Origin: Candidatus Campbellbacteria bacterium
Lineage (GTDB): Bacteria; Patescibacteriota; Minisyncoccia; Phycocordibacterales; GCA-2747955
DNA: 64,000 bases
Assembly (NCBI GenBank): GCA_947311625.1
Contig: CAMZKW010000001.1
Span: 15,776 to 79,775 of the forward strand
Reading direction: 5' to 3'
Part shown: positions 1 through 64,000 of the stretch, one piece after another
How the letters are laid out: each line of letters starts with the position of its first letter
Position numbering within the stretch: position 1 is the stretch's first letter
The notes under the pieces: generated by a model
What the model was told of the DNA's origin: nothing
The model's input: only the letters and a program-made list of their open reading frames with translations
Databases searched by the model: none
Made by a program: the position numbers and the translations under genes

Positions 1-66
1 TCTTTTTTTATTTTTTTTTGAAAACATAATTTTATTATAGCAGTTTTTTTATTGATAAAAAAATAT

Positions 67-87
67 GGGTGCGCCGAAGGCGCACCC
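67..87. terminator. GC hairpin gggtgcgcc/gaa/ggcgcaccc with A/T-rich flanks; probable bidirectional intrinsic terminator
   Basis: 9-bp GC stem read directly. The same architecture recurs at 12823, 25460, 28935, 34489, 40345, 47841 and 51016. Confidence 0.5.
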
Positions 88-189
88 AATTTCTTATTAA
101 TTTTTCTTTTTTCAAAGATAAACCAAATTTGTAATTATTATTAAAATTAAAAATATTGGAACCATCCAAAAAGTTTCTTTTAAATTTAA

Positions 190-1266
190 TCAATTTAAAA
201 GAATAAAAATTAAAATATAAAAAATCATTTTTGAACCCATGGATATAAAATTTTTATAAAAAGCAGTATGTAATTCATTTATCTCTTTTCCATGTTTAAA
301 AATATTTGTGTCAATGGGCATTCTTATGAAAAGAGAAAATATACCAATAAGTGCTACGGAACTATATAAATAAATCTCATTATCAATTAAAAGCCTTCCC
401 ATCCATATAAAGATTAAAGAAATAGATCCAAGAATGATAACTTTCTCTCGTTTTTCTTGAGATATGTTGCCAGATATAAAAGTAAAAACTAACGATGTAA
501 AAATAGCAATAATTGATATATAAGCCACGGAATCTAATTCTTTAAAAATTAAATATATAAAAACTGGAAACAAAATTGAATCAGCTGTTTCTGATATTTT
601 ATAAAGTCCTCAAGATGTAAAATTTTTCCTATTTCTAATATCTTTAAAATATTTTTTAAAATTTAATTTATCTTTAATTAATTTTTTATTACTTTTATAT
701 TTTTTTAGAGGAATTAATGAGAAAATAAAAAATAATATTGTTGTTGATAGTAAAATATTTTTATTTTCTGTGAATAAAATTATTAGAGCTCCAATGAGTG
801 GTCCAATAAATCATGCAAGAGTTGATATTATATTTATGATTATATTATTTTCTTTGGATTTTGATATTTCTTTTGTAGAACTCATTACTCCATAATAGAA
901 AGCAATATAATATATAGAGTCATAAAGAGCAGCAAAAATAGCCATCAAAGATAAGATTAATCAATTTCTATCATTTAAAAAAATATAACTCACAAAGAAA
1001 CCTATGGCAAATAGTGTTCCCAGTATATATGAAAACCTTTCTCCTTTATTTTCTAATATTCTTTTTGAAAATAAATTAAAAATAATGTCAAAAAAATGAA
1101 ATATTATATAGTATAAAATTACATCTTTTAGATTGAAACCAATATTAAGCATGATTATTGGAATAAAGATTGATGTTATGGAAGATGCTATGAAATTTAA
1201 AGATGAAGATAACTCTATCATTCAAAAGTTTTTAGATTTGCTGGCTATAAATTTTGTAATTTGCAT
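190..1266 (-). CDS. multi-pass membrane transporter (MFS-like), about 358 aa with TGA=Trp
   Basis: Track ORFs 190..573 and 961..1221 share one frame. Hand translation of 574..960 shows only TGA interruptions (610, 811, 961, 1222) and no TAA/TAG. Hydrophobic helices run throughout. An alternative start is at 1221. Confidence 0.55.
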
Positions 1267-1323
1267 AAATATATTTTAACATTTTTTCTTGAAAAAATAT
1301 TTTTTTTCTGTTATATTTAATTT

Positions 1324-1755
1324 ATGAGTTTTATAGGACAATTAACAGGTAGGGAAGAAAAACCTGTAACAGAAGAAAATGAATTAGATTCAAATTTAGA
1401 TTACCAGTTTGATATGGAAAATGAGGATACAATTTTTGATTTACCCATAGATGTTTATCAGGATAATGATAATATGTATTTGAGAGCTTTTATACCAGGA
1501 GTTAAACCAGAACATATAGATGTACATATAACTAGGGATGTGGTAGAGATTACAGGGGAAAGGGTTGAATCTGAAAAAATTGATTCAGATAATTATTCAC
1601 AGAGAGAATTAGTTTGGGGAAAATTTGAAAAAAAAGTTTTACTACCTAACGAAATTGATGTGGATAGAGTTAAGGCAAATACCATTCATGGAATGATTAC
1701 TTTAAAGATGCCAAAATTAGATAAGAATAGGGCAGTTAAAGTTTCCCTTAATTAA
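1324..1755 (+). CDS. small heat-shock protein, Hsp20/alpha-crystallin family
   Basis: Alpha-crystallin domain pattern (YLRAFIPGVKPEHIDVHI ... GMITLKMPK). Uninterrupted 143-aa ORF. Confidence 0.8.
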   Translation: MSFIGQLTGREEKPVTEENELDSNLDYQFDMENEDTIFDLPIDVYQDNDNMYLRAFIPGVKPEHIDVHITRDVVEITGERVESEKIDSDNYSQRELVWGKFEKKVLLPNEIDVDRVKANTIHGMITLKMPKLDKNRAVKVSLN

Positions 1756-1912
1756 AATTATATTAAATAATATTTTGATATTTTTTTTAAAAAAATGTTT
1801 TATTATTCTGTGGCTATATTTATCTATAGATTAGTTAAAAATTCATAAAAACTGATTAACTAGAGAATAAGAGATATAAAAAATATGAATTATAATAAGT
1901 AATTATTTGCTA

Positions 1913-1988
1913 CAAAAAAAACAAGCCTAAAGTTTGGTTTTTTCTTAAAGTTTTAGTTTGTGGTTAGCAGTGGCGGAGCAGCCGCTAA
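1913..1988. repeat. composite hairpin element, copy 1: AT-flanked hairpin acaagcc-taaag-tttggt followed by a degenerate GC hairpin
   Basis: aaaaaaacaagcctaaag(t/c)ttggttttttc is nearly identical at 1913 and 3329. Each copy is followed within 30 nt by a gcggc...gccgc palindrome. Confidence 0.6.
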
Positions 1989-2020
1989 TAAAATAATATA
2001 TCAGCTAGATTTTTTTTATT

Positions 2021-2500
2021 TTATTTATCTAAAAGTCTAAAAAGGACAATTCCAGCTGTTGTGGAAACATTTAAGGACTCTTTTTTTCCTCTCATTTTTA
2101 ATTCTAAAATTTCATCAGAATTTTTGAGAGAAAATTCATCAACTCCTAAATTTTCATTGCCAAAAATAAAGGCATTTTTTTCTCCCAAAGTTGCTTTTTT
2201 ATAATCAATGGATTTTGGGTCTTGTTCAATGGTAAAAAATTTAAAATTTTCTTTTTTTAATTTTTCAAAAATTTCTTCTACCTTTTCAAAATATTCTCAT
2301 TCCATAAAATTATGAGCACCCAAAGAACCCTTTTGAAAATCCTTTCTTTCTCTGCCAAATCTATCAATGGGGGTGGCTGAAAAGCCAGAAAGATAAATTT
2401 TATCAATTCCAATGGCGTCTGAAGTTCTAAAAATTGCCCCTACATTTAAAACAGAGCGGATATTGTGTAAAATCAAAACATTTTTTATTTTTTTATTCAT
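2021..2500 (-). CDS. SpoU/TrmH-class RNA 2'-O-methyltransferase, 159 aa, one in-frame TGA
   Basis: N-terminus NVGAIFRTSDAIG and C-terminus ESLNVSTTAGIVLF match SpoU motifs. The 480-nt frame is joined across the TGA at 2297. Confidence 0.65.
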
Positions 2501-2625
2501 TTTTGGATTATAACATAAGTTAAATTTTCAACACCCCAGGGGGTCATTTCATTTTCAACACCCGGGGTGGGGTGTTATTTTTAAAATAAAAAAAGACACT
2601 CTGGTGTGTTAAAATGTTTTAAGAT

Positions 2626-2955
2626 TTAGAATAGATTGAAATATTTTATAATTGAAACAATTGCAATTGCTCCCCAGAAGGCTTCTAAAAATAAATTTGA
2701 TCAATTTCTATCAACCCAAACTCTGATAGCTAAAAGAATTGCAGCGATTAAATTTAATATTGGATATAAAATATTTGATGATTCAATATAACCAAGAGAA
2801 TTTAAGCCATAGGCTAAAATTAAAAGAATTGTTCCTGCTCAACCAATAATTTTTACTTCTAAACTTGCAGAACTGTTTTTTACTTTTTTTTCATCTGTTT
2901 TTGGAGCAGGATTTTGCTTCGCAAAATCCTGCTCCATATTTTTATTTTCTTCCAT
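2626..2955 (-). CDS. small 3-TM membrane protein, 109 aa, two in-frame TGA
   Basis: Hand translation gives MEENKNMEQDFAKQNPAPK...IIGWAGTILLILAYGL...RVWVDRNW...; 330 nt from ATG to TAA. Confidence 0.45.
2903..2935. repeat. 33-nt perfect palindrome ggagcaggattttgc/ttc/gcaaaatcctgctcc inside the 5' end of CDS 2626..2955
   Basis: 15-bp arms read directly. It encodes EQDFAKQNPAP in frame. The arm motif gcaggattttg recurs in the leader hairpins at 10678 and 54640. Confidence 0.8.
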
Positions 2956-3000
2956 AAGAGTATTTTAACATATTTTTAATTATAAGCTAATCAATAAGAT

Positions 3001-3062
3001 TTATCCACAGCTTAGCTAAAAATTTACGAAAATCTATTGACAAAAAAAAAAAACGATAAAAT
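3001..3062 (+). promoter_or_regulatory. cassette promoter (class A): ttatccaca box, then ctattgaca, an A-run, and acgataaaat
   Basis: TTGACA at 3037..3042 and TAAAAT at 3057..3062 (14-nt spacer). The motif ctattgacaaaa...aaacgat(t)ataa(t) is shared with 28999 and 40413. Confidence 0.45.
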
Positions 3063-3117
3063 TCAATAGTATCTTCTTTTTTTAAAGATGGTACAAAATT
3101 TTTAAAAGGAGGATATT

Positions 3118-3213
3118 ATGCGATCAAAACAACTTCTTATTGATTTGACAATCGGTCGTGGCTCTGGAATCACTGATAGTCAATTTGTATCGGCTGTATC
3201 GGTTACTGTCTAA
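3118..3213 (+). CDS. orphan 31-aa peptide MRSKQLLIDLTIGRGSGITDSQFVSAVSVTV behind a strong SD
   Basis: aaaaggaggatattATG. GC-richer than the flanks. A second SD (gaaaggaggatatc) with a mini-ORF follows at 3264. Confidence 0.35.
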   Translation: MRSKQLLIDLTIGRGSGITDSQFVSAVSVTV

Positions 3214-3328
3214 ATGCCAAAAAGGCAAGGTGCCAAAAAAAATAAAAAAGAAAGGAGGATATCATGATGCCTAGAGATCCCCCTTTGGGGTAAAATGTAT
3301 GAATTACAATTAGTGATTCTTTAATAAT

Positions 3329-3396
3329 GAAAAAAACAAGCCTAAAGCTTGGTTTTTTCTTTTTTGGGGTTGGCGGCGGCGTAGCCGCCGCCAACC
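3329..3396. terminator. composite hairpin element, copy 2: AT-flanked terminator hairpin plus GC palindrome ggttggcggcggc/gta/gccgccgccaacc
   Basis: The first hairpin has A-run/T-run flanks, so it is probably bidirectional. The 13-bp GC palindrome (3368..3396) lies 18 nt past the tsaD stop. Confidence 0.55.
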
Positions 3397-3413
3397 AAAA
3401 CAACCTATAAAAG

Positions 3414-4616
3414 CTATTCTTTTATTTTACAAGTCATTTTTAATTTTAAATTCCCAAAAACCTTTGTTGGTTTTTTAAGATAATCTCCTTTTTTTAGTCT
3501 GTAAAATCCAGCCAAGGCAATCATTAAACCATTGTCACCGGTATATTTTTTATCTGGTAAAAAGACTTCTAAATTTTGAAATTCTTTTTCTAATTTTTTG
3601 AAATCCTTTCTTAATCGGTTATTTGCCGAAACTCCACCTCCAATAATTAAATTTTTGATTTGGTATTTTTTGATAGCTTTTTTTGTTTTTTTAATTAAAA
3701 CTTCTGAAACAGCATTTTCAAATTCCGCCGCTAATTCTTGCTTGAATTTTTGATCATTTTTTTTTCTTTCTCTAACTAGATATAAAACTGCAGTTTTAAG
3801 GCCTGAGAATGAAAAATCAAAATTATCTTTATTTAGCATTGGACGGGGGAGTTGGAGCGGCGGCGTAGCCGCCGCTCCATTTTCTTTCTTCCACTCCTCA
3901 GCCAATTTTGAAATTTTTGGACCACCGGGATAATCAATTCCAATTAATCGAGCAGTTTTATCATAGGCCTCACCAACAGCATCATCTAAAGTTTGTCCTA
4001 GAAGCTCATAATTCATTTCTGATTTAATCAAAATTAATTCTGTATGTCCACCAGAAATTAAGAGTGAAATAGTTGGGTATTTTAATTTTGCCACCTCAAA
4101 AATATTTTTTTCTTTGGATTTTTGAATTAAAGAAGAGAAAATATGACCTTCCATATGATTGGTGGGAATAATTTTTATTTTTCAAATTTCAGCCAAGGCC
4201 TTGGCAAAGTTAAACCCTGTTCAAAGTGACATTTCTAAGCCTGGTCCATAGGTTATGGCCACGGCTGACAATTTTGGTTTTTTATATTTTTCAAAAAAAT
4301 CGATTAAATTTTTTAAATTTTCTTCATCGCGGTTCAAAATTTTTTCTAACTTTTTTAATTCCTTTTTTTCTAATTTTTTTTCTTTTTTTCTTTTTTCTAA
4401 AAGTCCAGCCTTTTTAAGGGATTTTATAAAAATAGGGTAAAGGTTTTTTATATGCTCTCTTTTGGCTAAGGCAGGAAAAACTCCTCCATATTCTTTGTGT
4501 AAATCAATTTGAGATAAAACAATATCGGACAAAACTTCAAATTTATACTTTGACTTAAAATCAACAATAGAAATTGCAGTTTCATCGCAGGATGTTTCAA
4601 TGGCTAAAATTTTCAT
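3414..4616 (-). CDS. tsaD: tRNA N6-threonylcarbamoyladenosine synthase TsaD, 400 aa, two in-frame TGA
   Basis: MKILAIETSCDETA..., YGPGLEMSL-W-TGFNFAKALAEI-W-KIKIIPTNHMEGH, FDFSFSGLKTA. Junction 4155..4220 was translated by hand. Confidence 0.9.
3854..3878. repeat. 25-nt GC palindrome ggagcggcggc/gta/gccgccgctcc in frame inside tsaD
   Basis: It encodes GAAATPPL just before the conserved LPRPM. The core gcggcggcgtagccgccgc is identical to the intergenic copy at 3372..3390. Confidence 0.85.
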
Positions 4617-4789
4617 TTTTTAATTATAGCATTTTTTTTTTCAATGATGCTAGAGTATCATTTTCTAAAAAATCAGCTGAAGATGTTAGAAAAGTTCTAA
4701 ATCATAATTTAAAAAAACGAATATAATAAAAAAGGTAATTAAGTGAATTATAATTAATTTTAAAAAAAATAAAAATAGGAGGAAAAAAT

Positions 4790-4912
4790 ATGTTAGATGC
4801 TTTAATGGGTTTTTTGATTTGGTTTAAATGTATTTCTAAAGAAATTCAAATAGGCATTTTTCGCAAGCTCAAAAAAGGTTCAAACCCTGCAGGGCGCACA
4901 CTAAGAAAATAA
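4790..4912 (+). CDS. orphan 40-aa protein MLDALMGFLIWFKCISKEIQIGIFRKLKKGSNPAGRTLRK, SD-led
   Basis: aaataggaggaaaaaatATG. Trp is encoded by TGG. A hairpin at 4906..4931 follows. Confidence 0.4.
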   Translation: MLDALMGFLIWFKCISKEIQIGIFRKLKKGSNPAGRTLRK

Positions 4913-4931
4913 CTTTTTAAAAAGTTATTTT
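4906..4931. terminator. AT hairpin aaaataacttttt/aaaaagttatttt shared by convergent genes
   Basis: 13-bp inverted repeat read directly. It overlaps both stop codons. Confidence 0.45.
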
Positions 4932-5683
4932 CTTTTTTTATAAATTAAAGAAATTAGGGTGAATGATAAAATCAAAAGTAAATATCAAGAACCTATTTTT
5001 GAAAAAGAAACTCATTGTCATTTTTCAATCTGATTTGGGTAGAGTCAGATTTGATTAAATGTTGATATATTTTCAGCAAGTCAGATAAAAATTGAAAGAC
5101 TAAAAAAAGGTATTAAAAAATTTGTTGAATATTTTTTTTTTTGAATTTTAAAAATAATTTTTGTTTTTCAAAAAAGAATTGTTGAATAAATAAAAAGAAA
5201 ATATCTAAAATCAAAAATAAAGTGATGACTAAAAAAATTTAGATAAATTAAAATTGACAAAAATCAAAGATGAAAGTATTTTGGAAAATTTAGGAAGTCT
5301 AATTTAAAAAGTTTAAATAGTCTTGAAATATAACTTCCAACGGCAGAATAGAAAAATCCAGCAAAAAGAGGAACGGTTAATAAAACAAAATAAGAGTTAT
5401 TGATTTCAGGGTAATTTCAAGAAGAAATACTTTTACTAGTTTTGAATAATTCCATTAGAGTTGCTAAAATATGAAAGATAATAATCACAAAAAATTCTTT
5501 TTTATTTTCTTTTTTACTAAGAATTAAAAATAATTGAAATAAAATAGCAGAAATAAAAATAAAATCATATCTGGAAATATAAACTCAATTTATTTTTTTA
5601 GAAATTATTATTATAAATAATAAAAACAAGCCAAAAAAAGAGGCTCTTATGTTTTTAATTATTAATTCTTTTCAGAAATTCAT
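4925..5683 (-). CDS. multi-pass membrane protein (possibly DUF817-like), 252 aa, about 10 in-frame TGA
   Basis: Hand translation from ATG 5683 to TAA 4925 shows no TAA/TAG. The gene is invisible in the standard-code track because of dense TGA. Confidence 0.45.
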
Positions 5684-5684
5684 G

Positions 5685-5766
5685 TACCACTGGCCGGGGT
5701 CGAACCGGCATGGATTACTCCACACGATTTTGAGTCGTGCGCGTCTACCAATTTCGCCACAGTGGC
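5685..5766 (-). tRNA. tRNA-Leu(CAA)
   Basis: Cloverleaf gccactg...ctCAAaa..., long variable arm, T-arm gccggttcgaccccggc. Confidence 0.8.
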
Positions 5767-5862
5767 ATATTTTATTTTATTAAAAATAAAGTTTTTAAAT
5801 TATAACAAAAAAACCTGTAAAAACAACTTGATTTTTATTTTAAAAATGTTAAAATAATTCAA

Positions 5863-5924
5863 CTTCGGATTTATTCTCTCTGATCATCAACTTCCTCCTC
5901 TCTTGTAGAGGGAATAGTCCGAAG
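5863..5924 (+). ncRNA. candidate structured RNA / precursor hairpin upstream of tRNA-fMet
   Basis: cttcggatttattctctc ... gagggaatagtccgaag pair over about 17 bp. The apical part contains cctcctc. It lies downstream of a TTGATT ... tgttaaaat promoter. Confidence 0.3.
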
Positions 5925-5962
5925 ACATTTTAAAAAGCAAAATATTTTATTTGCTTATATAT

Positions 5963-6033
5963 CGCGGAGTAGAGGAACGGTACCTCGGGAGGCTCATAAC
6001 CTCCAGAACCTGGTTCAACTCCAGGCTCCGCAA
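5963..6033 (+). tRNA. tRNA-Met(CAU), initiator-like (C1:A72 mismatch)
   Basis: cgcggag...ggctCATaacc...ctccgca-a. The unpaired 1:72 position is typical of bacterial tRNA-fMet. Confidence 0.75.
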
Positions 6034-6093
6034 CAAAGAAAAATCTCTACAAAAAAGTAGAGTTTTTTATTTAAAAAATGTTATAATTTTTTT

Positions 6094-7113
6094 ATGAAAA
6101 AAAAAATACTTATTGTAAATAATGGTTCTACTTCTGTAAAAATGTCAGTTTTTAATTTAAAAGGTGATTTATTAGAAAGTATTATTTTTAGGAATGAAGA
6201 AAAAAAAGAGAAGCAGGAGTGGTTAAAAAAAATAGAAAATTTAGATAGGGTTGGATTTAGAATTGTTCACGGTGGTGATATAACAGGTATTCAAGAATTA
6301 AATAAAAAAACTTTAAAAAAAATTGAAGAATTTAAAATTTTTGCACCAATTCATAATTCTTTGGTTTTGTTGGAAATTGAAAATATGAGAAAAATTTTTA
6401 CAAAGCAAAAATTTTTCGGATATTTTGATACTGCCTTTCACCAAACAATTCAAGAGAGTATTTTTACTTATCCTATAAATCAAAAAATAGCAAAAAAATA
6501 TAATATAAGAAAATATGGTTTTCATGGAATTGCTATTGAATCAGCTTTAAAAAAAGTTCAAGAATTGCATAAAAGTGAAAATAAAAAATTACCAAAAAAT
6601 ATAATTTTTGCTCACCTTGGTGGTGGCTCATCTATTACAGCAGTAAAAAATAAAAAATCTTTTGCCACAACCATGGAATTAACCCCAATTTCAGGCTTAA
6701 TGATGACTACAAGGGTGGGGAATGTTGATTCAGATTTGGATAAAATTTTAGTACAAAAAATGGGAAAAACAATTTATGAGATTTCTGATATGTTAAATTA
6801 TGAATCAGGGTTTTATGGCCTTACTGGAAAAAAAGATATGAAAAAGATTTTTGATGAATGAAAAAACAAAAGTAATCAAAAATCAATTTTGGCAGTAGAG
6901 ATTTATTTAAAAGAAATTATTGAAAGGATTTCTGGTTTTACTGGACTTATGGGTGGGATTAATTTAATTGTTTTTTCTGGAGGCATTGGGTTTAAAAATA
7001 AATATTTAGCAAAAGAAGTAATAAAAAGATTGGAAAAAACTTTTGGAAAAATAAATTTTTTAAAAGTTGATGTTGATGAAGAAAGAATAATTTTTGAAAA
7101 AATAAAAAAATAA
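6094..7113 (+). CDS. ackA: acetate kinase, 339 aa, one in-frame TGA
   Basis: ILIVNNGSTSVKMS, FHQT, YGFHGIA, AHLGGGSSITA. Track ORFs 6094..6861 and 6889..7113 share one frame. Confidence 0.8.
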
Positions 7114-7231
7114 ACCTTGCTTTTTTTTTATAAAGAGTTATAATGTATTTAACTTTTGAGGATGTTTCTAACTATTTTTTAGGGTGAATCAGAGGAAGAA
7201 GTTAATTTTATAAAATTAATTAAAATATATT

Positions 7232-7489
7232 ATGTCAAATAAATTATTTGTAGGTAATCTAGCTTGAGAAGTTGGATTTGAAGATTTAAAAGAAGCTTTT
7301 GGAAAATTCGGAGAAGTTACTGATGCATTTGTTGCAACAGATAAATTTTCAGGAAGATCAAGAGGGTTTGGATTTATTACTTTTGCTAATGAAGAAGATG
7401 CTCAAAAAGCTAAAGCAGAAATGCAAGGTTTTGAATTAAAAGGTAGAGAAATCAATGTTGATGAAGCTACACAAAGAGATGAAAACTAG
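7232..7489 (+). CDS. RRM-type RNA-binding protein, 85 aa, one in-frame TGA
   Basis: [16 protein letters not shown]...RGFGFITF (RNP2/RNP1). The TGA sits at the conserved GNLxW position. Confidence 0.8.
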
Positions 7490-7529
7490 TTTTCATTTTT
7501 TTTATTAAAAATGTTAGAATAAATTTATT

Positions 7530-9059
7530 ATGAATCTATCAAAAATTTACTCTACACAGTTTGATATATTAAGTTCTTTTATAGTTGAAGTTGAAGTGGA
7601 TATAGTGAAAAATTCTGGCTCTCCAACTTTAAAAATTGTAGGATTACCAGATAAAGCAGTTGAAGAAGCAAAGGAGAGGGTTGTGACTGCAATAAAAAAT
7701 TCAAATTTTGGAAAACCTCAGGTTGATAAAATTATAGTATCACTTTCTCCAGCTGAAGAAAAAAAAACTGGCCCAATTTTTGATTTAGCAATAGCATTGG
7801 GTTATATTTTAGCCGATGAACAAATATCATTTAATTCTGATAATAAAATATTTTTGGGAGAGTTAGCATTGGATGGTGTTTTAAGAAAAGTTTCTGGTAT
7901 TTTGCCTATGGTTAAAATTGCGAAGGAAAAAGGTTTTAAGTCAGTCTATCTACCAAAAGAAAATGTTGAAGAAGCATCTTTAATCTCAGGAATAAATATT
8001 TTCCCCGTTGAATCATTAAAGGAGATTGTGGAACATTTAGAACAGGAAGAGAAAAAAGAAAAAGATTTATCAAAAATAATAAAACCTCATAAAAGTAAAA
8101 TAAATTTAAAAAATAAAAAAAAAGAAATTACTGATTTTTCCTATGTAAAAGGACAGGGGATTACAAAAAGAGCTTTAGAAATTTCAGCTGCTGGAGGACA
8201 TAATATTATGATGTATGGAGCGCCGGGAACTGGAAAAACTATGATGGCTAGAGCTTTTACCGGAATTTTACCAGAACTTTCCAATGAGGAGGCTCTGGAA
8301 ATTACATCTATACACTCTGCCGCTGGAGCTTTAAAGGATGAAATTTATATTTCTCAACCTCCATTCCGGTCACCACATCATACTTCCTCATATGTTTCCA
8401 TAATTGGTGGTGGAACTTATCCAAAACCAGGAGAGGTTACTTTGGCCCACAATGGAGTTTTATTTATGGATGAATTTGTAGAATTTGATAAGAGAGTATT
8501 AGAATCTCTAAGGGAACCCATGGAAGATAATTTTGTTAATATCTCTCGATCAAAGGCCTCAGTTAAATTTCCAGCTAACTTTATTTTGATTGCTGCCATG
8601 AATCCACCTTCAGAAGTTTTTAGAACAAAATCAGTTTCCTATGCTGAAGAACAGAAATTCAGAAAAAAACTTTCAGGACCAATTATAGATAGAATTGATT
8701 TGTGAACAGAGGTTTCTAAAATTGACCACAAAGATTTAATAAATAAAAATATCCAAGGTGAGAGTTCTCAAGAAATAAAACAAAGAGTTTTGAAGGCTCG
8801 TAAAATTCAAATGGAAAGATTTAATTCTGACAAATTAAATTCAGGAATGACCGCCAAGGATATTCAAGAAAAAATTGAACTTAAATCAGAGGTTAAGAAA
8901 ATTTTAGAAGATGCTGCTATGGCTATGGATTTTTCACCGAGAGTTTTTCATAAAATAATTAAATTAGGGAGAACAATAGCAGATCTGGAGGGAGGTGAAG
9001 ATATTGAAACTAAACATATTTTAGAAGCTTTGCAATATAGACCAAAGAATATTATTTAA
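7530..9059 (+). CDS. comM: Mg-chelatase-like ATPase ComM/YifB, 509 aa, one in-frame TGA
   Basis: Walker [26 protein letters not shown]. Track ORFs 7530 and 8790 share one frame. Confidence 0.85.
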
Positions 9060-9072
9060 ATAATATTTTTTT

Positions 9073-10467
9073 TTAAAATTCAAAATCATCATCTCCTCCT
9101 CCAGAATCTGAAGAAGTAGAGTAATCTCCAAAATTATCTTGTATTTCCATAAAAGTAGTTTTATTTTCATCGAAGAATAAATTAACTACACCAGTGGAAC
9201 CATTCCTATGCTTCTCAATAATAATTTTTGTTTCCTGAACAAGTCTTTTTCCTTCTTCGGGAGATTTATCTCTATGAATAAACATTACCACATCAGCATC
9301 TTGTTCGATGGAACCAGAATCTCTCAAATCAGAAAGTCTTGGTTCGGAATTTTCACCTCTGTGCTCAATATTTCTAGAAAGTTGGGAAAGGGCAATTACT
9401 GGAACATCAAGCTCCTTAGCAAGTTGTTTTAAACCTCTAGATATCTCTGTCACTTCCTGCACAGGTGAAGAATTTGGTCCAGTTTTAACGGGCGCCATAA
9501 GCTGTAGATAATCAACAATAATCATATCGAGACCATGTTTTCTTTTTAGTTTTCTGGCAGCAGATTTCATTCTCAAAACATTATTGTATGAATTGTCATC
9601 AATAAAAATTTTTGCCTGGGAAAGTCTATCTATTCCATCCCTAATTGCTGTAAAATCTTCTTCTTCTTTAATATTTCCAGTTCTCATTTTTCAAGCATCA
9701 ACTTGAGCTTCAGCTGAGAGCATTCTATCGGTAAGTTGTTCCTTGCTCATTTCTAAAGAATAAAATGCAACGGTTTTTTTACCTTCCACAGCAACTTTTC
9801 TAGCAATATCCAATGCAAGGGAAGTTTTACCCACAGAAGGTCTGGCAGCTAAAATTATTAAATCAGATGGTTGGAATCCTGATAATTTATAATCTATGGA
9901 TGCAAAACCAGATGGGACACCTCTTATTTTTTCACCACCATCTTGAAGTTTTTCTAATCTTTCATAGGAATCTTTAAGAGAATCTGATATTTGATGGAAT
10001 TCTGCATTTCCAATGTTTTTTGAAACTTCAAAAATTTCTTTTTCGGCTTTATCTATGGAGACCTCTGTGGATTCTTCCTCATCGTATCCAAATTCATTTA
10101 TTTTTTCTGAAGCTTCAATAAGATGTCTTTTAATTGCTTTTTCAGAAACAATTTTTGTATAGTATTCTATATTGGCAGCAGATGGGACAAGGGCAGATAA
10201 TTCTGCCAAGTATGTTTCTCCTCCAATGGATTCTAATTCTTTTTTATTTTTTAATTCTGAAGAAAGGGTTAATAAGTCTATGGGCTCATTTTTTTGGAAT
10301 AAATCCATCATGGATTTAAAAATAATTCTATGTTTATCGGAATAAAATGAATTGTCACTTATTGATTCCAAAACGTCAAAAATAGATTCTGATTTTATTA
10401 TTATGGAACCTAAAAGGGCTTTTTCTGCATCCACATTTTGCGGAGGAATTCTTAATTTAGTATTCAT
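9073..10467 (-). CDS. dnaB: replicative DNA helicase DnaB, 464 aa, one in-frame TGA
   Basis: PPQNVDAEKALLGSII, ARPSVGKTSLAL, IIVDYLQLM. Confidence 0.9.
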
Positions 10468-10566
10468 ATATAAATTTATTTTAACATTTTTAAAAAAACT
10501 AAAAAAATTATTTTTATATAAAAATGTATAAAAAAGTGTATTTTATGTTGATAAGATTAAAAAGAC

Positions 10567-10595
10567 TTGACAAATAAAATATATTATGATACAAT
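10567..10595 (+). promoter_or_regulatory. cassette promoter (class B): TTGACA, 17-nt spacer, TGaTACAAT
   Basis: cttgacaaataaaatatattatgatacaat. Near-identical to cttgacaaatagaatatatatgatacaat at 54533. Confidence 0.6.
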
Positions 10596-10635
10596 ACTAA
10601 TATATTTTGATAAGTTTTGTTTTTAAAAACAAAAA

Positions 10636-10907
10636 GGATGGCTTTGCTTCGCAAAGCCATCCAATCAAAATATAGTTGAGAAGCAGGATTTTGAAGAAAA
10701 ATATTTTGAAAACACAACCAACTCAAAATATTTTTCCTCAAAATCCTGCTTCTCAGCAGAATGATGGTAATCCATTCCAATTTTTATTGTTCATTGATGT
10801 CCTGCTCGGACGGAGAACTCAGGCAACCCTGCTCTATGGGTATAAAGATTTTGTGCATATGGGAGCACTGGTAAAAAATTCCCTAGGCTTTTAAGGAGGC
10901 CGAAAAA
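10636..10907 (+). promoter_or_regulatory. about 270-nt structured 5' leader of the 589-aa orphan gene
   Basis: GC hairpin ggatggctttgc/ttc/gcaaagccatcc (10636..10662). 32-bp hairpin at 10678..10754 with one mismatch. SD ttaaggaggccgaaaaaATG. Confidence 0.55.
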
Positions 10908-12677
10908 ATGGAAACAATTACAATTAAAACAGCCGCACATGCTACTCAAATAGATATGAAAAAATTTGAGGAGCAAATGCTGGCTGCTGAGGCCAACGGT
11001 GTGGTTGATACAATAGAGGTACCGGCACAAAAGCCGGATAGTAGGATCGTTGTTAAAAAAAGTATTAGAAGGTCCATTAGAGGCCTTTTAAAATATGAGC
11101 TGATTTTCAGAGAAAATCAGCCAGTAACAATGAATAGAAGGGGGCTACAGATGATGTATGCCCCATACATGCATCAATTCAAAGAAGTGTATGGGGAAAA
11201 CTTCTTTGACTATAATATAAATTATGGAATCTCCTCAGCATATCTAGGTTGGGGAGATGGGTTTGATTTTAAAGATGTTCCCTACGACACTGAGGTTATA
11301 GGGAAGTATGCCAAGTTGGCAAAGTTCCTTAAAGACATCATCTGGGATAATCTAGGTTATATTAGAGAATGGATTTATTCTTGTAATGGGAATGGTGTGG
11401 GAACCGTAAATGTTGGCGGTCATTATCCATGGTATGAAGATGTGGTAAAAATGCAAATGTCAGCTCATCGTCTTAATAATAAGGCTCATGCCTTAAAATT
11501 AAAAACCATGGAAAAACATGGGCGATGGATAAAAAAAGAGAGTGCTGTTAAGTTGGTACTTGAATGTCCAACTATGCCAATATCAAAATTGGCGACGGTG
11601 GCAGCAGCTAAAAGCTTAGGGTTGGAGACAACAATAACCCAGGAAAAGCTATCATTGGTTAACCAGTTCACTTCCACTGTAGATCCTTTAGAATATAAAG
11701 GAGGGTGGGGACACAACTGGCAGAAGAAGGCCCCAGAGGGAAAAATATGGATGGTAAGAAAAATCCATTCTTTCCAGGTTTCCAGAGACTCTCTCGCTTT
11801 GAGAGAAGTTGCAAAAAGAGCATCTGAAAAAGGAGAGGTGCTTGTGTTGGAAGAGCCAACTCCTGTTGGCGGCAGAGCTACTAAGAGGGTTGTTATGAAA
11901 AGAGTGGGTAATATCCACTGGAGAAAAACAACTCTATTTAGTTACCATGGAGATCCACAAGAGTATCTCTTAGATGGGTATAATCCAAGAGGATACTGGG
12001 ATGCATATAGTTGGATCCCATTCCTCCAAAAAATCCCGATCGATATATCGAGTGAGGATGAAGCTCTAATTTTAGAGCATAAGGACTTGGTGATATTCCA
12101 ACCTAAGTTAGTTGGAGGTCAAGAGGTTGTTGATGTCAAAAAGACATTGGCAAATATTGCCAAGTTCAAAAAGTCAAAAGAGGTAGAACTCGAAGGTGTA
12201 AATCTGAGAGTTCTTAGGGAATTCACTAGGAATGGATATAAATTCCAGTTTGGGTGGCAACTCGAATATGAAAATAATGTGTTGAAAGCATTATTTTCAA
12301 AACCTCAAATAATCTCTGTGAAAGAGGTAGCTACTGGTGAGATTTATCAAACCAGTAGTAAAACAATCTCCGAAGCTCTTAGATATGCAGTTGATGCATT
12401 TGAAAAAAGAGCTGCTGCGAAAGTCTTGCAGCAGGAGGTTGAAGAGGTGGCTATCCCAGAGAAAGGAGTACTTGTTTATTTACAAGACTCCTACGCAGTT
12501 GGTAACTGCCAGGTTGGGGCTGAGGCGTGGATGAGAGAGATGGGATTTTCTGGAAAGAAAATCGTACCTCTCCATGAGGTCCACGCTGCTGCTGAAGCAA
12601 GCAACAACAACTTGGCCCGTAATGTGGTCAAGTTTGTTGTTGCCAAGTATTTGGCGGCGAATAAGGAGGTTGCGTAG
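10908..12677 (+). CDS. orphan 589-aa protein with no domain I recognise; GC-rich, TGA-free, 13 TGG Trp codons
   Basis: Uninterrupted ORF behind a strong SD. Composition is clearly GC-richer than the neighbours. The TAG stop sits in the loop of hairpin 12665..12685. Confidence 0.7.
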   Translation: METITIKTAAHATQIDMKKFEEQMLAAEANGVVDTIEVPAQKPDSRIVVKKSIRRSIRGLLKYELIFRENQPVTMNRRGLQMMYAPYMHQFKEVYGENFFDYNINYGISSAYLGWGDGFDFKDVPYDTEVIGKYAKLAKFLKDIIWDNLGYIREWIYSCNGNGVGTVNVGGHYPWYEDVVKMQMSAHRLNNKAHALKLKTMEKHGRWIKKESAVKLVLECPTMPISKLATVAAAKSLGLETTITQEKLSLVNQFTSTVDPLEYKGGWGHNWQKKAPEGKIWMVRKIHSFQVSRDSLALREVAKRASEKGEVLVLEEPTPVGGRATKRVVMKRVGNIHWRKTTLFSYHGDPQEYLLDGYNPRGYWDAYSWIPFLQKIPIDISSEDEALILEHKDLVIFQPKLVGGQEVVDVKKTLANIAKFKKSKEVELEGVNLRVLREFTRNGYKFQFGWQLEYENNVLKALFSKPQIISVKEVATGEIYQTSSKTISEALRYAVDAFEKRAAAKVLQQEVEEVAIPEKGVLVYLQDSYAVGNCQVGAEAWMREMGFSGKKIVPLHEVHAAAEASNNNLARNVVKFVVAKYLAANKEVA

Positions 12678-12822
12678 CAACCTCCATGGAATCGCTGTGG
12701 TGGCGACTTCAAAAAAAAATCCACGGTTAGTGGTTATAAAAAGATATTGATTAAATATACTTTTTACTTATCCAGTTGCTAAATAAATTTTAGATATTGG
12801 TTGGTGAAATGTAAAATATTAA

Positions 12823-12849
12823 ATGGCTCGGCGCGAAGCGCCGAGCCAT
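12823..12849. terminator. GC hairpin atggctcggcgc/gaa/gcgccgagccat followed by a T-run
   Basis: 12-bp stem followed by tttttgttttttttt. Confidence 0.7.
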
Positions 12850-12877
12850 TTTTGTTTTTTTTTGATATAATATTTCT

Positions 12878-13696
12878 ATGAAAAAGCACTCTATAGAATT
12901 AAGAAAAAAAAGACTGGAAAAAAAAATAAAAAATATATTATTTTTTAAAATTTTTCCCTCTGTATTCTTATTTTCAATATTTGTATTATTTTTTAATTCT
13001 GATTATTTATCAATAAAAAAAAATGATATAGATATAAAAAATAAAAAGTATCTAGATCAAAAAAAAATAGATGAAATAGTAAATTCTATTTTAAATGAAA
13101 AATACTATAATATTTTTTCTAAAAAAAATTATTTATTTTATCCAAAAAATGAAATAAAAAATAAATTAAAGGATAATTTTAAAGAACTTAAAAGTGTAGA
13201 AATAAAAAATGGTGATTATTTTAATAATATTATTTTAAATTTAGAAGAAGAAAAAAGAAATTATATATTTTGTAAATCTAAAAAAGAAAGCCAATGCTTT
13301 GAAGTTTCATCTGAAGGTTTTATTTTTAAAAAAATAAAATATAAAACAAGTTCTAATTTAATTTTAATTTCTAATAATTATAATTTGGGAGATAATTTTT
13401 TTGAATCACAAAAAAAAAAAGAAAAAATATTCGAAATTATAAATTTTTTGAATAATATTAAAAAAGAAAAAGTGGTATTTTTAAGCAAGCCAGATAATTA
13501 TTTTTATATTTTAGAATTAAAAAATAATTTAAAAATTATTATTAGATCGAATTTTAAAAAAGATGATATTATTTTAAAAATAAATAAATTCTTTTCTAAA
13601 ATTAAATATAAAAACTTATCTTATATCAATTTTACTCTAAAGAATAGAATAAGTTATTGTGAGAAAGGTGAAATATGTGAAAAAAATTTTAAATAG
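12878..13696 (+). CDS. membrane-anchored hypothetical protein (FtsQ/DivIB-like topology), 272 aa
   Basis: One N-terminal TM, then an Asn/Lys-rich domain. tgatataat lies 6 nt before the ATG. Confidence 0.3.
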   Translation: MKKHSIELRKKRLEKKIKNILFFKIFPSVFLFSIFVLFFNSDYLSIKKNDIDIKNKKYLDQKKIDEIVNSILNEKYYNIFSKKNYLFYPKNEIKNKLKDNFKELKSVEIKNGDYFNNIILNLEEEKRNYIFCKSKKESQCFEVSSEGFIFKKIKYKTSSNLILISNNYNLGDNFFESQKKKEKIFEIINFLNNIKKEKVVFLSKPDNYFYILELKNNLKIIIRSNFKKDDIILKINKFFSKIKYKNLSYINFTLKNRISYCEKGEICEKNFK

Positions 13697-13737
13697 TTCT
13701 TGATTTTCAATTAAAAAAAATGTATAATATGCGAACT

Positions 13738-14343
13738 ATGAAATTAAAAGCACAAAAAAGAGACAATTCAAAAAAAGACTTTTCAGAAGTTTTAGGCGTT
13801 GTTTATGGACACAATAAAGAAAATATTTCTGTGATTATGGACTATAATGAATTTGAAAAAATTTATAATAAAGGAGGAATGTCTTCAGTTATTAGTTTAG
13901 ATATTGATGGGGAAGAATTAGATGTTGTTATAAAAGATTTTCAAATTGACCCTAAAAAAGATAGAATTCATCATGTTGATTTTTATCAATTTACAAAGGG
14001 TGAAAAAATGGAGGCAACAGTATCTCTTAATTTTATTGGAGAAGCTCCAGCTGAAAAATTAGGAATGGTTTTAAATACAGCTAAAACAGAAATAACAATT
14101 TCTGCTCTACCAAAAGATTTGCCATCAGAAATTGAAGTTGATTTGTCAGTTTTGGTTGATGGAGATTCTGTTATTAGAAATTCTGATTTAAATATTACTG
14201 ATGGAGTAGAAATTTTAGGAGACCCAGAAGAAGCTATTGTTTCGGTTGTGGTTGCTAAAGAAGTTGGCGAAGAAGATAATGATGAAGCTCCAGATTTATC
14301 AGAAGAGGAAAATACTGAAGAAAATAAAGAAGAAGAAAAATAA
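13738..14343 (+). CDS. rplY: ribosomal protein L25/Ctc with acidic C-terminal tail
   Basis: MKLKAQKRD...GVVYG...DFQIDPKKDRIHHVDF. The track start at 13720 overlaps the tgtataat box, so the start was moved to 13738. Confidence 0.75.
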   Translation: MKLKAQKRDNSKKDFSEVLGVVYGHNKENISVIMDYNEFEKIYNKGGMSSVISLDIDGEELDVVIKDFQIDPKKDRIHHVDFYQFTKGEKMEATVSLNFIGEAPAEKLGMVLNTAKTEITISALPKDLPSEIEVDLSVLVDGDSVIRNSDLNITDGVEILGDPEEAIVSVVVAKEVGEEDNDEAPDLSEEENTEENKEEEK

Positions 14344-14389
14344 TTTCTTTTTTTTTATTTTATAAAAAACAATATGATATAATTATAAA

Positions 14390-16147
14390 ATGAAACAAAG
14401 CACAGCTCTAGGTATATTAAAATCAGGGAGAAATGTTTTTCTTACGGGTTCTGCGGGAACGGGAAAAACATTTTTAATTAATGAATATACGAACTATTTA
14501 AAAGAAAGAAAGATAAAGCCAGCCATTGTGGCTCCTACGGGAATAGCAGCCTCTCACATTGGAGGTGTTACCATACACTCATTTTTTTCCATTGGAATTA
14601 GAGATTACATTGATGATTTTTATCTTGATAAATTAATGCAAATGAAATCAGTTCATGAAAGGTTATCTAAATTAAAAGTATTAATTATTGATGAAGTTTC
14701 CATGGTATCACCGGGAGTTTTTGAATCAATGGATAAAATTTTAAGGGCTATAAAATTTACAGATAAACCTTTTGGAGGTGTTCAATTAATTTTATCAGGA
14801 GATTTTTTCCAACTTCCTCCGGTATCTAAGGAGTGAAAAGAAATTAGATTTATTTGACAAACTGAATTATGAAATAAATTAGATTTAAAGGTAGCATATT
14901 TGGAGGAAAAATTTAGACAGGATGAAGATGATATGTTGGTTAATATTTTAGATGAGATCCGCTCGGGAGATGTTTCTCAGCAAAGTTGAGAAATTCTTGA
15001 AAAAAAAATGACAGAAAAAACTAAATTAAAATTTAATCCTACAAAACTTTATACTCATAATATGGATGTGGATAGAATTAATTTAAAAGAATTGGATAAG
15101 ATTGAAGAAAAAAGTAATTTTTTTGAAGCCCTGGAGAAAGGTTCAAGACAAAATTTAGAAAAAATTTATAAATCTTCTTTGGTCCAAGAAAATTTAGAAT
15201 TAAAAAAAGGTGCAGTGGTAATTTTTATTAAAAATAATTATGAAAAAGGATATATAAATGGAACCCTTGGTGTAGTTGTAGATTTTGAAGAAGGAACAAA
15301 ATATCCCATTGTAGAAATATCTTCTGGAAGAAAAATTATTGCTGAAAGGGAAGATTGGAGTAAGGAAACTGATAGCGGAAAAGTTCAAGCAACGGTAAAG
15401 CAAATACCTTTAAGATTGGCTTGGGCAATAACTGTTCATAAATCTCAGGGTATGACATTGGATGCTGCAGAAATAGATTTATCAAAAACCTTTGAACATG
15501 GTCAAGGCTATGTAGCTTTGTCACGTATAAAGTCCATAGATGGACTTTCACTTTCTGGTATGAATAATGTAGCACTAAGTGTAGATGAACAGGTCTTATC
15601 TGTGGATAGAAAATTCAAAACACACTCCAATTTTGTAGAAGAAAAATTTTTAGGCTTTAGCGATGAAGAAAAACAAAAAATGTTTGATTTATTCATAACT
15701 GTAAATAGAGGAACATTAGATAAAAATGAAATAGATGAAGAGAAGAAATTAATTGAAAAAGAAGAAAGACAAAAAAATGAAGCTATAGGTTCCAGTTCTG
15801 AAAAAATAAATTCCATTTCAACCTACCAAACAACTAAAGAATTAATAGATAAAAGGTTTAATTTAGAAAAGATAATAGAAGAAAGGGGATTAACAAAGGC
15901 TACCATTCTCAATCATTTAGAAAAACTTATTAAAAGTGAACTTCTTAAAAAAGATGATTTAGAATATTTAAAGCCAGATGATGAATTAATAGAAACAGTT
16001 AAAGAGGTTGTTGATGAAATAAATTCTGATAAAAAAGAAGAAAATTTTACCGAAGATGGAAAAATAAAATTAACTCCAATTTTTAAGATGTTGGATGGAG
16101 AGGTAGACTTTGAAGAAATTAGATTGGCCTTATTGTTTATAGATTAA
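14390..16147 (+). CDS. Pif1/RecD-family helicase with C-terminal HTH, 585 aa, four in-frame TGA
   Basis: Walker A GSAGTGKTF, IIDEVSM, SGDFFQLPPV, EKFRQ, TVHKSQG. Segment 14837..15007 was translated by hand with no TAA/TAG. Confidence 0.8.
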
Positions 16148-17039
16148 TTGTAGAAAATAATTTATTTTTTTTTAAACAAAAACTCTACCGATTAGGTAGA
16201 GTGGATGATAAAAGGGGAGTTATAAAAAGTAAGTTGTTTTAAAGTCTCTCATGACATTAATTATGTCACCGAGCCGGATTGCTCTATAAATATATTATTA
16301 TAAACTTTTTCTACTTTTTGTTGTGTAAGTAGTAAGGTTGTCGAAGATTAAATCAGTGTGGGTTGGAGTTTTTATTAATATGTATTTTATAGAAAACTAT
16401 AAAATTTAACATAAAAATCCCTCTTAATTTTTTTTAACTTCTCTCTGTTCCTCAGAGGCATTTTTATTTCAAAAAATGACTAACTATTCGTGAGGGCCAC
16501 CATGTGCTCACTTCCTATTCCCCTTGTTCTGGATAGGCACAGCTCTTGAATTGTATAAAATAATTCGCAATCAAATTTTTACAATGGGCGGCTTACTTTA
16601 TTTTGTATAATAAAGCTTTTAGGGTTACGGGACGATACTAATTTTAAAAACTAGCACATACCGACCTCCTAAAATGTAAATAATTTGATAAATAAAGTAT
16701 AGCATCTTATCTTCAGAAGTCAAGTTATTTTTAAATATGAAAGTGGATAATATGTGTATATTTTTTAATTAAACAAATCCAACCTACTCGGATGGATTAA
16801 TTATATTTAAAATAAACTACGATATATTGGTTTATTTTTTTATCTCGGCCAAAAACCTTCTTATTATATAAATTTATTAAAATAGATTGTGGTGGGGTTT
16901 TATAGAAGTCGTAAGCAGAAATAAAGAGGATCTTACTTTTTGTAAAAAAGAAAATTAAAAAAATATACTAAACTTTTATAGTTTGGTATATTTTTTAGTA
17001 GTTTTTTATTTTTATATCTTTTTGAATTATTATTTAATC
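16148..17039. other. 0.9-kb gap with no long ORF, moderately GC-enriched, with many stem-loops: decayed cassette or unknown ncRNA
   Basis: The minus strand carries TTGACT, a 16-nt spacer and tgcTATACT (about 16722..16695), then taggaggtcggtATGtgcTAG (16659..16651). No RNase P, tmRNA or SRP signature was found. Confidence 0.3.
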
Positions 17040-17957
17040 TTATTTTTTATTATGAAATTTATTGTGAATTTCTTTTAGATATTTATCTGAAATATTTGTA
17101 TAAACTTGGGTAGTATTTATGGAAGCATGACCCAGTAGCATTTGGACCGAACGGATATCTGCTCCATTTTGAAGTAAGTCAGTGGCAAAAAAGTGTCTAA
17201 TGGTATGAGGGGTGACTTTCTTCATGATCCCTGCTTCTGAAGATCTTTTTTGAATTATCCTCTGAACTGCTCTTGGCTGTATTCTATTTCCTTGAGAGCT
17301 TAAAAATAGAGCTTCATTTAAAACTTTATTTTCTTGTTTCCCTCTTTCTTCTAGATATTTTTTAGTTCATTTTTTCGCATCATCGGAAAGAAAAACTAAT
17401 CTAACTTTTTCACCTTTTCCTCTAATGGAAAACTCATCTTCGTTCAAATCTAAATCATCGTTTAAAGAGCATAGCTCGGAAACACGAAGTCCTGTGGAGT
17501 ACAACATTTCCAAAATTGCCTTATCTCTAATATTTTCTAATTTTTTAGAATTATTTTTAAGTGGTGCCTTCATTAGTCTTTCGAATTCATTTCTTGAAAT
17601 TAAATCTAGTTCTCTTTGGCTGGTTTTTGCTAATTCAATTTTTTCTGGAGCTAAGGTTTTAATATCATTTTTTGAAAGATACTTTAGGAATGCCCTTAGA
17701 GCAATTAAATGATAATTTTGAGTATTTTTTTTTAGAGATTCATTTTTATAATTTTCTTGTCTATTTAATCAAAGACGAAATTCTCTTACTTTATCTAAAC
17801 TTATTTTTTCTATTTTTTCTATTTTAGAAAAAATAAAAAATTTTTCTAAATATCTATTGTAATTTTCTACAGTTTTTAGGGAACGACCTTTTTCAATTTC
17901 TAGATATTCTAAAAAACGTTTTTTAAGCAAATATATTTCTTTTTTATTTTGCGACAT
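17040..17957 (-). CDS. tyrosine recombinase XerC/XerD family, 305 aa, two in-frame TGA
   Basis: HTIRHFFATDLLQNGADIRSVQMLLGHASINTTQVYT. Both junctions were translated by hand. Confidence 0.85.
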
Positions 17958-18042
17958 ATTTTTATTATAACTTTTTTAAATAAAAAAAGTAAATATTTTT
18001 TATTTAAGTTTAAAATAATTTTTTTTATGTTAAAATAATTTT

Positions 18043-19320
18043 ATGGAAAATATTAATATTTTTATGGATATATCAAATCCTATATTTCAACTTTTAATAG
18101 CTGCTTTTTTAGGAGTATTTGTTGGGTTAAGGAGAGAAGTGGATTTACAGAAAAAAAATATTCATGGAATAAGAGGGGTTAGAACAAGTTCCCTTGTTAC
18201 AATAATGGGTGTTGTATCAACTTTTTTATCACAATTCCCATACTTACCAATAATTTTTTTAATATCTTTGATTATTGGGGTGATTTTGGTTTATAGGAAG
18301 GGACTTAATAAAGGTTTAATTGGTATGACATCAGAGATATCTCTAATTCTACTTTTTCTAACGGGTGTTTTTATAGGTTATGAAAAATTTACTTTAGGGA
18401 TAGTTTTAGGGCTATTGGTGGCAATCTCAGATGCCTATAAAGATATATTACATTCTTTTGCAAAGAATCTGAAAATAAAGGAGTGGAGCGGGACTTTGCA
18501 GATGATACTTATAACTTTAGTTGTTTTACCATTTTTACCAAAGGTAGCTATTGATCCGTGGGGAGTTTTTATACCTTATAATGTTTGATTGCTAGTGGTG
18601 TTGGTAACGGGTATTAGTTTTATTGGATATTTTCTAAATAAATTTTTTTCCAAAGGAAAAATAAAAGGAGTATATTTAACATCTTTTTTGGGGTCAATAA
18701 TATCTTCAACTGCAGTAACAGTTGGTTTATCTCAGAAATTAAAAAATAATAAAGAAAAAACTCCTAAATATTTTTTACCTTCAATTTTATTGGCAATTTT
18801 TGTTATGGAGTTTAGGGATTTAATAATTATTATTTTAGCAACAAATAAGGTTAATTTAATACTTATAGCCACACCATTAATAATGGGTATAGTATCTATA
18901 GTAATGTTTTATTGATTTTTTAAAAAAGATAATGAAAAAAATAAAGTTGATTTGGTGGTAGATGAAAAATCTCCTTTTGAAATACTTCCATCTTTAAAAT
19001 TTGCATTAATTTTTTCAATTATATTATTTTTAGTATATTTTGTTAAAAAATATGTAGGTGATAACGGAGTGTATTTTACAACTTTTTTAGTATCATTAAT
19101 TGATACTGAAACTATAATTTTACCAAGCATTGAATCTTTTAAAAATGGAACTCTTGATATAAAATTATTAGGAAATATTATTACAATTTCTATTGTAATA
19201 AATACTTTAATAAAATTATTTTATATACAATTCTTTTCAGGAAATAAAAGTTTAAAAGTTGTCATTATTCCTATTATAACTATTTCTGTTTTTGGTTTGT
19301 TACCATTAATAATTTTTTAA
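18043..19320 (+). CDS. MgtC/SapB plus DUF4010-type membrane protein, 425 aa, two in-frame TGA
   Basis: Three track ORFs share one frame. AAFLGVFVGLRRE motif. About 10 TM segments. Confidence 0.55.
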
Positions 19321-19356
19321 AAAAAAACTAATTATTTAGTATTTTTTTTTCAATTT

Positions 19357-20472
19357 TTAAAAAAGTTTTTTTAAAATCATTTTTTTTTCAAAAAATTTAT
19401 TTTTAATTTTATTAGCATTTATTTTTATTTTTTCTAAAGAGTCTTTCACAAACATGATATCATTTTCTTCTTGGATGCTCATAAGATTATAAATGTTTTC
19501 TTCATTTTTTTTACTTATATCTTCAATTTCATCTAATATATTGTGAAAATTTTCAGAAGATATCGCTTCTTCTTCTTTAAGTTCTTTATAATATTTTTTT
19601 AAAATTTTATTTTCTTCATATGCTGTCTTTAGAGATATAGACAGTTTTTCTTTTATCTTATTCTCTTTTTTTAATTTTATTTTTTGATTATTTATTTCTT
19701 TTATATATTTTTTATTTTCTTCTAATTTTTTAGATATTTCTTTGTCTATAAAAATATTTTTATCATTTATTTTTTTAAATTCAGATTCTTTATGTTTTAT
19801 TTTTTTTTCAATTTTAAAAATATTTTCCTTTATTTCATTTTTTTGAATAGTGTATTCTTCATTTTCCTTTAGGATATCATTTCTAATATTATTTAATAAA
19901 TTTAAATTTTCTTTTTCACTTTTTATCAATAAATTTAAATTTTCTTCCTTTTCTTTAATAATATTAGCTCTATTTTTCATTATATTTAAATCATCTTTTA
20001 AATTTTTTATTTGATTATTTAAAATATCTATTTCATTTTGAACAAGTGATATTTCTTTTTTTAATGAAATAGTTTTTTCTTCCAAAAGATCTCTTTTTTT
20101 TAGTACGCTATTGATTTTTAATTTTAAATCTTTATTTTCTATTTTTAAGTTTGAGATATTTTCTTCTTTTTTTAGAATTATATTTTCTTTATCAAATAAA
20201 ATATTTTTATTTTCTTTATATTTTTCTTCTTCACCGATGCAATCATTTTTTATTTTTTCCAAAGAAGTATTTAGGTTTTTATTTTCTAATTCTAAAAATT
20301 TTATATCTTTTGAATAATTATTTGATTCTTTTTCTAGTGATTCTATATCGTTATAAAAATTTTTATTTAATATCTTTTTTTGATTTAATTGAAATGTCTT
20401 TATTTTATTTTGATTTTTTAAAAATAATGAAATTTTTGAAATCTTTTTTTTCTTAATAATTTTACTCATCAT
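19357..20472 (-). CDS. Lys/Glu/Asn-rich coiled-coil protein, 371 aa
   Basis: Uninterrupted ORF with heptad-like low-complexity sequence. Confidence 0.5.
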   Translation of the reverse strand: MMSKIIKKKKISKISLFLKNQNKIKTFQLNQKKILNKNFYNDIESLEKESNNYSKDIKFLELENKNLNTSLEKIKNDCIGEEEKYKENKNILFDKENIILKKEENISNLKIENKDLKLKINSVLKKRDLLEEKTISLKKEISLVQNEIDILNNQIKNLKDDLNIMKNRANIIKEKEENLNLLIKSEKENLNLLNNIRNDILKENEEYTIQKNEIKENIFKIEKKIKHKESEFKKINDKNIFIDKEISKKLEENKKYIKEINNQKIKLKKENKIKEKLSISLKTAYEENKILKKYYKELKEEEAISSENFHNILDEIEDISKKNEENIYNLMSIQEENDIMFVKDSLEKIKINANKIKNKFFEKKMILKKLF

Positions 20473-20771
20473 TATATCTTATAATATATTTTAGATAATG
20501 TCAAGATTGAGATATTTGAGTATAGAATTATTTTATAGTTTTGATTAAAAAATTCCCTTGTATATAACTTTAATTTATGTTAAAATATGTAAACTTTGTT
20601 TTGTTCGTTTGGTAAATCCAAAGAGCAGTATTGGGAGGTTTTTAATTAATAAAAATTTCAAACTAATACAATCTAATATGGCTTTAGTTTTTTAAGAAAG
20701 TCCGAAAGGAAACTACTTAACAAATAAGGCAAAGTATTTTATTAATATAATATATAAAAATAAAAATATAT

Positions 20772-20957
20772 ATGGCAAAAAAATCAGTTATAGCTAGGTC
20801 AGAGAAAAAACAAAAATTCTCTACTAGGGAAGTGAAAAGATGTTTTAAATGCGGAAGAAGACATGGTTACATGGGGGATTTCGATTTATGTAGAATCTGT
20901 TTCAAAGAAATGGCTCATGAGGGTCAATTACCAGGTGTTAAAAAAGCTTCTTGGTAA
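20772..20957 (+). CDS. rpsN: ribosomal protein S14, zinc-finger type
   Basis: [23 protein letters not shown]...KKASW. Confidence 0.9.
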
Positions 20958-20986
20958 GCTTTATTATCAATTAATTAAATAAAATT

Positions 20987-21385
20987 ATGTTTAACGATAA
21001 AATTTCAGAATTGATAATTAATATCAAAAATGCATCAATGGTTAACCAAAAAGAAGTGGTTATCGCGCATTCAAAATTAAAAGAAAATATTCTTGAACTT
21101 CTTAAAAAAGAAGGATACATTGAAGACTTTAAAACTTTAAAAGGTGATGGTATAAAAAAGAATATAAAAATAACTTTAGCGTATTCAGAGAAAGGTGAAT
21201 CTAAAATTAAAGATGTTAGAAGGGTTTCAAAACTTTCAAAAAGAATTTACTACGGATATAAAGATATTTTACCTGTAAAATATGGTCACGGAATATTAAT
21301 TCTTTCAACTCCAATGGGGATTGTGACAGATACAACAGCTAAAAAATCAAAGGTAGGAGGAGAGGCTTTATTTAAAATTTGATAA
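20987..21385 (+). CDS. rpsH: ribosomal protein S8; final residue Trp encoded by TGA, then TAA
   Basis: The S8 pattern ends ...GGEALFKI-W, as in many S8 proteins that end in VW. Confidence 0.9.
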
Positions 21386-21460
21386 TTAATATTTAAAATT
21401 TTAAAAAATTATAAATCGTCATAATCATTTTAAAAATGATGCAGACTTAAAAAGAAAAAT

Positions 21461-21994
21461 ATGTCAAGAATAGGAAAACAAAAAATTGAAATTCCAGCTG
21501 GAACAGAAATTGTTATTGATGGAACTAAAGTTTCGGTTAAAGGAAAATTAGGGGAATTAACAAGAACTTTTAAAGATGTTGTTAAAATTGAAAAAAGTGA
21601 AGAAGGTATTATAGTTAATCCAACTTTGGATAATAAATTTGCAAATGCTATGTGAGGAACTGTTGCATCTCATATTAAAAATATGATTTCAGGTGTTAAT
21701 GATAAATTTGTAAAAACTTTAATTATTGAAGGGGTTGGTTATAGAGCAGCTGTTTCAGGAAAAAATTTGAACTTAAAAGTTGGATTTTCTCATGATGTTG
21801 ATATGGAAATACCAGAAGGTATTGAAGTTGAAGTTGAAAAATCAAACATTAAAGTATCAGGTATTGATAAAGAAAAAGTTGGTTTATTTGCTTCAAAAGT
21901 TAGATTAGTAAAAAAACCAGAGCCTTACAAGGGAAAAGGTATCAGATATTCTGATGAAACTATTATTAGAAAAGAAGGAAAGAAAGCTGCTTAG
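21461..21994 (+). CDS. rplF: ribosomal protein L6, one in-frame TGA
   Basis: MSRIGKQKIEIP...; track ORFs 21461 and 21683 share one frame. Confidence 0.9.
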
Positions 21995-22021
21995 TTTTCT
22001 AACTTAAATAATTAAAAAATT

Positions 22022-22363
22022 ATGAGTAATTTAAAAGAATTAAAAAGAGTTAGAAGACATAAAAAAATAAGGTCTACTCTTTCGGGAACTGCAGAAACTC
22101 CAAGAGTTGTAGTTTCAAAATCAAATACAGGTTTATTTGTTCAAGCAATTGATGATGTATCTGCTAAAACTTTATTTTCAGTTTCAACAAAAGGATTAAC
22201 TGGAAACAAAACAGAACAATCAAAGGAGGCTGGAAAGAAACTAGCTGAAGAAATTAAAAAAGCTTCCATTGAAAAAATAGTTTTTGATAGAGGTGGATAT
22301 CTTTATACAGGTAGAATTAAAGAATTTGCCAACGCCATGAGGGAAGCTGGATTAAAATTCTAA
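22022..22363 (+). CDS. rplR: ribosomal protein L18
   Basis: RRHKKIR..., FDRGGYLYTGRIKEFANAMREAGLKF. Confidence 0.9.
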   Translation: MSNLKELKRVRRHKKIRSTLSGTAETPRVVVSKSNTGLFVQAIDDVSAKTLFSVSTKGLTGNKTEQSKEAGKKLAEEIKKASIEKIVFDRGGYLYTGRIKEFANAMREAGLKF

Positions 22364-22387
22364 ATTAATAAAAAATAAATAAAAAAT

Positions 22388-23209
22388 ATGACAGAAGATA
22401 AAAAAACTACAATGGAAACAGTAGAAAATAACGATACTCCAATGGAAGAAGTGAAGGAGAATAAAGTTGAAGAAAAAACAGTTGAAAAAACTGAAACAAA
22501 AACTGATGATAAAAAATCAGACAGAAAACCTTTTTCAAGAGATGGCAAGAAACCTTTTAAAAAGAATTTTAAAAAAAGACCTTTTAAAAGAGAAAAACCA
22601 GAATTTGAACAAAAAATTCTTTCTCTAAGAAGGGTTACCAGAGTTATGGCTGGGGGTAGAAGATTTTCATTTTCAGTTTCTATGGTTATTGGGGATAAAA
22701 AAAATAGAGTTGGTTTAGGAATGGGAAAAGCTAATGACGTTGTTTCAGCTATTGAAAAGGCTGGAAGAAATGCTAAAAAAAATATGCTTAAGATTAAATT
22801 AACTGAAAATGGTTCAGTTCCTTATGATTTAGAAGCAAAATTTAAAGCATCTGAAATTATCATTAGACCAATTACTGGTAAAGGATTGGCTGCCGGTGGT
22901 GCCGTTAGGTCAGTATTAGAATTTGCTGGAGTTAAAGAAGCTGGAGCTAAAATTCTTTCAAGATCTAAAAATCATATAAATAATGCTAAGGCAACATTTA
23001 TTGCACTTGCTCCAATATCAGAAAGATATATTCACGAAGAACCAAAGAGAAAACTTATGGATAGAAGAGGTGGAAGAGGTGGATTTAACAGAGGTGGAAA
23101 ACCAGGGCAAGGTGGTCAAAGAAGACCATTTAATCCAGGTCAAAGAAGACCTTTTAATAAAACTGAAGCTCCAAAAACTGAAGCTAAAGTTGAAGTTAAA
23201 AAAGATTAA
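22388..23209 (+). CDS. rpsE: ribosomal protein S5 with about 75-aa N-terminal and about 45-aa RGG-rich C-terminal extensions
   Basis: Core RRVTRVMAGGRRFSFS...GLGMGKA flanked by acidic/Lys-rich and RGGRGGFNRGG segments. Confidence 0.85.
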   Translation: MTEDKKTTMETVENNDTPMEEVKENKVEEKTVEKTETKTDDKKSDRKPFSRDGKKPFKKNFKKRPFKREKPEFEQKILSLRRVTRVMAGGRRFSFSVSMVIGDKKNRVGLGMGKANDVVSAIEKAGRNAKKNMLKIKLTENGSVPYDLEAKFKASEIIIRPITGKGLAAGGAVRSVLEFAGVKEAGAKILSRSKNHINNAKATFIALAPISERYIHEEPKRKLMDRRGGRGGFNRGGKPGQGGQRRPFNPGQRRPFNKTEAPKTEAKVEVKKD

Positions 23210-23301
23210 AATTTTATATAAATTTTAAAAAATTATAAAGCGAGGTTGGTTAATTTTTTACAAAGTAAAAAAAAACCTGCCGTTAGTTAAAATAAAAAAA
23301 A

Positions 23302-23751
23302 ATGCAAATACACGACGTAAAAAAAAATTCTGCCAATAAAACATCAGTTAGAATTGGTAGAGGAGGTAAAAGAGGTAAAACTTCTGGGGCTGGAATGAAA
23401 GGTCAGAAGGCTAGAGCAGGAACTTCAGGAAGATCAGCAATGAGAGATATTATAAAAAAGATTCCAAAATTAAGAGGACAAGGAGTTAATGGAAACAAAA
23501 ATAAATCAATTATTGTTAATCATTTTCCAGTGAATCTTTCATTGATTAATGAAAAATTTGATAATGGAGAAAAAGTAAGTTCTGAAACTCTATTTGAAAA
23601 AGGAATAATTAAAAGAACAAAAGGTAAATTACCATGAGTTAAAATTTTAGGAAATGGAGATATTTCAAAAAAAGTTGAAATTGAAGGATTAAAAATTTCT
23701 GGAACAGCTAAAGAAAAAATTGAGAAAGCCGGAGGTAAAATAACTGAATAG
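23302..23751 (+). CDS. rplO: ribosomal protein L15, one in-frame TGA; follows S5 directly (no L30)
   Basis: [22 protein letters not shown]. The 92-nt gap after S5 cannot hold rpmD. Confidence 0.85.
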
Positions 23752-23755
23752 GCTT

Positions 23756-25048
23756 ATGAAAGAATTATTTACAAAAATAAAATTTATTTTTACTGATCCA
23801 GTGTTAAGAAGAAAAATTGGTTTCTTGTTAGCAATGATTTTGGTATTTAGATTATTTTCAGCAGTTCCTATTCCTAGTATTGACCAAGTAGCTCTAAAAG
23901 ATTTCTTTGATAAAAATAATTTTTTAGGAATGGTAAATATGTTTTCTGGAGGGGGGCTACAAAGTCTTTCCATAGTTATGCTTGGAGTTATGCCGTATAT
24001 TACAGCATCAATTATTATGCAGGTATTACAGATGTCATTTCCAAGATTAAAAGAAATGCAGAAAGAAGAGGGTGAAGCTGGTAGAAGAAAAATTGCTAAT
24101 ATTTCAAGAGTTGCTTCAGTTTTTATAGCTGGTATTTCGGCATTTGGGTATATGCATCTATTGCAATCATCTCATATACTTCCAAGTCTAGATACTTTTG
24201 ATATGGCAGTTAATGTTATAATGGCTATAGGTGGTGCAGTATTTTTAATGTGAATTGGAGAATTGATTTCAGAATTTGGAATCGGAAATGGTTTGTCATT
24301 GATGATTTTCGCTGGAATTATTGCTTCTGCTCCAGGTACTTTAAGACAAGCTTATGAGGGGGTAATATCTGATTCATCTCAAATACCGATGTTTCTAGGT
24401 ATATTTGCTTTTTTATTGGTATTAATTTATTTAATTGTTTATGTGACTGAAGCTGAAAGGCCAGTTCCAATAAATCAAACAAAAGTTGTAAGGGCTGGAG
24501 AAAAAGCTCAAACTATTCAAACTTTTTTACCAATTAAGTTAAATCAAGCAGGGGTTATTCCAATTATTTTTGCTATTTCAATTTTAATGTTTCCACAAAT
24601 GATTTATGGATTTTTGAGTTCAATAAATATTGTGGGCGATACATCAGTATTGGCAACAGTAGTTGAATTTTTAAATAATCAATTATATCAAGGTATTATT
24701 TACTTCATCTTAGTATTTCTGTTTACTTTCTTTTATACAGCAGTTACCTTTGATCCAAAGGAAATGGCTGAAAATTTACAGAAAGCAGGCAACTTTGTAC
24801 CAGGAATTAGACCAGGGGAAGATACAGAAGAATTTTTTGGTAAAATTACCACAAGGGTAACTTTTATAGGGGCTGTATTTTTAGGTTTAGTTGCAGTTTT
24901 ACCAATGTTAATTGGTGGACTAACTGGAATAACTTATCTAGGAATTGGAGGAACATCTCTTTTAATTATTGTTTCCGTAGGTATTGACTTGATTAGAAAA
25001 GTTAATGCACAGATTTCAGTGAGAGAGTATTTAAATTCAGTAGATTAA
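23756..25048 (+). CDS. secY: preprotein translocase SecY, 430 aa, one in-frame TGA
   Basis: GGAVFLM-W-IGELISEFGIGNG. The TGA aligns with the conserved LMWLGE Trp. Confidence 0.9.
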
Positions 25049-25160
25049 ATACTATTTTTAAAAAATTACAGTTTATCTGTATTTTTTTATTTAAAAATAA
25101 AATTTTTCCTTGTTCAAGGAAGTTTTTTTCTTTGTAATTACACCATGCAAAGTGTTAAAT

Positions 25161-25234
25161 GTGGGTAAGGTTGTGGATAAGTGGTAGAAAATGGGGAAAA
25201 GTGGGTTGCAAGTGGGAGAAAATGGGTATATACT
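25161..25234 (+). promoter_or_regulatory. array of about 7 GTGG(G/T) boxes at 10-11 nt spacing, ending in a TATACT -10; probable MraZ operator plus dcw promoter
   Basis: Boxes start at 25161, 25173, 25181, 25192, 25201, 25212 and 25223. MraZ is known to bind direct repeats of GTGG-type boxes upstream of its own operon. Confidence 0.6.
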
Positions 25235-25459
25235 AAATTTAATCTTTTTTAATATGTTCTAAATTTTATTTGGAATAAAAAAGATTTTCCTTGATTGGAA
25301 GACGGTCCAAAGATTGAAGATTTTTTGGTTTTTTGAAAACCTTTATCACTCATACTTATAGACCTAAATTGAGACCAAAGAATATTTATTTATTCTTCTC
25401 ATTAGGGCTAACTATCTTAATTAACAACTTTGGAGTGTCATTAAAAATTTTAAATTTTA

Positions 25460-25482
25460 GGTGGCGCGCTTCGCGCGCCACC
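25460..25482. repeat. GC palindrome ggtggcgcgc/ttc/gcgcgccacc inside the mraZ leader
   Basis: 10-bp GC stem. A second hairpin tgacgcg/gaatat/cgcgtca lies at 25504..25523. Confidence 0.6.
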
Positions 25483-25533
25483 GAGCAAAATTTAAAGTTT
25501 TTAATGACGCGGAATATCGCGTCAAAAAATATT

Positions 25534-25965
25534 ATGTTAATCGGAGAATTTACACATTCAATAGATGACAAAGGGAGAACATCTCTTCCGTCAAAATTTA
25601 AAGGCGAAATGGGAACTCGTGTTGTTTTATCTCGTGGTTTAGAAAAAACTATTACAGTTTACACTGAGGAGTCTTGAAAAAAAATGAATGAAAAATTATC
25701 TGAAACATTATCTTTAACCAATCCAAAACATAGAGAATTTTCTAGGTTTATGCTTTCTGGAGCTCAAGAAGTTGAATTAGATAAACAGGGAAGAATTAGA
25801 GTTCCAGACTTTCTTAAGGAATATGCAGAACTTGATAAAAAACTTGTTTGAACTGGTGCTGGAGATAAGGCAGAAATCTGATCTGAAGAAAAATGAAATA
25901 AATATATTTCAGAAGTATCTTCTAATCCAGAGGAAATTGCTGAATCTTTAGAAGGGATAATTTAA
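25534..25965 (+). CDS. mraZ: transcriptional regulator MraZ, 143 aa, four in-frame TGA
   Basis: GEFTHSIDDKGRTSLPSKF and LDKQGRIRVPDFL (two SpoVT-AbrB repeats). TGA falls at the conserved EIW position. Confidence 0.9.
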
Positions 25966-26101
25966 TATTTTTATGTCAGTGGCAAAGCCACCGAACAATA
26001 AAAAACTTTGATTTCAAAAAATAATATTTAGTTGGCGAACTAATTATTAAATTTTTGATTTTGCTTGTAAATAATTTTGCTGGCAAAACAAAAAATTTAA
26101 T

Positions 26102-27010
26102 ATGACTTTAACAGTTCATAAACCGGTTCTTTTAAAAGAAGTAATTGAGTCCATGAATTTGAAAAAAGGAGACATTGTATTTGACGGAACTCTTGGTGGT
26201 GGTGGATATTCTGAAGAAATTTCAAAAAATATTTCTGAAAATGGAATTTTAATTGGAACAGATTTAGATTCTGAAGCACTTAAAAAAGTTAAGAATAGGT
26301 TAAAAAAATACAAAAATCAGAAAAACTTTTTTCAAAAAAATTATGCTCAAATTGATGAAATTTTAGAAGAACTCAAAATAGAAAATTTAGATTCTGCGAC
26401 TTTAGATTTAGGTATTAGTTCAGACCAATTAGAAGAAATTCAAAGAGGCATATCTTTCAAAAATTTAGATAATCCTTTAGATATGAATTTAACTGATAGG
26501 GAAGAGCTAAAAAAACTTACAGCTTCAGAAATTTTGAATGAATGAGATGAAGAAAGTATTGCAGATATAATTTTTTATTATGGTGATGAAAGAGCAGCTC
26601 GAAAAATTGCTAAGGCAATTGTCGATGAGAGAAAAAACAAACCATTTAATAAGGTATCTGATTTGGTTGAATTGTTAGAAAGGGAGGTTGGATATTTTTA
26701 TAAAAATAAAAAAATACATCCAGCAACTAAAACATTTCAAGCTTTACGTATAACTGTTAATGATGAAATGGGTAACTTAAAAATTGCACTAAAAAATATA
26801 ATTAAATTTATGAAATCTGGAGGAAGATTTTCTGTAGTCACTTTTCATTCATTGGAAGATAAAATTGTAAAACAAATTTTTAGAGAATTTGAAGAAGATG
26901 AAATTGTTAAAAGAGTGAATAAAAAAGTTATAAAGCCTAGCGAAGAAGAATTGAAAGAGAACCAACGAGCCAGGTCAGCAAAATTAAGGGTAATAGAAAA
27001 AATTAATTAA
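26102..27010 (+). CDS. rsmH: 16S rRNA m4C1402 methyltransferase RsmH, one in-frame TGA
   Basis: HKPVLLKEV, DGTLGGGGYS, DLGISSDQL, HPATKTFQALRI, FHSLEDKIVK. Confidence 0.9.
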
Positions 27011-27016
27011 AAAGTT

Positions 27017-27337
27017 ATGAATATAAAAATAGAAAAAATGAATAATTATCTTTTAAATAAACATAATAAAGTTTTTATTTCTTTTTCCATATCTATTTTT
27101 ATATTATCAATTATTTATGTATATTTTTTATTTATGTCAGTATCTTATACATATGCTTCAGAAAAAAAATCCTATTTATTAAATACTTTAATTACAGAAA
27201 ATGTTGAAAATAAAAATTATATTTTTAAAAAAGAATTAGAATCAGAATCAAAATTAATTACAAAAAATTTTGTTAATATAGAAAAAATAAAATATATAAA
27301 TAGAACAAACCCGGTAGTTGTTAAATTAAGTAAATAA
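27017..27337 (+). CDS. small single-TM protein in the ftsL position
   Basis: Gene order is mraZ-rsmH-this gene. One TM, then a short periplasmic segment. Confidence 0.35.
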   Translation: MNIKIEKMNNYLLNKHNKVFISFSISIFILSIIYVYFLFMSVSYTYASEKKSYLLNTLITENVENKNYIFKKELESESKLITKNFVNIEKIKYINRTNPVVVKLSK

Positions 27338-27377
27338 ATTACTTTTTTTTTATTTTATAAATTGATATAATATTATT

Positions 27378-28331
27378 ATGAATACTGAAAATAAAACTCT
27401 TCTTTTGGCAAAATATATTTTTATATTTTTCTTATTTCTTTCAATTTTTGGATATGGTGGTTTTTATATTTATGATTCTTTTATAAAAGAAAAAAAAGAT
27501 AATATAAAAATAAATATTGACCCAGAGATTGATAATGAATTTAATAATTTATTTAAAGATAAAAAAAAAGATAAACCTAATAAAGAAAGTGAAATAGAAT
27601 ATGTAAAAAATAATTGTTACATTGATGATTTAACTATAAAATCTGGAGAAAAAAAATTACTTTATTCAAGAAAAATAGTTAGTCCATATGAAAAATGTTC
27701 TGATTTCTCAAAGGAAAGAATATGTGATGATGGATTTATGTTAGGAGATAATTCTTTTAAATTTTCTTCCTGTAGAGTAGATTTAGATTGCCAATTACCA
27801 GATAATAGTATTTTAAAAAATAATGAAAATATAAAATTATATTCTAAAAAAGTTGTTAAGTTTGGAGAAACCTGTGAAAGATATGCATCCGTTAGAACTT
27901 GTAAAAAAAATGTATTAACCGGTGATGATAGATTTATTTATAAAAATTGTAAAATATCATACGATAATTCCTGTGATGTTGGTGGGGGTCATATATTGGC
28001 AGACGACCAAACACATGTGTTTTATAAAAAAAATTCTGTTGAGTTTGGTCAAAATTGTTTAGATTTTTCTAAAAGACTAATTTGTAGTGATGCTGTGTTG
28101 CAGGGTGGTGATATTTTAATTTATAAATATTGAAATTGTTCTCAAAAAACAGCATCAGATTGTTATATTGATAATATAAAAATAGAACATGGAAGTTCTA
28201 AAGGATTGTATTCTAAAAAATTTGGAACAGCCACAAGAAATTGTAATTTCTTTAAAGAAATAAGAACTTGTATAAATGGAAAATTAGATGGACAGCCTGA
28301 ATATAAATATTCTCAATGTTATGACAACTAA
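27378..28331 (+). CDS. membrane-anchored protein with four about 58-aa Cys-containing repeats, 317 aa, one in-frame TGA
   Basis: The repeat pattern C-x-[DN]...LYSKK...C..F...R.C.....L.G...F.Y..C occurs four times. One N-terminal TM. Confidence 0.55.
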
Positions 28332-28379
28332 AAGATAAATATCTTTTTTTTTATCTCAAAAAATGATATTATAAAGTGT

Positions 28380-28919
28380 ATGATTATACAAAAATTTTTA
28401 AATCCTGAATTTTTAATCAAACAATCAGGAATAAGTGAAAATTCTATTGTTGCTGATTTTGGAGCTGGGATGGGTCACTATGCTGAAAAATTATCTAAAG
28501 ACGTCGGACCAGATGGAAAAGTTTATATTATTGAAATACAAAATGATGTTTTGGGGAGGGTAAAAAAAGATTTTGATGAAAAGAAAATACAAAATATAGA
28601 ATATATAAATTCTAATTTAGAGGTTGAAGGTGGTTCAAAAATAGCTAGTGAAAAAGTTGATTTTGTTTTGATTGCTTCTGTTTTATTTCAATCTTTGGAA
28701 AAAGAAAATATAATTAAAGAGGCAGTTAGAATTTTAAGACCCAATGGAAGGATTTTGGTTGTTGAATGAAAGGCATGTTTCTCTGGAATTGGACCTGATG
28801 AAGATTTAATTTTTCAAGAGGAGCAAGCTTTAGAATTGATGAAAAAATATCCTGTTAAATTGGAGAGGACTTTAGATGCTGGTGATTATCATTATGCTTT
28901 TATGTTTAGAAAGGTTTAG
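28380..28919 (+). CDS. class I SAM-dependent methyltransferase, 179 aa, one in-frame TGA
   Basis: Motif I VADFGAGMGHYA. Post-I and motif II spacing is typical. Confidence 0.6.
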
Positions 28920-28934
28920 AAAGAAAAAATAAAA

Positions 28935-29025
28935 AAAGAGCGCGCCTTCGGCGCGCTCTTTTTATAAAAAATTTATACACAACTTTGTCAATATTCTATT
29001 GACAAAAGAAAAAAACGATTATAAT
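28935..29025 (+). repeat. terminator-promoter module, copy A: hairpin aaagagcgcgcc/ttc/ggcgcgctcttt plus ttatacaca box plus ctattgaca, 15-nt spacer, tataat
   Basis: About 90 nt align with 40345..40439 with few substitutions. TTGACA at 28999..29004 and TATAAT at 29020..29025. Confidence 0.7.
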
Positions 29026-29084
29026 GTAAAAAGTCAAATAGTTGGAAAATTAATTTTCTTAATCAAAATAAAAAAGGAGAAAAA

Positions 29085-29495
29085 ATGGAATATGGGCAAT
29101 TAATATTAGGATTACTATTCTGTTTAGGATTATTAATCCCGATAGTAGGACTAGTAGTGGCGCTCATAAACTCTGATAGTTTATGGGAAAGAATCGAACT
29201 CTTAATGATTGGTACATTATTTATCATCATTATTGCATGTATACCATACATGCTTATTGTAACCTCTATTTATGATGAAAGAGAAGAGGATACAATTACT
29301 TCAAGGCAGACCCTTGAAGGTGTAAGAAGTGGGTCAGAAACCCACGGGTCAGGAGGCCTATTTACCTTCTTAATTCAGTCTTCCGATAACTATATTGGCT
29401 GGAGGAAGAAGGATGGTGGCTTGCAAAAATTTTCCATGCCTCAAAGCTCGATAGTTTACGAGGAGGATGACTTGAAACATTCTGGATACTACTAG
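29085..29495 (+). CDS. orphan 136-aa protein with two N-terminal TM segments; SD-led and TGA-free; the frame stays open 37 codons past its TAG
   Basis: aaaaaggagaaaaaATG. Extension 29496..29606 ends in TAG TAG at the foot of hairpin 29611..29631. Confidence 0.55.
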   Translation: MEYGQLILGLLFCLGLLIPIVGLVVALINSDSLWERIELLMIGTLFIIIIACIPYMLIVTSIYDEREEDTITSRQTLEGVRSGSETHGSGGLFTFLIQSSDNYIGWRKKDGGLQKFSMPQSSIVYEEDDLKHSGYY

Positions 29496-29727
29496 GAAAG
29501 GTGTATCAGAAAAAAGTACTATCTTGACGGTAGTACTGGGTGGGATAAATGTAGATATGAGATTCATGTTCCAAAAGGGACGGTGAATCTCGAGTTTAAT
29601 GTTAAGTAGTAGGTTGCGACGTAGTTGCAACCAATTTTTTTAATAAAAAGGATAGTTTTAACTGATAATTATGAAAAAGAGTATTTCTTTTATAAAAAAA
29701 AAAATAATTAAATTATTTTTTTATTTG

Positions 29728-29801
29728 TGTCGAAGGAGAGATTTGAACTCTCGACCTCAGCGTTATGAGTGCTGCGCTCTAACCAACTGAGCTACCCCGA
29801 C
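29728..29801 (-). tRNA. tRNA with anticodon CAU (elongator Met or lysidine-Ile2)
   Basis: gtcggggtagctcagttggttagagc...actCATaac...gagagttcaaatctctc. Confidence 0.8.
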
Positions 29802-29885
29802 ATTATTCTTTTTTTTATTATAATATTAAATTATTTATATTAAATAATTTATAGCGCAATCCTGTGCTCACTGATTCTAATCTTA

Positions 29886-29903
29886 AACTGAGCTACCCCG
29901 ACA
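29886..29903 (-). repeat. 18-nt duplicate of the 5' end of the adjacent tRNA(CAU)
   Basis: aactgagctaccccgaca occurs at 29786..29803 and 29886..29903. The downstream part does not fold as a tRNA. Confidence 0.6.
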
Positions 29904-30027
29904 TTTTTTATTTTAAAAGTAAATTACTTTTAAAAAGTTTTTATATTATATACGAAAAATATTATTTTTCAAGTCATGAAAATTACTTTTCAAAAAAAAT
30001 AATTATGTTATAATTTCAATATATATT

Positions 30028-30426
30028 ATGTCGTTTGAAATTACATCTAATTTAAAAACAAAAAAATACCCAGAAAAAATACCCTATAAAAAAATTAAAG
30101 ATTTTGTTTTAGGTAATAGTTATGAACTTTCTTTGGTGTTTATTGGAGATAAGTTATCTAAAAAATTAAATTCTGAATTTAGGGGTAAAGAAAAAGCTAC
30201 CGATGTTTTAACTTTTCCTATTTCAGAAGATATGGGGGAAATATTTATAAATTTAAGCTATTCAGAAAAAACAGCAAAAAAATTTGATAGAGAAAAGGAT
30301 AATTTTGTAGCATTTTTATTTATCCATGGATTAGCTCATATTTTAGGTTATGACCATGAAGATGATGAAGATGCAGAGGAAATGGAAAAATTTGAAAAAA
30401 AAATAAGAAAGAAATTTAAAATTTAA
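30028..30426 (+). CDS. ybeY: rRNA maturation endoribonuclease YbeY
   Basis: HGLAHILGYDHEDD zinc motif. 132 aa. Confidence 0.85.
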   Translation: MSFEITSNLKTKKYPEKIPYKKIKDFVLGNSYELSLVFIGDKLSKKLNSEFRGKEKATDVLTFPISEDMGEIFINLSYSEKTAKKFDREKDNFVAFLFIHGLAHILGYDHEDDEDAEEMEKFEKKIRKKFKI

Positions 30427-30464
30427 AAAAAGAAAAGATTTTGAAATAAAAAAAAGGAGAGTCT

Positions 30465-30641
30465 ATGGCTTTTGATTACGAAAAGTATAAAAGAAAAAAG
30501 AAGAAAGAAAAGGTGTTGTGCAATATTTCTGATTCTGATGTTGTTAAAAAACCAATATTCTTATCTAGAAAAAGAAAAAGAAATACTCTCGAGGGTGGTA
30601 ATTTTGAAGAATATTATTTTGCAGATAATGGAAAGGATTAG
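30465..30641 (+). CDS. orphan 58-aa basic protein, SD-led, TAG stop
   Basis: aaaaaggagagtctATG. Contains KRKRNTLEGG. Confidence 0.4.
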   Translation: MAFDYEKYKRKKKKEKVLCNISDSDVVKKPIFLSRKRKRNTLEGGNFEEYYFADNGKD

Positions 30642-30834
30642 TTATGTCTTACTCAGAAAAAATATACTTGAGAAATACAGATATAAAAAAACTAATATAT
30701 TTGTAAAAATAATTATTTTTTTAAAAACCCTCTTTATTTCTTTTAGAAAAAAAAATAGTTTAGAGAAAGAGTATTTTGATATAGATGTCAAAAGAGATAG
30801 GACTACCCTAGAAGGAGGCGAGGTGATAAAATAA
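30628..30834 (+). CDS. orphan 68-aa protein in a second frame ending KRDRTTLEGGEVIK
   Basis: The decapeptide KR-x-R-x-TLEGG is repeated with mostly synonymous third-position differences relative to 30570..30599. Confidence 0.3.
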   Translation: MERISYVLLRKNILEKYRYKKTNIFVKIIIFLKTLFISFRKKNSLEKEYFDIDVKRDRTTLEGGEVIK

Positions 30835-30907
30835 AACATAACTAAAGATTTTTTAATCTTTAGTTTTTTATTAAAAAAACCCAGCATTTGCTCAGTTAAT
30901 TTTTTTG

Positions 30908-30980
30908 TCGGAGTACTGGGATTCGAACCCAGACTACACGCTCCCAAAGCGCGCGTGCTAGCCGCTGACACCATACTCCG
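30908..30980 (-). tRNA. tRNA-Pro(UGG)
   Basis: cggagta...cgcgctTTGGgagcgtg...ctgggttcgaatcccag tactccg a. Confidence 0.8.
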
Positions 30981-31076
30981 AAGTGAGAACATTTTAACAT
31001 AAAATAAGAAAAATAACAAAATAAAATATTATTATATTAATATAATTTATTGAAAATCTGATATAATATATTATAT

Positions 31077-31850
31077 ATGAATGATTATTATAACGATGAA
31101 GAAATAGAAATTTTAAGAGATGGTGGAAAAAAATTAGCTTGGATAATGAATGAATTAGAAAAATATTTAGAAATTGGAATAAAGGTTGAATCCATTGAAA
31201 AAAAAACCAGAGAACTTATACAGGAGGTTGGAGCAACTTCTGGAACAATTGGATATACACCGAGGGGGGCTCCTTTTCCATTTCCATCGGCAGTTTGTAC
31301 TTCCATAGATAATGGAATTGCCCATGGAATCTCAAAGGACAATAAAAGAAAACTTAAAAGTGGTGATGTTGTGTCTCTTGATGTTGTTATAAAATACAAA
31401 GGTCTTTTTGTAGATACTTGTAGAACCTACGGCATTGGAGATTTATCTCAGGAAGATAGGGAGTTAATTGCCACTGCCAGAGAAACAACGGATAAAGCTA
31501 TAGAAGCGGCTATAATTGGAAACACAACGGATGATATTGGAAAAGCTTCTGAAAACACTGCTAGAGAATTTGGATTTGATACAATCAAAGAATTAGGTGG
31601 TCATGGTGTTGGAAGAAAGGTTCATGATGAGCCATTTATACCCAATGCTCCAAACTTAGGCGTTGAGGTTAGAAATATTAAAGAAGGTATGGTTTTAGCC
31701 ATTGAACCCATAGTGACAGCAGGTGATTGAAGGATGAAGGAAGGTGAAGATGGGTATTTATATTTAACAGAAGATGAATCAAAAACTGCTCAATTTGAAG
31801 AAACAGTTTTGATTACAAAAGATGGTCCAGAAATTCTTACTAAAATTTAG
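31077..31850 (+). CDS. map: methionine aminopeptidase type I, 257 aa, one in-frame TGA
   Basis: VCTSIDNGIAHG, DVV, GHGVGRKVHDEP, LAIEP, FEETVLIT. Confidence 0.85.
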
Positions 31851-31893
31851 TAAGTTTTTTGTATAAAATTTATTTTTAAGGTATAATATTTTT

Positions 31894-32703
31894 ATGGATT
31901 TTGAAAAATTTAATAAAAAAACAATAGAAAAAGTAGATAATAAAAATGAAGTATCAATGTCTGAATTTATAAAAATTTATGGAGAAGATGTTATCAGGTC
32001 AGATAAAAAAAAAGTAGATTCATTAGATGATATTTTTAATAGACAAAAAAATGAAAACCCTGAATTAAATTTAAATTATGAAGAAGCTGAAAAAGCAGAA
32101 AAAATGATACCTGAAGTTATGGGAAAAATTTTAGGTATAGAAGATCTAGAATCTTATAAGACTTCAAAATATGATGATTATATTAATGGAGTAGATGGAT
32201 ATACTGTTTTAGGTGATATTGGTAAGGTTTTTGCTTATGCTTTAGATTATACAGTTACTGTGGATGATAATGAAAATACTTTGAAAAAAAAAATAGGAAA
32301 AGTAAAAAAGAATATATCTGAAGGTCATTTTACCACTATAAAATATTTTAAAACAAAAGATTTTATGGGTACAATGGAAAATATACCTAGACTAATTGCA
32401 CCTTTTAAAATTAAGGATATAAAAAAAATTGAACAATTTTATAATAATAATAATTTTAATAATATTGAATTTGATAAAATATCTTTAAAATTTATATGAT
32501 ATTTACTGAATCAACTTGAAGCATTTATGGACTATGCTGAAGAAAATGAAAAAGATGATTTATTTGAAAAATATGATTCAATATATGAATCTTTATCAAC
32601 AATAAAAAATAATAGACAAGAAAATATTGATAAAAAAGTTTTGGAAGAAGTAAATAGATATGTTAACAATAGCCCTTTAAGTAAAGTGTTATCTGATTTC
32701 TAA
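31894..32703 (+). CDS. hypothetical protein, 269 aa, one in-frame TGA
   Basis: Track ORF 31894..32499 continues in frame to the TAA at 32701. Confidence 0.4.
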
Positions 32704-32741
32704 TATAAATTTAATATTAGAAATGCTATAATTAAAAACTA

Positions 32742-34349
32742 ATGATTAAATTTTTATTTAAAAAACAATATACCATTGGTCGAGCAGCAGCACTGCTTGG
32801 TTTTTTTACTATTTTAGCCCAGATACTTTCAATTTTTAAAAATAAATTATTAGCTGTTCATTATGGTTCTTCATTTCAGCTAGATATTTTTTATACAGCT
32901 TTTAAAATACCAGATACAATTTTTCTTCTAATTGGAACAATGGCTGTTGGTTCTATTCTGATTCCAATATTTACAGATAAAGAAAATATTTCCATAGAGG
33001 AAAAAGAGAAATTTATGACAAAGTTCTTCAATTCTTTTTCAATTCTTTTAATCATTATATCTACTATTTTGTTTTTTATGGTTCCAACTTTAATTGAAAA
33101 ATTATTTCCAGTATATATAAATGGAGATAGGGAATTACTTGTATTTTTAACAAGATTATTTTTACTTTCACCGGTTTTTATGGGTATTGCTAATTTTTTT
33201 GTGACAATAAATCAAAGAAATAAAATTTTTCTTCCGATGGCTCTAACAGGTTTGTTTTATAATATTGCATTGATTTTAGGGATAATATTTTTGAGTCCTA
33301 TTTACGGAATAAAAGGTTTGGGTTATTCTGTAATTATAGGTTCTATTCTTTATTTATTGATTCAGTTACCATCAATTACAAAATATAATTTATTTAAATA
33401 TAAAATAAGTTTTTTAAATAAAAAAGAACTTAAAGAGTTATTAAAAATAACTTTACCAAGATCAATGGCTTTATCAATATCATCCATTGTTGTATTATAT
33501 TTTTATATAAAAATATCTGAAATTGGTAAAGAAGGATTGATTGTTATTTTTACTTTCGCATATTCTATTTTCTGATTACCAATATCATTGATAAACTCTT
33601 CATATTCTCCTGCGATGTTACCGGTTATATCAAAATTTTATTCCCAAGGAAAAATAGAAAGTTTTAATAATACAATCAGGGAAGTTATATCAAGAATATT
33701 TTTTCTAACAATCCCAATAACTTTTTTTGTTTTGTCTTTTTCGGAATTAATAGTGGCAGCATTTTTCAGTTCTCAAAAATTTGGTTTATTGGAAATTAAA
33801 TCATCTGCTTTGCTATTATCTTTATTTGCTTTAATGATTCCATTTCAAATACTTCTTGTAACAATTTCAAAAATATTTTATTCCATGGGAGAAACAAAGC
33901 CAGTTATGTGAGTGAATATTTTTGCTGGATTATTGATATTTTTATTAATTAATATAGCTAATTATTTAAAAATAGATATTATTGATAATGGTAATTATGT
34001 TGATGGGTTTTCAGATTTAATAAATTTAGTTATTATTTTTGTAACATCTTATATATTAACTTCAATTTTTATAATTCATAAATTAAAATTAAAAATAAAA
34101 AATATTGTTATTTTTAATTTTGAAAGATTATTGTTAAAAATTTTTATATCATTTATTTCGTTGATTATTACTAAAATTATTTTTATTAGTTTTAAAATAA
34201 AAGTATCCATCAGTTTTTTAGAAAATATAAATAATTTTATTTTGTTCGGTTCTATGTTTGTAATATTTGTTTTAATTTTTTCAGAAATTTTTAAAGAGAA
34301 AAATTATTTAGATTTTAAAAAAAAAATATTATTAAGAATAAGAAAATAA
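32742..34349 (+). CDS. murJ: lipid II flippase MurJ/MviN, 535 aa, two in-frame TGA
   Basis: IGRAAALLGFFTILAQILSIFKNKLLAVHYG...DIFYTAFKIPD. Three track ORFs share one frame. About 14 TM segments. Confidence 0.75.
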
Positions 34350-34405
34350 CTTTTTTTTATTCCTTTTTTTTGGTATAATTCTTTTACTTTTTTAAAGGAG
34401 TTTTT

Positions 34406-34478
34406 CCAACCGTAGCTCAGTTGGTAGAGCGCAGAGCTTATACCTCTGTGGTCCCAGGTTCAAGTCCTGGCGGTTGGA
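34406..34478 (+). tRNA. tRNA-Ile(UAU)
   Basis: ccaaccg ta gctcagttggtagagc g cagag ctTATac ctctg ... ccaggttcaagtcctgg cggttgg a. Confidence 0.75.
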
Positions 34479-34488
34479 CAATAAAAAT

Positions 34489-34508
34489 AGCGCGCCTTCG
34501 GCGCGCTC
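34489..34508. terminator. hairpin agcgcgcc/ttc/ggcgcgct followed by a T-run
   Basis: Same core as the copies at 28935, 40345 and 47841. Confidence 0.65.
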
Positions 34509-34538
34509 TTTTATTTTTTAATTTGATATAATAAATAA

Positions 34539-35153
34539 ATGAATAAATATTTAATTGGTGTTGATGAGGTTGGTCGCGGACCCGTTGCAGGTCCAGTGGC
34601 AGTTGGGGTTGTCGCCTATGAAATAAAAGAAGAAGACTTTTTAAAAGAAAAATTATTGGGCGCAAGAGATTCTAAAAAAATGACAGAAAAAAAAAGAGAA
34701 GATGTTTTTAAAAAAATTTCTGAATTAAAAAATAATAATAAAGTTTTTGCAAAAGTTTCATTCGTCTCGGCAAAAGATATTGATAAAATTGGTATAGTTC
34801 CTTCAATTCAGAAAGCTATGAATTATGCTATGAAAAATATTTTTAAAGAAATAGAAGTAAAAAATGATTTTTCTAATATTATTTTAAAATTAGATGGTGG
34901 TTTAAAATATGATGAAAAAGTTAAGAATCAAGAAACTATTATAAAAGGTGACGACAAAGAATTTTCAATTGCATTAGCTTCAATTGTGGCAAAAGTTTTA
35001 CGTGATAAAAAAATGATAGAATTATCTAAAAAACACCCTAATTATTTTTTAGAGAAACATAAAGGTTATGGTACTAAATTACATATGGAAAGGATAGAAA
35101 AAGAAGGCCTTTCTGAAATCCATAGAAAAAGTTTTTTAAAAAAATTTCTTTAA
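34539..35153 (+). CDS. rnhB: ribonuclease HII
   Basis: IGVDEVGRGPVAGPV, DSKK, HKGYGTKLH. Confidence 0.85.
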   Translation: MNKYLIGVDEVGRGPVAGPVAVGVVAYEIKEEDFLKEKLLGARDSKKMTEKKREDVFKKISELKNNNKVFAKVSFVSAKDIDKIGIVPSIQKAMNYAMKNIFKEIEVKNDFSNIILKLDGGLKYDEKVKNQETIIKGDDKEFSIALASIVAKVLRDKKMIELSKKHPNYFLEKHKGYGTKLHMERIEKEGLSEIHRKSFLKKFL

Positions 35154-35177
35154 TTTTTTTTATGTTAATATAAATAT

Positions 35178-35861
35178 ATGAATAAAAAAATAAAAACAGC
35201 AATAATCCATCCGTTGATATTAATTATCGGTTTTTTCTTTGGTTATCAGTGAAGTAGTTTTAACTATAACGACAAATGTTTAGATTTGGGTGGTGGAAAA
35301 AATCCTGGAAATTATCCAATTTGTGTTATAGAAAAGATTGTAAATAAAAACATGAAATTAAATGGTGATATGATGCCGGTTGAACCAAATAATGGGGTTG
35401 GTGATGGTATAGAAAATTTAGGAAAACTTTTAGAAAAAAATAGAAAAATTAAATTAATGAGTGTAAAAATACCTACTTGAAAATTTGATGAAGTTAAATC
35501 TGATTTTGTAATTGAATTTTCTGAATATGAGGTGAATATGTCGAAAGCTATTCTAAGGTCAACTTTAAAAAAACTTTTTGAAGTAAAGGGTAGTGATAAT
35601 TGAAATGGTTTAAGGTTTAATTCTGTAAGTATAAATAATGGTAAAGCAATTATTAATCTAGAAGGGGAATGGAGTCCAGTTGGAGATATGAGCGGAGCTT
35701 ATATGAAACACGAATTAGAGGCGGCAGTTTTTCAATTTTCAACGGTAAATTCTTTGGAGGTTAAATTGAAAGGAAAAATATTTGATTGATGTATTGATGA
35801 TGAATCTGATGGAGAAAGCAGTTGTCCAAAAAAACAACAACTTTGAATAGAAAAAAAATAA
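35178..35861 (+). CDS. membrane-anchored protein with GerMN/Gmad2-like C-terminal domain, 227 aa, five in-frame TGA
   Basis: Hand translation. AILRSTLKKLFE...NGKAIINLEGEW...ELEAAVFQFSTVNSLEVKLKG. Confidence 0.4.
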
Positions 35862-35910
35862 TATAAAAATGATATTGATATTTTTGTATTTTTTTTGATA
35901 TAATATTATT

Positions 35911-36822
35911 ATGAATAATAGAGTGTTAAGAAAAGATAATTTTTTCCGACAGGAATTAATAAAAGTAAAAGAGAATATTATAAAAAATGGTTTGAATAAT
36001 GAGTACTTCATTTATTCAGGTTTTTTGATTAGACACATTATAGAAACAGAGGAGATAAATGATTTAAAAATTAAAGCAATTGAAAATATTATCTTTTTTG
36101 GATATAAAAATAATCCTGTATTAGAAAAAAAAGATATTGAACTAAGAAAAATTAGTAATAAGATTATACATTTAATTGATTTTTATGTTGATGAAAATAA
36201 TAAACATATTTATGTCGGTTCATTGGCAAATGATAAAGAATGCAGAGAAGGCAAAACTCATGTGACTTATAATTTTGATATACTAGAATGAATAAAAAGT
36301 ATTGATAGTATTTTGGAAAAAGGTGGTAGTATTTCTATTTCTAAGATGATTGAAATAGAAAAAAATAAATTTGGTCAAATTCAAGATGAAATTAGTGATT
36401 TGAAAAATTTTGATGATATTACTGGGAGATATGTTAAAAAATTAGATAAAGAAAGTGGAAAAAGTTTAGAAAAAGATACCAGATTATCTGTAGATATTTT
36501 AGATATTGCTGGTAGAATAAAACAGGATGACAATGACAATAAAGAATTGTTAAACAATTTTGAAGATATTGATATAAAATTATATTCTAAAAAAGTAAAA
36601 GATGGTACTCCAAAATTAGAAGAAGTTGTTGAGTCTAATATAAAAGTTAAAGATTTAATTTTAGATATGAACGGGATGAGACATTTTAAGGGGTATATAT
36701 ATTTTAATGATAAAATATATATTCACTTTACTCCAATGGATAATATTTTATATAAAAAATACAAAGAAAAATTTTATTTTGATATTCAATATTTTTTAAA
36801 ATTAATTGAAAAAAATTTATAA
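35911..36822 (+). CDS. hypothetical protein, 303 aa, one in-frame TGA
   Basis: Track ORFs 35911 and 36313 share one frame. tgatataat lies 6 nt before the ATG. Confidence 0.4.
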
Positions 36823-36873
36823 AAGATGTATTTTATTCTTTCATAATTCTTTTTTTTTTGTTAAAATAAACTT

Positions 36874-37953
36874 ATGTATAAAAAGTTTTTTATAGTTTTT
36901 GGAATTGCAGTTTTATTTGCCACAAATATTTTTGCTGTAAAACCAGCTCAAACAGAATGAGGTATTCAATACAAAATGATACCAGAGAGACCAGAGCCGG
37001 GAGATCTAGTGTTTTTAGATATATTTTCTTATTCTATAGACCTTGATTCTTCAAATATTTTATTTATTCTTAATGGGGAATTAAAAGAAGCTGGTACAGG
37101 TAAAAAAGAATTTAATTTTCAAATACCAGATAATAAAAAAGAATTAAAGGTAAAAATAATTGCCAAAGACTTTAATGGCAAAATTGAACAAAGAGAAATT
37201 GTTATCAAACCAGCTTCCGTTGATTTGATTTATGAGGTTGTGAACCCCTACAGACCAGTTTTTTATAAAGGTAAATCCACTGCATTATCTCATTCAAAAG
37301 TTAAATTTTTTGCCTTTCCTAATTTTTTTAGTTATGGTGAAAAAAGATTAGATAGTAATTCCCTAATATATACTTGAAAGGTAAATGGTAATATTATGTC
37401 TGGTAGTTCAGGTGTTGGAAAAGATACTTTTCTAATAGATAAGGTATATGGGGTTCCAAGGGAGACAAGAGTGGAAGTTATGGTAAGAAATTTAGATGGT
37501 GGTATGAAAGCTTTAAAAACTATTATTTTAGAACCTAAATTTTCAAATATTGATTTTTATTTAGATAATAAAGTTATGCCATTTAGATTTAAGTCTGTTG
37601 CTAAATCAAATCTAATTTCTGATTATTTAGATAGTGATATAGTGGCCATTCCATATTTTTTTAATGATATAGAAAGTTCCAAAATAAATTGAATTATTAA
37701 TAATAATAAAATTAATTTACTTTCATGGAGTAACCCATTGAGAATGAATATTATTAAAAATGAAAAAAATATTTTGGCAGACCTTAATATTTCATTAACT
37801 ATAGAAAATGAAGATAGGGCTCTCCAGGCAGCTAATTCTGATATTAAGTTTTATTCTTCAGAGTCTTTAATAGAAAGATATAAAAAAATAAGAGAAAAAA
37901 AAGAAAGGCAAGAAAAAATTAAAAATTCAGGTAATAACTTTTTTGGACTTTAA
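36874..37953 (+). CDS. secreted hypothetical protein with signal peptide, 359 aa, three in-frame TGA
   Basis: MYKKFFIVFGIAVLFATNIFA signal. Four track pieces share one frame. Confidence 0.45.
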
Positions 37954-37992
37954 TAAAAGTTTTTTTTTATGTTAAAATAAATTTATGAATTT

Positions 37993-38352
37993 ATGAGATA
38001 TTATAAAAAAAAAATAATTAAAAATAAAAAGTATTTTATATCTATACTTTCTTTTTTAGTTTTAATTATGTTGGGAATTTTAGGTAAATTATTTTTCTTT
38101 TTTGATAATTATTTAATTTATTTTTTAGTATTTTTTATTTTAATAATTTTATTTTATATAATTTTTTTAGTACAAAATAAGAAGTTTAAAAAATTTTATT
38201 ATGAAGCTGTTGAGGAAGATTTAATTTTATCTAAAAAGGTAAAAGAAGAAAATATCGATTATTTTTATTTAGATAAAATTATAAAAATAATTTCTATCTT
38301 AATAATAACAGGGTATCTGGTATACTACTTTAAAAAAATTATAAAATTTTAG
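37993..38352 (+). CDS. small membrane protein, 119 aa
   Basis: Two or three hydrophobic helices. Confidence 0.35.
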   Translation: MRYYKKKIIKNKKYFISILSFLVLIMLGILGKLFFFFDNYLIYFLVFFILIILFYIIFLVQNKKFKKFYYEAVEEDLILSKKVKEENIDYFYLDKIIKIISILIITGYLVYYFKKIIKF

Positions 38353-38393
38353 TTTTTTTTCTTTTTTTTAATTATGGTATAATGTATTTTAAT

Positions 38394-40313
38394 ATGAAAA
38401 ATAAAATGAAAAATTTAAAAAATAAAAAACCTAAAAATATATTTCAAAAATTAGGTGGACAATTGATTACGGTAATTTTAATTCTAGTTTTGATATTAGT
38501 ATTTTCATCAAGTTCAAAAGTTAAAAAGGAAAATGAAATTACTTTATCTCAATTAGCACAAAAAATTAATTCAGGTCAAATTAAAGAAATTAAAGTTGAA
38601 CTGGGTGATTTAAAGATTACTGATATAAATAAAAAAGAATTATTTTCTAAAAAAGAAAATGAATCATCTTTAACAGAATCGTTAAAAAATCTTGGAGTTA
38701 AATCAGAAATTTTAGATAGTGTGAATATAAAAATACAAGATCCTAGCTCTATGGGATATTATTTTGCAGCAATATTTCCATATTTGCTTCCAATATTATT
38801 TATTGCTTTAATATTGATGTTTTTAACAAAGCAAAAGGGTGGTGCAATGCAAGCCTTATCGTTTGGAGATTCTAAAGCAAAATTTATTGATCCCAATGAT
38901 AAAAAAAATAGAAAAACATTTAAAGATATTGCCGGTGCTAAAGAGGCAAAGCAAGAATTGATGGAGGTTGTAGATTTTTTGAAACATCCAAAAAAATATT
39001 TAGAAATAGGAGCTGAAATTCCAAAAGGTGTTTTAATGACTGGAGCTCCTGGAACAGGAAAAACACTTTTAGCTAGGGCTGTGGCTGGAGAGGCTGGAGT
39101 CCCATTCTTTTCAATTTCTGGTTCTGAATTTATTGAAATGTTTGTGGGTGTTGGGGCTTCTAGGGTTAGAGATTTATTTAAAAATGCAAAAAAAATGTCA
39201 CCGGCAATAATATTTATTGATGAAATTGATGCCATTGGTAGAACTCGTGGTGGAGGAATGGGTGGTGGGAATGACGAGAGAGAACAAACTCTTAATCAAA
39301 TTCTTGTGGAAATGGATGGATTTGATGACCAAAATAAAGTTATTGTTATCGCTGCAACCAATAGACCGGAAATTTTAGATAAAGCCCTTTTGAGACCAGG
39401 AAGATTTGACAGAAGAGTAGTTATTGATTTACCAGATAAGGAAGATAGAGAAAAGATTTTAGAAATCCATGGAAAAAAGAAGCCTTTTGCAGAAGATGTT
39501 GATTTAAAATTAATTGCCGAAAGAACACCAGGTTTTTCAGGAGCTGATCTATATTCTTTGATGAATGAAGGGGCAATATTGGCTGCTTCCGAGGAGAGAA
39601 AAAAAGTTTCTCAATATGATTTAATTAGGTCTATTGAAAAAGTAATGTTGGGTCCCGAAAGGAAATCACATATTTTAGGTGATGAAGAAAAATTAAGGAC
39701 TGCTTATCATGAGGTTGGACATGCTTTAGTTTCTTCAGTTTTAGATTATGCTGACCCGGTTCATAAAGTAACAATTATATCTAGGGGAAGAGCAGCTGGA
39801 TATACGCTACATCTTCCTTTTGATGATAAAAAAATGAATACTAAAAAAGATTTTGAAGCAGATATTGCAGTTTCTCTTGGGGGGTATATTGCTGAAAAAA
39901 TTATTTTTGGTGATGTCACAACGGGTCCATCAAATGATTTGCAGGTTTCCACAAGAATTGCTAGAGATATGGTTGTAAAATACGGAATGTCTGAAAAGGT
40001 TGGTGTATTAGCTCTTGAAAGTGGAGAGTCCACCTTAGCTGGTTCAGGTGACGGATTACAAAAAAATAATTACTCTGCAAAAACTTCTGAATTAGTAGAT
40101 GAAGAAGTTAGGAGGATTATGGAGGATGGTTTTAAAACCGCAAAGAAAATTTTAACTAAACATGAAGATGCACTTCATGGAATTTCAGAAGTTTTAAAAG
40201 AAAAAGAGGTATTGGAGAGAGATGATTATGAAGCTCTTTTAAAAGATTTTAAAATAAAGGTTAGAACACATGAAGACCAAAAAAAATTATTTAAGGTTAA
40301 AAAGAAAAAATAA
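38394..40313 (+). CDS. ftsH: ATP-dependent zinc metalloprotease FtsH
   Basis: [34 protein letters not shown]. The track start at 38382 overlaps the tggtataat box, so the start was moved to 38394. Confidence 0.9.
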
Positions 40314-40344
40314 AAAATCAAATATGTTTTTTGAAAAATAATAA

Positions 40345-40439
40345 AAAAGAGCGCGCCTTCGGCGCGCTCTTTTTAAAATAAAAAACTTATACATAGCTTT
40401 ATCAATATACTATTGACAAAAAAAAAAAACGATTATAAT
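40345..40439 (+). repeat. terminator-promoter module, copy B (paralog of 28935..29025)
   Basis: aaaagagcgcgcc/ttc/ggcgcgctctttt, ttatacata box, TTGACA at 40413..40418, TATAAT at 40434..40439. Confidence 0.7.
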
Positions 40440-40502
40440 ACAAAAAGGTAAAGGTGGAATAATTTTAAATTCTCAACAAAATTAAATATAAAAGGAAGAT
40501 TG

Positions 40503-40868
40503 ATGAAAAGAATTTTTGCTTTAGGCTTATTGAGCCTGCATATTTTTTGGATCGTAAGTTGCTTTATTCACTTTCCAGCAGATAAAGTTAGCATGGTATT
40601 TTGGCTAACTGTTCTATTTATAATTGGATTTATTGTAATCTCATTATATAAATATAATAATGAAGTTGACCCTGATTCCAAAAAAGAAATGTCCGAATTA
40701 ATATCGGAGTTTTTAAGTGGGACATTGCTTTTCCTAATTTTTGGAATCGTCACTGCAATAGCAGGGCAATTTGTTCTTGTTCTGCTAAACATCATAATTG
40801 CAATTTGTTATTTTGCCTTTTTGATGGCAGTAGTGGTAGTCATCAATAAATGTTTTGATAAACGATGA
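40503..40868 (+). CDS. orphan 121-aa four-TM protein; SD-led; its only stop in this frame is TGA
   Basis: aaaaggaagattgATG. Trp is TGG twice. If TGA is read as Trp, the frame runs on through two hairpins to about 41030. Confidence 0.45.
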   Translation: MKRIFALGLLSLHIFWIVSCFIHFPADKVSMVFWLTVLFIIGFIVISLYKYNNEVDPDSKKEMSELISEFLSGTLLFLIFGIVTAIAGQFVLVLLNIIIAICYFAFLMAVVVVINKCFDKR

Positions 40869-40982
40869 CATTCTTGGGGCCTTCAATTCAAGATAGGTCC
40901 CTCTTTTTACTTAATTAAAAAAAATCTATTAAACCAAAACTTTTTTTGAGTTTTGGTTTGTTTTTTTATTAAAAAAAAAAAG

Positions 40983-41003
40983 GGGTGGCGCGCAGCGCCA
41001 CCC
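40983..41003. repeat. GC palindrome gggtggcgc/gca/gcgccaccc
   Basis: Same arms as 42345..42365. Preceded by AT hairpin aaaccaaaact/ttttttg/agttttggttt at 40931..40959. Confidence 0.6.
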
Positions 41004-41012
41004 TAATTTTAT

Positions 41013-41120
41013 TTAATTAAAAATATAAACCAATGGCATTGCTGTAAATGCAATGGCGGTAACTATTCCAATTATTGTTCATAAGATATGAATTGTTTTT
41101 TTTGATTTTTTTCCGTACAT
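41013..41120 (-). CDS. possible 35-aa single-TM peptide, one in-frame TGA
   Basis: MYGKKSKKTIHILWTIIGIVTAIAFTAMPLVYIFN by hand translation. Confidence 0.25.
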
Positions 41121-41134
41121 GGTAGAATTATAAC

Positions 41135-41422
41135 ATGAAGAGAGAAAAAAATAAATTACTAAAAATATATTCCATTACTATACTTTTTATAATTATTCTA
41201 GTTTTATTATTTACTGGTGTGATAAAATATTTTTTTATATACAATGAAACTAAAGAAAAATATAAGTTCATAGATTTAAAAATAAAAAAAGAAGAAATAA
41301 AAAAAGAAGAAATACAAGAATCAAAGGAAAGATTAAAATCAAATTCTGAGATAGAAAGAAAAATTTTGAAAAAAAATATGTTGAAAAGACCGGGAGAAAA
41401 GATAATTGAATTAATTGATTAA
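41135..41422 (+). CDS. small membrane-anchored Lys/Glu-rich protein, 95 aa
   Basis: One TM, then a charged tail. Confidence 0.35.
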   Translation: MKREKNKLLKIYSITILFIIILVLLFTGVIKYFFIYNETKEKYKFIDLKIKKEEIKKEEIQESKERLKSNSEIERKILKKNMLKRPGEKIIELID

Positions 41423-41522
41423 TTATAATAATTTTAGTGATAGATATTTATTATATAAAATGAGCCAATATTTATTAAATAAAGATAAAATAAAAGATTT
41501 ATATATATGATATAATTGTAAA

Positions 41523-42281
41523 ATGCAAAAATTAAATATTGGTCAATATACTGAAAAATATAGAAAAATCAGAAAGGGGAATGAGAACAAAATTTTATTT
41601 GAGGGGATTCATGCTTGGAAACATGCCTATCGTTTTGAAGCAGAATTTGAAGAAATTTTGATTTCTGATATTCAACAAATTGAAGAAATGCCGGAAAATG
41701 TTTTAGGGGAGGATGAAAAAAAATATCTTTTTGAAAATGCCATTCAGGTTGATGAGGAATTTTTTGATAAATTAATTCCTTACAAAACTCGTTCAAAGGT
41801 TTTAGCAATTGCTAAAAAACCAACTTATAAAATTGAAGAAATTTCAGAAGACAAACCAATTGTATTTTTAGAAAACCCAGCTAATCCAGAAAACATCGGA
41901 ATGGTTTTAAGAATTTCAGCAGCCTTTGGTGTTGGAGCTTTAGTTTCAAGCGGAAGAAATAATCCTTTTACAGCTTCAGTTTTGAGAGCAGGTGCTGGTT
42001 TAATTTATGCTGTTCCAACCTTTCATATGGAATTTTCAGAATTAAAAGAAAAATTAAAGAATAGAAAAATTATTGTGGCAGATGCTGAGGGGAAAAGTAT
42101 TAAAAAAAATATTATTCCTAAAAACTCAATTATTATTTTTGGAACAGAAAGGGAGGGAGTAAGCCAAGAGTTAAAAGATTTGGCAGATAAAATTTTTAAA
42201 TTGGACATGCAACTGAATGTTTCTTCTTTGAATTTGGCAACCTCAGTTTCGGCTTTTTTGTATGGAGGAGAATTTATATAA
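41523..42281 (+). CDS. SpoU/TrmH-family RNA methyltransferase, 252 aa
   Basis: NPENIGMVLRISAAFGV, IIFGTEREGVS, LNLATSVSAFLY. Confidence 0.7.
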   Translation: MQKLNIGQYTEKYRKIRKGNENKILFEGIHAWKHAYRFEAEFEEILISDIQQIEEMPENVLGEDEKKYLFENAIQVDEEFFDKLIPYKTRSKVLAIAKKPTYKIEEISEDKPIVFLENPANPENIGMVLRISAAFGVGALVSSGRNNPFTASVLRAGAGLIYAVPTFHMEFSELKEKLKNRKIIVADAEGKSIKKNIIPKNSIIIFGTEREGVSQELKDLADKIFKLDMQLNVSSLNLATSVSAFLYGGEFI

Positions 42282-42344
42282 ATATTAAAAAATAAAAAAT
42301 TAAATAAAAAAATAATATAGAATATTTGCACGGTAGTTAATGAT

Positions 42345-42365
42345 GGGTGGCGCTGCGCGCCACCC
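42345..42365. repeat. GC palindrome gggtggcgc/tgc/gcgccaccc at the cassette boundary
   Basis: 9-bp arms identical to those at 40983. Confidence 0.6.
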
Positions 42366-42376
42366 ACATAAATATT

Positions 42377-42404
42377 TTGACTTTATAAAAAAATATGATA
42401 TTAT
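42377..42404 (+). promoter_or_regulatory. cassette promoter (class C): TTGACT, 16-nt spacer, tgaTATTAT
   Basis: attttgactttataaaaaaatatgatattat. Similar to attttgacttaattttataaaaatgttattat at 63785. Confidence 0.5.
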
Positions 42405-42435
42405 TATTTTAGACAAAAAATACAAAGGAGATAAT

Positions 42436-42942
42436 ATGTCTGAACAAAAAAAAACTACCCCAGTGGTTATGGTGTTTTGTTATGAGGGTTTGATATTAGA
42501 TGAGGTTGGTAAATATTTTCAACCAGAGAACACATCATGCATTGAAGGATTTGTGGAGTTAGAAATTCCTGAAAACCCTGAAATTCAATTTTTTGGGCCT
42601 CAGGCTGGTTTTGGAAAAATCCAAATTGCTGTAGTTGATGTAGTGGATATTTTTGGAAAAAATATCCAAGTAAAACCCTACGAAGAGTTTAACAACTTTG
42701 AGATTAGGGTTTTAGAGATTGCTGTTAAAAAAGGTTTAATCACCTTTGATAAGGCAAATGATATTTTATCACTGAAATATCATTGTGATGATGTTCAGTC
42801 ATCCGTTGCAGCAAAAACTGTGAGAAAACGTATCACAGGCGGTATGGTTAAAGTACAAGAAGATTCTGCTTGTTTAAAACATGAAGATGAATTTTCTCAA
42901 TGGTCAAAAACAAGCAAGGAGGTTCGAGGATTTGTTCCATAA
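42436..42942 (+). CDS. orphan 168-aa protein; SD-led and TGA-free; the frame stays open 56 codons past its TAA
   Basis: caaaggagataatATG. Extension 42943..43110 ends at TAA 43111, whose last two bases start the next gene's SD (aaaggag, 43112..43118). Confidence 0.55.
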   Translation: MSEQKKTTPVVMVFCYEGLILDEVGKYFQPENTSCIEGFVELEIPENPEIQFFGPQAGFGKIQIAVVDVVDIFGKNIQVKPYEEFNNFEIRVLEIAVKKGLITFDKANDILSLKYHCDDVQSSVAAKTVRKRITGGMVKVQEDSACLKHEDEFSQWSKTSKEVRGFVP

Positions 42943-43124
42943 GAAAACTTGTTTTCAGAAGCAACAAAGGATGAAAATGGATTTGATGGAAAATCACCAT
43001 TAAGAAGTGGTAGTTTTTCAAGACCACCAAGTAATATTGATATTGATCCTTTTGATGATATGGGTGGATGTAGCAACCCAAATCTTGTGGATCCAAAAAG
43101 TATGCATAGATAAAGGAGTATACT

Positions 43125-43427
43125 ATGACGACAGTGGCAGAATTAGCAGAGTTGGCTGGTGGGCATCTGAGAATTGGGAAATACCTCAATAAAAATCCAG
43201 AAGTTCTTTCGGAATTTTTGGAAGGTGAGACAGAGGCCTCACAGGTGAGAGAATTTGCCGTGACATATTTAGCGGATTACAACAAATTATATTCAGAGGC
43301 TATGGATAGAGTGAAATTTCTCTCTTTTTTTAGAAAAGAAGGAAGTCCTGTATTGAGTAAGATTGAAAATGGCATTGCTATGAAAAATCCCATAGAGACT
43401 TTTGGATATAAATATGTTCCTCCATAG
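43125..43427 (+). CDS. orphan 100-aa protein, SD-led, TAG stop
   Basis: aaaggagtatactATG. GC-richer composition. Confidence 0.5.
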   Translation: MTTVAELAELAGGHLRIGKYLNKNPEVLSEFLEGETEASQVREFAVTYLADYNKLYSEAMDRVKFLSFFRKEGSPVLSKIENGIAMKNPIETFGYKYVPP

Positions 43428-43511
43428 GGGATGGAGGATGCTGTTCCTAAAGGAGAGGAACATTTTTAAGGAAAATTATTCCTTGAAGGCACTTTTTAAT
43501 TAAGTGTCTTT

Positions 43512-43590
43512 TTTTTTCGGCTGAAATTTTATTTAGAAAAAGTAGCGGCGTAGCCGCTACTTTTTCTAAATAAAATTTCAGCCGAAAAAA
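43512..43590. repeat. 79-nt perfect hairpin: 38-bp stem with a gta loop
   Basis: ttttttcggctgaaattttatttagaaaaagtagcggc / gta / exact reverse complement. The core gcggc-gta-gccgc is shared with 3368 and 3854. Confidence 0.85.
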
Positions 43591-43611
43591 TATCTATGAT
43601 ATAATTCTAAA

Positions 43612-45099
43612 ATGACAGAAAAAAAATTAGATGAAAATTTTGTAATTTCAGAAAAAACTGGAAAAAAATATTTTCCAACCATTGGCCTTGAAATTCATGC
43701 AGAATTAGATACAAAATCAAAAATGTTTTGCTCCTGTGAAAATAATCCTTTTGCATCGGAACCTAACACAAATATTTGTGAGGTTTGTATGGCTCATCCG
43801 GGAACTTTACCCGTTGTAAACAAAGAAGCAGTTAAGTCAGTTCTAAAAGTTTCTATTGCAATAAATGGGGATATGGCAGACTTTTCAGAATTTGATAGAA
43901 AAAATTATTTTTACCCAGATATTCCAAAGGCTTATCAAATTTCTCAATTTAAGTATCCTTTAAATTCGAATGGAGAATTGGCAGGAGTAAAGATTACCAG
44001 AATACATTTAGAAGAGGATACAGCTTCTTCATCACATAAAGGAGATATTTCTCTAGTTGATTTCAACAGAGCAGGAGTTCCTTTGATGGAGTTAGTTACT
44101 GAGCCAGTAATTTATAATGCAGATACTGCAATGAATTTTGGAAAAGAATTACAATTACTTTTAAGAACATTGGGTGTCTCCCATGCAAATCTTGAAAAAG
44201 GGGAAATGAGAATTGAAGCTAATGTTTCTGTTTCCGAAGATGGAAATTTTGAAATGTTGGAGGGTGATTTTTCAAAACTCGGTGTAAAAACTGAAGTTAA
44301 AAATTTAAATTCATTTAAGATTGTTGGTGCTGCCATAGACTTTGAAATTAAAAGGCAAATTAAAGCTTTAGAATCTGGAGAAGAAATTGTTCAGGAAACA
44401 AGGGGTTGAGATGAAAATAAATCAGCAACATTTTCCCAAAGAAAAAAAGAAAATTCTGATGATTATAGATATTTTCCAGACCCAGATATTCCAAAGTATA
44501 AAATTTCTAAAATTGAAGAATTTTCAGAGGAAAATTTAAAAAAGGAAATCCCAGAATTACCTTGGGAAAAAAGAGAAAGATATCAAAATGATTTTGGATT
44601 AAATTTAGACCAAATTGAATTCTTTTTGCAAAATCCAAAATATGACAATCTATTTTCAAATACAACTAAATCTTTAAAAGAAGAAAAATCATTTAAATTA
44701 GCCTCTAATTATATATCCACTGTTATCACTGGTCTAGAAAAAAATGAGGAAGGTGAATTTTCTAATTTTACTGAAAATAATATTGTAGATTTAATTAATA
44801 TGATTAATGAAGGGGAGTTATCATCAAGGGGTGCAAAAGATGTTTTGGGAATTATTTTTAAAGAAAAGGGTAATACTAAAAAGATTGCTCAAGAAAAAGG
44901 ATTTATTCAAAAATCAGATCCAGAAGAAATGAAAAAAATTCTTGAAAAAATTTTGGAGGAAAATCCAACTCAGGTTGAATCATATAAAAAAGGAGAAGAA
45001 AAACTTTTACAATTTTTTGTTGGTCAAGGAATGAAAGCAACTCAGGGTTCTGCTAATCCAGGACTTTTAGCAAAACTTTTAAAAGAACTACTTAGTTAG
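43612..45099 (+). CDS. gatB: Asp/Glu-tRNA amidotransferase subunit B, 495 aa, one in-frame TGA
   Basis: IGLEIHAEL, CEVCMAHPGTLP, ETRG-W-DE...DYRYFPDPDIP. Confidence 0.9.
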
Positions 45100-45137
45100 T
45101 TTTTTTATATATAATAAAAAATGTTATAATTTGTTTT

Positions 45138-45674
45138 ATGATTGAAGTACCATTGAATTGAATTTTTATAAATCCAGCAATAGATATTTTTATTTTTATT
45201 TTTATATCCTATTTATTTTTATTTAGGTATTATAAAATGCTTTTAGATAAAAATTTCAAAAAGATTTCTTGAATTGATTTAGAAGTATCAATTATTTTTA
45301 TAGCACTTGGATATTTAAATTATTCAGAAATAACTATAAATATTTTTAATTTTAAAACTGATTGATTTTTTACAGTTATTTTTATTCAATTAATAATTGA
45401 AACTATTTTTATATTTATATATTGAAAATATTTTAAAATATATTTAGAAAAAATAAAAAAAACTTCAGAAATTATTGAAGAAGAAAATCTAGAAAAAACA
45501 ATTTCAGAATTAAAAACAATACAGAATTTATTGGAAGATGATTTAAATAAATATAAAATACAGGGAAATAAAAATTCTATTGATAAAATGTCTAGTGAAG
45601 TTGAAAAAATTGAAGTAGAAATTTTAAAACTTCAAAAAAAATTGAGAAATTTGAAAAAGAAAAAAAATGATTAA
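45138..45674 (+). CDS. membrane protein with coiled-coil tail, 178 aa, four in-frame TGA
   Basis: Hand translation. Overlaps the next gene by 8 nt. Confidence 0.35.
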
Positions 45675-46563
45675 AAAAAATAAAAATTGTTTGTCGGAAA
45701 ATTTTGAATTTAAAAAAAATATTCCAAAAAAGAAAAAATGTTCTGAATATTTTGGAACTTTAACTCTATGAAAGGAAGTAGGGGAGACACCTTTGCAGGT
45801 TATTGAAAATTTTAAAGAAGAAAATCCAAAATATAAAAATTTAAAATTTGCCTATGCTGGAAGATTAGACCCTATGGCAGAAGGAAAACTTTTAATTTTA
45901 GTTGGTGATACCTGTAAAGAAAGAGAAAAATATTTAAATTTAGATAAAGAATATGAATTTGAAATTTTACTTGGTTTTAAGTCAGATACAAAGGATATTT
46001 TAGGGTTAGCTAAAAAAAATGATTGATACACAACTTGAATTAAGAAAAATTGATTTCAAAAGGAATTGAAAAAATATATTGGAAAAATAAATTTAGAATA
46101 CCCTGTTTTTTCTTCAAGAACAGTTAAAAATAAACCGTTATTTTTATGAGCTTTAGAGGGAAGATTGAATGAGATAGAAATTCCCAGAAAAGAATCTGAA
46201 ATTTATGATTTAAAATTAATTTCTAAAAAAAGAATTTCTAGTGCTTTTTTGGAAAAAGAAATTTTGAGAAAAATTTCCTTACCCAAGGAGGTAAAAGAAG
46301 AGAGTAAAGATTTGGGAGAAAATTTTAGAAGGGATAAAATTATTCCTCACTGAAAAAAACTTTTTGAAAAAGAAAAAGAAAAAGACTTTCTTTTATTGAA
46401 AATTAAAGCTAATGTTTCCAGTGGAACTTATATGAGAACTTTGGCGGAAAAAATTGCCGATGAAATTTTAGAAGATTATGGTTTAGCTTTTTCAATAAAA
46501 AGAACAAAAATAGGAAAAGTTAAAAAAATAGGAAAATTTATTTATTGAAATAAAACTTATTAA
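45667..46563 (+). CDS. TruB-family tRNA pseudouridine synthase, 298 aa, seven in-frame TGA
   Basis: AYAGRLDPMAEGKLLILVGDTCK, YEFEILLGFKSDTKDILG, GKINLEYPVFSS, SGTYMRTLA. Confidence 0.6.
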
Positions 46564-46617
46564 ACCTTGTTTTTTTTATTTTTTTTGTTATAATATGATA
46601 ACTTAATTAATAAAAAT

Positions 46618-46773
46618 ATGTCACAATTACACTTGGTAAAAATCAAATCAACAGAATCAAATGATGTTATTTGAACAAAAAGAAATAAAAAGCAAGTACC
46701 AAACAAACTAGCTTTAAAGAAATTTGATAAAACATTAAGAAAGCATGTTTTATATAAAGAAATGAAAAAATAA
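46618..46773 (+). CDS. rpmG: ribosomal protein L33, one in-frame TGA
   Basis: MSQLHLVKIKSTESNDVI-W-TKRNKKQVPNKLALKKFDKTLRKHVLYKEMKK. The antisense track ORF 46560..46781 is spurious. Confidence 0.75.
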
Positions 46774-46802
46774 TTTTTCATTTTTTTTATTTCTATAAAA
46801 TA

Positions 46803-46850
46803 AAAAGACTACGAGATAAATTGCTATAGCAATTTATCTCGTAGTCTTTT
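46803..46850. terminator. 22-bp perfect hairpin after rpmG
   Basis: aaaagactacgagataaattgc/tata/gcaatttatctcgtagtctttt. Confidence 0.7.
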
Positions 46851-46885
46851 TATTATCTTTTTTATAGTGTATAATGTTTTTTATT

Positions 46886-46956
46886 GGGGAGTTAGTTAAA
46901 TGGTATAACCGCGGTCTCCAAAACCGCTATTAGAAGTTCGATTCTTCTACTCCTCG
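46886..46956 (+). tRNA. tRNA-Trp(CCA)
   Basis: ggggagt ta gtta aatggtat aac c gcggt ctCCAaa accgc ... discriminator G. Confidence 0.8.
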
Positions 46957-46999
46957 CAAAAATAAAAATATACTATTTTTTTAGTGTATTTTTTATTTG

Positions 47000-47070
47000 C
47001 TACCAGACAGGGGATCGAACCCCGATTAACGGTACCAAAAACCGTTGTCCTACCATTAGACGATCTGGTA
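47000..47070 (-). tRNA. tRNA-Gln(UUG)
   Basis: taccaga...acggt ttTTGgt accgt...; the U1:A72 pair is typical of tRNA-Gln. Confidence 0.75.
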
Positions 47071-47168
47071 ATACTTTTTTAAAGTGAAAGTATTTTAACA
47101 TTTTTTATTTAAAAAATAAAGAGAAAAAAAATATAAATTTTATTTAAAATTTATATTTTTTACTTTTG

Positions 47169-47239
47169 CAGGCGATGGGGGAATCGAACCCACAACGACG
47201 GTTTTGAAGACCGTAGTTTTACCGTTAAACTAATCGCCT
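47169..47239 (-). tRNA. tRNA(UCA) with Trp-like identity; reads UGA
   Basis: aggcgat ta gttt aacggta aaac t acggt ctTCAaa accgt ... atcgcct g. A1:U72 plus G73 as in bacterial tRNA-Trp. The anticodon arm nearly matches that of the CCA tRNA. Confidence 0.8.
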
Positions 47240-47299
47240 AGATAATTAGTATTTTAACATAAATTTATTTTTTTGTTAATTGTATGATATCATTATTAA

Positions 47300-47842
47300 A
47301 TGATAGAAAACTTTGAACTAAATAAAAATTTATTTTATTGAATAAACTCTTTTGCTGGAAAAAATGATTTTTTGGATAAATTATTTGTATTTTTAGCAGA
47401 AGATTTAATATATATATTAATATTTTTATTTATAATATATTTTTCTAAACAAATTTGAAGAGATAAAAAGATTGAATTAATTGAATTTATAATTTATTTT
47501 TCAACATCAATTTTAGCATGAATTATGGCAAAGATTATAAAAATATCTTTTCCCACAGAAAGACCATTTTCAGCACTTGAGAGTGTTGTGAAATTAAGTA
47601 ATGAATCAATAATGTCTTCTTTTCCATCGGGTCATTCAACTTTATCTTTTGCTTTGGCAGTTTCAGTGTTAATTTATAATAAAAAAATTGGAATATTATT
47701 TTTAGCCTTAGCTTTTTTGATTGCAATTTCAAGATCTTTAGTTGGGGTTCATTATCCTCTAGATACAATTGTAGGTGCTATTTTGGGTATTTTGATTGCA
47801 TTAGCGTTAGGTAATTATTTAAAAAATAAATATGTAAAATAA
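47300..47842 (+). CDS. PAP2-family phosphatase (undecaprenyl-diphosphatase-like), 180 aa, three in-frame TGA
   Basis: SFPSGHS ... SRSLVGVHYPLD. Confidence 0.75.
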
Positions 47843-47875
47843 AATAAGAGCGCGCCGAAGGCGCGCTCTTATTTT
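47841..47875. terminator. hairpin aaaataagagcgcgcc/gaa/ggcgcgctcttatttt (inverted copy of the 28935-type core)
   Basis: 16-bp stem with A/T flanks. Probably bidirectional. Confidence 0.7.
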
Positions 47876-47904
47876 AATTTTATCTACTATGTTATAATAG
47901 AAAT

Positions 47905-48666
47905 ATGAAAGATATTTTAGATAAAGTAGAAATAATTTATGAAGATGAAAATATTTTAGCAATTTCAAAACCGGTAGGTTTGATTGTTCATTCCGATGGA
48001 AAAACAAAAGATTTAACTTTAGTTGATTGAATATTAGAAAAATACCCTGAAATTAAAGAAGTTGGAGAGCCTATGTCTATAAATACAGGGGATGTTATTT
48101 GAAGACCGGGAATAGTTCACAGGTTAGATAAAGATACATCGGGAGTTTTACTTATCGCTAAAACACAAGAATCTTTTGATGATTTGAAAGAGCAATTTAA
48201 AAATAGATTAACGCAAAAGACCTATAGAGCTTTTGTCTATGGAGATGTTAGATATGACCAAAAAACTATTAATACACCCATTGGTCGTTCTAAAACTGAT
48301 TTTAGAAGATGGGCAACAACTAGAGAAATTCGTGGAGAAGCTCGTGAAGCAGAAACAGAATTTAAAGCATTAATAAAAAATAAAAAAATATCATACATAG
48401 AAGTATATCCAAAGACAGGGAGAACTCATCAAATTAGAGTTCATATGAAATATGATAATCACCCCTTGGTGGCAGACCATTTATATGCGGGGAGAAATTT
48501 TGATAGAGAAAGTCCAGAAAAGAATTTATTTTTTACAACCCAGGCACTCCATGCTTACAAAATAGAATGAAATGATTTGAAAGGTGAAAGGATGGAAATT
48601 AAGGCCCCGCTCCCAAAATCTTTCTTAAAAGGGGAAGAGATTTTAAGAAAAAAAGAAAAAAACTAA
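47905..48666 (+). CDS. RluA-family pseudouridine synthase, 253 aa, three in-frame TGA
   Basis: ILAISKPVGLIVH, HRLDKDTSGVLLIAKT, GRTHQIRVH. Confidence 0.8.
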
Positions 48667-48678
48667 AAAATAGTTTTT

Positions 48679-49050
48679 TTATATTCCTACTCCTGAGTAT
48701 AGAAGTTGGAATCCACCAGGTCCTATTGGGCAAACCCCGGCGTGACAAGGTATAGCACAAGGGACATAGACATAAGAGGCTAATCCAAGTAAAGGCTGTT
48801 TAGGGTGTGCTGGTGGTCCATAGGAATAAGGAAATGAACCTCCTCAGACAAAGGATGTAGTAAGAGTTCCAACACCAGTAGCACCATTAACTGTTATTAT
48901 GTTAATTGATGGTGGTAAAAGGCATGCTGGATTATAGTATGTTATAATTCCACCTGCTTTCGGCAAGAGAAGAGCTGCTGCCGCATCTGGTTCTTGGGGA
49001 TTATAACTTATTAGTAAAATAAAAATTAAAATTATAATTATCTTTTTCAT
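48679..49050 (-). CDS. secreted Gly/Pro/Cys-rich small protein, 123 aa, one in-frame TGA
   Basis: Signal-like MKKIIIILIFILLISY. The mature part is GC-rich (PKAGG, GPPAHP, CAIPCHAGVCPIGPGG). Confidence 0.45.
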
Positions 49051-49096
49051 ATAAAAATTATATCATATATTTATTATATGATATAATTTTTATATG
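49048..49096. promoter_or_regulatory. 49-bp perfect palindrome holding two divergent tgatataat boxes and both ATG start codons
   Basis: catataaaaattatatcatata / tttat / tatatgatataatttttatatg. Each -10 ends 6 nt before its ATG. Confidence 0.7.
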
Positions 49097-50062
49097 TTTA
49101 AAAAAGAAAATTTAATAAAAAATATTATATATATCATTATTATTTTAATTTTGTTATGGCTTATATATTTAAATTTTAATAAAACTAAAACTTTCCAAAA
49201 ATTAGAAAAGACTTTGGTAGAAAAAGAAAAGATTGATATTTTAATAAATTATAACCAGAAAGATAGGGATGGTGATGGGTTAAAAGATTGGCAAGAAATT
49301 TTGTATAAGACAAATTTAGATTTAATTGATACGGATGATGATGGTATCTCAGATTTTGATGAAATAGAGCAAAATAAGGACCCATTAGTTTTTGGAGATG
49401 GTATTGAAGATGAGATAAAGAAAATTAAAAAAACTAAAAATAATGTTATTGGTATTAAAGAACAAAAAGAAGAGTTAAATAGGTATAAAAAAATAATAGC
49501 AGAAAAGGAAAGAGAGAGATTCGAAACATATCTTGAAAATAACAATATTAATATTAGTTCAAAGAAAAAAGAAAAAGAAGACTTTAAAAAAAAAAGAAAT
49601 AAAAAAGTTAAACAAGATTTAAATAATATGGCAGATTCTATAATTCCGTATCTGAATAACTTATCAAGAAACAATATTACTTATCTTTCAAAAATGTTTA
49701 CTTATTTTTCAGAAAAAAAAGATATGCTTAATCAAAAAGATGTGGAGGAATATCAGAAAATATTAAATAATTATTATTTAATATTTAAATCTTTAGAAAA
49801 ATTAGATATAAAGGATTCAACATTAAAAAAATTAAATCAAGAATACTCTTTAAGTTATAAGAATTTATCAGATAATATAAAGTATTTTTTAGAAAATTCT
49901 GAAAAAATATCAAAAAAAGATTATTTAAAATGAGTTGAAGATTATGGAAAAAATATAAAGAAAGTTTCAGTGAGTAGAAAAAAAATTTATTTTTTAATTA
50001 ATTCCTATGGAATAAAATTTTCTAATTATGATAGTGGAAAAATGTTTGATTATAAAATTTAA
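49094..50062 (+). CDS. membrane-anchored protein with DxDxDG calcium-binding-like repeats, 322 aa, one in-frame TGA
   Basis: DRDGDGLKDWQE and DTDDDGISDFDE. Confidence 0.4.
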
Positions 50063-50094
50063 TTTTTTTACAAAAAATACTAATATAATTATAT

Positions 50095-51003
50095 GTGAAA
50101 ATTTTTAGAAAAAAAACTAAAAAAAAATATTCTAATTCTATAATTATTATTGATAAAAAATCAGGTATTACATCTCATGATGAAGTGTATAATTTACGAA
50201 GAATTTTAGAAAATAAAAAAATAGGACACTCAGGGACTCTAGACCCAAAAGTGACAGGGATTTTAGTTATGGGGATTGGAAAAGGATTAAAAATTTTAGA
50301 ATATATGCTTTTATCTGAAAAAATTTACGATGCTGAATTTCTTTTTCATCAAAAAATTTCCCAAGAAAAATTTGAAAAAACTAGAAGAGAGTTTTTAGGA
50401 AAAATTTCTCAACTTCCACCAGTAAAATCTTCTGTAAAAAGAGAGGTGAGAGAGCGAGAAATTTATGATTTAAAAATTTTAGATTTTGATAAAAATAATC
50501 GTTGAGTAAAATTACGAACGGCCGTAGAAAGGGGGACGTATATTCGAAAACTAGCCCATGATATGGGGGAAAAAATTGGAGTTATAATTTCCATGGGAGA
50601 TTTAAGGAGAATACAAGTTGGAAAATTTTCTGAAAAAAATTCAAATTTTATAACTTCAAGTATTTTGAGAAAAAAATTTAAAAGGTTTTATGGAACAAAA
50701 TGTTTGGGAAAGAAGATATTTTATTATTTTGATTTAAAAAAGTATTTTTATTCTATGGAAGATTTTTTTGCGAGGGAAAATAAATTTCAAAAAGTTTTTA
50801 TAAAAAAAGAATCTCTGAAATATGTTTTAGCAGGAAATTCCATTAGATGAAAAAATTTAGAAAATAAAAATATAGAAAAAAATGAATTGAATGCAATTTT
50901 TTATAAAAATAAAGTTATTGGAATTGGAAAAATAATGGAAGAAAATTTTGAAGATAAAAATAATGAAATTGAAATTATAAAAATTAAAAAACTCTTGGTT
51001 TAA
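50095..51003 (+). CDS. Cbf5/archaeal-type TruB pseudouridine synthase with PUA-like C-terminus, GTG start, two in-frame TGA
   Basis: IIIDKKSGITSHD, KKIGHSGTLDPKVTGILVMGIG, GTYIRKLAHD. Confidence 0.6.
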
Positions 51004-51015
51004 TTTTGAAATAAA

Positions 51016-51045
51016 AAAGAGGCGCGCGGAGCGCGCCTCTTTTTT
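51016..51045. terminator. hairpin aaaagaggcgcgc/gga/gcgcgcctctttt
   Basis: 13-bp stem plus a T-run. Confidence 0.7.
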
Positions 51046-51061
51046 ATGATATAATTAAAAA

Positions 51062-52777
51062 ATGAATTTTGAAGATAAATACTCTATTTTTAAACCCGAT
51101 GAAAAAAAATTAAAAATTCTCAAAGAAACTTTTTCTCCTTTTTTATCAAAATTACTTTTAGCAAGAAATATAGAAACAAAAAAAGATGCCGAAGATTTTT
51201 TAAATATTTCATGGGACAATATTTTAGACCCATTTTTATTTTCTGATATGGAAAAAGTAGTAAAAAGAATATTAGATGGAATTCAAAATAATGAAAAAAT
51301 TGTTATTTTTTCTGATTATGATGCTGATGGAGTTCCTGGAGGAGTAGCTCTATATGATTTTTTTCAAAAAATAAAATATGAAAATTTTACAAATTATATT
51401 CCCGATAGAAATAAAGAAGGTTTTGGGTTAAATTTTGATATTATAGAAAAATGAAAAAAAGAAAAAGTTAATTTGGTTATAACAATTGACTGTGGAATTG
51501 CCGATGTGAAAGAGGCAAAAAAAATGAAAGAATATTCTATAGATTTAATTATCACAGATCATCACAAGGGAAAATCTGAGCTACCAGAATCCATTGGTAT
51601 TATAAATCATCAAAGTGATGATGATTATCCAGAAAAATTTCTCTGCGGAGCGGGAACTATTTTTAAAGTAATTCAAGCTTTAATAATTAAAGGAAAAGAG
51701 AGAAAAATTCCTAGTTTTTTAATTATTCAACACGGTTGAGAAAAGTGACTTCTTGATATAGTGGGAATAGCTACAATTTGCGATATGGTTCCACTGAAAG
51801 GGGAAAATAGAGTTCTGGCTCATTATGGAAAATTAGTTATTGGAAAAAGCCAAAGGGATGGACTTTTAGCAATTTTATCTGCCGGAGGATTAAATAAAAA
51901 TAAAATTTCTTGTCAGGATATTGCTTTTACATTGGGTCCAAGAATTAATGCTGCTGGAAGATTGGAACATCCAGATTTTGCATTTAATACTCTAGCAAAA
52001 AGAGGGGTAAAAGGTATATCTTTTGCAAAAGAATTGGAAAGAATAAATAGGAAAAGAAAAACTTCTATGGCTGTTATTATGCGTTCAGTTTATTCAAGGT
52101 TGGATAAAAGAGAGATTAGAAAAGTTGTAGTTATTGGAGACAAAGAATGATCTCTTGGAATTGTGGGATTGATTGCTTCAAAAATTTCTGAAAAATATTC
52201 CGTGCCAGCTTTTGTTTGGAGTGAGTTTGATAAAAATACCGTTAAAGGCTCTGTTCGATCCAACGGTGAGGTTTCAATTCATTCTTTAATGAGCGAAACA
52301 GCTGATGCTTTTAGTTCTTTTGGAGGCCATGAAATGGCCGGTGGTTTTGAAGTGGAATTTTCAAAAATTCATTTTCTTGAAAAAAAATTATCAGATAATT
52401 ATGATAAAGCTAAAAAAGTTGAAAAGCCTATTAAAAAAATAGATGTAAAAATTTCTCTGGATGATATAAATATTTTAAATATGAAAGAAATGAAAAAACT
52501 TGCTCCTTTTGGGATGGGTAATGAAGCACCTATATTTTTGTTAGAAAATATTGAGATTTTTAAAATAAGAATTTTTGGAAAAAATTCTGAACACTTAGAA
52601 TTAACTTTTAAAAATTCAAAAGGGCAGTGAATAAATGCAATAAAATTCTTTTATCCAGAATATTTTGGAGATAGAGAATTTAAAGAAGAAGAAAAAATTA
52701 ATTTGGTTTGTGTTATGGAGGAGAATAATTTTTTAGGGAATACAAAAATACAATTGAAAATTGAAGATATTTTTTAA
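51062..52777 (+). CDS. recJ: single-stranded-DNA exonuclease RecJ, 571 aa, five in-frame TGA
   Basis: IFSDYDADGV, ITIDCGI, IITDHH, GIATICDMVPL, GGHEMAGG. Four track ORFs share one frame. Confidence 0.85.
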
Positions 52778-52868
52778 GTTATTTTTATTTAAAAAAATTT
52801 AAAAAAGTTAAAAAGAATGTGTCTTTGAATTAACATTAAAAAAATTTAAAAAATGATATAATAAAAAT

Positions 52869-53539
52869 ATGTTAACTTTTCACATAGTAACTTTGTTTCC
52901 AGAAATGTTTGATTCTTATTTAAGTGAATCAATTTTGAAAAAAGCTATTAAAAATAAAAAAATTTCAGTTAAATTTTATAATCCAAGAAATTTTGCTAAG
53001 CCATCAAAAAATCAGGAACTTCTAGAACCTATAGATGATAAGCCTTTTGGTGGTGGAGTCGGTATGGTGTTAAAAGCAGAGTTTTATTTAAAAGCAATAA
53101 AAAAAGCTTTAGGAAAAAAGAAAAATTTTGAGATAATATATTTTTCTCCAAGGGGTAAAAAATTTGATACAGCTATGGCAAAAGAAATTGCAAAAGAAAA
53201 TAAAAAAAATGAAATTAGAGATTTAATTTTAGTTTCAGCAAGGTATGAAGGGTTTGATTCTAGGGTTGAAGATATTTATCCAGGAAAGAGAATTTCCATT
53301 GGCGACTATGTTTTAACTGGAGGGGAATTACCATCAATGATTTTAATTGATTCAATTTCAAGGCAAATAGACGGTGTGTTGGGGAATATAGAATCTCTAG
53401 AGGAAGAGAGAATTTCTGCAGGAAAGTTTTATACAAGACCAGCAATTTTAAAATGAAAAAAAAAAGAATATAAAGTTCCTGAAGTTTTACTTTCTGGAAA
53501 TCATAAAAAAATAGAAGAATGAAAAAAAAAAAATTCTTA
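52869..53539 (+). CDS. trmD: tRNA (m1G37) methyltransferase TrmD, with a frame change inside an A8 run
   Basis: FHIVTLFPEMF, GGGVGMVLK, YEGFDSRV, LTGGELP, YTRP are in frame 1. The conserved VPEVLLSGNHKKIEEW lies in another frame after A8 at 53457..53464. Confidence 0.75.
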
Positions 53540-53557
53540 GTTTTATAATTAAAATAT

Positions 53558-53908
53558 TTTAAAAAAGATAAATTATTTTGTAAATTTTTTTTTTAAATTT
53601 TCCAAACTAAAATCTTCTGATTTTGGTAATTTATCTAGATTATCTTTTATTCCTCCGATTGTTTTTTTTGCATCTTCAGTTGTTTCCAATACATTATTGT
53701 ATGCTTCTGTTATTGATTTATAAATGGGCTGAATATATGATCAAGTTAAAATACCTAAAGAAACTATAATAATCCACTTTATAATTCAGAATAATTTAGC
53801 CCATCTTTTTGAATTTCTTTCTCCGTGTAAGATTGAATTATTATCTTCTATTTTTTTTTCTAAAATTTCAATTTTTTTTAAAATTAAATCTAATTTTTCT
53901 TCTTCCAT
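53558..53908 (-). CDS. small membrane protein, 116 aa, two in-frame TGA
   Basis: Hand translation: MEEEKLDLILKKIE...WIIKWIIIVSLGILTW... Confidence 0.35.
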
Positions 53909-53912
53909 ATTT

Positions 53913-54206
53913 TTAACTTAATATTTTTTTAACTTTTAAATAATTGTCTTGAGTTTCTGGCATTTCAGCAATAATTTTTTCTTGATTATTTGTTTCAATT
54001 ATTTCATCTTCTCTTAGAGTATTTAAATTATTAAAATCTCTTAGTACATCTTGAGAAATTTCTCTATTAGAAATTTGAGCAATAAATGGAATAATATCAT
54101 CAAATTGACCAGAAAATTTTTCTGCCTCTTCATCGCTAATTTTAATTCTTGAAAGTTCAGCAAATTTTTTAACTTCTTCTGCTGATATTTTTTTTAATTC
54201 TATCAT
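53913..54206 (-). CDS. gatC: Asp/Glu-tRNA amidotransferase subunit C
   Basis: ISAEEVKKFAELSRIKISDEEAEKFSGQFDDII. 97 aa. Confidence 0.75.
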   Translation of the reverse strand: MIELKKISAEEVKKFAELSRIKISDEEAEKFSGQFDDIIPFIAQISNREISQDVLRDFNNLNTLREDEIIETNNQEKIIAEMPETQDNYLKVKKILS

Positions 54207-54260
54207 TTTTGTATTATATCATTAAAATTATTTTTTATAAAATGTTATAATTTTATAAAT

Positions 54261-54332
54261 GCTCTCGTAGTTAAATGGATATAACAGCGGTCTTCGGAAC
54301 CGCGGTTGTGGGTTCGATTCCTACCGAGAGCA
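54261..54332 (+). tRNA. tRNA-Arg(UCG)
   Basis: gctctcg ta gtta aatggatat aac a gcggt ctTCGga accgc ... cgagagc a. Confidence 0.75.
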
Positions 54333-54424
54333 CAAAAATTTATAAAAATCTGCGAATGCGGTTTTTTCTTTAATTTCTGGCTCTTAGCAGGAGGAATTAA
54401 AATTTATCCAATTATTTTATGAAA

Positions 54425-54468
54425 ATAGTAAGTGTTATAATGTTACGTAACATTGTAACACTTACTAT
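54425..54468. repeat. 44-bp palindrome (22-bp arms, one mismatch) between tRNA-Arg and the cassette promoter
   Basis: atagtaagtgttataatgttac | gtaacattgtaacacttactat. Confidence 0.8.
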
Positions 54469-54533
54469 TATTTATATCGTTTAATTTAGAATTAGGAAAT
54501 ATACACAAGATATTAACAAATTTATTTAATTCT

Positions 54534-54561
54534 CTTGACAAATAGAATATATATGATACAA
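54534..54561 (+). promoter_or_regulatory. cassette promoter (class B, paralog of 10567): TTGACA, 16-nt spacer, tgaTACAAT
   Basis: cttgacaaatagaatatatatgatacaat. Confidence 0.6.
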
Positions 54562-54602
54562 TGTATTTAGTCAAATAAAGAAATACTTTTTTATATAAAA
54601 AA

Positions 54603-54848
54603 GGGGCTGGTTCGCGAAGCGAACCAGCCCCTAAACCCCAACAGGATTTTGGTTTTTAATATTTAGAAATTAAAATCCTGTTTGGGTTTGCCTACTCAAA
54701 CAGGAATCTTGGAAAGCGGGAGGCAACTCTCTTTCTAAGATTTATATAAAAAGGTAGAGGTGCTCCAATGATGAGCTAATAAAGGCAGAAAAAAACTGCT
54801 AAGGCAAAGGCTGAAATTAAATTGAGCCCTTGAGGAGGGGCAAAAAAA
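54603..54848 (+). promoter_or_regulatory. about 245-nt structured leader, same architecture as 10636..10907
   Basis: GC hairpin ggggctggttcgc/gaa/gcgaaccagcccc. Hairpin aacaggatttt...aaaatcctgtt at 54640..54682. SD ttgaggaggggcaaaaaaaATG. Confidence 0.55.
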
Positions 54849-55205
54849 ATGAGGATTTTACTTGTTATTATGATGGCAATAGTGTCAATGGCACAAGAAA
54901 TTGACATAAGGGAATTGCTCATACAAAAACACCCTTGTATGAGTATGAAAAAATATGATACAAAGGATGTCTTGAAGAGACAAAAAAAAATTATTTATTC
55001 CAAGCGTTACAAACGTTTGCAATATATAAAAATGTTAGATAGGAGGCTTGAAGAGTGTAGAAAAGTTTCTCCTTTTTTAGCAAAAATAAGATTCCAGGAA
55101 TTATCAAAAAGAGATCGATATGATCTCTTAAAGTATGTTAGCCATACTTCATTTTTGGAATATAATAACAGGCCTCCTTCATCTGGTACGGGGGCAAGTA
55201 AGTAG
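54849..55205 (+). CDS. orphan 118-aa basic protein with signal-like N-terminus, SD-led, TAG stop
   Basis: MRILLVIMMAIVSMAQE.... GC-richer than the flanks. No TGA. Confidence 0.5.
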   Translation: MRILLVIMMAIVSMAQEIDIRELLIQKHPCMSMKKYDTKDVLKRQKKIIYSKRYKRLQYIKMLDRRLEECRKVSPFLAKIRFQELSKRDRYDLLKYVSHTSFLEYNNRPPSSGTGASK

Positions 55206-55302
55206 TTAACCCACATAGATGTGGTGTCGTTAATAAAAAATTGGCTATGTGGTTCATAGCCAGTCGGTTATGAGTTTACATAGTCAATCGGTTAGATTGA
55301 TT

Positions 55303-55767
55303 TTATTTTTTTTTATCAATTTTTATATCATAAATACAATAATTTTTTCCTCAACATTTTAGAATATAAAGAGAATAAAGTTGTCCTAAAATTGCGATTA
55401 GAATAATCCAAACTGCATAGTCTTCAAAAAAACCTTGAGCAATTGTTGGTAAGAAAGTTAGTCCGATGCTTCCACCCAAGGCAGCGCCACACATAGGAGC
55501 ACCAATTCCACAAACTTGAGTGGCTAAAATTCCAAAAAGTGAAAGAATTATTGAAAGTCAAGATTTACCAGTTTTTGCATTTAGTTTTATTCTTTCTTTA
55601 GTGTTTCTGAAAATGCAGGTTATGGTTAGGGCGGTTGAAAGAATAAAAGAATAGGCTAAAAGATTATATGATCCAAAAAATATTTTCTCAGGAATTAGAA
55701 AATAAATTCCAAAAAGAGAAAGAATAAAAATTAGGACACATCATTTAGATTTTAAAATACAAAACAT
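55303..55767 (-). CDS. membrane protein, 154 aa, three in-frame TGA
   Basis: Hand translation: MFCILKSKWCVLIFILSLFG...GIGAPMCGAALGGSIG.... Confidence 0.4.
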
Positions 55768-55801
55768 AAAAGAATTATAACAAATATGTTATAATTTGCC
55801 T

Positions 55802-56140
55802 ATGCAAAATAATTCTAATAGAAAATTTAAGATTCAAGAAGTTCTTAGAGAAATAGTTTCTAATTTTATAAATACAGAGACAAATAAAACCTCTTTGATT
55901 ACAGTTACAAGAGTTGATGTTTCACCAAATTTATCAAGCTGTGATATTTTTGTAACTATATTTCCTGAATCAGCCGAAGAATCAGCTTTAAATTTTTTGA
56001 AGAGAAAAAGGATTGATACAAAAAATGAAATTAAGAAAAAAATGCATATGAGAAAAATTCCATTTGTGGATTTTAAAATAGATGAGGGTGAAAAAAATAG
56101 ACAGAGAGTTGAAGAAATTAGTCAAAATATTAATGACTAA
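55802..56140 (+). CDS. rbfA: ribosome-binding factor A
   Basis: KIQEVLREIVSNFI...LITVTRVDVSPNLSSCDIFVT...MRKIPFVDFKID. Confidence 0.75.
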   Translation: MQNNSNRKFKIQEVLREIVSNFINTETNKTSLITVTRVDVSPNLSSCDIFVTIFPESAEESALNFLKRKRIDTKNEIKKKMHMRKIPFVDFKIDEGEKNRQRVEEISQNIND

Positions 56141-56337
56141 TTTTTTTCCACATTTTATTTTTTACAACTTGTTTTTTTATTTTTTTATGATAAAATATTT
56201 TTACATTGATTTGGTAAATGACGAACTAATCATTTCAATGAGATGTATCTTGAAGAGGTTTAACTCCTTTACTCTCAGTCTAGACTCGAGATACATCGGC
56301 GCTTTAATAAAATTTTAGTTTTAAAATTTTACATATC

Positions 56338-56408
56338 GCGGGATTAGTTAATCGGTATAATATCTGCCTTCCAAGCAGAGGTGGCCAGTTCGATTCTGGC
56401 ATCCCGCA
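56338..56408 (+). tRNA. tRNA-Gly(UCC)
   Basis: gcgggat ta gtta atcggtat aat a tctgc ctTCCaa gcaga ... atcccgc a. Confidence 0.8.
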
Positions 56409-56593
56409 CAATAAAAATATCAGAAGCTATTTTTTTTATTTATACTTTCGGCTTAAAATCAAAAAAAAATAAAATAAATCATTCTGTAATAAATCAAGAT
56501 GAAATATCGGATGTGGGTATTTTAGAGATAGAAAGAAAAAACATAGCAATAGTTAAAAAAATATTCAAGATAAAAAAAGGTGGATATGATGTT

Positions 56594-57727
56594 ATGGATA
56601 GTTTCGGGTCTTCTATTCATACTCAAAGTGATACCCAAAGTAATAATGGAGAGAAAAAAGTAGAGGGGAGTAGAATTTTTTCTGGATTTTTATCAGAATT
56701 TACACTTGTAATAGTAATAGTAGTATTGTTCGTAGTATTTTCTTTTTTGATCCTGGGCGCTAATTTTTGATTTTGGCTAATTGTTCTTGTATGATTTTGG
56801 TTTTTGGGAGGATATTATGGTTTATTGCCGGCAAAATTTTTATTTTTTACAAAGTGAGGAATATTTTATTTTGCTTTTATTCTAAATATTATTTTTGTTT
56901 TTATTACTGTTCCTGATACAAATGAAGAACCTGATTTCAAAAATTCAAACAATGATTATGTTTCTATTTCTTGCGAAGCTAAGAACTTTGAATTTAAAAA
57001 GAATGAAAATGTTTTAACTTATATCGTAGGAGGTTATGATACAAAATATGCTAACAGAACTAAAAAAGAATATTCCTTAGAAGAATTAAAAAAATATGGT
57101 TTTGAAACAAAATTATTAAAAGCTGATAAAAAAGTTTATTTACTTTCTCAAATATGTAACGGTGATAAATTAGTTTCTGATTTGGAGACATCGGCTGTTA
57201 ATCCATCAATGGCAGGAGATAAAAAAGGTTTTACTAATCTGAATTTTTTTGATGCTTTTATTAAAAGCCAAAAAATTAAAGTTGGAGAAAAATATCAAAT
57301 TTATGGATATTATTCTTATGATGGTAGAACTTGATTTGTGAATGATAAAATAGAGATTGAAATTAAAAAAGAAAAGCAACAAAAAGAAAATTCAAATGAA
57401 TGGGTAGAAAAAGAAAAAATGGCTAAAATTTTTGGGAAATTAGAAAAAGAGGCTCAAACTTATCACCCAGCTTCTGAAAGTTTTTCAAATTTTTGTAAAG
57501 AGAAAAAAGTGATAATTTTATTAAATGAATTAAACAAAATACAAGGAATAAATCTTTTTGAAAAATGTAAGGCTAATAAGAACTCTTTCGTATTGTCAGC
57601 AAAAATAAATCAAAGGAATAAAAAAAGTGCTTATTGTTTGAGTGGAAATTTTGTGGGGACAAAATTAGTTGTAGATTTTAACAATGATTTAAACAATTAT
57701 TCTTATGATAGTAATAATGATTTTTAA
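56594..57727 (+). CDS. membrane-anchored hypothetical protein, 377 aa, four in-frame TGA
   Basis: Segment 56771..57337 was translated by hand with no TAA/TAG. The upstream part of track ORF 56381 overlaps tRNA-Gly and is discarded. Confidence 0.45.
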
Positions 57728-57794
57728 TGATTATTTTTTTTCAAAAATATGTTATACTTATAGGGTATAGCTTATAAAAAATAATTTAAAAAAT

Positions 57795-58076
57795 ATGAGA
57801 TGTAATTCAATAAAATGTAATAAAAAATTTTGTGAAGGTGGTGATAATTTAAAACACTTAAACAGGATTAAGGGTCAGTTGGAAAAATTAGAAGAGTATA
57901 TAAAAAATGGGGAAGAGTGTAAAGATATAGCTATGTTGATGAAGTCTGTTTCGGCTTCTTTTGAGTCTTTAAAAAATAAGACAATGAAAAATTTTGTTTT
58001 GAATGAATTGGGGGAAAATATTACAAAAAAACAGATTGAAAATATTGAAACAATATTTGAAACTTATAAAAAATAA
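57795..58076 (+). CDS. CsoR/RcnR/FrmR-family metal-sensing repressor
   Basis: LNRIKGQLEKLEEYIKNGEECKDIAMLMKSVSASFESL. 93 aa. Confidence 0.55.
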   Translation: MRCNSIKCNKKFCEGGDNLKHLNRIKGQLEKLEEYIKNGEECKDIAMLMKSVSASFESLKNKTMKNFVLNELGENITKKQIENIETIFETYKK

Positions 58077-58087
58077 TTTAAGAGATT

Positions 58088-58813
58088 ATGAAAAATTTTA
58101 AAAATATATTTGCCTTTGGAGAAAGGGTTAAGGGTTATGATGTACCAGTTTTAAATGAAAGAGAAGTTAGGGGGGCTTCAGGAATTTTATTTTTCTTTGC
58201 CACTCTTTCAATTTTCTTTGCCTTATTTCAATTTAATTTTTACCCAGCAAAGGTTTTTGTAACAATTTTTATGTTGGATTTTATTATTAGAGTTTTGATA
58301 AATCCAAAATATTCGCCAACTTTAATTTTGGCTCGTTGGGTTGTTTCAAATCAGCTGCCAGAATATGTTGGAGCTCCACAAAAAAGATTTGCTTGGACTA
58401 TTGGTCTAGTTTTGTCTGTGTTAGTGTTTATTTTTTTAGTTATTATGGGAATAAGCACTATGTTCATTTGTTTGCTTTGTTTTACCTGTTTGATATTTCT
58501 ATTTTTAGAGTCAGTTTTTGGAATTTGTTTAGGTTGTAAAATGTATGATTTGATAAGTTCAAAAAAAGCAGAATTTTGTCCCGGTGGGGTTTGTGAAGTT
58601 CATATAAAAGAAGATATACAAAAAATAGATAAAATTCAATGAAGTATTTTAATTTTGGCTTTTGCTAGTTTATGGTTTATTTTAAGTTCTGGAATTTTTA
58701 AGGATTGTCAGAGTAATGAAGGTAATATCTTAATTCAAAATAGTGGAGATGATAATCAACAATGCGATATTTCTAAATTTATAAATGGAGATAAGGAAAA
58801 TAAAGATAATTAA
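58088..58813 (+). CDS. DUF4395-type membrane protein, 241 aa, one in-frame TGA; the frame stays open 37 codons past its TAA
   Basis: YDVPVLNEREVRGASGIL...LPEYVGAPQKRFAWTIG...ESVFGICLGCKMY. Confidence 0.5.
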
Positions 58814-59275
58814 AAAACTCTTAAATTTGAAATTGGCGGAGAAGAGAATAAATGGATTTTAGAAAGTAAAGAAAAGAAAAATGATAAAGATTGTGAAGTC
58901 CCGGGTTGAGCCAAAGCGATTGGGTAGGAGGAATTATGAAAAAAATACCACGGTTGTGAGTAGTTTTTTTAATTAAATTTTATTGAGTTTTATTGAGTAC
59001 CGGATAGATTATAAAAATGTATTTACTAGAGAGTATAAAGATAGGTTTATCAGAAAAAAATTTTCTTTTTTTAAGGATTAATTTAAAATTATTGTTCTAT
59101 TTAAAATATAAAAATTATCAACATATTTTCATTGACTTTAAAACTTATAAAATGGTATAATTCCCAGTACATTTTACTTTTCGTTTTGATTTAAACGAGG
59201 CTGATAAGTCACGTGTATTCGCAAAGTAAAATTGTTAATTAACAATTATAAATAATTTAATAAATAATAAATATT

Positions 59276-60463
59276 ATGGCAGATTACAATAGAGATTTAC
59301 CACACTTTAACGTTGGTACTTTAGGTCACGTGGACCACGGAAAAACTACTCTTACAGCAGCTATCCTAAATACACTTTTCCTTGATGGAAAAATTGATGC
59401 TAAAGGTTCAATCGATGATATCGATAATGCTCCTGAAGAAAAAGAAAGAGGAATTACAATTGCTCTTTCTCATCAAGAATATAAAACAGCAAATAGACAC
59501 TATGCTCACATTGATGCTCCAGGTCACAAAGACTACATCAAAAACATGATTACAGGTGCTGCACAAATGGACGGTGCTATCTTAGTGGTTGCATCAACTG
59601 ATGGACTTATGCCACAAACTAGAGAACATATTTTGTTAGCTAAACAAGTTGGTGTTCCAAAAATGATTGTTTTCTTAAACAAAATTGATATCGTTGATGA
59701 TATGGAAATGGTTGAATTAGTTGAAGAAGAAATTAAAGAAGCTTTAACTCAATATGGATTTGATGGAGAAAATACTCCATTCATAAAAGGTTCAGCTCTT
59801 AAAGCAGCTGAAGCTGAAGCTCCAGATGAATGAACAGCAAAGATTCTTGAATTAGCTGAAGCTATGGATACATGATTTGATATTCCAGATAGAGATGTTG
59901 ATGGAGCATTCTTAATGCCAATCGAAGATATCTTCTCAATCGAAGGTAGAGGAACTGTGGTAACAGGAAAAATTGAAAAAGGTGCAGCTGTTGTTGGAGA
60001 TGAAGTTGAAATTGTTGGAATTAAAGATACAGTTAAAACTACAATTACAGGTGTTGAAATGTTTAACAAATCTCTAGAAAGAGGGGAAGCTGGAGATAAT
60101 GCTGGGGTTTTAATTAGAGGTATCAAAAAAGAAGATATCACTAGAGGGCAAGTTCTTGCAAAACCAGGATCAATTACTCCACACACAGAGTTTGAAGCTG
60201 AAATTTACGTTCTTTCAAAGGAAGAAGGTGGAAGACATACTCCATTCTTCTCAGGTTATAAACCACAATTCTACATCAGAACTACTGATGTGACTGGTGA
60301 AGTAACATTAAACGAAGGAGTTGAAATGGTTATGCCAGGAGATACTGTAACTTTCAAAGTAAAATTACATACTCCAGTAGCTATGGAAGACAATATGAGA
60401 TTTGCTGTTAGGGAAGGAGGTAGAACAGTTGGATCAGGAGTTGTTACAAAAATTATTGCTTAA
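59276..60463 (+). CDS. tuf: elongation factor Tu, 395 aa, two in-frame TGA
   Basis: [18 protein letters not shown]. The TGA in APDE-W-TAKILEL aligns with the E. coli AEWEAKILEL Trp. Confidence 0.95.
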
Positions 60464-60489
60464 TAAAATTTAAGTAAAAACATTGAGAA

Positions 60490-60544
60490 TTTTTCTCTCT
60501 GTGGAGTTTAGATATGTATCATCTAAATTCCACAGAGAGAAAAA
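60490..60544. terminator. 24-bp hairpin (one G.U pair) after tuf
   Basis: tttttctctctgtggagtttagat / atgtatc / atctaaattccacagagagaaaaa. Confidence 0.6.
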
Positions 60545-60614
60545 TATCAATACATTAAAAATTAAAGTTGTAAGTTTAGAACTTTAATTTTGAACTTTTA
60601 AAATAAAATATAAA

Positions 60615-60953
60615 ATGACAGATACTAAAAAAAATAATGTATCAAAATTGAGAATTATTGTGTCAGCCTTTGAACATAAAGTTTTAGATAAAACCGTAGC
60701 AGAAATTTTATCAGCTGTGGAAAAACTAGAAGTTGAAACTAAAGGACCAATTCCATTACCTACAAAGACAAAAAGATGAACTGTAAATAGATCAACTTTT
60801 GTTTATGAACAATCAAAAGAACAATTTGAAATGAAAACTCATAGAAGATTAATTGATATCATAAATCCAAATCAAAAAGTAATGGAAACTCTTACAAATA
60901 TGCAAATTCCAGCTGGAGTTAATGTAGATGTAAAAATGGTAAATGCTAAATAA
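60615..60953 (+). CDS. rpsJ: ribosomal protein S10, one in-frame TGA
   Basis: KLRIIVSAFEHKVLD...GPIPLPTKTKR-W-TVNRS...HRRLIDI. Absent from the track because the TGA splits it. Confidence 0.85.
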
Positions 60954-60998
60954 TCTTAATTTAAGATACCAATTATAAAAAAGGAGCAATATTTGAAA

Positions 60999-61021
60999 GA
61001 GGCGGCCCTTTGGGCCGCCTC
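60999..61021. repeat. GC palindrome gaggcggccc/ttt/gggccgcctc between rpsJ and rplC
   Basis: 10-bp GC stem inside an otherwise AT-rich operon spacer. Confidence 0.6.
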
Positions 61022-61053
61022 CTCTGAGATAACTCCACTAAAAAAAAATTAAA

Positions 61054-61689
61054 ATGAAAACAATTCAAAAATTTATTTTAGGTCAAAAAGATAGAATGAC
61101 TCAAATTTTCGATGAAAATGGAGTTGCTGTTCCAGTAACAGCTATCAATATTGATAAAAATATTATTACTGCTCTTAAAGAAGCAGATAAAGATGGTTAC
61201 TCAGCAGTGCAAGTTGCATCAGTTGAGAAAAAAGACTATAAAGTTAATAAAGCTCAAAAAGGACAATTCGGTGGAAAAGGTTATAAGTTTGTAAAAGAAT
61301 TTAGAACTGATAATACTGAATATAAAGTTGGTGATGAAATTGAAATTACTTCTTTTGAAGAAGGTGATATTCTTGAAATAACATCAGTTTCAAAAGGTAA
61401 AGGGTTCCAAGGTGGAGTTAAAAGACATGGTTTTAAAGGAGGAAGAAGGTCACACGGAAATAAACATGCTGAAAGGGAAGTTGGTTCCATTGGAGCAACT
61501 GGACCACAAAGAGTGTTTAAAGGTTTAAGATCAACAGGTAGAATGGGTTCAGATATAATTACTGTTAAAAATTTAACTTTAGTTAAAATTGATACAGAAA
61601 ATAATAGGGTCTTTGTGAAAGGGGCTATTGCTGGTAAACCAGGAACTTTAGTTGAACTTAAAACTGTTTCTTATCCAACAAAAAAATAA
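61054..61689 (+). CDS. rplC: ribosomal protein L3
   Basis: GKGFQGGVKRHGF...GRMG. Confidence 0.9.
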   Translation: MKTIQKFILGQKDRMTQIFDENGVAVPVTAINIDKNIITALKEADKDGYSAVQVASVEKKDYKVNKAQKGQFGGKGYKFVKEFRTDNTEYKVGDEIEITSFEEGDILEITSVSKGKGFQGGVKRHGFKGGRRSHGNKHAEREVGSIGATGPQRVFKGLRSTGRMGSDIITVKNLTLVKIDTENNRVFVKGAIAGKPGTLVELKTVSYPTKK

Positions 61690-61772
61690 ATTAATATAAG
61701 TTTGCTGAACTTTAAAATCAGCTAAGGGAGAGTAGGACTCAGTCCGAACTTTCCAAATTATCAGGACTGAAA

Positions 61773-61803
61773 GGGTGAAAATTTGCTAAGCAAATTTTCA
61801 CCC
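61773..61803. repeat. hairpin gggtgaaaatttgc/taa/gcaaattttcaccc between rplC and rplD
   Basis: 14-bp perfect stem. Confidence 0.6.
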
Positions 61804-61830
61804 ACGTAGGTCAATAATTAAATTTAAAAT

Positions 61831-62490
61831 ATGAAAACAGAAATTTATGACATAAAAGGTTCAAAAGCTGGAGATATTGAATTATCATCAGTATTTGAAA
61901 CTGAATTGAATAATGACTTGATACATCAAGTTGTTGTTTCAATGATGTCAAATAAAAGAATGAATACAGCTCATTCAAAAGATAGATCAGAGGTTAGAGG
62001 GGGTGGAAGAAAACCTTGAAAACAAAAAGGTACAGGTAAAGCAAGACATGGTTCAAATAGATCACCAATTTGAGTTGGTGGAGGGGTTGCTTTCGGACCA
62101 AGAAATGAAAGAAATTACGACAAAAAAATTAATAAAAAAATGAAAAATAATGCATTTTTCCAAATTCTTTCTCAAAAAATGAAAGATGGAGAAATACTAT
62201 TTGTAGATTCATTAAATTTTGAAAGTCCAAAAACCAAAGAAGCAAAAAGCTTTTTAGAAAATATTTCTAAAATTTCTGGTTTTGAAACAATTCTTACAAA
62301 GAAAAAGAACTCAGCAATTATTGCGAATACAGAATTAAATCAAAACAATATAAAGTCATTTTCAAACTTTTCAAACATTAAAACTGAAGAATTTAGAAAA
62401 TTAAGTCCTCTTGATTTATTAAACTCAAAGTATCTTATAATTGTTAACCCTGAGGCTGCAATGGCAATCTTAGAAGCAAAAAAGAAATAA
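61831..62490 (+). CDS. rplD: ribosomal protein L4, two in-frame TGA
   Basis: [34 protein letters not shown]. Both TGA align with conserved Trp residues of L4. Confidence 0.9.
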
Positions 62491-62520
62491 AATTATAAAT
62501 TTTAAGTAATATAAAATAAT

Positions 62521-62823
62521 ATGACTCAAATTAAAGAAAATATTTCTGCTCCTAAGGTTATCATTAAAAAACCTAGGGTGACAGAAAAAGCCGCAATGGC
62601 ATCAGAAAAAAATGTTTATGTTTTTGAAATTTCAAAAACTGCAAATAAATCTGAAGTAAAAAAAGAAATTGAAAGAATTTACTCAACAAAAGTTGATAAA
62701 GTAAATATTGCTAAAACAGCAGAAAAGAAAACTTTCATTAGAGGAAAAAAAGGAACAAAGGCTGGAATTAAAAAAGCATATGTGTATCTTGCAAAAGATG
62801 CAAAAGCTTTAGAAATTTTCTAG
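62521..62823 (+). CDS. rplW: ribosomal protein L23
   Basis: VIIKKPRVTEKA...VYVFEI...KKAYVYL. Confidence 0.85.
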   Translation: MTQIKENISAPKVIIKKPRVTEKAAMASEKNVYVFEISKTANKSEVKKEIERIYSTKVDKVNIAKTAEKKTFIRGKKGTKAGIKKAYVYLAKDAKALEIF

Positions 62824-62836
62824 TTTTTATTTAAAA

Positions 62837-62918
62837 AACTGAGCCGATAAATCAGTAAAAAATTATAAAATTATGGTAACTGAGCCGATAAATCAGTTTA
62901 AATAAAAAAATTATGGCA
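62837..62918 (+). repeat. tandem about 41-nt duplication covering the rplB translation start
   Basis: aactgagccgataaatcagt occurs at 62837 and 62878. Each copy is followed by an A-rich tract and attATGg. Confidence 0.75.
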
Positions 62919-63761
62919 ATAAAAAGATACAAACCTACATCAAATGGTGTTAGAAATATGACCGTTGTAAAATATAAAGATTATCTTACAACCGATACAC
63001 CTTACAAACCTTTAACAAGAGGTGGTAAAAAAACTGGAGGTAGAAATGCTTTTGGTAGAATTACATCTAGATTTAGAGGTGGTGGAGTAAAAAGAAGTTT
63101 CAGAACTATTGATTTTAAATATAATAAATTTGATATTCCTGCAACTATTGAAACAGTGGAATATGATCCATATAGGTCAGCATTTATTTCTCTTGTTGTT
63201 TATAGAGATGGAGAAAGAAGATATATTTTATCTCCAAAAAATGCAAAAGCTGGAGATAAATTTATAGTTTCAGAAGAAGCTGATATAGAAGTTGGTAACA
63301 GAATGAAATTAAAAAATATTCCAGTGGGAACATTTGTTTATGCAGTTGAAATTCAACCAGGTGCTGGAGCTAAATTAGCTCGTTCAGCTGGTACTTCTCT
63401 TGAAGTTGCAGCTTTAGATGGAGATAAAGTTCATTTAAAAATGCCTTCATCAGAAATTAGAAAAGTTTCTGCTGAATCCTATGCAACAATTGGTGAAGCT
63501 TCAAATCCAGATCATAAACTTGTAAATATTGGTAAAGCCGGTAGAGCAAGACATATGGGTAGAAGACCAAAAGTTAGAGGTTCAGCTATGAACCCAGTTG
63601 ACCACCCATACGGAGGAGGTGAAGGAAAACAAGGAATTGGTATGAGAAGATTAAAATCTAAGTGAGGAAAACCAACAGGTAAAGGTCAAAAAACAAGAAG
63701 ACCAAAGAAATATTCTAATGATAATATTGTTAGAAGAAGAAAAGTTGGAAAGAAAAAATAA
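62913..63761 (+). CDS. rplB: ribosomal protein L2, one in-frame TGA
   Basis: HPYGGGEGK...KSK-W-GKPTGKGQKTR. The TGA aligns with the conserved PWG Trp. Confidence 0.95.
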
Positions 63762-63787
63762 TCTTTCTGCTTTTTTTTATTAAAATT

Positions 63788-63816
63788 TTGACTTAATTTT
63801 ATAAAAATGTTATTAT
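63788..63816 (+). promoter_or_regulatory. cassette promoter (class C): TTGACT, 17-nt spacer, tgtTATTAT
   Basis: Read directly. Similar to 42377. Confidence 0.5.
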
Positions 63817-63851
63817 TTAAAATGTAAATTCAAAATTGTAAAGGAGTAGAA

Positions 63852-64000
63852 ATGAATTATACAACAGAAAATATCGGACCATTAACTTTGGTCACGATAA
63901 TTACCGAAAGAGGTATTAAAGTGACGGGAGCATATATGGAAGATTTTCTTCCAGAGATGCAAGCAGCATTAGGTGCTACTTTATCAAGAGACCCTGGATC
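63852..64000 (+). CDS. orphan SD-led ORF where rpsS would be expected; partial at the window end
   Basis: aaaggagtagaaATG. MNYTTENIGPLTLVTIITERGIKVTGAYMEDFLPEMQAALGATLSRDPG. GC-richer composition. Confidence 0.45.
   Translation, partial: MNYTTENIGPLTLVTIITERGIKVTGAYMEDFLPEMQAALGATLSRDPG

What the first reader, a model, noticed from the sequence alone, without database searches (positions are those of the whole stretch)
3854..3878. GC palindromes inserted in frame inside protein-coding genes
The 25-nt palindrome ggagcggcggc-gta-gccgccgctcc sits inside tsaD. It is translated as GAAATPPL immediately before the conserved LPRPM motif. Its 19-nt core is identical to an intergenic copy 460 nt away (3372..3390). 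A second case is the 33-nt palindrome at 2903..2935, which encodes EQDFAKQNPAP at the N-terminus of the membrane protein 2626..2955. Its arms (gcaggattttg) recur in the cassette leader hairpins. In-frame palindromic repeat insertion is established for Rickettsia palindromic elements. Seeing the same behaviour here suggests an active or recently active miniature palindromic element family.
Basis: partly seen in the sequence, partly recalled or inferred. Interest (0 to 1): 0.65.

Follow-up and report, generated by a model that had tools for sequence, protein, structure and literature searches.

The report
Translated hairpin palindromes inside tsaD
A tiny uncultured (CPR/Paceibacteria) bacterium carries perfect hairpin-forming DNA palindromes, of the same kind it uses as transcription stop signals between genes, inside the reading frames of the essential gene tsaD and about a dozen other genes, and they look more like by-products of DNA copying errors (template switching) than like a jumping element.

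Summary
GGAGCGGCGGC-GTA-GCCGCCGCTCC lies at 3854..3878 (pairing extends to 3853..3879) in frame in tsaD (3414..4616, minus strand, UGA=Trp). Its 19-nt core occurs only twice in the 624-kb genome; the other copy lies 18 nt past the tsaD stop. The 2903..2935 palindrome is also real.

Both belong to a class of 105 perfect hairpins tipped by GC-GNA-GC, the "mini-hairpin" motif (about 2 expected by chance). Of these, 76 are intergenic and 47 of the 76 look like terminators. About 15 lie inside real genes.

- **Extra residues:** the tsaD copy sits in a length-variable coil before LPRPM and adds 5-8 residues. The sister lineage lacks it, while a congener has a different perfect palindrome at the same codons.
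- **No length change:** the ABC-F and MiaA palindromes add nothing. Their arms are native codons, and congeners show compensated arm changes and a flipped loop, the published signs of template switching.
- **No mobilising enzyme found:** no target-site duplication and no Ssn-type nuclease, and the one RAYT has different hairpins.
- **Wider pattern:** across 103 CPR tsaD genes, palindromes are 4-8 times denser than in neighbouring genes.

A role as an antisense terminator is possible but untested.

Verdict: real; a new variant of known coding palindromes; moderately interesting.

The parts
3853..3879 (-). Perfect palindrome TGGAGCGGCGGC-GTA-GCCGCCGCTCCA in frame in tsaD. It encodes (N)GAAATPPLQ just before LPRPM. 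On the + (antisense) strand it is followed by TTTTCTTTCT.
   Evidence: Fold energy -26 to -32 kcal/mol, z about -5.8. Flagged as a + strand terminator-like site.
3414..4616 (-). tsaD (tRNA N6-adenosine threonylcarbamoyltransferase), 400 codons with two in-frame UGA (Trp) codons.
   Evidence: AF2 model has mean pLDDT 90.5.
3368..3396 (.). Intergenic GC hairpin GGTTGGCGGCGGC-GTA-GCCGCCGCCAACC, 18 nt past the tsaD stop. It shares the genome-unique 19-mer with the tsaD palindrome.
   Evidence: Absent from the sister lineage L031 within the 50 nt available downstream of its tsaD.
3337..3366 (+). AT-richer hairpin CAAGC-CTAAA-GCTTG plus a T-run. It is the likely terminator of the small + strand ORFs that converge on tsaD.
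2902..2936 (-). Perfect palindrome TGGAGCAGGATTTTGC-TTC-GCAAAATCCTGCTCCA in the N-terminal tail of a small membrane protein (M-EQDFAKQNPAP). It belongs to the ATTTTGC-GNA-GCAAAAT sub-family.
2626..2955 (-). 109-codon membrane-protein gene. Its N-terminal tail is 8-21 residues longer than in orthologues from G001, G003 and G004.
10680..10752 (.). Long imperfect hairpin (32-nt arms, 1 mismatch) upstream of the 589-codon gene. Its arms share GCAGGATTTTG with the 2903..2935 palindrome.
10637..10661 (.). GGATGGCTTTGC-TTC-GCAAAGCCATCC, another hairpin with the GC-TTC-GC tip, in the same leader.
28933..28963 (.). AAAAAGAGCGCGCC-TTC-GGCGCGCTCTTTTT, an intergenic bidirectional terminator-like member of the commonest sub-family. 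An identical copy lies at 40344..40374.
47840..47876 (.). TAAAATAAGAGCGCGCC-GAA-GGCGCGCTCTTATTTTA, an intergenic terminator-like member with the loop in the opposite orientation.

Best explanation
The tsaD palindrome is one of about 15 translated copies of this organism's standard stable hairpin: a G+C-rich or ATTTTGC-type stem closed by the GC-GNA-GC 'mini-hairpin' tip. Between genes this hairpin serves mainly as an intrinsic terminator.

The copies inside genes are most likely made and kept perfect by DNA-polymerase template switching at inverted repeats, not by transposition.

1. The nascent strand folds back, or pairs with a nearby hairpin, and copies it. This either adds an inverted copy of neighbouring native codons (an insertion, as in TsaD and protein tails) or overwrites a near-palindromic stretch of native codons without changing its length (ABC-F, MiaA).
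2. Later switches copy a change from one arm to the other and can flip the loop.
3. Purifying selection leaves only copies that stay in frame, lie in tolerant coils, linkers or tails, and do not place a U-tract after the hairpin on the sense strand.

For the window's tsaD copy, the outer stem (CGCTCC) corresponds to the native Ser/Pro-Leu-Pro codons. The 19-nt core plus loop looks templated from, or together with, the terminator hairpin 484 nt away.

Shown: the anatomy, the family, the indel pattern, and the compensated changes. Inferred: the template-switch mechanism and the direction of copying.
For: **The family**
- 105 GNA/TNC-tipped perfect hairpins against about 2 expected. GCGAAGC occurs 66 times against 9 expected.
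- 76 of 105 are intergenic in a genome that is about 85% coding. 47 of the 76 have A/T-tract flanks like terminators.

**Palindromes that are not insertions**
- ABC-F: GAAGAAATTTTGC-GAA-GCAAAATTTCTTC in G000, GAGGAAATTTTGC-TTC-GCAAAATTTCCTC in G002 and GAGGAAATTTTCC-GAA-GGAAAATTTCCTC in G001. All have the same length as palindrome-free orthologues. Every arm change is compensated, and one loop is inverted.
- MiaA shows the same pattern. G000 and G008 share 30 identical nt, with no length change.

**Arms made from native codons**
- In L002 and L046 the right arm is the native ...SLP / ASKYKLP coding sequence and the left arm is its reverse complement.

**History of the tsaD copy**
- G001 has GGGAGCGACAGC-TTC-GCTGTCGCTCCC at the same codons: two doubly compensated pairs and a different loop.
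- The sister lineage L031 (99/98 support) lacks both the internal and the downstream GC hairpin.
- The 19-mer is unique to this pair, and the nearest hairpin is also the best match.

**Literature**
- Arm homogenisation and spacer inversion are the published signatures of template switching, including in coding DNA (PMC8604942). Perfect inverted repeats are preferentially restored (PMC5941160).
- GCGNAGC DNA is an exceptionally stable hairpin nucleus (PMC13037366, PMC3201870).

**Placement and possible mobilising enzymes**
- The insertion lies in a coil (residues 247-267) after helix 231-246 of a confident model, in a loop of very variable length.
- No GIY-YIG protein, the SRM motif is at chance level, and the RAYT hairpins are different.
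Against: - Many copies are identical over 21-27 nt at unlinked loci. The ATTTTGC sub-family is expanded in only two lineages (16 copies in G000, 15 in G008, 0-6 elsewhere). Both look like dispersal of an element.
- G002's TsaD has a clean 7-codon insertion of a palindrome that resembles the genus's commonest terminator stem.
- As a general rule, the best match of an in-gene hairpin is not significantly nearby (3 of 15 against 1.04 expected, p=0.08).
- Strain variants in two metagenomes each carry one uncompensated C>T in the palindrome, so homogenisation is not fast.
- No experiment or polymorphism series shows a switch happening.
- Compensated changes would also arise under selection for a functional hairpin.
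Confidence: 0.5

Rival explanations
1. A non-autonomous mobile palindromic element (RPE-like, REP-like or a very small MITE) is mobilised in trans. It inserts throughout the genome and survives in genes only where it stays in frame in tolerant loops.
For: - Dispersed identical copies, for example AAAGAGCGCGCC-TTC-GGCGCGCTCTTT at 4 loci (about 8 counting close variants).
- Lineage-specific expansion: 16 and 15 copies in G000 and G008, 0-6 in 39 other relatives.
- Insertion-type length differences in TsaD: +5 residues against the sister lineage, an 8-residue gap against PDB 8iey, and a clean 7-codon insertion in G002. The membrane-protein tail is also longer than in orthologues.
- The three GC palindromes in the genus's tsaD genes all begin GAGCG(G/A)C, like the commonest terminator stem GAGCGCGCC.
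- A Y1/RAYT transposase exists in the genome.
Against: - No target-site duplication or conserved flank at any in-gene copy.
- The RAYT is flanked by unrelated AATTTTCAACA... hairpins that occur at only 3 loci.
- No GIY-YIG/Ssn protein is present, and the SRM motif is at chance level.
- The ABC-F and MiaA copies cause no length change, and their arms are native codons.
- The tsaD palindromes of G001 and G002 are essentially single-copy in their own genomes.
- Only the 7-nt tip is shared across sub-families, which fits convergence on the most stable hairpin nucleus.
Confidence: 0.22
2. Whatever its origin, the tsaD hairpin is kept because it works as an intrinsic terminator for the antisense strand. 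It would stop transcription that enters tsaD from the convergent unit downstream, protecting tsaD expression from antisense RNA and polymerase collisions.
For: - On the + strand the hairpin is followed by TTTTCTTTCT and is called terminator-like.
- In G001 the homologous hairpin is followed by T8 on the antisense strand. It is the first and strongest terminator-like site after a convergent 473-codon gene that ends about 15 nt from the tsaD stop.
- G002 and G004 also have convergent ORFs after tsaD.
- 7 of 15 in-gene hairpins have at least 7 T in 8 on the antisense side, against 4.5% of random coding positions (p about 2e-6). Only 2 have even 5 T on the sense side.
- Both strain variants (C3870T, C3869T) keep G-U pairing in + strand RNA but would give C-A in the mRNA.
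Against: - The sister lineage L031 and several congeners do without the hairpin.
- The best-conserved coding palindromes (ABC-F, MiaA) have no antisense T-tail.
- A-rich Lys/Glu/Asn codons beside tolerant loops, plus selection against sense-strand terminators, would give the same asymmetry without any function.
- Two of two G-U-compatible variants is only p=0.25.
- In the window, two other hairpins already stand between the convergent unit and tsaD.
- No RNA data exist; only DNA runs hold this sequence.
Confidence: 0.2
3. The hairpins act in the sense mRNA or in the protein: a ribosome-pausing or mRNA-stability element, or a selected peptide loop in TsaD.
For: - Palindromes recur at five discrete TsaD sites in many CPR lineages.
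- The palindrome at the membrane-protein gene lies 19 nt after the start codon.
- The encoded peptides avoid one of the three frames (0 of about 10 in the Cys-containing frame).
Against: - Only about 17% of CPR tsaD genes have excess structure at sites B or C against synonymous recoding. The median z is near 0, so no conserved structure is required.
- The encoded peptides differ completely between lineages.
- Loop orientation is mixed on the sense strand.
Confidence: 0.06

Closest known systems
Template-switch homogenisation and spacer inversion of short inverted repeats (Abraham & Hazkani-Covo 2021, PMC8604942; Lavi et al. 2018, PMC5941160; quasipalindrome mutagenesis in E. coli)
   Same: Perfect short inverted repeats inside coding DNA. 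Changes appear on both arms at once. The spacer (loop) inverts (GAA to TTC). Several neighbouring amino acids are replaced together. Perfect repeats persist longer than expected.
   Different: Here the repeats share one stereotyped tip (GC-GNA-GC). They belong to the same sequence families as the organism's terminators. They reach 12-16 bp arms in a 27% G+C, 0.6-Mb genome, and they concentrate in one gene (tsaD) across a whole radiation. No event has been caught in the act.
Rickettsia palindromic elements (RPE; Ogata et al. 2000, as reviewed in PMC10969869)
   Same: Palindromic repeats found both between genes and in frame inside genes, including essential ones. They are translated as extra loop residues. 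No transposase of their own is known.
   Different: RPEs are 100-150 bp elements with recognisable family consensus sequences. These are 25-35 nt hairpins, some of which add no residues and are built from native codons. The phylum is different.
Coding palindromes in Nematomorpha mitochondrial genes (Mikhailov et al. 2019, PMC6649704)
   Same: Perfect inverted repeats are superimposed on functional coding sequence, with both arms translated. Protein and DNA structure are preserved together. This is the same situation as the ABC-F and MiaA cases.
   Different: Those repeats are up to 284 bp, in animal mitochondria, and cover conserved regions. Here the arms are short and mostly lie in variable loops of a bacterial genome.
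REP/BIME elements with RAYT transposases, and NTS/SRM hairpins with Ssn nucleases (PMC11893778)
   Same: Short (20-50 nt) dispersed hairpin repeats, mostly extragenic, often doubling as terminators. The NTS hairpin also has a GCG..AGC-type tip.
   Different: The cognate enzyme test fails. No GIY-YIG protein is present, the SRM motif is at chance level, and the single RAYT is flanked by a different hairpin. There is no oriented conserved flank such as the GTC head of SRMs or the GTAG of REPs.
Mini-hairpin DNA d(GCGNAGC) (Hirao and co-workers; PMC13037366, PMC3201870)
   Same: The tip of 105 hairpins is exactly this motif with N = A, T, G or C. GCGAAGC is 7-fold over-represented.
   Different: Known natural examples are at phage and plasmid replication or priming sites and promoters. 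They are not known as the standard tip of a bacterium's terminators, nor inside reading frames.

Membership tests
Rickettsia palindromic elements (RPE) | Element of about 100-150 bp with a family consensus and long terminal complementarity | tested here: not met
   Units are 25-35 nt. Only the 7-nt tip and short stems are shared between sub-families.
Rickettsia palindromic elements (RPE) | Copies inserted in frame in protein genes, adding residues relative to orthologues | tested here: inconclusive
   Met for TsaD (+5 residues against L031, 8-residue gap against 8iey), for G002 TsaD (+7) and for the membrane-protein tail. Not met for ABC-F and MiaA, which show no length change.
REP elements / REPINs with RAYT | The cognate RAYT gene is flanked by copies of the same repeat family | tested here: not met
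   The one Y1_Tnp hit (C2:32938-33231) is flanked by AATTTTCAACA...GTCCTTTTT hairpins. These are unlike the GNA-tipped family and are found at only 3 loci.
REP elements / REPINs with RAYT | Short imperfect palindromes, high copy number, extragenic | tested here: inconclusive
   105 copies, 72% intergenic. However, the stems are perfect, about 15 copies are intragenic, and most look like terminators.
Ssn-related motifs (NTS/SRM) with Ssn GIY-YIG nucleases | An Ssn (GIY-YIG_unchar_3) gene is present in the genome | tested here: not met
   No PF01541 match at E<=0.01 in the 92.6%-complete assembly. The control search hit 13 of 14 reference genomes.
Ssn-related motifs (NTS/SRM) with Ssn GIY-YIG nucleases | Repeats match the published SRM pattern HGTCWY...RNCYNB | tested here: not met
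   1 match in the genome, against 0-1 in shuffles.
Intrinsic (Rho-independent) terminators | G+C-rich stem-loop followed directly by a U-tract, downstream of a gene | tested here: met
   Met for the class: 47 of 76 intergenic members have T and/or A tracts in the terminator arrangement, and only 2 have the reverse. For the tsaD and 2902..2936 copies it is met only on the antisense (+) strand. Termination itself was not tested.
Template-switch-shaped inverted repeats | Arm homogenisation: differences between lineages present on both arms at once | tested here: met
   ABC-F in G000, G001 and G002: 3 compensated differences and 0 uncompensated. tsaD in G000 against G001: 2 compensated pairs. Sample sizes are small, and selection on a structure would give the same result.
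Template-switch-shaped inverted repeats | Spacer (loop) inversion between lineages or copies | tested here: met
   ABC-F has GAA in G000 and TTC in G002 with the same arms. Genome-wide, loops occur in both orientations (34 GNA and 42 TNC among intergenic copies).
Template-switch-shaped inverted repeats | A switch event observed directly (multi-nucleotide change on a dated branch or in a mutation-accumulation line) | not testable with these tools
   Only contig-level DNA data from 6 runs are available. Two strain variants show single uncompensated C>T changes.

The most novel reading that the evidence does not exclude
tsaD may be a radiation-wide, gene-specific sink for perfect coding palindromes because the hairpins act as cis-elements. 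Examples would be embedded antisense terminators or expression sensors of this essential tRNA-modification gene. On this reading they are kept as hairpins by selection while their sequence turns over, rather than being tolerated debris.

The evidence does not exclude this:
- In 103 CPR tsaD genes, stems of at least 10 bp number 45, against 1.9 in synonymous shuffles.
- They are 4-8 times denser than in neighbouring genes.
- They fall at five discrete sites.
- In this genus the GC palindromes face convergent genes and carry antisense T-tracts.
Probability: 0.15. Interest if true: 0.8.

Novelty: new variant of a known kind. Interest (0 to 1): 0.55.

Why it matters
The finding shows a bacterium in which DNA-level hairpin symmetry dictates runs of amino acids inside essential and housekeeping proteins. 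Examples are ILRSK, ILLRK and IFRRK at one ABC-F site, and GAAATPPLQ in TsaD.

If template switching is the cause, three things follow.
- Apparent "compensatory evolution", "parallel evolution" and clustered non-synonymous changes in CPR genes need no adaptive explanation.
- Palindrome creation would be a real source of loop expansion in the proteins of these minimal genomes.
- The organism's terminators would share the exceptionally stable GCGNAGC mini-hairpin tip, which has so far been known from phage origins.

The concentration in tsaD is seen here independently in 103 genes and also noted repeatedly elsewhere in this scan. It is unexplained, and I did not find it in the searchable literature. 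It gives a concrete target for testing whether coding hairpins have a regulatory role.

Tried and rejected
- **RAYT as driver:** rejected. Its flanking hairpins (AATTTTCAACA...) differ from the family and occur at only 3 loci.
There is no GIY-YIG domain and the SRM motif is at chance level.
- **Known RNA family:** none at either palindrome in Rfam at E<=0.1.
- **Local copying as a general rule:** not significant. 3 of 15 in-gene hairpins have their best match within 10 kb, against 1.04 expected, p=0.08. Across all similar hairpin pairs, 4.5% are near each other against 4.0% of all pairs.
- **A universally conserved structure at the TsaD sites:** rejected. Against synonymous recoding the median z is -0.3 to -0.4, and only about 17% of genes fall below -2.
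- **RNA evidence:** no RNA runs hold this sequence, so termination could not be tested.
- **Several apparent in-ORF hairpins in the window** (25460, 40983, 42344): these lie before the true start (MraZ) or at the stop codon and were dropped.
- **DNA uptake sequence or operator site:** considered and set aside. There are too few copies, and only the hairpin tip is shared between sub-families.
- **Table 25 (UGA=Gly):** I used it at first. UGA=Trp fits better, because L031 has TGA where the window has TGG at W244, in line with earlier notes.
Full report
**1. What is there**

The window is C1:15776-79775 of a 624-kb, 22-contig, 27% G+C assembly. Genes are open only if UGA is read as sense. Earlier notes of this scan identify the organism as a Paceibacteria (CPR) bacterium that reads UGA as Trp. 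My own data agree: the closest TsaD relative has TGA where the window has TGG.

- tsaD occupies 3414..4616 on the minus strand and has 400 codons. It matches solved TsaD structures at E=2.5e-76.
- The palindrome GGAGCGGCGGC-GTA-GCCGCCGCTCC is at 3854..3878, and pairing extends to 3853..3879.
- It is translated as N-GAAATPPLQ-LPRPM.
- Its 19-nt core occurs exactly twice in the genome. The other copy is at 3373-3391, inside the hairpin 3368..3396 that starts 18 nt after the tsaD stop.
- The second palindrome (2903..2935; 16-nt arms at 2902..2936) encodes M-EQDFAKQNPAP near the start of the 109-codon membrane-protein gene 2626..2955.
- Its 11-mer GCAGGATTTTG recurs in the long hairpin at 10680..10752.

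Both palindromes fold far better than shuffled sequence (z from -5.7 to -9.8).

**2. The family they belong to**

The genome holds 492 perfect triloop hairpins with stems of at least 7 bp. Of these, 105 have a C-G closing pair and a GNA or TNC loop, which is the motif GC-GNA-GC. Shuffled sequence gives about 2. The heptamer GCGAAGC occurs 66 times against 9 expected. This motif is the 'mini-hairpin DNA' known for exceptional stability (PMC13037366; PMC3201870).

- 76 of the 105 are intergenic, although about 85% of the genome is coding.
- 47 of those 76 carry A and/or T tracts in the arrangement of uni- or bidirectional intrinsic terminators. Only 2 have the reverse arrangement.
- Loops occur in both orientations: 34 GNA and 42 TNC.
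- Stems fall into repeated sub-families with copies identical over 21-27 nt at unlinked loci. An example is AAAGAGCGCGCC-TTC-GGCGCGCTCTTT.
- A second sub-family, (G/A)AATTTTGC-GNA-GCAAAATT, has 21 copies, about half of them inside ORFs. They are read as FAKQN, FASQN or FAEQN in one frame and ILRSK in another.
- After I removed spurious or over-extended ORFs, about 15 hairpins lie inside real genes. These are TsaD, the membrane protein, ABC-F, MiaA, a UvrD/PcrA-like helicase, ApbE, a nuclease, an LTD protein, a coupling-protein tail and others.

**3. Insertion or not?**

*TsaD.*
- In 30 relatives' genomes and 80 metagenome loci, the stretch from YPGGP to PRPM varies from 25 to 69 residues.
- The window has 32 residues there. 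Its sister L031 (83% identity; sister with 99/98 support) has 27 and no palindrome: KNIS stands where the window has GAAATPPLQ.
- Against PDB 8iey, the alignment gap of 8 residues falls exactly on GAAATPPL.
- The AlphaFold model (mean pLDDT 90.5) puts the stretch in a coil (247-267) after helix 231-246.

*Membrane protein.* Orthologues have shorter, palindrome-free N-terminal tails.

*ABC-F and MiaA.* These palindromes add no residues. Orthologues without a palindrome have the same length. The arms are the native EEI.../...KIS codons, which are nearly self-complementary in an AT-rich code.

**4. How the palindromes change between relatives**

- **tsaD in G001 (70% identity).** It has a different perfect palindrome at the same codons, GGGAGCGACAGC-TTC-GCTGTCGCTCCC. 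Compared with the window this is two doubly compensated pairs and another loop.
- **Native-codon arms.** The right arm of the G001 palindrome is the native ...SLP(RPM) coding sequence and the left arm is its reverse complement. In L046, likewise, a 21-nt arm is the native ASKYKLP sequence.
- **tsaD in G004 and G002.** G004 has an unrelated AT-richer 13-bp palindrome at the site. G002 has none there, but has a clean 7-codon insertion (SDAFGVA) of GAGCGACGCC-TTC-GGCGTCGCTC in another loop.
- **ABC-F in G000, G002 and G001.** All three keep perfect 13-bp arms, with three compensated differences, no uncompensated difference, and one inverted loop. The peptide changes accordingly: ILRSK, ILLRK, IFRRK.
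- **MiaA in G000 and G008.** The proteins are 54% identical, yet they share 30 identical nucleotides across the palindrome.
- **Fit to the literature.** Arm homogenisation and spacer inversion are exactly the published outcomes of polymerase template switching between inverted-repeat arms, including in coding DNA (PMC8604942). Preferential restoration of perfect repeats has been inferred for Proteobacteria (PMC5941160).
- **Strains in runs X5 and X6.** Two related strains (about 89% identical in X5) keep the window's palindrome with one C>T each, at 3870 and 3869. The perfect symmetry can therefore decay.
- **A further relative in X5.** It has ...RKEKIMPEFK-LPRPM, with no palindrome (loose end).
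- **L031.** It lacks both the internal hairpin and the hairpin just downstream of tsaD. This links the two copies of the 19-mer to one lineage.

**5. Is a mobilising enzyme present?**

- The genome has one Y1/RAYT-type transposase. Its flanking hairpins (AATTTTCAACA-core-GTCCTTTTT) are unrelated and occur at only three loci, one of them at window 2521..2575.
- There is no GIY-YIG domain at all, so no Ssn nuclease and apparently no UvrC. The published SRM pattern occurs once, which is chance level (PMC11893778).
- None of the in-gene copies shows a target-site duplication.
- ExoVII large subunit is not found above the cut-off. From my own knowledge, ExoI and ExoVII restrain quasipalindrome template switching in E. 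coli, so a reduced nuclease set would fit a high switching rate. This is inference, and the assembly is only 92.6% complete.

**6. A possible function**

- Of 15 in-gene hairpins, 7 have at least 7 T in 8 after the stem on the antisense strand, against 4.5% of random coding positions (p about 2e-6). Only 2 reach even 5 T on the sense side.
- In G001 the homologous tsaD hairpin is followed by T8 on the antisense strand. It is the first and strongest terminator-like site after a convergent gene that ends about 15 nt from the tsaD stop.
- G002 and G004 also have convergent ORFs after tsaD. In the window, small + strand ORFs converge on tsaD.
- Both strain variants keep G-U pairing in + strand RNA only (2 of 2, p=0.25).
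- This fits an embedded antisense terminator. It equally fits selection against sense-strand terminators combined with A-rich Lys/Glu/Asn codons next to tolerant loops.
- ABC-F and MiaA lack such tails. No RNA data exist.

**7. The wider pattern**

- In 103 distinct CPR tsaD genes, perfect stems of at least 10 bp number 45, against 1.9 in synonymous-codon shuffles. Stems of at least 12 bp number 25 against 0.1.
- In 229 neighbouring ORFs (191 kb) the counts are 16 against 2.0 and 5 against 0. tsaD is therefore 4.3 to 7.7 times denser.
- The hits fall at five sites on the window's TsaD numbering: 60-109, 160-169 (right after HxxGH), 230-259 (this finding's site), 280-299 and 340-349.
- Only about 17% of genes have excess structure at sites B or C against synonymous recoding, compared with 2-6% at most control positions (14% at the N-terminal ETSCD control window). 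These are recurrent hot spots, not one conserved structure.
- Earlier notes of this scan report the same tsaD hot spot in other CPR genomes. I treated them as leads, and my counts are independent of them.
- I found no paper describing the pattern.

**8. Verdict**

There is a dispersed hairpin family with in-frame copies, and the TsaD copy sits in a variable loop.
- The best-supported mechanism, however, is creation and maintenance of the palindromes by template switching, seeded by the very stable GC-GNA-GC tip and sometimes templated from nearby terminators. Selection then filters for frame, position and strand (confidence 0.5).
- The main rivals are trans-mobilised insertion (0.22) and retention as an antisense terminator (0.2; this concerns function and is compatible with either origin).
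- This is a new variant of known coding palindromes, not a member of the RPE, REP/RAYT or Ssn/SRM systems.

Noticed in passing
L001-L110 (tsaD loci), mapped to window TsaD residues 60-109, 160-169, 230-259, 280-299, 340-349: Across 103 CPR tsaD genes, perfect palindromes cluster at five sites and are 4-8 times denser than in neighbouring genes. At site B the left arm is the conserved GH-IFSAL codons, and the right arm is its exact complement with lineage-specific sequence.
   Followed up: partly
L047, L063, L087/L088 (site A); L023, L046, L072 (site D); L004 (site C, degenerate): One palindrome type, ATTC(T/C)A(G/C)TRTTY-TGCA-..., recurs at different TsaD sites in different CPR lineages. Its peptides are HSSVLQNTRI, YSSILKNTRI and HSNILQNVGM. 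This looks more like a moving unit than an in-place origin.
   Followed up: no
G000 C6:13912-13940 (ABC-F) and C6:19914-19938 (MiaA); L112-L114, L128-L129: These coding palindromes cause no length change. Congeners keep perfect 13-bp arms through compensated changes and a GAA/TTC loop flip, and this changes the peptide (ILRSK, ILLRK, IFRRK).
   Followed up: yes
G000 C6:19255-20196 (miaA) against G008 C4:8440-9300: G000's MiaA is closer to that of another genus (G008, 54% identity) than to its congeners (46-51%). It lacks their 9-10 residue insert and shares an identical 30-nt palindrome with G008, which suggests possible gene transfer.
   Followed up: no
window 2521..2575: Two half-sites, AATTTTCAACACCCCAGGGGGTC and ATTTTCAACACCCGGGGTGGGGTGTT, match the hairpin heads that flank the genome's only Y1/RAYT transposase (C2:32636 and C2:33397).
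   Followed up: partly
window 3105..3300: Two tiny + strand ORFs (31 and 9 codons) each follow a strong AAAGGAGGATAT Shine-Dalgarno sequence. They converge on tsaD in a genome said to be mostly leaderless. Their function is unknown.
   Followed up: no
whole genome G000: The 92.6%-complete assembly has no GIY-YIG domain (so apparently no UvrC) and no ExoVII large subunit above the family cut-off. This hints at a reduced repair and nuclease set.
   Followed up: partly
window 3841..3897 in runs X1-X3: Logan contigs of the low-coverage source runs all break at the palindrome. This is an assembly effect that may hide such elements in metagenome assemblies.
   Followed up: no
relatives G000-G040: TTTGCGAAGCAAA occurs 16 times in G000, 15 in G008 (a different genus), 6 in G003 and 0-4 in the 38 other relatives searched. 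In G008 most copies are GGCGGATTTTGC-GAA-GCAAAATCCGCC between genes, often with T-runs before and A-runs after the stem.
   Followed up: partly
L031 codon aligned to window TsaD W244; tsaD TGA counts: TGA stands where the window has TGG. In-frame TGA codons in tsaD appear only in G000 and in three of its five congeners (G001, G002, G004), and not in the tsaD of other genera of the same family. This is consistent with a genus-level UGA=Trp recoding.
   Followed up: partly

What the first reader, a model, noticed from the sequence alone, without database searches (positions are those of the whole stretch)
10567..12849. Dispersed GC-rich, Shine-Dalgarno-led, TGA-free orphan cassettes in a leaderless UGA=Trp genome
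Ten loci share a syntax that the housekeeping genes lack. The loci are 3037-3396, 4790-4931, 10567-12849, a decayed one on the minus strand at 16722-16150, 28999-31 (that is 28999-29631), 30465-30834, 40413-41003, 42377-43590, 54534-55300 and 63788 to the window end. Most have an upstream sigma70-like promoter; those at 4790 and 30465 lack a clear one. Several have long leaders. All have a strong AAGGAGG-type SD, a visibly higher GC than their neighbours and GC-palindrome boundaries. Their proteins match no family I recognise. Across about 1,400 codons they contain no internal TGA, and all 19 or so Trp codons are TGG. By my hand count the host genes use TGA for roughly three quarters of Trp. 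Highly expressed host genes such as tuf and the r-protein genes use TGA and have no SD, so expression level does not explain the difference. The parsimonious reading is recently acquired or mobile DNA that evolved under the standard code. A more speculative reading is that the cassettes are built to be decoded by a standard-code translation system, for example in a phage stage or in a partner cell of an episymbiont. The 589-aa gene is the flagship.
Basis: partly seen in the sequence, partly recalled or inferred. Interest (0 to 1): 0.88.

Follow-up and report, generated by a model that had tools for sequence, protein, structure and literature searches.

The report
Foreign SD-led genes in recoded CPR bacterium
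A tiny AT-rich Paceibacterota (CPR) bacterium that reads UGA as tryptophan and starts most genes without a leader also carries a scattered second class of GC-richer, Shine-Dalgarno-led, UGA-free accessory genes, whose largest member belongs to a protein family also found on standard-code phage-like contigs, which points to gene traffic across a genetic-code boundary.

Summary
In 62 housekeeping genes Trp is TGA 104 times and TGG 30 times. None has an SD core, 33 have a -10 box 4-10 nt before the ATG, and median GC3 is 0.15. Eleven cassette ORFs (1,419 codons) have 0 TGA and 19 TGG, all have an SD, and GC3 is 0.22-0.56 (Fisher p=2e-11).

The host is a Paceibacterota bacterium. UGA=Trp is real and young in this clade: sister lineages are leaderless but use only TGG.

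The 589-aa flagship is not a true orphan. About 25 protein clusters share its C-terminal domain. Members sit on a jumbo-phage-like contig with phiKZ-type RNA polymerase genes and on other phage-like contigs. Those contigs use SDs, TGA stops and TGG only.

Two strains 98.9% identical differ by presence or absence of the flagship. Relatives keep the same promoter and terminator "slot" with different cargo. A 310-nt structured leader is 87% conserved in front of proteins only 33% identical.

Best reading: moron-like accessory genes drawn from a standard-code, phage-linked pool and turned over by recombination at conserved slots. "Recent import" is too simple, because the flagship appears to have co-diverged with its flanks. 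Decoding in a partner cell has no support.

The parts
10567..10595 (+). Flagship promoter, TTGACA-17-TACAAT with a TG extension ('family A' promoter), divergent from dnaB
   Evidence: 11/12 match. The same promoter sits at the orthologous site in relatives L013, L014 and L015 and again at 54534 in the window.
10596..10907 (+). About 310-nt structured 5' leader. Hairpin 1 is at 10636-10662, long hairpin 2 at about 10675-10759, the motif CTGCTCTATGGG at 10829-10840, and the SD AAGGAGG at about 10893-10899 inside a small hairpin.
   Evidence: MFE -116.9 kcal/mol, z = -10.3. It is 87% identical to L008:1-318. Of 92 consensus pairs, 12 carry compensatory double changes and none is broken by a substitution; one falls at an alignment gap. 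No Rfam family matches. Hairpin 1 also scores as a minus-strand terminator.
10908..12677 (+). Flagship ORF: 589 aa, GC 0.41, GC3 0.38, 13 TGG and 0 TGA, TAG stop
   Evidence: The family was found and aligned. The C-terminal 180 aa are modelled at pLDDT 84-96.
12678..12851 (+). 3' UTR. One hairpin spans the stop codon (GGTTGC-GTA-GCAACC), a second is at about 12691-12708, and the intrinsic terminator is at 12821-12851.
   Evidence: The hairpins are conserved in L087 and L008, with a compensatory change.
54534..55300 (+). Second family-A cassette: near-identical promoter (54534-54562), leader with hairpin 1 and hairpin 2, SD inside a hairpin, and a 118-aa ORF at 54849-55205
   Evidence: (z = -9.6).
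28925..29631 (+). Family-B cassette: host-type terminator, then promoter ATTGAC-A4GA7-CGAT-TATAAT with the palindrome GTCAATA-TTC-TATTGAC over the -35, a short leader, an SD, and a 136-aa membrane-type ORF at 29085-29495
   Evidence: 28925-29073 is 83% identical to 40334-40486.
40334..41003 (+). Family-B cassette: promoter with an A12 tract between -35 and -10, and an ORF from 40503. The likely original stop is TGA at 40866-40868, followed by a terminator hairpin. Read with code 4, the frame runs 45 codons further through two terminators.
3033..3396 (+). Family-B promoter (A12 spacer) with two SD-led mini-ORFs (31 aa at 3118-3213; 9 aa at 3264-3293) and two terminators
4711..4931 (+). Family-B leader remnant (no -35) with an SD-led 40-aa ORF at 4790-4912 and a terminator
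42377..43590 (+). Two-ORF cassette: promoter TTGACT-N17-TATTAT, a 168-aa ORF at 42436-42942, a 100-aa ORF at 43125-43427, and a 38-bp perfect inverted repeat at 43512-43590
   Evidence: (I16). A homologue at 57% identity sits behind the same terminator and a similar promoter in relative L082.
30465..30834 (+). Weak member: an SD-led 58-aa ORF (30465-30641), GC3 0.22, no clear promoter
16150..16722 (-). ORF-less unit: promoter TTGACT-17-TATACT, then an SD and a 2-codon ORF, then about 500 nt with no ORF
63788..64000 (+). Cassette directly after rplB: promoter-like TTGACT..TATTAT, an SD, and an ORF from 63852 that is cut off by the window end
47168..47239 (-). tRNA with anticodon UCA, which decodes UGA as Trp (context for the code)

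Best explanation
The loci are autonomous, moron-like accessory transcription units in the chromosome of a Paceibacterota (CPR) bacterium. Each has a -35/-10 sigma-70-type promoter, a leader, an SD, one or two ORFs and an intrinsic terminator.

The core genes of this bacterium are leaderless or SD-less and were recently recoded to UGA=Trp. The cargo genes come from, and probably keep exchanging with, a gene pool written in the standard code with SD-led initiation. That pool includes phages, jumbo-phage-like ones among them, and standard-code sister lineages. This origin explains why the cargo is GC-richer, uses only TGG for Trp, and has no in-frame TGA.

The cargo sits in conserved intergenic slots: promoter-leader modules of two repeated families at the 5' end and hairpins or terminators at the 3' end. 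It is gained, lost and swapped by recombination between those conserved flanks.

Shown: the composition, SD and TGA dichotomy; UGA=Trp; phage-contig homologues of the flagship; strain-level presence or absence; conserved slots with different cargo; a conserved structured leader.

Inferred: the direction and mechanism of transfer; that host ribosomes use the SDs; that continuing gene flow rather than selection keeps the genes TGA-free; all protein functions.
For: 1. Dichotomy.

2. Host identity and code. DnaB homologues are named Pacebacteria, Campbellbacteria or Paceibacterota. TGA falls at an invariant Trp. The tRNA-UCA anticodon arm equals that of tRNA-Trp. Sister lineages L076 and L078 (DnaB 74% and 70% identical) are 28% GC and leaderless. 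They use TGG only (40:0 and 43:0) and almost never use TGA as a stop (0/17 and 1/27). They also carry SD-led, GC-richer orphan ORFs.

3. Flagship family. 25 clusters at E<=1e-3, aligned. P0132 lies next to two phiKZ-type RNAP beta genes (phrog_3295 E=1e-131; phrog_3015 E=1e-108) and an NAD ligase on a 78-kb contig. L009 and L088 are also phage-like. On L011 and L009 most genes have SD-like motifs upstream, stops include TGA (4/23 and 3/16), and Trp is TGG 50:0 and 16:0. The family member on L010 itself ends in TGA. The only structural match is a Myoviridae protein (E=1.4e-4).

4. Turnover. L087 carries the flagship homologue at the same locus. L013 is 98.9% identical over 2,079 nt but lacks it. 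L015 has the same promoter and hairpin 1 followed by a different SD-led ORF.

5. Mosaic structure. The leader is 87% identical between the window and L008, while the proteins are 33% identical.

6. Repeated promoter-leader modules sit in front of unrelated ORFs.

7. The 40503 ORF most naturally ends at a TGA followed by a terminator, a leftover of the standard code.
Against: The window and L087 flagship copies are as diverged as their flanks: 72.7% against 72.4% nucleotide identity, and four-fold sites 29/47 same against 40/67 for L25 and 109/189 for dnaB (that last comparison is to L013). This suggests long residence. Yet GC3 (0.36-0.42) and TGG-only usage persist, which a simple import-then-amelioration model does not predict.

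Only the flagship has a demonstrated phage link. The other cargo proteins have no informative homologues.

Six of the 19 TGG codons carry all the code evidence outside the flagship.

No integrase, attachment site or transposase was seen next to the cassettes. The 16S anti-SD and prfB are outside the window.
Confidence: 0.55

Rival explanations
1. The cassettes are a resident, vertically inherited class of regulated accessory genes (membrane or surface proteins, unknown functions). Their -35 promoters, structured leaders and SDs give a control regime different from the constitutive leaderless core. Higher GC and TGG-only usage would be kept by selection, for example on mRNA structure or on decoding, rather than by foreign origin.
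For: The flagship appears to have co-diverged with its flanks. Slots, promoters and leaders are conserved in relatives. The same gene class exists in standard-code sister lineages. The leaders are strongly structured and sequester the SD. Family-B promoters carry an operator-like palindrome and an A12 spacer tract.
Against: No known selective force keeps GC3 at 0.38 and bans TGA in a 27% GC, UGA=Trp genome whose highly expressed genes use TGA. Flagship relatives are on phage-like, standard-code contigs. There is strain-level presence or absence. The coding region has been replaced behind a nearly identical leader.
Confidence: 0.2
2. The flagship unit is itself a previously undescribed mobile or selfish module that moves between phages and CPR chromosomes. 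It would consist of a conserved ~24-nt 5' motif, the family protein and 3' hairpins. The other cassettes would be unrelated islets.
For: The motif CTCA(A)GGCCGTC-CTGCTCTATGGG lies 76-321 nt upstream of the family gene in all five independent contexts that have upstream sequence. The proteins there are only about 20-33% identical to the flagship. The gene is GC-richer than its neighbours even inside the phage contigs: GC3 0.40 against about 0.24 on L011, and 0.33 against about 0.27 on L009. It always has a long non-coding region upstream.
Against: No recombinase, transposase or nuclease signature was found in Pfam, PDB, PHROGs, PADLOC or fold searches. No terminal repeats or target-site duplications were seen. 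The motif may simply be a promoter or operator; a -10-like box follows it. The upstream regions on the phage contigs are only weakly structured (z = -2.0 and -3.3).
Confidence: 0.15
3. One reading: the cassettes are written to be translated by a standard-code system outside this cell, either in the partner cell of an episymbiont or during a phage stage.
For: The cargo is code-neutral: no TGA in frame, and mostly TAA or TAG stops. A phage connection exists for the flagship. Standard-code or TGA-avoiding phages of recoded CPR bacteria have been described (PMC10746230).
Against: The cassettes sit singly in the chromosome behind host-lineage promoters and terminators. There are no packaging, secretion or transfer genes nearby. 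The same class occurs in standard-code sister lineages, where no code barrier exists. No observation requires this reading.
Confidence: 0.05
4. Artefact: chimeric assembly or chance ORFs in GC-rich non-coding RNA regions.
For: Several loci hold only tiny ORFs or none (3118, 3264, 4790, 16722). Leaders and hairpins account for much of the local GC.
Against: A 589-codon ORF with 32 off-frame TGAs and none in frame is not chance. The flagship has homologues at the same locus in independent assemblies, and the 168-aa protein has a homologue behind the same host-type terminator in a relative. The cassettes are flanked on both sides by host genes in one contig.
Confidence: 0.05

Closest known systems
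Morons (autonomous extra transcription units in phage and prophage genomes; from my own knowledge of the Hendrix-group literature)
   Same: A single gene or gene pair with its own promoter and terminator. Base composition differs from the neighbours. The unit is present or absent between close relatives. Function is usually unknown or accessory.
   Different: Here the units lie in a bacterial chromosome between housekeeping genes, not inside a prophage. They reuse two repeated promoter-leader modules. They also differ from the host in initiation mode (SD against leaderless) and in stop and Trp codon usage.
Standard-code or TGA-avoiding phages of recoded CPR bacteria (Liu et al. 2023, mBio, PMC10746230)
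   Same: Genetic material compatible with both the standard code and a UGA-sense code because it avoids in-frame TGA. It is associated with CPR hosts that recoded UGA.
   Different: Those are whole phage genomes of Gracilibacteria and Absconditabacteria (UGA=Gly), linked to hosts by CRISPR spacers. Here the material is isolated chromosomal genes in a Paceibacterota with UGA=Trp. No spacer evidence was available.
Phase-variable surface-protein genes with a homopolymer in the promoter spacer (for example Mycoplasma hyorhinis vlp; from my own knowledge)
   Same: A UGA=Trp, AT-rich minimal bacterium. Repeated and highly conserved promoter/5' regions sit in front of variable small membrane proteins. 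A poly(A) tract (A12) lies between -35 and -10 in the family-B modules.
   Different: No length variation has been shown. The tracts are the same length in all copies, and one is interrupted by a G. There are no lipoprotein signal peptides or repeats. This is a resemblance only.
Integron gene cassettes
   Same: Variable cargo at a conserved site, and tandem occupancy in one relative (flagship plus ORF89 in L087).
   Different: Each unit has its own promoter. No attC-like shared recombination site and no intI were seen. The slots are scattered rather than arranged in one array.

Membership tests
Moron-like horizontally acquired transcription unit | Own promoter upstream of the gene | tested here: met
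   TTGACA-17-TACAAT at 10567. -35/-10 pairs at 54534, and by inspection at 3037, 28999, 40413, 42377, 16722 and 63788. Absent or unclear at 4790 and 30465.
Moron-like horizontally acquired transcription unit | Own terminator downstream | tested here: met
   12821-12851. Hairpin plus T-run after the other ORFs.
Moron-like horizontally acquired transcription unit | Base composition and codon usage deviate from the flanking genes | tested here: met
   GC3 0.22-0.56 against a host median of 0.15. TGA 0 and TGG 19 against 104 and 30.
Moron-like horizontally acquired transcription unit | Present or absent between closely related genomes | tested here: met
   L087 against L013, which are 98.9% identical. 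Different cargo in L015. Shown for the flagship slot only.
Moron-like horizontally acquired transcription unit | Located inside a phage or prophage genome | tested here: not met
   The neighbours are dnaB, L25, SecY, r-protein genes, tuf and tRNAs. No phage structural genes were seen in the window.
Gene of standard-code (table 11) origin | No in-frame TGA; Trp encoded only by TGG | tested here: met
   Also 3 TGG and 0 TGA in the L087 homologue.
Gene of standard-code (table 11) origin | TGA used as a stop codon | tested here: inconclusive
   One candidate in the window (40866-40868, followed by a terminator). A family member on L010 ends in TGA, and L011 and L009 use TGA stops. The flagship itself ends in TAG.
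Integron gene cassette | Promoterless ORF with an attC site next to intI/attI | tested here: not met
   The units carry their own promoters. Repeat searches found only promoter-leader modules and terminators, with no shared 3' recombination site. No integron integrase was seen; only a XerC-like gene at 17040-17957.
Phase-variable promoter (slipped-strand) | Homopolymer or short repeat between -35 and -10 | tested here: met
   A12 at 3042-3053 and at 40418-40429, and A4GA7 at 28999. Two of the seven homopolymers of 11 nt or more in the window lie in these spacers.
Phase-variable promoter (slipped-strand) | Tract length varies between cells or strains and switches expression | not testable with these tools
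   This needs read-level population data or experiments. The three copies have equal overall length.
Known RNA family (Rfam) for the flagship leader | Match to a curated covariance model | tested here: not met
   Only tRNAs reach the gathering score. Sub-threshold hits are generic hairpins.
Known protein family or defence system for the flagship | Significant match in Pfam, PDB, PADLOC or PHROGs | tested here: not met
   Pfam none. PDB sequence none. PDB fold E>0.05. PADLOC none. PHROGs gave only a weak hit, phrog_1196, E=2e-4 to 3e-3 in 3 of 8 members.

The most novel reading that the evidence does not exclude
This Paceibacterota clade combines three things.

(i) A UGA-to-Trp recoding that I could not find reported for Patescibacteria, caught next to sister lineages in which TGA is nearly extinct.

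(ii) A code-neutral accessory gene pool kept TGA-free and GC-rich, either by continuing exchange with standard-code phages or by selection for such exchange. The pool is inserted in conserved expression slots whose promoter-leader modules are reused.

(iii) A new module shared between phages and CPR chromosomes: a ~24-nt control motif, a 310-nt structured leader in the CPR copies, and a 350-590-aa protein family with a DSxxxGNCxxGT C-terminal domain. This module may itself be mobile or autoregulated.
Probability: 0.3. Interest if true: 0.8.

Novelty: new variant of a known kind. Interest (0 to 1): 0.58.

Why it matters
If the reading is right, this genome shows gene traffic across a genetic-code boundary. 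Within one contig, core genes have flipped 78% of their Trp codons to TGA, while accessory genes from a standard-code, phage-linked pool have flipped none. That bears directly on whether recoding really isolates a lineage from phages and horizontal transfer.

The genome also shows two translation-initiation regimes side by side, leaderless and SD-led, which can be tested with ribosome profiling.

Three concrete items follow: a likely unreported UGA=Trp clade in the CPR, a new protein family shared between jumbo-phage-like contigs and CPR chromosomes, and a strongly conserved structured leader RNA.

Tried and rejected
- The flagship gave no hit in Pfam, PDB sequence search (single protein and profile), PADLOC, GenBank phages by tblastn, or Foldseek against PDB. 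The single-sequence AlphaFold model was useless (pLDDT 33).
- The word-indexed homologue search found only the query itself. The exhaustive HMMER search was needed to find the family.
- A GTDB representative scan with DnaB returned only unrelated Bdellovibrionales and Kiloniellaceae at 38-42% identity.
- IMG/VR and JGI metagenome scans with the C-terminal domain patterns found no relatives. The full-length family alignment was too divergent to seed a scan.
- Scanning IMG/VR for the family-A promoter gave 60 contigs. They are unrelated phages with a near-consensus extended -10 promoter, and none has the cassette leader. I rejected this as evidence of phage origin.
- Scanning metagenomes for the host-type terminator found four short contigs from GC-richer, TGG-only relatives. 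They added nothing.
- The idea that the leader is a large RNA element shared with the phage copies is rejected. The upstream regions on the phage contigs fold weakly (z = -2.0 and -3.3) and only the short motif is shared.
- The idea that the GC palindromes mark cassette borders is rejected. They are general terminators.
- No release-factor gene lies in the window, and no 16S 3' end lies in any fetched locus. RF2 loss and the anti-SD therefore could not be checked.
Full report
**What the window is**

The window is 27% GC and densely packed with genes. It carries tRNA-Trp(CCA) at 46886-46957 and a tRNA with anticodon UCA at 47168-47239 on the minus strand. Read with TGA as a sense codon, it encodes ordinary core genes:
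- TsaD, acetate kinase, DnaB, L25, a XerC-like recombinase, FtsH, GatB and EF-Tu;
- ribosomal proteins S8, L6, S10 and L2, plus SecY.

DnaB homologues are named Pacebacteria, Campbellbacteria or Paceibacterota. The host is therefore a CPR bacterium of the Paceibacteria group.

**UGA = Trp**

UGA means Trp here, not Gly. The single TGA in dnaB falls on a Trp that is invariant in all ten homologues aligned, including standard-code ones. The tRNA(UCA) anticodon arm is identical to that of tRNA-Trp(CCA) apart from the wobble base. From my own knowledge of the E. coli sequences, the TGAs in tuf, secY and rplB also fall at conserved Trp positions.

The recoding is young and restricted to one clade. 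Relatives with DnaB 91-92% identical also have in-frame TGA. Relatives at 70-74% identity (L076, L078) have the same 28% GC and the same leaderless layout, but they use TGG only (40:0 and 43:0) and almost never use TGA as a stop (0/17 and 1/27). That is the pattern expected from codon capture.

Recent surveys list UGA-to-Trp only in Bacillota, Pseudomonadota, Verrucomicrobiota and Actinomycetota (PMC13462651; PMC8629427). A literature search for Patescibacteria with stop-codon reassignment and tryptophan found nothing.

**Checking the observation**

| Measure | 62 host ORFs | 11 cassette ORFs |
|---|---|---|
| Codons | 16,166 | 1,419 |
| Trp codons TGA / TGG | 104 / 30 | 0 / 19 |
| SD core at -20..-4 | 0/62 | 11/11 |
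| -10 box ending 4-10 nt before the ATG | 33/62 | 0/11 |
| GC3 | median 0.147, max 0.24 | 0.22-0.56 |

The Trp-codon contrast gives Fisher p = 2e-11. Even allowing for the cassettes' higher G-ending fraction (0.345), 19/19 TGG has p of about 2e-9. The flagship has 0/11/21 TGAs in frames 1/2/3, so the absence is specific to the reading frame. The SD contrast is partly circular, because SD was used to pick the cassettes. The association of SD with GC3 and with TGA absence is not circular.

Four corrections to the finding:
- The GC hairpins are the genome's general intrinsic terminators and follow host genes too (family D7).
- The locus at 16722-16150 has no ORF. The loci at 30465 and 4790 are weak.
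- The ORF at 40503 contains TGA if read on to its TAA. Its natural end is the TGA at 40866-40868, which is followed by a terminator hairpin. That looks like a standard-code stop now read through in a code-4 host. This step is inferred.
- The flagship is not a true orphan.

**The flagship (10567-12851)**

The unit consists of:
- a near-consensus promoter at 10567-10595;
- a leader of about 310 nt that folds far better than shuffled controls (z = -10.3), with the SD inside a small hairpin;
- a 589-aa ORF;
- a 3' UTR with hairpins and a terminator at 12821-12851.

The word-indexed search found only the query itself. The exhaustive HMMER search found 25 clusters. They share a C-terminal domain of about 100 aa with an invariant D-S-x3-G-N-C-x2-G-T signature and several central motifs. 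With that alignment, AlphaFold models the C-terminal 180 residues at pLDDT 84-96. No PDB fold matches. One Myoviridae protein matches at E = 1.4e-4.

Where other members are encoded is the informative part:
- P0132 lies on a 78-kb contig beside two phiKZ-type RNA-polymerase beta genes (phrog_3295 E=1e-131; phrog_3015 E=1e-108), an NAD-dependent ligase and a helicase.
- P0126 and P0127 lie on contigs made of many small co-directional ORFs without Pfam hits.
- On L011 and L009 most genes have SD-like motifs upstream, stops include TGA (4/23 and 3/16), and Trp is TGG only (50:0 and 16:0).
- The family member on L010 itself ends in TGA.

**Slots and turnover**

In relatives L013, L014 and L015 the same promoter sits divergent from dnaB. 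In L013 the same terminator also precedes the next gene. The content between them differs:
- L015 has hairpin 1 followed directly by a different SD-led ORF.
- L013 has about 500 nt with no obvious ORF.

L087, a Paceibacterota MAG, has the closest flagship homologue at the same locus, followed by a further SD-led 89-aa ORF. L087 is 98.9% identical to L013 over 2,079 nt, yet L013 lacks both genes. This is a strain-level presence/absence difference.

L008 carries a leader 87% identical to the window's, in front of a family protein only 33% identical. The two leaders share 92 consensus base pairs, 12 of them with compensatory double changes, and no pair is broken by a substitution.

Within the window, the same promoter-leader design recurs at 54534 in front of an unrelated 118-aa ORF. 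A second module recurs at 3033, 4711, 28925 and 40334. It has the promoter ATTGAC-A12-CGAT-TATAAT and, in two copies, an operator-like palindrome over the -35. The 42377 cassette has a 57%-identical homologue behind the same host-type terminator and a similar promoter in a relative.

**A complication**

The window and L087 copies of the flagship are as diverged as the flanking host genes: 72.7% against 72.4% nucleotide identity. Four-fold sites are the same in 29/47 positions, against 40/67 for L25 and 109/189 for dnaB, the last measured against L013. The gene was therefore probably already in this slot in their common ancestor. Even so, both copies keep GC3 at 0.36-0.42 and TGG-only usage.

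Simple "recent import, not yet ameliorated" does not explain this. One possibility is that alleles are repeatedly replaced from the external standard-code pool; the mosaic L008 allele is direct evidence for such replacement. The other is that selection maintains the foreign dialect. I favour gene flow, but I cannot exclude selection.

**A conserved motif**

A motif of about 24 nt, CTCA(A)GGCCGTC-CTGCTCTATGGG, lies 76-321 nt upstream of the family gene in every context that has upstream sequence: the window, L008, L009, L011/L012 and L088. The proteins there are only about 20-33% identical to the flagship. It also occurs in one IMG/VR contig that lacks the gene. A -10-like box follows it. It could be a promoter (perhaps for a phage polymerase), an operator or an element end. 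The phage upstream regions are otherwise weakly structured. This remains unexplained.

**Verdict**

The statistical observation is real. The loci are moron-like accessory units drawn from a phage-linked, SD-using, standard-code pool. They sit in conserved chromosomal slots that gain, lose and swap cargo.

Three points are not supported: "recent" in the simple sense, GC palindromes as a distinguishing mark, and decoding in a partner cell. The closest described phenomenon is the set of standard-code or TGA-avoiding phages of recoded CPR bacteria (PMC10746230). Functions of all cargo proteins remain unknown.

Noticed in passing
whole window; tRNAs at 46886-46957 (+) and 47168-47239 (-); loci L076, L078: UGA-to-Trp recoding in a Paceibacterota (Patescibacteria) clade. 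The surveys I could read do not list it. Sister lineages at 70-74% DnaB identity are still TGG-only with TGA almost unused as a stop, which is a textbook codon-capture intermediate.
   Followed up: partly
window 10829-10840; L008:237; L009:6423; L011:9752; L012:577; L088:1513; L080 (minus strand): A motif of about 24 nt, CTCA(A)GGCCGTC-CTGCTCTATGGG, followed by a -10-like box, lies upstream of every flagship-family gene that has upstream sequence. The proteins are only about 20-33% identical to the flagship. It could be a promoter, an operator or an element end; this is unresolved.
   Followed up: partly
window 10596-10907 and 54563-54848; L008:1-312: A highly structured leader RNA of about 300 nt (z about -10), with 12 compensatory pair changes between two copies and the SD held in a hairpin. 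It matches no Rfam family and is a candidate new cis-regulatory RNA.
   Followed up: partly
window 3042-3053, 28999-29015, 40418-40429: The family-B cassette promoters have an A12 tract (one copy interrupted by a G) that fills most of the -35/-10 spacer. In two copies there is also a palindrome, GTCAATA-N3-TATTGAC, over the -35. This is the architecture of slipped-strand phase variation and/or repressor control. Length variation was not tested.
   Followed up: no
window 40866-41006: The membrane-protein ORF that starts at 40503 has an in-frame TGA just before a terminator hairpin. Under the host's code the frame continues for 45 codons through two terminators. It is probably a standard-code stop that is now read through.
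   Followed up: partly
window 42940-43125: After the TAA stop of the 168-aa ORF, the same frame stays open for 60 more codons up to the SD of the next ORF. This suggests a recent nonsense mutation (CAA to TAA) or a split gene.
   Followed up: no
window 63762-64000: An SD-led cassette with its own promoter-like site sits immediately after rplB (L2), where rpsS would normally continue the S10 operon. It is cut off by the window end.
   Followed up: no
window 12878-13696, 19357-20472, 27017-27337, 37993-38352, 45138-45674: Several host ORFs are extremely AT-rich (13-16% GC) and Lys/Asn/Ile-rich, well below the 27% average. The 272-aa gene after the flagship is only 43% identical to its orthologue in L013, whereas DnaB is 92% identical.
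   Followed up: no
window 10636-10662 and 54605-54636: Hairpin 1 of the family-A leaders is preceded by a conserved A-run, so on the opposite strand it reads as a canonical intrinsic terminator facing into the cassette. Why a reverse terminator is conserved just downstream of the promoter is unclear. It may insulate dnaB from antisense transcription.
   Followed up: no
L011:10001-11581 and L009:6744-8084: Even inside the phage-like contigs the flagship-family gene is GC-richer than its neighbours (GC3 0.40 against about 0.24; 0.33 against about 0.27). It lacks a strong SD there and follows a long non-coding gap, which hints that the gene is itself a mobile insert.
   Followed up: partly

What the first reader, a model, noticed from the sequence alone, without database searches (positions are those of the whole stretch)
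46886..47239. UGA is read as Trp (code-4-like) in a walled, CPR-like genome, with paired tRNA-Trp(CCA) and tRNA(UCA)
About 100 in-frame TGA codons (hand count) split otherwise full-length housekeeping genes. Where I can align from memory, TGA falls on invariant Trp. Examples are L2 (PWG), L4 (KPW and SPIW), SecY (LMWLGE), EF-Tu (AEWEAKI), MraZ (EIW), the S8 C-terminal W and RRM (GNLxW). A tRNA with anticodon UCA (47169..47239) has Trp identity features (A1:U72, G73). Its anticodon arm is almost the same as that of tRNA-Trp(CCA), which lies about 210 nt away. murJ, PAP2, mraZ-rsmH and membrane-anchored FtsQ/FtsL-like candidates argue against a mollicute. The recoded candidate phyla known to me (Gracilibacteria, Absconditabacteria) are described as UGA=Gly, so a Trp reading here deserves attention.
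Basis: partly seen in the sequence, partly recalled or inferred. Interest (0 to 1): 0.7.

Follow-up and report, generated by a model that had tools for sequence, protein, structure and literature searches.

The report
UGA read as tryptophan, CPR bacterium
This stretch comes from a tiny uncultivated "candidate phyla radiation" bacterium that reads the stop codon UGA as tryptophan using a dedicated tRNA; the reading is real, but two groups described the same code change in this bacterial class in 2026, so it is a new example and not a new discovery.

Summary
A read-through ORF set has 73 ORFs with 110 in-frame TGA against 50 TGG. Long-ORF coverage rises from 46% to 77% when TGA is not a stop.

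I checked 38 TGA positions against homologues. Nineteen lie on columns that are mostly Trp (EF-Tu, L4 x2, L2, SecY, MraZ, GatB, RecJ, TsaD, an RluA-family protein, TruB x3, DUF817 x6). None lies on a Gly column. Across relatives TGA swaps with TGG and never with GGN.

The tRNA(UCA) is at 47169-47239, on the minus strand. It has A1:U72, G2:C71, G3:C70 and G73, and lacks the Gly set. It is nearly invariant in two relatives. In one relative it sits in tandem with tRNA-Trp(CCA).

The genome is a Parcubacteria/Paceibacteria (GTDB Minisyncoccia) member. Its nearest GTDB representative is GCA_002747955.1, which uses the standard code.

UGA-to-Trp in this class was reported in 2026, for family JAKLIH01 (NAR, April) and for JAKLIH01 plus genus GCA-2747955 (gTranslate preprint, May). 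I rate this a correct reading and a new member of a known, very recently described kind. RF2 loss cannot be tested in this window.

The parts
47169..47239 (-). tRNA-Trp(UCA), the UGA decoder. Features: A1:U72, G2:C71, G3:C70, discriminator G73, U at position 20, 7-bp acceptor stem, 5-bp T stem, 4-nt variable loop.
   Evidence: Rfam general tRNA model RF00005, 63.8 bits. It differs at 2-3 positions from the copies in relatives L164 and L170.
46886..46956 (+). tRNA-Trp(CCA), the retained UGG decoder. Features: G1:C72, G73, normal 5-bp anticodon stem.
   Evidence: Compensatory stem changes in L164 and L170 show it is still functional.
47000..47070 (-). tRNA-Gln(UUG), lying between the two Trp tRNAs. 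It belongs to the same conserved three-tRNA cluster.
   Evidence: The same cluster is present in L164 and L170.
47251..47279 (-). Promoter-like site TTAACA-17-(TG)TAAAAT. It ends 12 nt upstream of the 5' end of tRNA(UCA).
   Evidence: 10 of 12 matches. The number of such sites in the region does not exceed the shuffle expectation, so this is weak evidence. The block 'AGTATTTTAACAT' is conserved in L164.
46803..46850 (.). Perfect hairpin of about 20 bp with T runs on both sides. It is a bidirectional terminator-like element separating truB from the tRNA cluster.
   Evidence: 6 overlapping hits against 0.3 expected.
59831..59833 (+). TGA in EF-Tu (gene 59276-60463) at the conserved 'xEW' Trp.
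   Evidence: W in 4 of 4 solved EF-Tu.
62017..62073 (+). Two TGA in ribosomal protein L4 (62017-62019 'KPW', 62071-62073 'SPIW').
   Evidence: W in 5 of 5.
63663..63665 (+). TGA in ribosomal protein L2 at 'SPWG'.
   Evidence: W in 3 of 3.
24251..24253 (+). TGA in SecY at 'FLMW(I/L)GE'.
   Evidence: W in 3 of 3. It is also TGA in relatives L037 and L038.
25879..25881 (+). TGA in MraZ at 'EIW'. The orthologous codon in relative L037 is TGG.
44407..44409 (+). TGA in GatB at 'ETRGW'.
   Evidence: W in 21 of 22 homologues from GTDB genomes, Y in one.
4925..5683 (-). DUF817 membrane protein with 10 in-frame TGA. Six of them (4985, 5018, 5045, 5081, 5264, 5417) lie on columns that are Trp in 116-118 of 118 homologues.
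45667..46563 (+). truB with 7 in-frame TGA, immediately upstream of the tRNA cluster. Three of them (46147, 46351, 46546) lie on Trp-dominated columns.
   Evidence: W in 100, 104 and 81 of 109 aligned homologues; 20 are gapped at the third column.
47905..48666 (+). RluA-family pseudouridine synthase with 3 in-frame TGA. The one at 48028 is on a column that is Trp in 115 of 119 orthologues.

Best explanation
The window comes from a low-GC (27%) CPR bacterium of the class Paceibacteria/Parcubacteria (GTDB Minisyncoccia). It sits in or next to the GCA-2747955 lineage. This organism uses translation table 4, in which UGA is a sense codon for tryptophan.

Proposed mechanism. A dedicated tRNA-Trp with anticodon UCA (47169-47239, minus strand) carries the acceptor-stem and discriminator features that TrpRS recognises. 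It pairs with UGA and, by wobble, with UGG. The original tRNA-Trp(CCA) is kept for UGG. Under AT mutational pressure about 70% of Trp codons have drifted from TGG to TGA. Termination uses only TAA and TAG, read by RF1, and RF2 is expected to be absent.

Shown here: TGA falls on Trp columns; TGA and TGG are interchangeable between relatives; the tRNA exists, is conserved and has Trp-type identity elements; the lineage placement is approximately established.

Inferred, not shown: charging of the UCA tRNA by TrpRS; any U34 modification; loss of prfB.

The tandem CCA-UCA arrangement in relative L170 suggests the decoder arose by local duplication of tRNA-Trp. An inversion of the UCA-Gln segment would then give the arrangement seen in the window.
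For: Column test. I examined 38 TGA positions. Nineteen lie on majority-Trp columns: EF-Tu, L4 x2, MraZ, RecJ, TsaD, GatB at 21 of 22, the RluA-family protein at 115 of 119, L2, SecY, DUF817 x6 at 116-118 of 118 including eight NCBI-named proteins, and TruB x3. Eleven lie on aromatic or aliphatic columns, eight on variable or gapped ones, and none on a Gly column. In DUF817 every homologue column that is at least 80% Trp is TGA in the window. The columns that are at least 80% Gly are GGN or Ser, never TGA.

Codon interchange. TGA swaps with TGG at L6, MraZ and RsmH, the RluA-family gene, TruB and RF1. I saw no TGA-to-GGN swap.

Bulk statistics. Long-ORF coverage goes from 46% to 77% without TGA as a stop. 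TGA is uniform within ORFs, Trp content is 0.89% with TGA counted and 0.28% without, and ORFs end in TAA 57 times and TAG 16 times.

tRNA. Anticodon UCA with A1:U72, G2:C71, G3:C70 and G73. This meets the Trp criteria and fails the Gly criteria quoted from the Codetta methods. It is nearly invariant in L164 and L170. It is tandem with Trp(CCA) in L170.

Lineage. The best GatB hits among GTDB representatives are GCA_002747955.1 (PDQZ01, standard code) and Paceibacteria MAG A3_metabat2_scaf2bin.333 (recoded), both at 67%. Named homologues are all Paceibacteria, Parcubacteria or Patescibacteria.

Release factor. The only release factor seen in loci from recoded relatives has the RF1 PxT motif.

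Published precedent for this class.
Against: RF2 absence is untested, because the window contains no release-factor gene at all and I could not reach the rest of the genome. No aminoacylation or proteomic evidence exists.

Some homologue sets may include proteins from other recoded genomes that the database translated with table 4, which would inflate the Trp counts. I reduced this risk by using PDB sequences, NCBI-named proteins, hits at or below 60% identity, and DNA-level checks showing TGG in the standard-code genomes L167, L172 and L173.

Overall sequence similarity does not identify the UCA tRNA as a Trp tRNA. It is 65% identical to Trp(CCA), 66% to Arg(UCG) and 62% to Gly(UCC). The assignment rests on identity elements and on codon context.

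Placement in the GCA-2747955 lineage rests on single-gene similarity and an NJ tree of GatB, not on a multi-marker phylogeny.
Confidence: 0.93

Rival explanations
1. UGA encodes glycine (translation table 25), as in Gracilibacteria/JAEDAM01 and Absconditabacteria, the only CPR recoding known until 2026.
For: The genome is CPR and low in GC, and reading through TGA restores the ORFs equally well under table 25. One RluD paralogue in the PDB has Gly or Ala at one TGA position, and T. thermophilus RecJ has Gly at another.
Against: None of 38 TGA columns is majority Gly and 19 are majority Trp. In the RluA-family orthologue set the same column is Trp in 115 of 119. Gly-conserved columns in DUF817 are never TGA. 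TGA never swaps with GGN. The UCA tRNA lacks G1:C72, C2:G71 and U73, while the resident tRNA-Gly(UCC) has G1:C72, C2:G71 and G3:C70. Trp content would be only 0.28%. The nearest relatives are Paceibacteria and not Gracilibacteria.
Confidence: 0.01
2. UGA is ambiguous or transitional. It is still a stop for some genes, with RF2 retained, and is read through as Trp by a suppressor-like tRNA for others, as proposed for intermediate stages of reassignment.
For: Closely related genomes still use the standard code: GCA_002747955.1 (L001, L172), L167/L168 and L173. The change is therefore evolutionarily recent or patchy. RF2 status is unknown for this genome.
Against: There are 110 in-frame TGA in 73 ORFs, including essential highly expressed genes (EF-Tu, L2, L4, SecY), and about 70% of all Trp codons are TGA. 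That load is incompatible with efficient termination at UGA. TGA shows no 3' bias within ORFs. Alignments of EF-Tu, L2 and SecY run to the normal C-termini, which end in TAA or TAG. Both 2026 papers report that prfB is absent from the recoded Minisyncoccia genomes, and the NAR paper also found no UGA stops in JAKLIH01.
Confidence: 0.04
3. The TGA codons encode selenocysteine. ARAGORN labels the tRNA 'SeC'. Alternatively they are assembly errors or pseudogene lesions.
For: The ARAGORN label is 'tRNA-SeC'. That label is given automatically to any tRNA with a TCA anticodon.
Against: The tRNA has an ordinary 7/5 acceptor/T-stem structure and a 4-nt variable loop. It lacks the long variable arm of tRNA-Sec and matches the general tRNA model. 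TGA sits at Trp positions and not at Cys or Sec positions. The same TGA codons are conserved in independent assemblies from other samples, which excludes sequencing error and pseudogenisation.
Confidence: 0.005
4. The sequence comes from a known code-4 lineage (Mycoplasmatota or a reduced insect or protist endosymbiont) that has been misread as CPR.
For: Low GC, code 4 and a small-genome appearance. The tRNA(UCA) resembles mitochondrial tRNA-Trp(UCA) genes.
Against: All close homologues of four different proteins are from Parcubacteria, Paceibacteria or Patescibacteria MAGs. L30 is absent between S5 and L15. MurJ and PAP2 are present. Relatives carry MurB, FtsZ and MreB. The mitochondrial contigs share essentially no proteins with the window.
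Confidence: 0.01

Closest known systems
UGA-to-Trp recoded Minisyncoccia (Paceibacteria): genus GCA-2747955 and family JAKLIH01 (gTranslate preprint, bioRxiv 10.64898/2026.05.24.727570, May 2026; NAR 2026, PMC13092985, for JAKLIH01)
   Same: Same class of CPR bacteria. Same reassignment (UGA=Trp). A tRNA-Trp(UCA) gene is present and a 5-bp-stem tRNA-Trp(CCA) is retained. As the preprint describes for genus GCA-2747955, standard-code genomes sit among the recoded ones. The window's nearest GTDB representative is GCA_002747955.1 itself, which uses the standard code.
   Different: I could not confirm that this genome is one of the 22-plus reported. The preprint's tables are not held, and the NAR tables list none of the relatives' assemblies. 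JAKLIH01 is in a different order (UBA6257). The window and its relatives are INSDC assemblies, while most recoded GCA-2747955 genomes in the preprint come from GlobDB. Similarity to GCA_002747955.1 is modest (GatB 67%, TruB 55%), so the window may belong to a neighbouring genus.
Mycoplasmatales/Entomoplasmatales (translation table 4)
   Same: UGA=Trp. Low GC with most Trp codons shifted to UGA. Two Trp tRNAs (UCA and CCA), tandem in M. capricolum as I recall it and tandem here in relative L170. RF2 loss is expected.
   Different: A different phylum. Here there are peptidoglycan-related genes (MurJ; MurB in a relative). In the window itself the two tRNAs are on opposite strands with tRNA-Gln between them.
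Gracilibacteria/JAEDAM01 and Absconditabacteria (translation table 25)
   Same: Same phylum (Patescibacteriota), low GC, and UGA is a sense codon read by a tRNA with anticodon UCA.
   Different: There UGA=Gly and the tRNA carries G1:C72, C2:G71, G3:C70 and U73. Here UGA=Trp and the tRNA carries A1:U72 and G73. The two recodings are independent events in different classes.
Eggerthellaceae (Actinomycetota) UGA-to-Trp MAGs (Microb Genom 2026, PMC13462651) and reduced endosymbionts (Hodgkinia, Zinderia, Nasuia, Stammera, Organicella, Pinguicoccus)
   Same: The same canonical marker set is used to call the reassignment: UGA at Trp columns, tRNA-Trp(UCA) and prfB loss.
   Different: Unrelated phyla. 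The endosymbionts have far smaller genomes, and Zinderia uses a 4-bp-stem tRNA-Trp(CCA) instead of a UCA tRNA.

Membership tests
Translation table 4 organism (UGA = Trp) | In-frame UGA codons align with conserved tryptophan columns of homologues from standard-code organisms | tested here: met
   19 of 38 columns are majority Trp and none is majority Gly. All six DUF817 columns that are at least 80% Trp are TGA in the window.
Translation table 4 organism (UGA = Trp) | A tRNA with anticodon UCA carrying Trp identity elements (G73, no A20; A/G1:U72 supportive) | tested here: met
   The tRNA at 47169-47239 (-) has A1:U72, G2:C71, G3:C70, G73 and U20. Criteria are as quoted from Codetta. No isotype-specific covariance model was available.
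Translation table 4 organism (UGA = Trp) | [quoted passage not shown] | not testable with these tools
   The 64-kb window has no release-factor gene, and I could not retrieve the rest of the genome. Loci from three recoded relatives each carry one factor with the RF1 PxT motif. Absence of prfB is reported for the published recoded Minisyncoccia genomes.
Translation table 4 organism (UGA = Trp) | UGA is not used as a terminator | tested here: inconclusive
   TGA is uniformly distributed within ORFs, and conserved proteins reach their normal C-termini, which end in TAA or TAG. I did not do a systematic test for C-terminal extensions over all genes.
Translation table 4 organism (UGA = Trp) | UGA and UGG are synonymous, that is they interchange at the same codon between close relatives | tested here: met
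   TGA swaps with TGG in L6, MraZ and RsmH, the RluA-family gene, TruB and RF1. I saw no TGA-to-GGN swap.
Translation table 25 organism (UGA = Gly) | UGA at conserved Gly columns, plus a tRNA(UCA) with G1:C72, C2:G71, G3:C70 and U73 | tested here: not met
   No Gly-majority column among 38. The tRNA has A1:U72, G2:C71 and G73. Gly-conserved DUF817 columns are GGN or Ser.
Patescibacteriota class Minisyncoccia (Paceibacteria/Parcubacteria), GCA-2747955 lineage | Phylogenetic placement with GCA_002747955.1 and its relatives | tested here: inconclusive
   The best GatB hit among GTDB representatives is PDQZ01 = GCA_002747955.1 at 67%, and they share a clade in an NJ GatB tree. TruB is only 55% identical. 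No multi-marker tree or GTDB-Tk run was possible.
Candidate phyla radiation (Patescibacteriota) in general | Closest homologues are CPR, and ribosomal protein L30 is absent from the spc cluster (a hallmark I recall from Brown et al. 2015) | tested here: met
   Named homologues of four proteins are all Patescibacteria, Parcubacteria or Paceibacteria. S5 (22388-23209) is followed directly by L15 (23302-23751).
Bacterial tRNA-Sec | Extended acceptor/T helix (8+5) and a long variable arm | tested here: not met
   The tRNA is 71 nt with a 7-bp acceptor stem, a 5-bp T stem and a 4-nt variable loop. It matches RF00005, not tRNA-Sec.
Near-cognate UGA decoding by a 4-bp anticodon-stem tRNA-Trp(CCA) (NAR 2026) | tRNA-Trp(CCA) has only 4 base pairs in the anticodon stem | tested here: not met
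   The tRNA-Trp(CCA) folds with five pairs, GCGGU/ACCGC. This matches the NAR paper's description of JAKLIH01.

The most novel reading that the evidence does not exclude
The recoding in this part of the Paceibacteria tree may be wider and patchier than the 22 genomes reported so far.

Recoded relatives of the window appear at every distance sampled, from 89% down to 59% protein identity (L164, L163/L170, L166, L165, L171, L169, L002). They are interleaved with standard-code genomes at 55-69% (GCA_002747955.1, L167/L168, L173). That pattern would need several independent gains or reversions within one family-level clade.

The decoder tRNA(UCA) is also not a recent copy of the resident tRNA-Trp(CCA). 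The two are 65% identical, while the decoder is about 90% identical to mitochondrial-type tRNA-Trp(UCA) genes. This leaves open that a ready-made UGA decoder spread horizontally between lineages and was not re-invented each time.
Probability: 0.15. Interest if true: 0.7.

Novelty: new member of a known kind. Interest (0 to 1): 0.45.

Why it matters
Stop-codon reassignments are rare in bacteria. Until 2026 UGA=Trp was known only in wall-less or extremely reduced intracellular bacteria, and CPR bacteria were thought to recode UGA only to Gly. This window independently confirms that a second, different UGA reassignment exists in the same phylum, in a lineage that has peptidoglycan-related genes.

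It also matters in practice. Public records of this clade are mis-annotated with code 11. SecY is split into three ORFs in GCA_015663155.1 and S5 is called a hypothetical protein. A 2022 study deliberately re-called a recoded relative with code 11. Such errors lower completeness estimates and distort metabolic reconstructions.

Standard-code and recoded genomes lie very close together here. That makes the clade a good natural system for asking how a stop codon is captured: the order of tRNA gain, RF2 loss and TGG-to-TGA drift.

Tried and rejected
(1) Retrieving the source contig by exact protein look-up of L3 found nothing. The cluster look-up showed only that the source is a 117,912-bp NCBI contig.

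(2) I spent the single metagenome scan on a tRNA(UCA) pattern (anticodon stem-loop plus T arm). The best matches are TGA-recoded mitochondrial-type contigs encoding cox1, cox2 and nad5. They are not relatives of the window. This only shows that the tRNA resembles genuine tRNA-Trp(UCA) genes.

(3) GatB synteny did not carry the tRNA cluster in GTDB relatives. TruB synteny did, in L164 and L170.

(5) The PDB TruB and RluD hits were too distant to be informative for several columns. I replaced them with orthologue sets.

(6) The last PDB search, for S8, used too strict an E-value and returned nothing. The S8, S10, L6, L15 and RRM columns are therefore unverified against standard-code homologues.

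(7) Whole-tRNA similarity was rejected as an isotype test, because the UCA tRNA is equally similar to Trp(CCA), Arg(UCG) and Gly(UCC).

(8) The supplementary tables of the gTranslate preprint are not held, and the NAR tables do not list the relatives' assemblies. I could not decide whether this genome is already in a published set.

(9) The FtsQ/FtsL-like candidates (12878-13696, 27017-27337) have no Pfam or PHROG support.
Full report
**1. What is at the coordinates**

ARAGORN and Rfam find ten tRNA genes in the window. Three form a cluster at the reported site:
- tRNA-Trp(CCA) at 46886-46956 on the plus strand;
- tRNA-Gln(UUG) at 47000-47070 on the minus strand;
- a tRNA with anticodon UCA at 47169-47239, also on the minus strand.

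The UCA tRNA reads AGGCGAUUAGUUUAACGGUAAAACUACGGUCUUCAAAACCGUCGUUGUGGGUUCGAUUCCCCCAUCGCCUG. It has a 7-bp acceptor stem with A1:U72, G2:C71 and G3:C70, discriminator G73, a 5-bp anticodon stem, a 4-nt variable loop and a 5-bp T stem with one mismatch. It matches the general tRNA model at 63.8 bits. ARAGORN's 'SeC' label only reflects the anticodon, because the molecule has none of the tRNA-Sec architecture.

The resident tRNA-Gly(UCC) at 56338-56408 has the classical G1:C72, C2:G71, G3:C70 set. The UCA tRNA lacks that set. By the rules quoted from the Codetta paper, the UCA tRNA is Trp-type and not Gly-type. Those rules are: Trp needs G73 and no A20, with A/G1:U72 supportive; Gly needs G1:C72, C2:G71, G3:C70 and U73.

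A promoter-like TTAACA-17-TG-TAAAAT element ends 12 nt upstream of the UCA tRNA, and a perfect hairpin of about 20 bp separates truB from the cluster.

**2. Is TGA a sense codon here, beyond chance?**

The window is 27% GC.
- Stop-to-stop ORFs of at least 150 aa cover 46% of the window with standard stops, 77% if TGA is not a stop, and 49% if TAG is not a stop.
- A greedy read-through gene set has 73 ORFs covering 84% of the window, with 110 in-frame TGA and 50 TGG.
- TGA positions are uniform along the ORFs (KS p = 0.48).
- The ORFs end in TAA 57 times and TAG 16 times.
- Trp content is 0.89% if TGA is Trp, a normal value, and 0.28% if it is not.

**3. Which amino acid?**

I masked TGA as X and aligned the proteins to solved structures from standard-code organisms, and to larger homologue sets.

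| Protein | What TGA aligns with |
|---|---|
| EF-Tu | W in 4 of 4; Y |
| L4 | W and W, each 5 of 5 |
| MraZ | F; L; W; Y |
| RecJ | one W/W/G column in the conserved 'W-H-x-G-V-x-G-I' motif; four variable or gapped |
| TsaD | V/L/L; Y/W/W |
| L2 | W in 3 of 3 |
| SecY | W in 3 of 3 |
| GatB | W in 21 of 22 GTDB-genome homologues |
| RluA-family synthase | W in 115 of 119; a Y/W/K/F mix; F/I/W |
| TruB (hits at or below 60% identity) | W in 100, 104 and 81 of 109 aligned (20 gapped at the third); four variable |
| DUF817 membrane protein (10 TGA) | six columns W in 116-118 of 118, including eight NCBI-named proteins; one F/W/Y; three aliphatic |

In DUF817 every family column that is at least 80% Trp is TGA in the window. 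The columns that are at least 80% Gly are GGN or Ser and never TGA.

Totals over 38 columns: 19 are majority Trp, 11 are aromatic or aliphatic, 8 are variable, and none is majority Gly.

**4. Codon-level evidence from relatives**

Exact-sequence look-ups led to contigs from close relatives at about 80% nucleotide identity. They come from hydrothermal and marine metagenomes (L037-L042, including GCA_015663155.1) and share the S8-L6-L18-S5-L15-SecY-MraZ-RsmH order. In records called with code 11, SecY is split into three ORFs.

Between the window and these relatives most TGA are conserved as TGA. Three swap with TGG: L6 at 21653, MraZ 'EIW' at 25879 and RsmH at 26543. The same TGA/TGG switching occurs at invariant Trp columns of the RluA-family gene, TruB and the RF1 gene of relatives. 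I never saw TGA swap with GGN. So TGA and TGG behave as synonymous codons.

**5. The tRNA locus in relatives**

- L164 (89% RluA-family identity) has the same Trp(CCA)+ / Gln- / UCA- cluster after truB.
- L170 (GCA_054034375.1) has Trp(CCA) and the UCA tRNA in direct tandem, 17 nt apart on the same strand, followed by tRNA-Gln.
- The UCA tRNA differs at only 2-3 positions among the three genomes.
- The Trp(CCA) genes show compensatory stem changes, for example G6:C67 to A6:U67.

Both genes are therefore under purifying selection. The tandem arrangement fits an origin by local duplication, with a later inversion in the window's lineage. That last step is inference.

The two tRNAs are only 65% identical. 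The UCA tRNA is equally similar to Arg(UCG) and Gly(UCC). Overall similarity therefore says nothing about isotype.

**6. Release factors**

The window has no release-factor gene. Loci from three recoded relatives each carry one factor with the RF1 motif RVQRIP(A/T)TE...GGQ, and that gene itself contains in-frame TGA. I could not test for RF2 loss in this genome.

**7. Which organism?**

The best GatB matches among GTDB species representatives, both at 67%, are:
- PDQZ01, 'Ca. Campbellbacteria DOLZORAL124_30_42';
- JALVSO01, 'Ca. Parcubacteria A3_metabat2_scaf2bin.333'.

The next matches (50-60%) include Kaiserbacteria, Nomurabacteria and 'Patescibacteria group' labels, plus some labelled Saccharibacteria. 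No Gracilibacteria, SR1 or mollicute hit is near.

PDQZ01 is GCA_002747955.1. This is a dolphin-mouth MAG that forms a clade beside order UBA9983 in class Paceibacteria, together with glass-sponge symbionts. Shrimp-associated vent MAGs have also been assigned to a 'GCA-2747955 family'. It uses the standard code: long-ORF coverage is 0.83 against 0.84 in one locus and 0.92 against 0.97 in another. JALVSO01 is classified as Paceibacteria and is recoded (0.63 to 0.90).

The window, PDQZ01 and JALVSO01 form one clade in an NJ GatB tree.

Recoding status of the sampled relatives:
- Recoded: L164, L163/L170, L166, L165, L171 and L169, at 89-59% identity.
- Apparently standard: L167/L168 (69%) and L173 (60%).

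Other CPR and cell-envelope indicators:
- There is no L30 gene between S5 and L15.
- MurJ (2.9e-45) and PAP2 are present.
- Relatives carry MurB, FtsZ and MreB.
- The FtsQ/FtsL-like candidates have no family support.

**8. Comparison with what is known**

- The 2021 Codetta survey listed bacterial UGA=Trp only for Mycoplasmatales/Entomoplasmatales and insect endosymbionts, and UGA=Gly for Gracilibacteria and Absconditabacteria.
- A May 2026 review of the phylum still mentions only the Gly recoding.
- An August 2026 paper still counts only three phyla as previously known to have UGA=Trp and adds Actinomycetota as a fourth, with no mention of Patescibacteriota.
- A NAR paper of April 2026 reports a new UGA=Trp case in the Patescibacteriota family JAKLIH01 (order UBA6257, class Minisyncoccia). 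It found a tRNA(UCA) in two of four genomes, no RF2 and no UGA stops.
- The gTranslate preprint of May 2026 reports 12 JAKLIH01 genomes and 10 genomes of genus GCA-2747955 as UGA=Trp. Three GCA-2747955 genomes still use code 11.

The window fits the second lineage or a close neighbour. Its nearest GTDB representative is the namesake genome, which uses the standard code. Its habitat signal (vents, marine invertebrates) matches the lineage.

I could not confirm whether this particular genome is in the published sets. The modest similarity to GCA_002747955.1 (TruB 55%) leaves room for a neighbouring genus.

**9. Verdict**

The mechanism is the canonical code-4 mechanism: a dedicated tRNA-Trp(UCA), a retained tRNA-Trp(CCA), termination by RF1 at TAA and TAG, and presumed RF2 loss.

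It is not categorically new, because the same reassignment in the same class was described in 2026. It is best filed as a new member of that recently described kind.

This analysis adds some detail:
- the tandem and inverted arrangements of the tRNA pair;
- TGA inside the RF1 gene;
- the interleaving of recoded and standard-code relatives;
- the systematic code-11 mis-annotation of public relatives.

Noticed in passing
window 47169-47239 compared with L054, L070, L116, L045, L053, L108, L118, L086: The window's tRNA(UCA) is 60-64 of 71 nt identical to tRNA-Trp(UCA) genes on mitochondrial-type contigs. Those contigs encode cox1 with an insertion, cox2 and nad5, and are read with code 4. It is only 65% identical to its own genome's tRNA-Trp(CCA). 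The D arm, anticodon arm, variable loop and T arm nearly coincide. The search pattern fixed 23 positions and AT-rich tRNAs converge, so this may mean nothing. It does leave the origin of the decoder open.
   Followed up: partly
window 34406-34478 (+): A tRNA-Ile with anticodon UAU is present. From memory, most bacteria read AUA with a lysidine-modified tRNA-Ile(CAU). Two CAU tRNAs (5963-6033 and 29728-29801) are also present. I did not examine whether TilS is absent or how AUA is decoded.
   Followed up: no
window 10908-12677 (+); also 42340-43427, 29085-29495, 54849-55205: These GC-rich ORFs (34-41% GC against 27% for the window) use only TGG for Trp. The 589-aa ORF at 10908 has 13 TGG and no TGA. 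They have no significant Pfam family, and the three I looked up (10908, 42340, and not the others) are singleton clusters in the protein collection. The 589-aa ORF has only a marginal PHROG 'tail assembly chaperone' hit (E = 4.6e-4). They look like recent acquisitions from a standard-code donor or a mobile element. A TGA-free foreign gene inside a recoded genome would be worth examining.
   Followed up: partly
window 20751-25048 compared with 59276-63761: The ribosomal protein supercluster is split. S14-S8-L6-L18-S5-L15-SecY lies at 20.7-25 kb, while tuf-S10-L3-L4-L23-L2 lies at 59.3-63.8 kb, 34 kb downstream on the same strand. SecY is followed by mraZ-rsmH and not by adk-map. There is no L30 gene between S5 and L15.
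   Followed up: no
window 56338-56408 (+): The tRNA-Gly(UCC) has discriminator A73 (GCGGGAU...AUCCCGC-A). From memory, bacterial tRNA-Gly normally has U73, and A73 is the archaeal/eukaryotic state. I did not check this in relatives.
   Followed up: no
L170 7252-7541 (GCA_054034375.1): Downstream of the tandem tRNA-Trp(CCA)/tRNA(UCA) pair, the last 12 nt or so of the UCA tRNA plus about 50 nt of flank are repeated exactly. The two copies bracket a GC-rich insert of about 170 nt that begins AGGCGAUGAGGGAGUCGAA and ends CGAAUCUCCCUCAUCGCCUG. This looks like an acceptor stem plus T arm without the D and anticodon arms. It could be a disrupted second UCA tRNA copy or a tRNA-like element.
   Followed up: no
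L042 (GCA_015663155.1), L041, P0007/P0008, L002 (JALVSO01): Public records of this clade are annotated with code 11. SecY is split into ORFs of 165, 115 and 125 aa, L15 is split, and S5 is named 'hypothetical protein' under a 'Bacteroidia bacterium' or 'Pacebacteria' label. A 2022 paper states that it re-called MAG A3_metabat2_scaf2bin.333 with code 11, although its locus gains long ORFs (0.63 to 0.90) when TGA is read through.
   Followed up: partly
L165 6563-7516, L166 6471-7436, L163 2627-3586: The RF1 gene of recoded relatives itself contains in-frame TGA codons at positions that are TGG or Phe/Tyr in sister genomes. In the code-11 annotation of GCA_054034375.1 it is split into two ORFs.
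   Followed up: yes
PMC7426153, Table 1: The glass-sponge (Vazella pourtalesii) MAG 'Patesci_98' has 15 contigs, 0.71 Mb, 28.4% GC and N50 66 kb, and the paper reports that three of its five Patescibacteria MAGs (not named) cluster with GCA_002747955.1. Its size, GC and contiguity resemble the window's source (27% GC, 117.9-kb contig). The paper does not mention an alternative code. Whether it is the source genome is pure speculation.
   Followed up: no

What the first reader, a model, noticed from the sequence alone, without database searches (positions are those of the whole stretch)
54534..54848. Two cassettes share a paralogous promoter and a long structured 5' leader RNA
The promoters cttgacaaata(a/g)aatatat..tgatacaat at 10566 and 54533 are nearly identical. 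Both transcripts then have the same order of elements. First comes a GC hairpin with a ttc or gaa loop (10636..10662 and 54603..54631). Next is a hairpin whose arms carry caggatttt / aaaatcctg (10678..10754 with a 32-bp stem, and 54640..54682). Then follow 130-160 nt with shared short blocks (ggcaac-ct, ataaagatttt versus taagatttat, gagcac versus gtgctc). A very strong SD ends each leader. The downstream proteins (589 aa and 118 aa) are unrelated. It is therefore the leader, not the cargo, that is conserved, which suggests a cis-regulatory or processing RNA module that can be attached to different genes.
Basis: seen in the sequence. Interest (0 to 1): 0.75.

Follow-up and report, generated by a model that had tools for sequence, protein, structure and literature searches.

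The report
Two strong-promoter cassettes, only partly shared leaders
Two strongly expressed gene cassettes share a near-consensus promoter and two hairpins just downstream of it, but the large folded leader RNA belongs only to the 589-aa gene and travels with that gene family in other genomes and phage-like contigs, so it is not a portable module.

Summary
The listed elements are all at the stated coordinates.

**What copies A and B share**
- A near-consensus sigma-70 promoter with an extended -10. An unrelated Staphylococcus phage promoter matches copy A at 29 of 33 bases, so convergence could explain the identity.
- A T-run/A-run palindrome plus a GC hairpin 39-40 nt after the -10. This hairpin is the genome's ordinary terminator type and is oriented for the minus strand.
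- A second hairpin whose arms share CAGGATTTTG.
- A strong SD.

**What they do not share**
- Covariance models built from copy A's leader do not pick out copy B (7-8 bits for the 3' half; 14 bits, E 0.48, for hairpin 2).
- Alignment without the promoter is only weakly above background.

**Copy A's leader is a real conserved RNA**
- It is 80% identical to the leader of a gene whose protein is 26-49% identical.
- Its core is a three-way junction with an invariant UGCUCUAU loop.
- The core recurs, with compensatory changes, upstream of homologues in six independent loci, some phage-like.
- No Rfam family matches. Copy B lacks the core.

The leader core therefore follows its cargo. The host reads TGA as Trp, yet the 589-aa gene uses only TGG and is GC-rich, which suggests foreign, probably phage, ancestry.

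The parts
54535..54562 (+). Copy B promoter-like site (TTGACA, 16 nt, TACAAT, TG extension)
   Evidence: 11 of 12 consensus positions.
54587..54632 (.). Copy B T6-ATAT-A6 palindrome followed by GC hairpin 1 (14 pairs, GAA triloop). Read on the minus strand, it is a hairpin followed by a T-run, i.e. an intrinsic-terminator form.
54636..54686 (+). Copy B hairpin 2. Arms carry CAGGATTTTG / AAAATCCTG. Three G-U pairs make it more stable on the plus strand.
   Evidence: The CM of copy A's hairpin 2 gives only 14.2 bits, E 0.48.
54706..54741 (+). Copy B central hairpin (AUCUUGGAAAG..GGAG-GCAA-CUCU..CUUUCUAAGAU). It holds the 'ggcaac' and 'taagattt' blocks. No counterpart of the copy A core.
54832..55205 (+). 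Copy B SD (GAGGAGGGG) and 118-aa ORF (54849-55205). Orphan protein with a signal-peptide-like N-terminus.
10567..10595 (+). Copy A promoter-like site (TTGACA, 17 nt, TACAAT, TG extension)
   Evidence: It is 29 of 33 identical to a Staphylococcus phage promoter.
10615..10662 (.). Copy A T/A-run palindrome plus GC hairpin 1 (12 pairs, TTC triloop), in minus-strand terminator form. Kept in L007 with a completely different stem sequence.
10678..10754 (+). Copy A hairpin 2 (34 pairs). The base GAGAAGCAGGATT is identical in L007.
10763..10776 (+). Hairpin 3 (GAUGG-UAAU-CCAUU), with two compensatory pair changes in L007.
   Evidence: pairs 171/182 and 173/180.
10779..10850 (+). Conserved three-way-junction core of leader A. 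P1 is 10779-10787 paired with 10842-10850. Hairpin H4a is 10799-10811 (loop UGCUC). Hairpin P3 is 10826-10841 (stem ACCC/GGGU, loop UGCUCUAU).
   Evidence: The same architecture lies upstream of homologues in L007, L141, L170/L171, L018/L019 and L016.
10893..12677 (+). Copy A SD (AAGGAGG) and 589-aa ORF (10908-12677). GC about 40%, 13 TGG and 0 TGA. Member of an uncharacterised family with a conserved C-terminal domain of about 100 aa.
12678..12866 (+). Copy A 3' UTR, conserved in L140 (78% over 183 nt) and in part in L007. It ends in a plus-strand intrinsic terminator at 12821-12851 followed by a T-run.
2902..2936 (.). Third palindrome with the same arms (GCAGGATTTTGC-TTC-GCAAAATCCTGC). It lies at the start of a minus-strand ORF.

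Best explanation
These are two separate, strongly expressed cassettes in an AT-rich bacterium that reads TGA as Trp. Both carry the same kind of high-expression front end:
- a near-optimal sigma-A-type promoter;
- about 40 nt later, a very stable GC hairpin preceded by a T/A-run;
- a second long hairpin;
- a strong SD.

This front end is either a short duplicated module of about 120-150 nt or a convergent design. It is not a common long leader RNA.

The hairpins probably do two things. On the mRNA they would act as 5'-proximal stabilisers, and the long perfect duplex could be an RNase III site. Hairpin 1 with its minus-strand T-run would stop antisense transcription from running back into the promoter and the neighbouring dnaB or tRNA-Arg genes.

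The remaining 150 nt or so of copy A's leader is a different thing. It is a cargo-specific conserved RNA: a three-way junction with two hairpin loops carrying UGCUC(UAU). It has co-evolved with the 589-aa protein family, which is phage-associated in distant members. It most likely acts as a cis-regulatory operator for that gene, for example autogenous translational control by the encoded protein.

Shown: the elements themselves, their conservation, the covariation, the link to the cargo, and the absence of the core in copy B. Inferred: the transcript start, and the stabiliser, insulator and operator functions.
For: - **Front end.** Promoters, hairpins and SDs are at the stated places. The spacing from the -10 to hairpin 1 is 40 versus 39 nt. 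The 9-mer CAGGATTTT occurs 7 times in the window, 6 of them in three palindromes.
- **Copy B is not a leader-A homologue.** blastn finds the promoter only. Model R1 gives 7-8 bits. Model R2 gives 14.2 bits, E 0.48. No core motif within 2 mismatches.
- **Leader A is conserved.** It is 80% identical over 318 nt to L007, while the proteins are 26-49% identical in patches. Of 92 predicted pairs, 12 carry double changes.
- **The core follows the cargo.** It lies upstream and on the same strand as homologues in L007, L141, L170/L171, L018/L019 and L016. All 16 pairs of P1, H4a and P3 are paired in 5 sequences, 12 with changes on both sides, 0 of 500 shuffles as good. Searching upstream of the fixed 3' strand next to P3 finds a P1 helix of 9-11 bp in each sequence, p = 0.012-0.05 each; the spacing is 41-45 nt in four of five. 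G-U pairs in P1 and P3 favour the plus-strand RNA.
- **Not a known family.** No Rfam match.
- **Foreign character of cargo A.** GC is 40% against about 27%. Trp codons are 13 TGG and 0 TGA, against 32 TGG and 104 TGA in other ORFs. The syntenic locus L140 shows the same.
- **Phage links.** A distant homologue lies next to a terminase, and another next to phage RNA polymerase beta-like genes.
Against: - There are no transcript data. The start site, the strand of the functional RNA at hairpins 1 and 2, and any processing are all unknown.
- Hairpin 1 has no plus-strand T-run and looks like a minus-strand terminator, yet I found no minus-strand gene or convincing promoter to its right. The insulator role is therefore conjecture.
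- The mini-alignment used for pair counting was assembled by hand from helices chosen by eye, which inflates the paired fraction. Only the anchored P1 test is free of that choice.
- Only six independent loci carry the core. Some family members lack it: L172 and L142 (L169 has only 129 nt of upstream sequence).
- The models were built from two close sequences, so they are insensitive to a very diverged copy B.
- Copy B shares with A the same order of promoter, T/A palindrome, hairpin 1, a hairpin with the same 10-mer, and then CAG(G)AAU. I estimate by hand that this is unlikely by chance (about 1e-3 for each of the spacing and the 10-mer).
Confidence: 0.55

Rival explanations
1. One paralogous, portable structured leader RNA (promoter, hairpin 1, hairpin 2 and downstream blocks) has been attached to different genes and acts as a common cis-regulatory or processing module. 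Copy B is a diverged copy of the whole leader.
For: - The order of elements is the same, and the promoter-to-hairpin-1 spacing is nearly identical.
- CAGGATTTTG is shared in the hairpin 2 arms.
- Both leaders have a possible alternative pairing that overlaps the 3' arm of hairpin 2 and is followed by CAG(G)AAU (read).
- Both have a hairpin capped GGAG..GCAAC..CUCU followed by AAGAUUU.
- Both have an SD partly enclosed in a small hairpin followed by an A-run.
- Global alignment gives z = 3.2.
Against: - Models of both halves of leader A fail to pick out copy B.
- Copy B lacks the invariant core.
- In all other loci the core accompanies the same protein family.
- Hairpin 1 is a generic hairpin type in this genome.
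- The promoter identity is matched by an unrelated phage promoter.
Confidence: 0.2
2. Countertranscript control. A small antisense RNA is made from the minus strand of each leader. It runs through hairpin 2 and terminates at hairpin 1 plus its T-run. By pairing with the complementary leader hairpin it controls the mRNA, as antisense RNAs do for the leaders of plasmid replication-gene mRNAs.
For: - In A, B and L007, hairpin 1 is a near-ideal intrinsic terminator only on the minus strand.
- It is followed, in minus-strand order preceded, by a long stem-loop. This is the layout of such systems (established knowledge of R1 CopA/CopT and pT181, recalled, not tested).
- Sub-threshold Rfam hits to terminator-type leaders fall on the minus strand.
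Against: - No sigma-70-like minus-strand promoter lies to the right of hairpin 2 in A or L007, and only weak candidates in B.
- The region where such a promoter would sit shows compensatory changes typical of plus-strand RNA structure.
- G-U pairs in copy B's hairpin 2 favour the plus strand.
Confidence: 0.1
3. DNA-level palindromic repeats. Hairpins 1 and 2 are copies of a genome-wide family of palindromic elements (REP- or MITE-like, or the product of a hairpin-generating mutational process). They happen to lie in both leaders and have no leader-specific function.
For: - The window holds about 20 GC-stem hairpins with GNA/TNC triloops and several long perfect palindromes, some inside ORFs.
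- The CAGGATTTT arms recur in a third palindrome inside an ORF start.
- Copy A's hairpin 2 pairs slightly better on the minus strand and copy B's on the plus strand, so there is no consistent strand.
Against: - Hairpin 1 keeps its position and pairing in L007 through a complete change of stem sequence, and the sequence of hairpin 2's base is conserved there. Both argue for selection at this site.
- The spacing from the promoter is identical in A and B.
Confidence: 0.12

Closest known systems
5'-proximal mRNA stabiliser hairpins and RNase III-processed phage leaders (E. coli ompA 5' UTR, B. subtilis aprE/ermC leaders, phage T7 early mRNA RNase III sites; from established knowledge, not tested here)
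   Same: Very stable hairpins lie within the first 35-150 nt of a strongly expressed transcript. One is a long, nearly perfect duplex of 20-34 bp, followed by a strong SD.
   Different: The 5' end has not been mapped. Hairpin 1 carries a T-run on the opposite strand, which these stabilisers do not need. No cleavage evidence.
Autogenous translational operators in leaders of phage and ribosomal-protein genes (T4 gene 32 and regA targets, MS2 coat-protein operator, thrS and r-protein leaders; established knowledge)
   Same: A conserved structured RNA lies just upstream of the gene and co-occurs with one protein family. It has invariant loop nucleotides on covarying stems (UGCUC in H4a, UGCUCUAU in P3).
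   Different: No evidence that the 589-aa protein binds RNA. No Pfam domain and no fold match. In some homologues the motif sits 80-320 nt from the start codon, not over the SD.
Prophage 'morons' (a foreign gene with its own promoter and terminator inserted among unrelated genes)
   Same: Cassette A has its own consensus promoter and intrinsic terminator. Its GC content and codon choice are atypical, its relatives are phage-linked, and housekeeping genes (dnaB, L25) flank it.
   Different: There is no prophage around it. It is syntenic in a related genome (L140), so it is a long-resident gene rather than a recent insertion.
Antisense-RNA (countertranscript) controlled leaders of plasmid replication genes (R1 CopA/CopT, pT181, pIP501; established knowledge)
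   Same: The layout is promoter, inverted terminator hairpin, long stem-loop, SD, gene.
   Different: No antisense promoter was found, and this is not a replication gene context.
boxA/nut-type antitermination sites (rrn boxA UGCUCUUUAACAA; recalled from memory, a lead only)
   Same: The invariant loop UGCUCUAU shares its first six or seven bases with boxA, and a hairpin lies next to it.
   Different: The rest of boxA is absent. The motif sits in hairpin loops, not in a single-stranded linear site.

Membership tests
Any Rfam 15 RNA family | Score at or above the family's gathering threshold | tested here: not met
   The window has only tRNAs. E-value scans of both leaders give only sub-threshold hairpin-type hits. 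Related loci give none.
Intrinsic (Rho-independent) terminator, for hairpin 1 | GC-rich stem with a short loop, immediately followed by a T/U-run on the transcribed strand | tested here: met
   Met on the minus strand only, in A, B and L007. On the plus strand the tails have 2 and 0 T in 10 bases.
Intrinsic terminator, for hairpin 1 | Lies at the end of a transcription unit on that strand | tested here: not met
   No minus-strand gene or convincing promoter lies to the right of hairpin 1 in copy A or L007. In copy B a convergent minus-strand ORF (55303-55767) has its own terminator at 55262-55242.
Leader A RNA motif (three-way junction defined here) | P3 hairpin with loop U(G/A)CUCUAU, stacked on a P1 helix of 8-9 bp or more whose 5' strand lies about 40 nt upstream, enclosing a hairpin with a UGCUC-like loop | tested here: met
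   Met for copy A and for L007, L141, L170/171, L018/019 and L016.
Leader A RNA motif, for copy B | Same features as above | tested here: not met
   No core within 2 mismatches. R1 gives 7-8 bits, E 4-7.
Countertranscript-controlled leader | Antisense promoter inside the leader that directs an RNA through the stem-loop to the inverted terminator | tested here: inconclusive
   Consensus scans find none in A or L007 and only weak sites in B. Promoter scans cannot exclude weak or non-canonical promoters, and there are no RNA data.
Riboswitch, T-box or ribosomal-protein leader | Match to a known aptamer or leader model | tested here: not met
   The best hits are PyrR at 33 bits (threshold 54) and L20_leader at 23-26 bits (threshold 58.7). 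Both fall on the minus strand and reflect the hairpin-plus-terminator shape.
Integron gene cassette (attC) | Cassettes in an array next to an integrase gene, each ending in an attC site | tested here: not met
   The two cassettes are 44 kb apart among housekeeping genes. I did not run a dedicated integrase search.
REP/MITE-like palindromic repeat family, for hairpins 1 and 2 | Many dispersed copies with a shared sequence | tested here: inconclusive
   The hairpin style is shared (about 20 copies). Only three palindromes share arm sequence. The rest of the genome was not available.

The most novel reading that the evidence does not exclude
The three-way-junction RNA with invariant UGCUC/UGCUCUAU loops is a previously undescribed cis-regulatory RNA class that has co-evolved with an uncharacterised phage-derived protein family. 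It may be the operator through which the protein's conserved C-terminal domain controls its own synthesis. In this TGA=Trp bacterium the gene, with its conserved 5' and 3' UTRs, persists as a compositionally foreign unit that avoids TGA and is driven by a reusable promoter-plus-hairpin front end also found on a second cassette.
Probability: 0.3. Interest if true: 0.6.

Novelty: new member of a known kind. Interest (0 to 1): 0.42.

Why it matters
- **For the original claim.** The idea of a portable leader RNA is mostly not borne out. What the two cassettes share can be explained by optimal expression signals and a generic hairpin type.
- **What is new.** The follow-up found a candidate structured leader RNA with real covariation. 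It has no Rfam counterpart and is tied to a protein family of unknown function found both in phage-like contigs and in a bacterium with a reassigned stop codon.
- **A puzzle it raises.** In two related genomes the gene avoids the host's preferred Trp codon (TGA) and keeps a much higher GC content. This bears on how foreign genes persist in recoded hosts.
- **Testability.** The predictions are simple: mutate the loops, map the transcript ends, and test whether the protein binds the RNA.

Tried and rejected
- **The 14-mer CCCTGCTCTATGGG in IMG/VR.** It gave more than 120 hits, including a large family with extended conservation. That family is a protein-coding gene on the other strand, with three-base periodicity and a readable ORF, and none of the loci encodes a homologue. 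Rejected as unrelated.
- **Longer core and second-block patterns in IMG/VR**. The hits are at chance level and in coding DNA. L146 has the 19-mer flanked by a 7-bp complement but sits before an unrelated 114-aa ORF. Not used.
- **Promoter pattern in the species-representative genomes.** Six hits, five in Clostridia-type MAGs and one in an unclassified MAG. None is from this organism, so it is not in that set. The one checked (L001) has no similar downstream element; the script failed before reading the other five.
- **Leader patterns in viral contigs.** No hits.
- **Word-index protein searches.** Only self hits. Exact-sequence contig look-ups of the two window proteins found nothing.
- **Function of the 589-aa protein.** No Pfam family, and only a weak PHROG 'tail assembly chaperone' hit (E 5e-4). 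The AlphaFold model is poor (pLDDT 54). No PDB fold match, and one uncharacterised Myoviridae protein in BFVD. tblastn against GenBank phages found nothing.
- **Initial Gracilibacteria/SR1 guess (TGA = Gly).** Rejected. The tRNA-UCA anticodon arm equals that of tRNA-Trp, and TGA sits at the conserved Trp of TrmD.
- **A third covariance model from natural sequences.** Abandoned because MAFFT put P1 out of register.

Full report
**Setting**

The window is bacterial chromosome, not phage. It carries dnaB, comM, trmD, gatC, rbfA, L25 and ten tRNAs. Many genes are whole only if TGA is read as sense.

TGA is Trp here. The tRNA with anticodon UCA has the same anticodon arm as the neighbouring tRNA-Trp(CCA). 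TGA also falls at the conserved Trp of TrmD (KIEExKK; the comparison with E. coli and B. subtilis TrmD is from memory). Background GC is about 25-30%.

**Check of the observation**

All the listed elements exist at the stated places.
- **Promoters.** TTGACA-17-TACAAT with TG at 10567-10595, and TTGACA-16-TACAAT with TG at 54535-54562. They are two of six near-consensus promoters in 64 kb and match at 28 of 30 positions.
- **T/A palindrome and hairpin 1.** Each promoter is followed after 39-40 nt by a T-run/A-run palindrome and a perfect GC-rich hairpin with a three-base loop (10636-10662; 54602-54632).
- **Hairpin 2.** A longer hairpin follows, with arms that share CAGGATTTT/AAAATCCTG.
- **SD and cargo.** Both leaders end in a strong SD. 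The two proteins are unrelated.

**How much of this is shared beyond generic signals?**

- blastn between the two leaders finds only the promoter.
- Global alignment without the promoter gives z = 3.2 against shuffles. However, 1.8% of random genomic windows do as well, and the best local segment is the T/A-run plus hairpin 1.
- Hairpin 1 is the genome's standard hairpin type. The window has about 20 GC-stem hairpins with GNA or TNC triloops, most at gene ends.
- In A, B and L007, hairpin 1 has its T-run on the minus strand only. It therefore reads as a minus-strand intrinsic terminator placed between a plus-strand promoter and its gene.
- A covariance model of hairpin 2 (from A and L007) scores copy B at 14.2 bits, E 0.48. 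That is below several unrelated palindromes in the window.
- The promoter of copy A is 29 of 33 identical to a promoter-like site in an unrelated Staphylococcus Twortvirinae phage. Convergence on the optimal sigma-A promoter in AT-rich DNA can therefore account for the A/B identity.

Three things remain non-random: the equal spacing from promoter to hairpin 1, the T/A palindrome in front of it, and the shared 10-mer in hairpin 2. Six of the seven occurrences of the 9-mer in the window lie in three palindromes. My rough hand estimates put each coincidence near 1e-3. A short shared front end of about 120-150 nt is therefore likely. A shared long leader is not.

**Leader A is a real conserved RNA, and it belongs to its cargo**

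The 589-aa protein is an orphan by word-index search. An exhaustive phmmer search finds a family of proteins of 400-530 aa with no Pfam domain. They share N-terminal and central motifs and a C-terminal domain of about 100 aa.

The contig of one member, L007, has an upstream region 80% identical to leader A over 318 nt. Its protein aligns only in patches at 26-49% identity. Comparing the two leaders:
- The hairpin 1 stem is completely different but still perfect.
- Hairpin 3 and a small hairpin with loop UGCUC show compensatory changes.
- RNAalifold finds 92 pairs, 12 with changes on both sides.

A 13-nt core, CCTGCTCTATGGG (window 10828), recurs upstream and on the same strand as more distant homologues. 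It is found in L141, L170/L171, L018/L019 and L016, 80-320 nt from the start codon. In every case it forms the same architecture:
- **P3.** Stem (A/G)(C/U)CC with GG(G/A)(U/C), and loop U(G/A)CUCUAU.
- **P1.** P3 is directly followed by the 3' strand of a helix of 9-11 bp. Its 5' strand lies 41-45 nt upstream in four of the five sequences. For L018 the anchored search's best hit lies 100 nt upstream, and I chose by eye a 9-bp partner about 40 nt upstream.
- **H4a.** A second hairpin with a UGCUC-like loop sits in between.

**Tests of the core**
- On a hand-assembled mini-alignment, all 16 pairs are paired in all five sequences, 12 with changes on both sides, and no shuffle reaches this. Because I chose the arms by eye, this overstates the case.
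- Searching upstream for a partner of the fixed 3' strand next to P3 gives p = 0.012-0.05 per sequence against shuffled upstream sequence. This test does not depend on my choice of arms.
- L170 adds two further changes: CCGC/GCGG to CCAC/GUGG in H4a, and U-G to U-A in P3.
- G-U pairs in P1 and P3 point to the plus-strand RNA.
- No Rfam family matches in the window or in these loci.
- Copy B has no such core, and the model of this half of leader A scores it at noise level.
- Some family members lack the core: L142, and L172, which has only a 125-nt upstream intergenic region. L169 cannot be judged because its contig holds only 129 nt upstream. Distant members share other leader blocks.

**Nature of cassette A**
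- Its GC content is about 40%, against about 27% for the surroundings.
- All 13 Trp codons are TGG. Other ORFs of 150 aa or more use 104 TGA and 32 TGG.
- A related genome (L140, GCA_015663155.1) has the closest homologue at the syntenic site upstream of L25. It has the same composition contrast and a 3' UTR 78% identical over 183 nt.
- One distant homologue lies next to a terminase (L015) and another next to phage RNA polymerase beta-like genes (L018).
- The protein's function remains unknown.

**Mechanism**

I commit to the following reading, at about 0.55 confidence. Nothing in it beyond the sequence features, conservation and covariation is demonstrated.
- The two cassettes are independent high-expression units that share a short front end.
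- That front end's hairpins act as 5' stabilisers and/or processing sites on the mRNA.
- Through hairpin 1's minus-strand T-run, the front end also blocks antisense transcription.
- The three-way junction of leader A is a cargo-specific regulatory RNA, most simply an operator for autogenous control.

Rivals are the full portable-leader model (0.2), an antisense countertranscript ending at hairpin 1 (0.1) and non-functional palindromic repeats (0.12).

**Verdict**

The portable-module idea is weak. The by-product, an undescribed cargo-linked leader RNA in a compositionally foreign gene of a TGA=Trp bacterium, is moderately interesting.

Noticed in passing
window 47168-47239 (-), 46886-46957 (+); genome-wide: The organism reads TGA as sense, apparently as Trp. 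A tRNA with anticodon UCA has the anticodon arm of the adjacent tRNA-Trp(CCA). TGA is the majority Trp codon in ORFs of 150 aa or more (104 TGA against 32 TGG).
   Followed up: partly
window 10908-12677; L140 29-427: The 589-aa gene has GC of about 40% and uses TGG for all 13 Trp codons, unlike its neighbours. The syntenic homologue in a related MAG shows the same contrast, so the foreign composition persists over evolutionary time.
   Followed up: partly
window 43512-43590, 46799-46854, 54424-54469: Long perfect palindromes (38, 26 and 20 bp stems) lie in intergenic DNA. The first has a GC core with a GTA triloop. The third lies between tRNA-Arg and the copy B promoter and contains a TGTTATAAT box.
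   Followed up: no
window 2902-2936, 3853-3879: GC-stem triloop hairpins beginning TGGAGC lie inside open reading frames. One overlaps the start of a small membrane-protein ORF on the minus strand and carries the same CAGGATTTT arms as the leader hairpins.
   Followed up: partly
window 3040-3400: A promoter-like TTGACA site is followed by two very short ORFs (about 31 and 9 codons). Each has a strong AAGGAGGA SD, and a strong hairpin follows. This could be a small-peptide or leader-peptide locus.
   Followed up: no
window 12678-12820; L140 430-610; L007 1666-1754: The 3' UTR of the 589-aa gene is conserved (78% over 183 nt with L140). It includes a hairpin that spans the stop codon (GGAGGTTGCGTAGCAACCTCC) and a hairpin with compensatory changes (CCAC..GTGG versus CCAGA..TCTGG).
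   Followed up: partly
L018 4540-5000, L142 440-923, L141 836-1730, L016 3840-5000, L170 2575-2932: Distant homologues in phage-like contigs have non-coding leaders of 0.36-1.1 kb. They share further blocks, for example a 71-nt block at 82% identity between L018 and L142, and GATGTCG(A/T)AAGGCTAC about 50 nt before the start codon. None of these is in Rfam.
   Followed up: partly
window 12878-13696: The ORF just downstream of cassette A has extremely low GC (14-18%) and encodes a Lys/Asn/Ile-rich protein with one N-terminal hydrophobic segment and no Pfam match.
   Followed up: no
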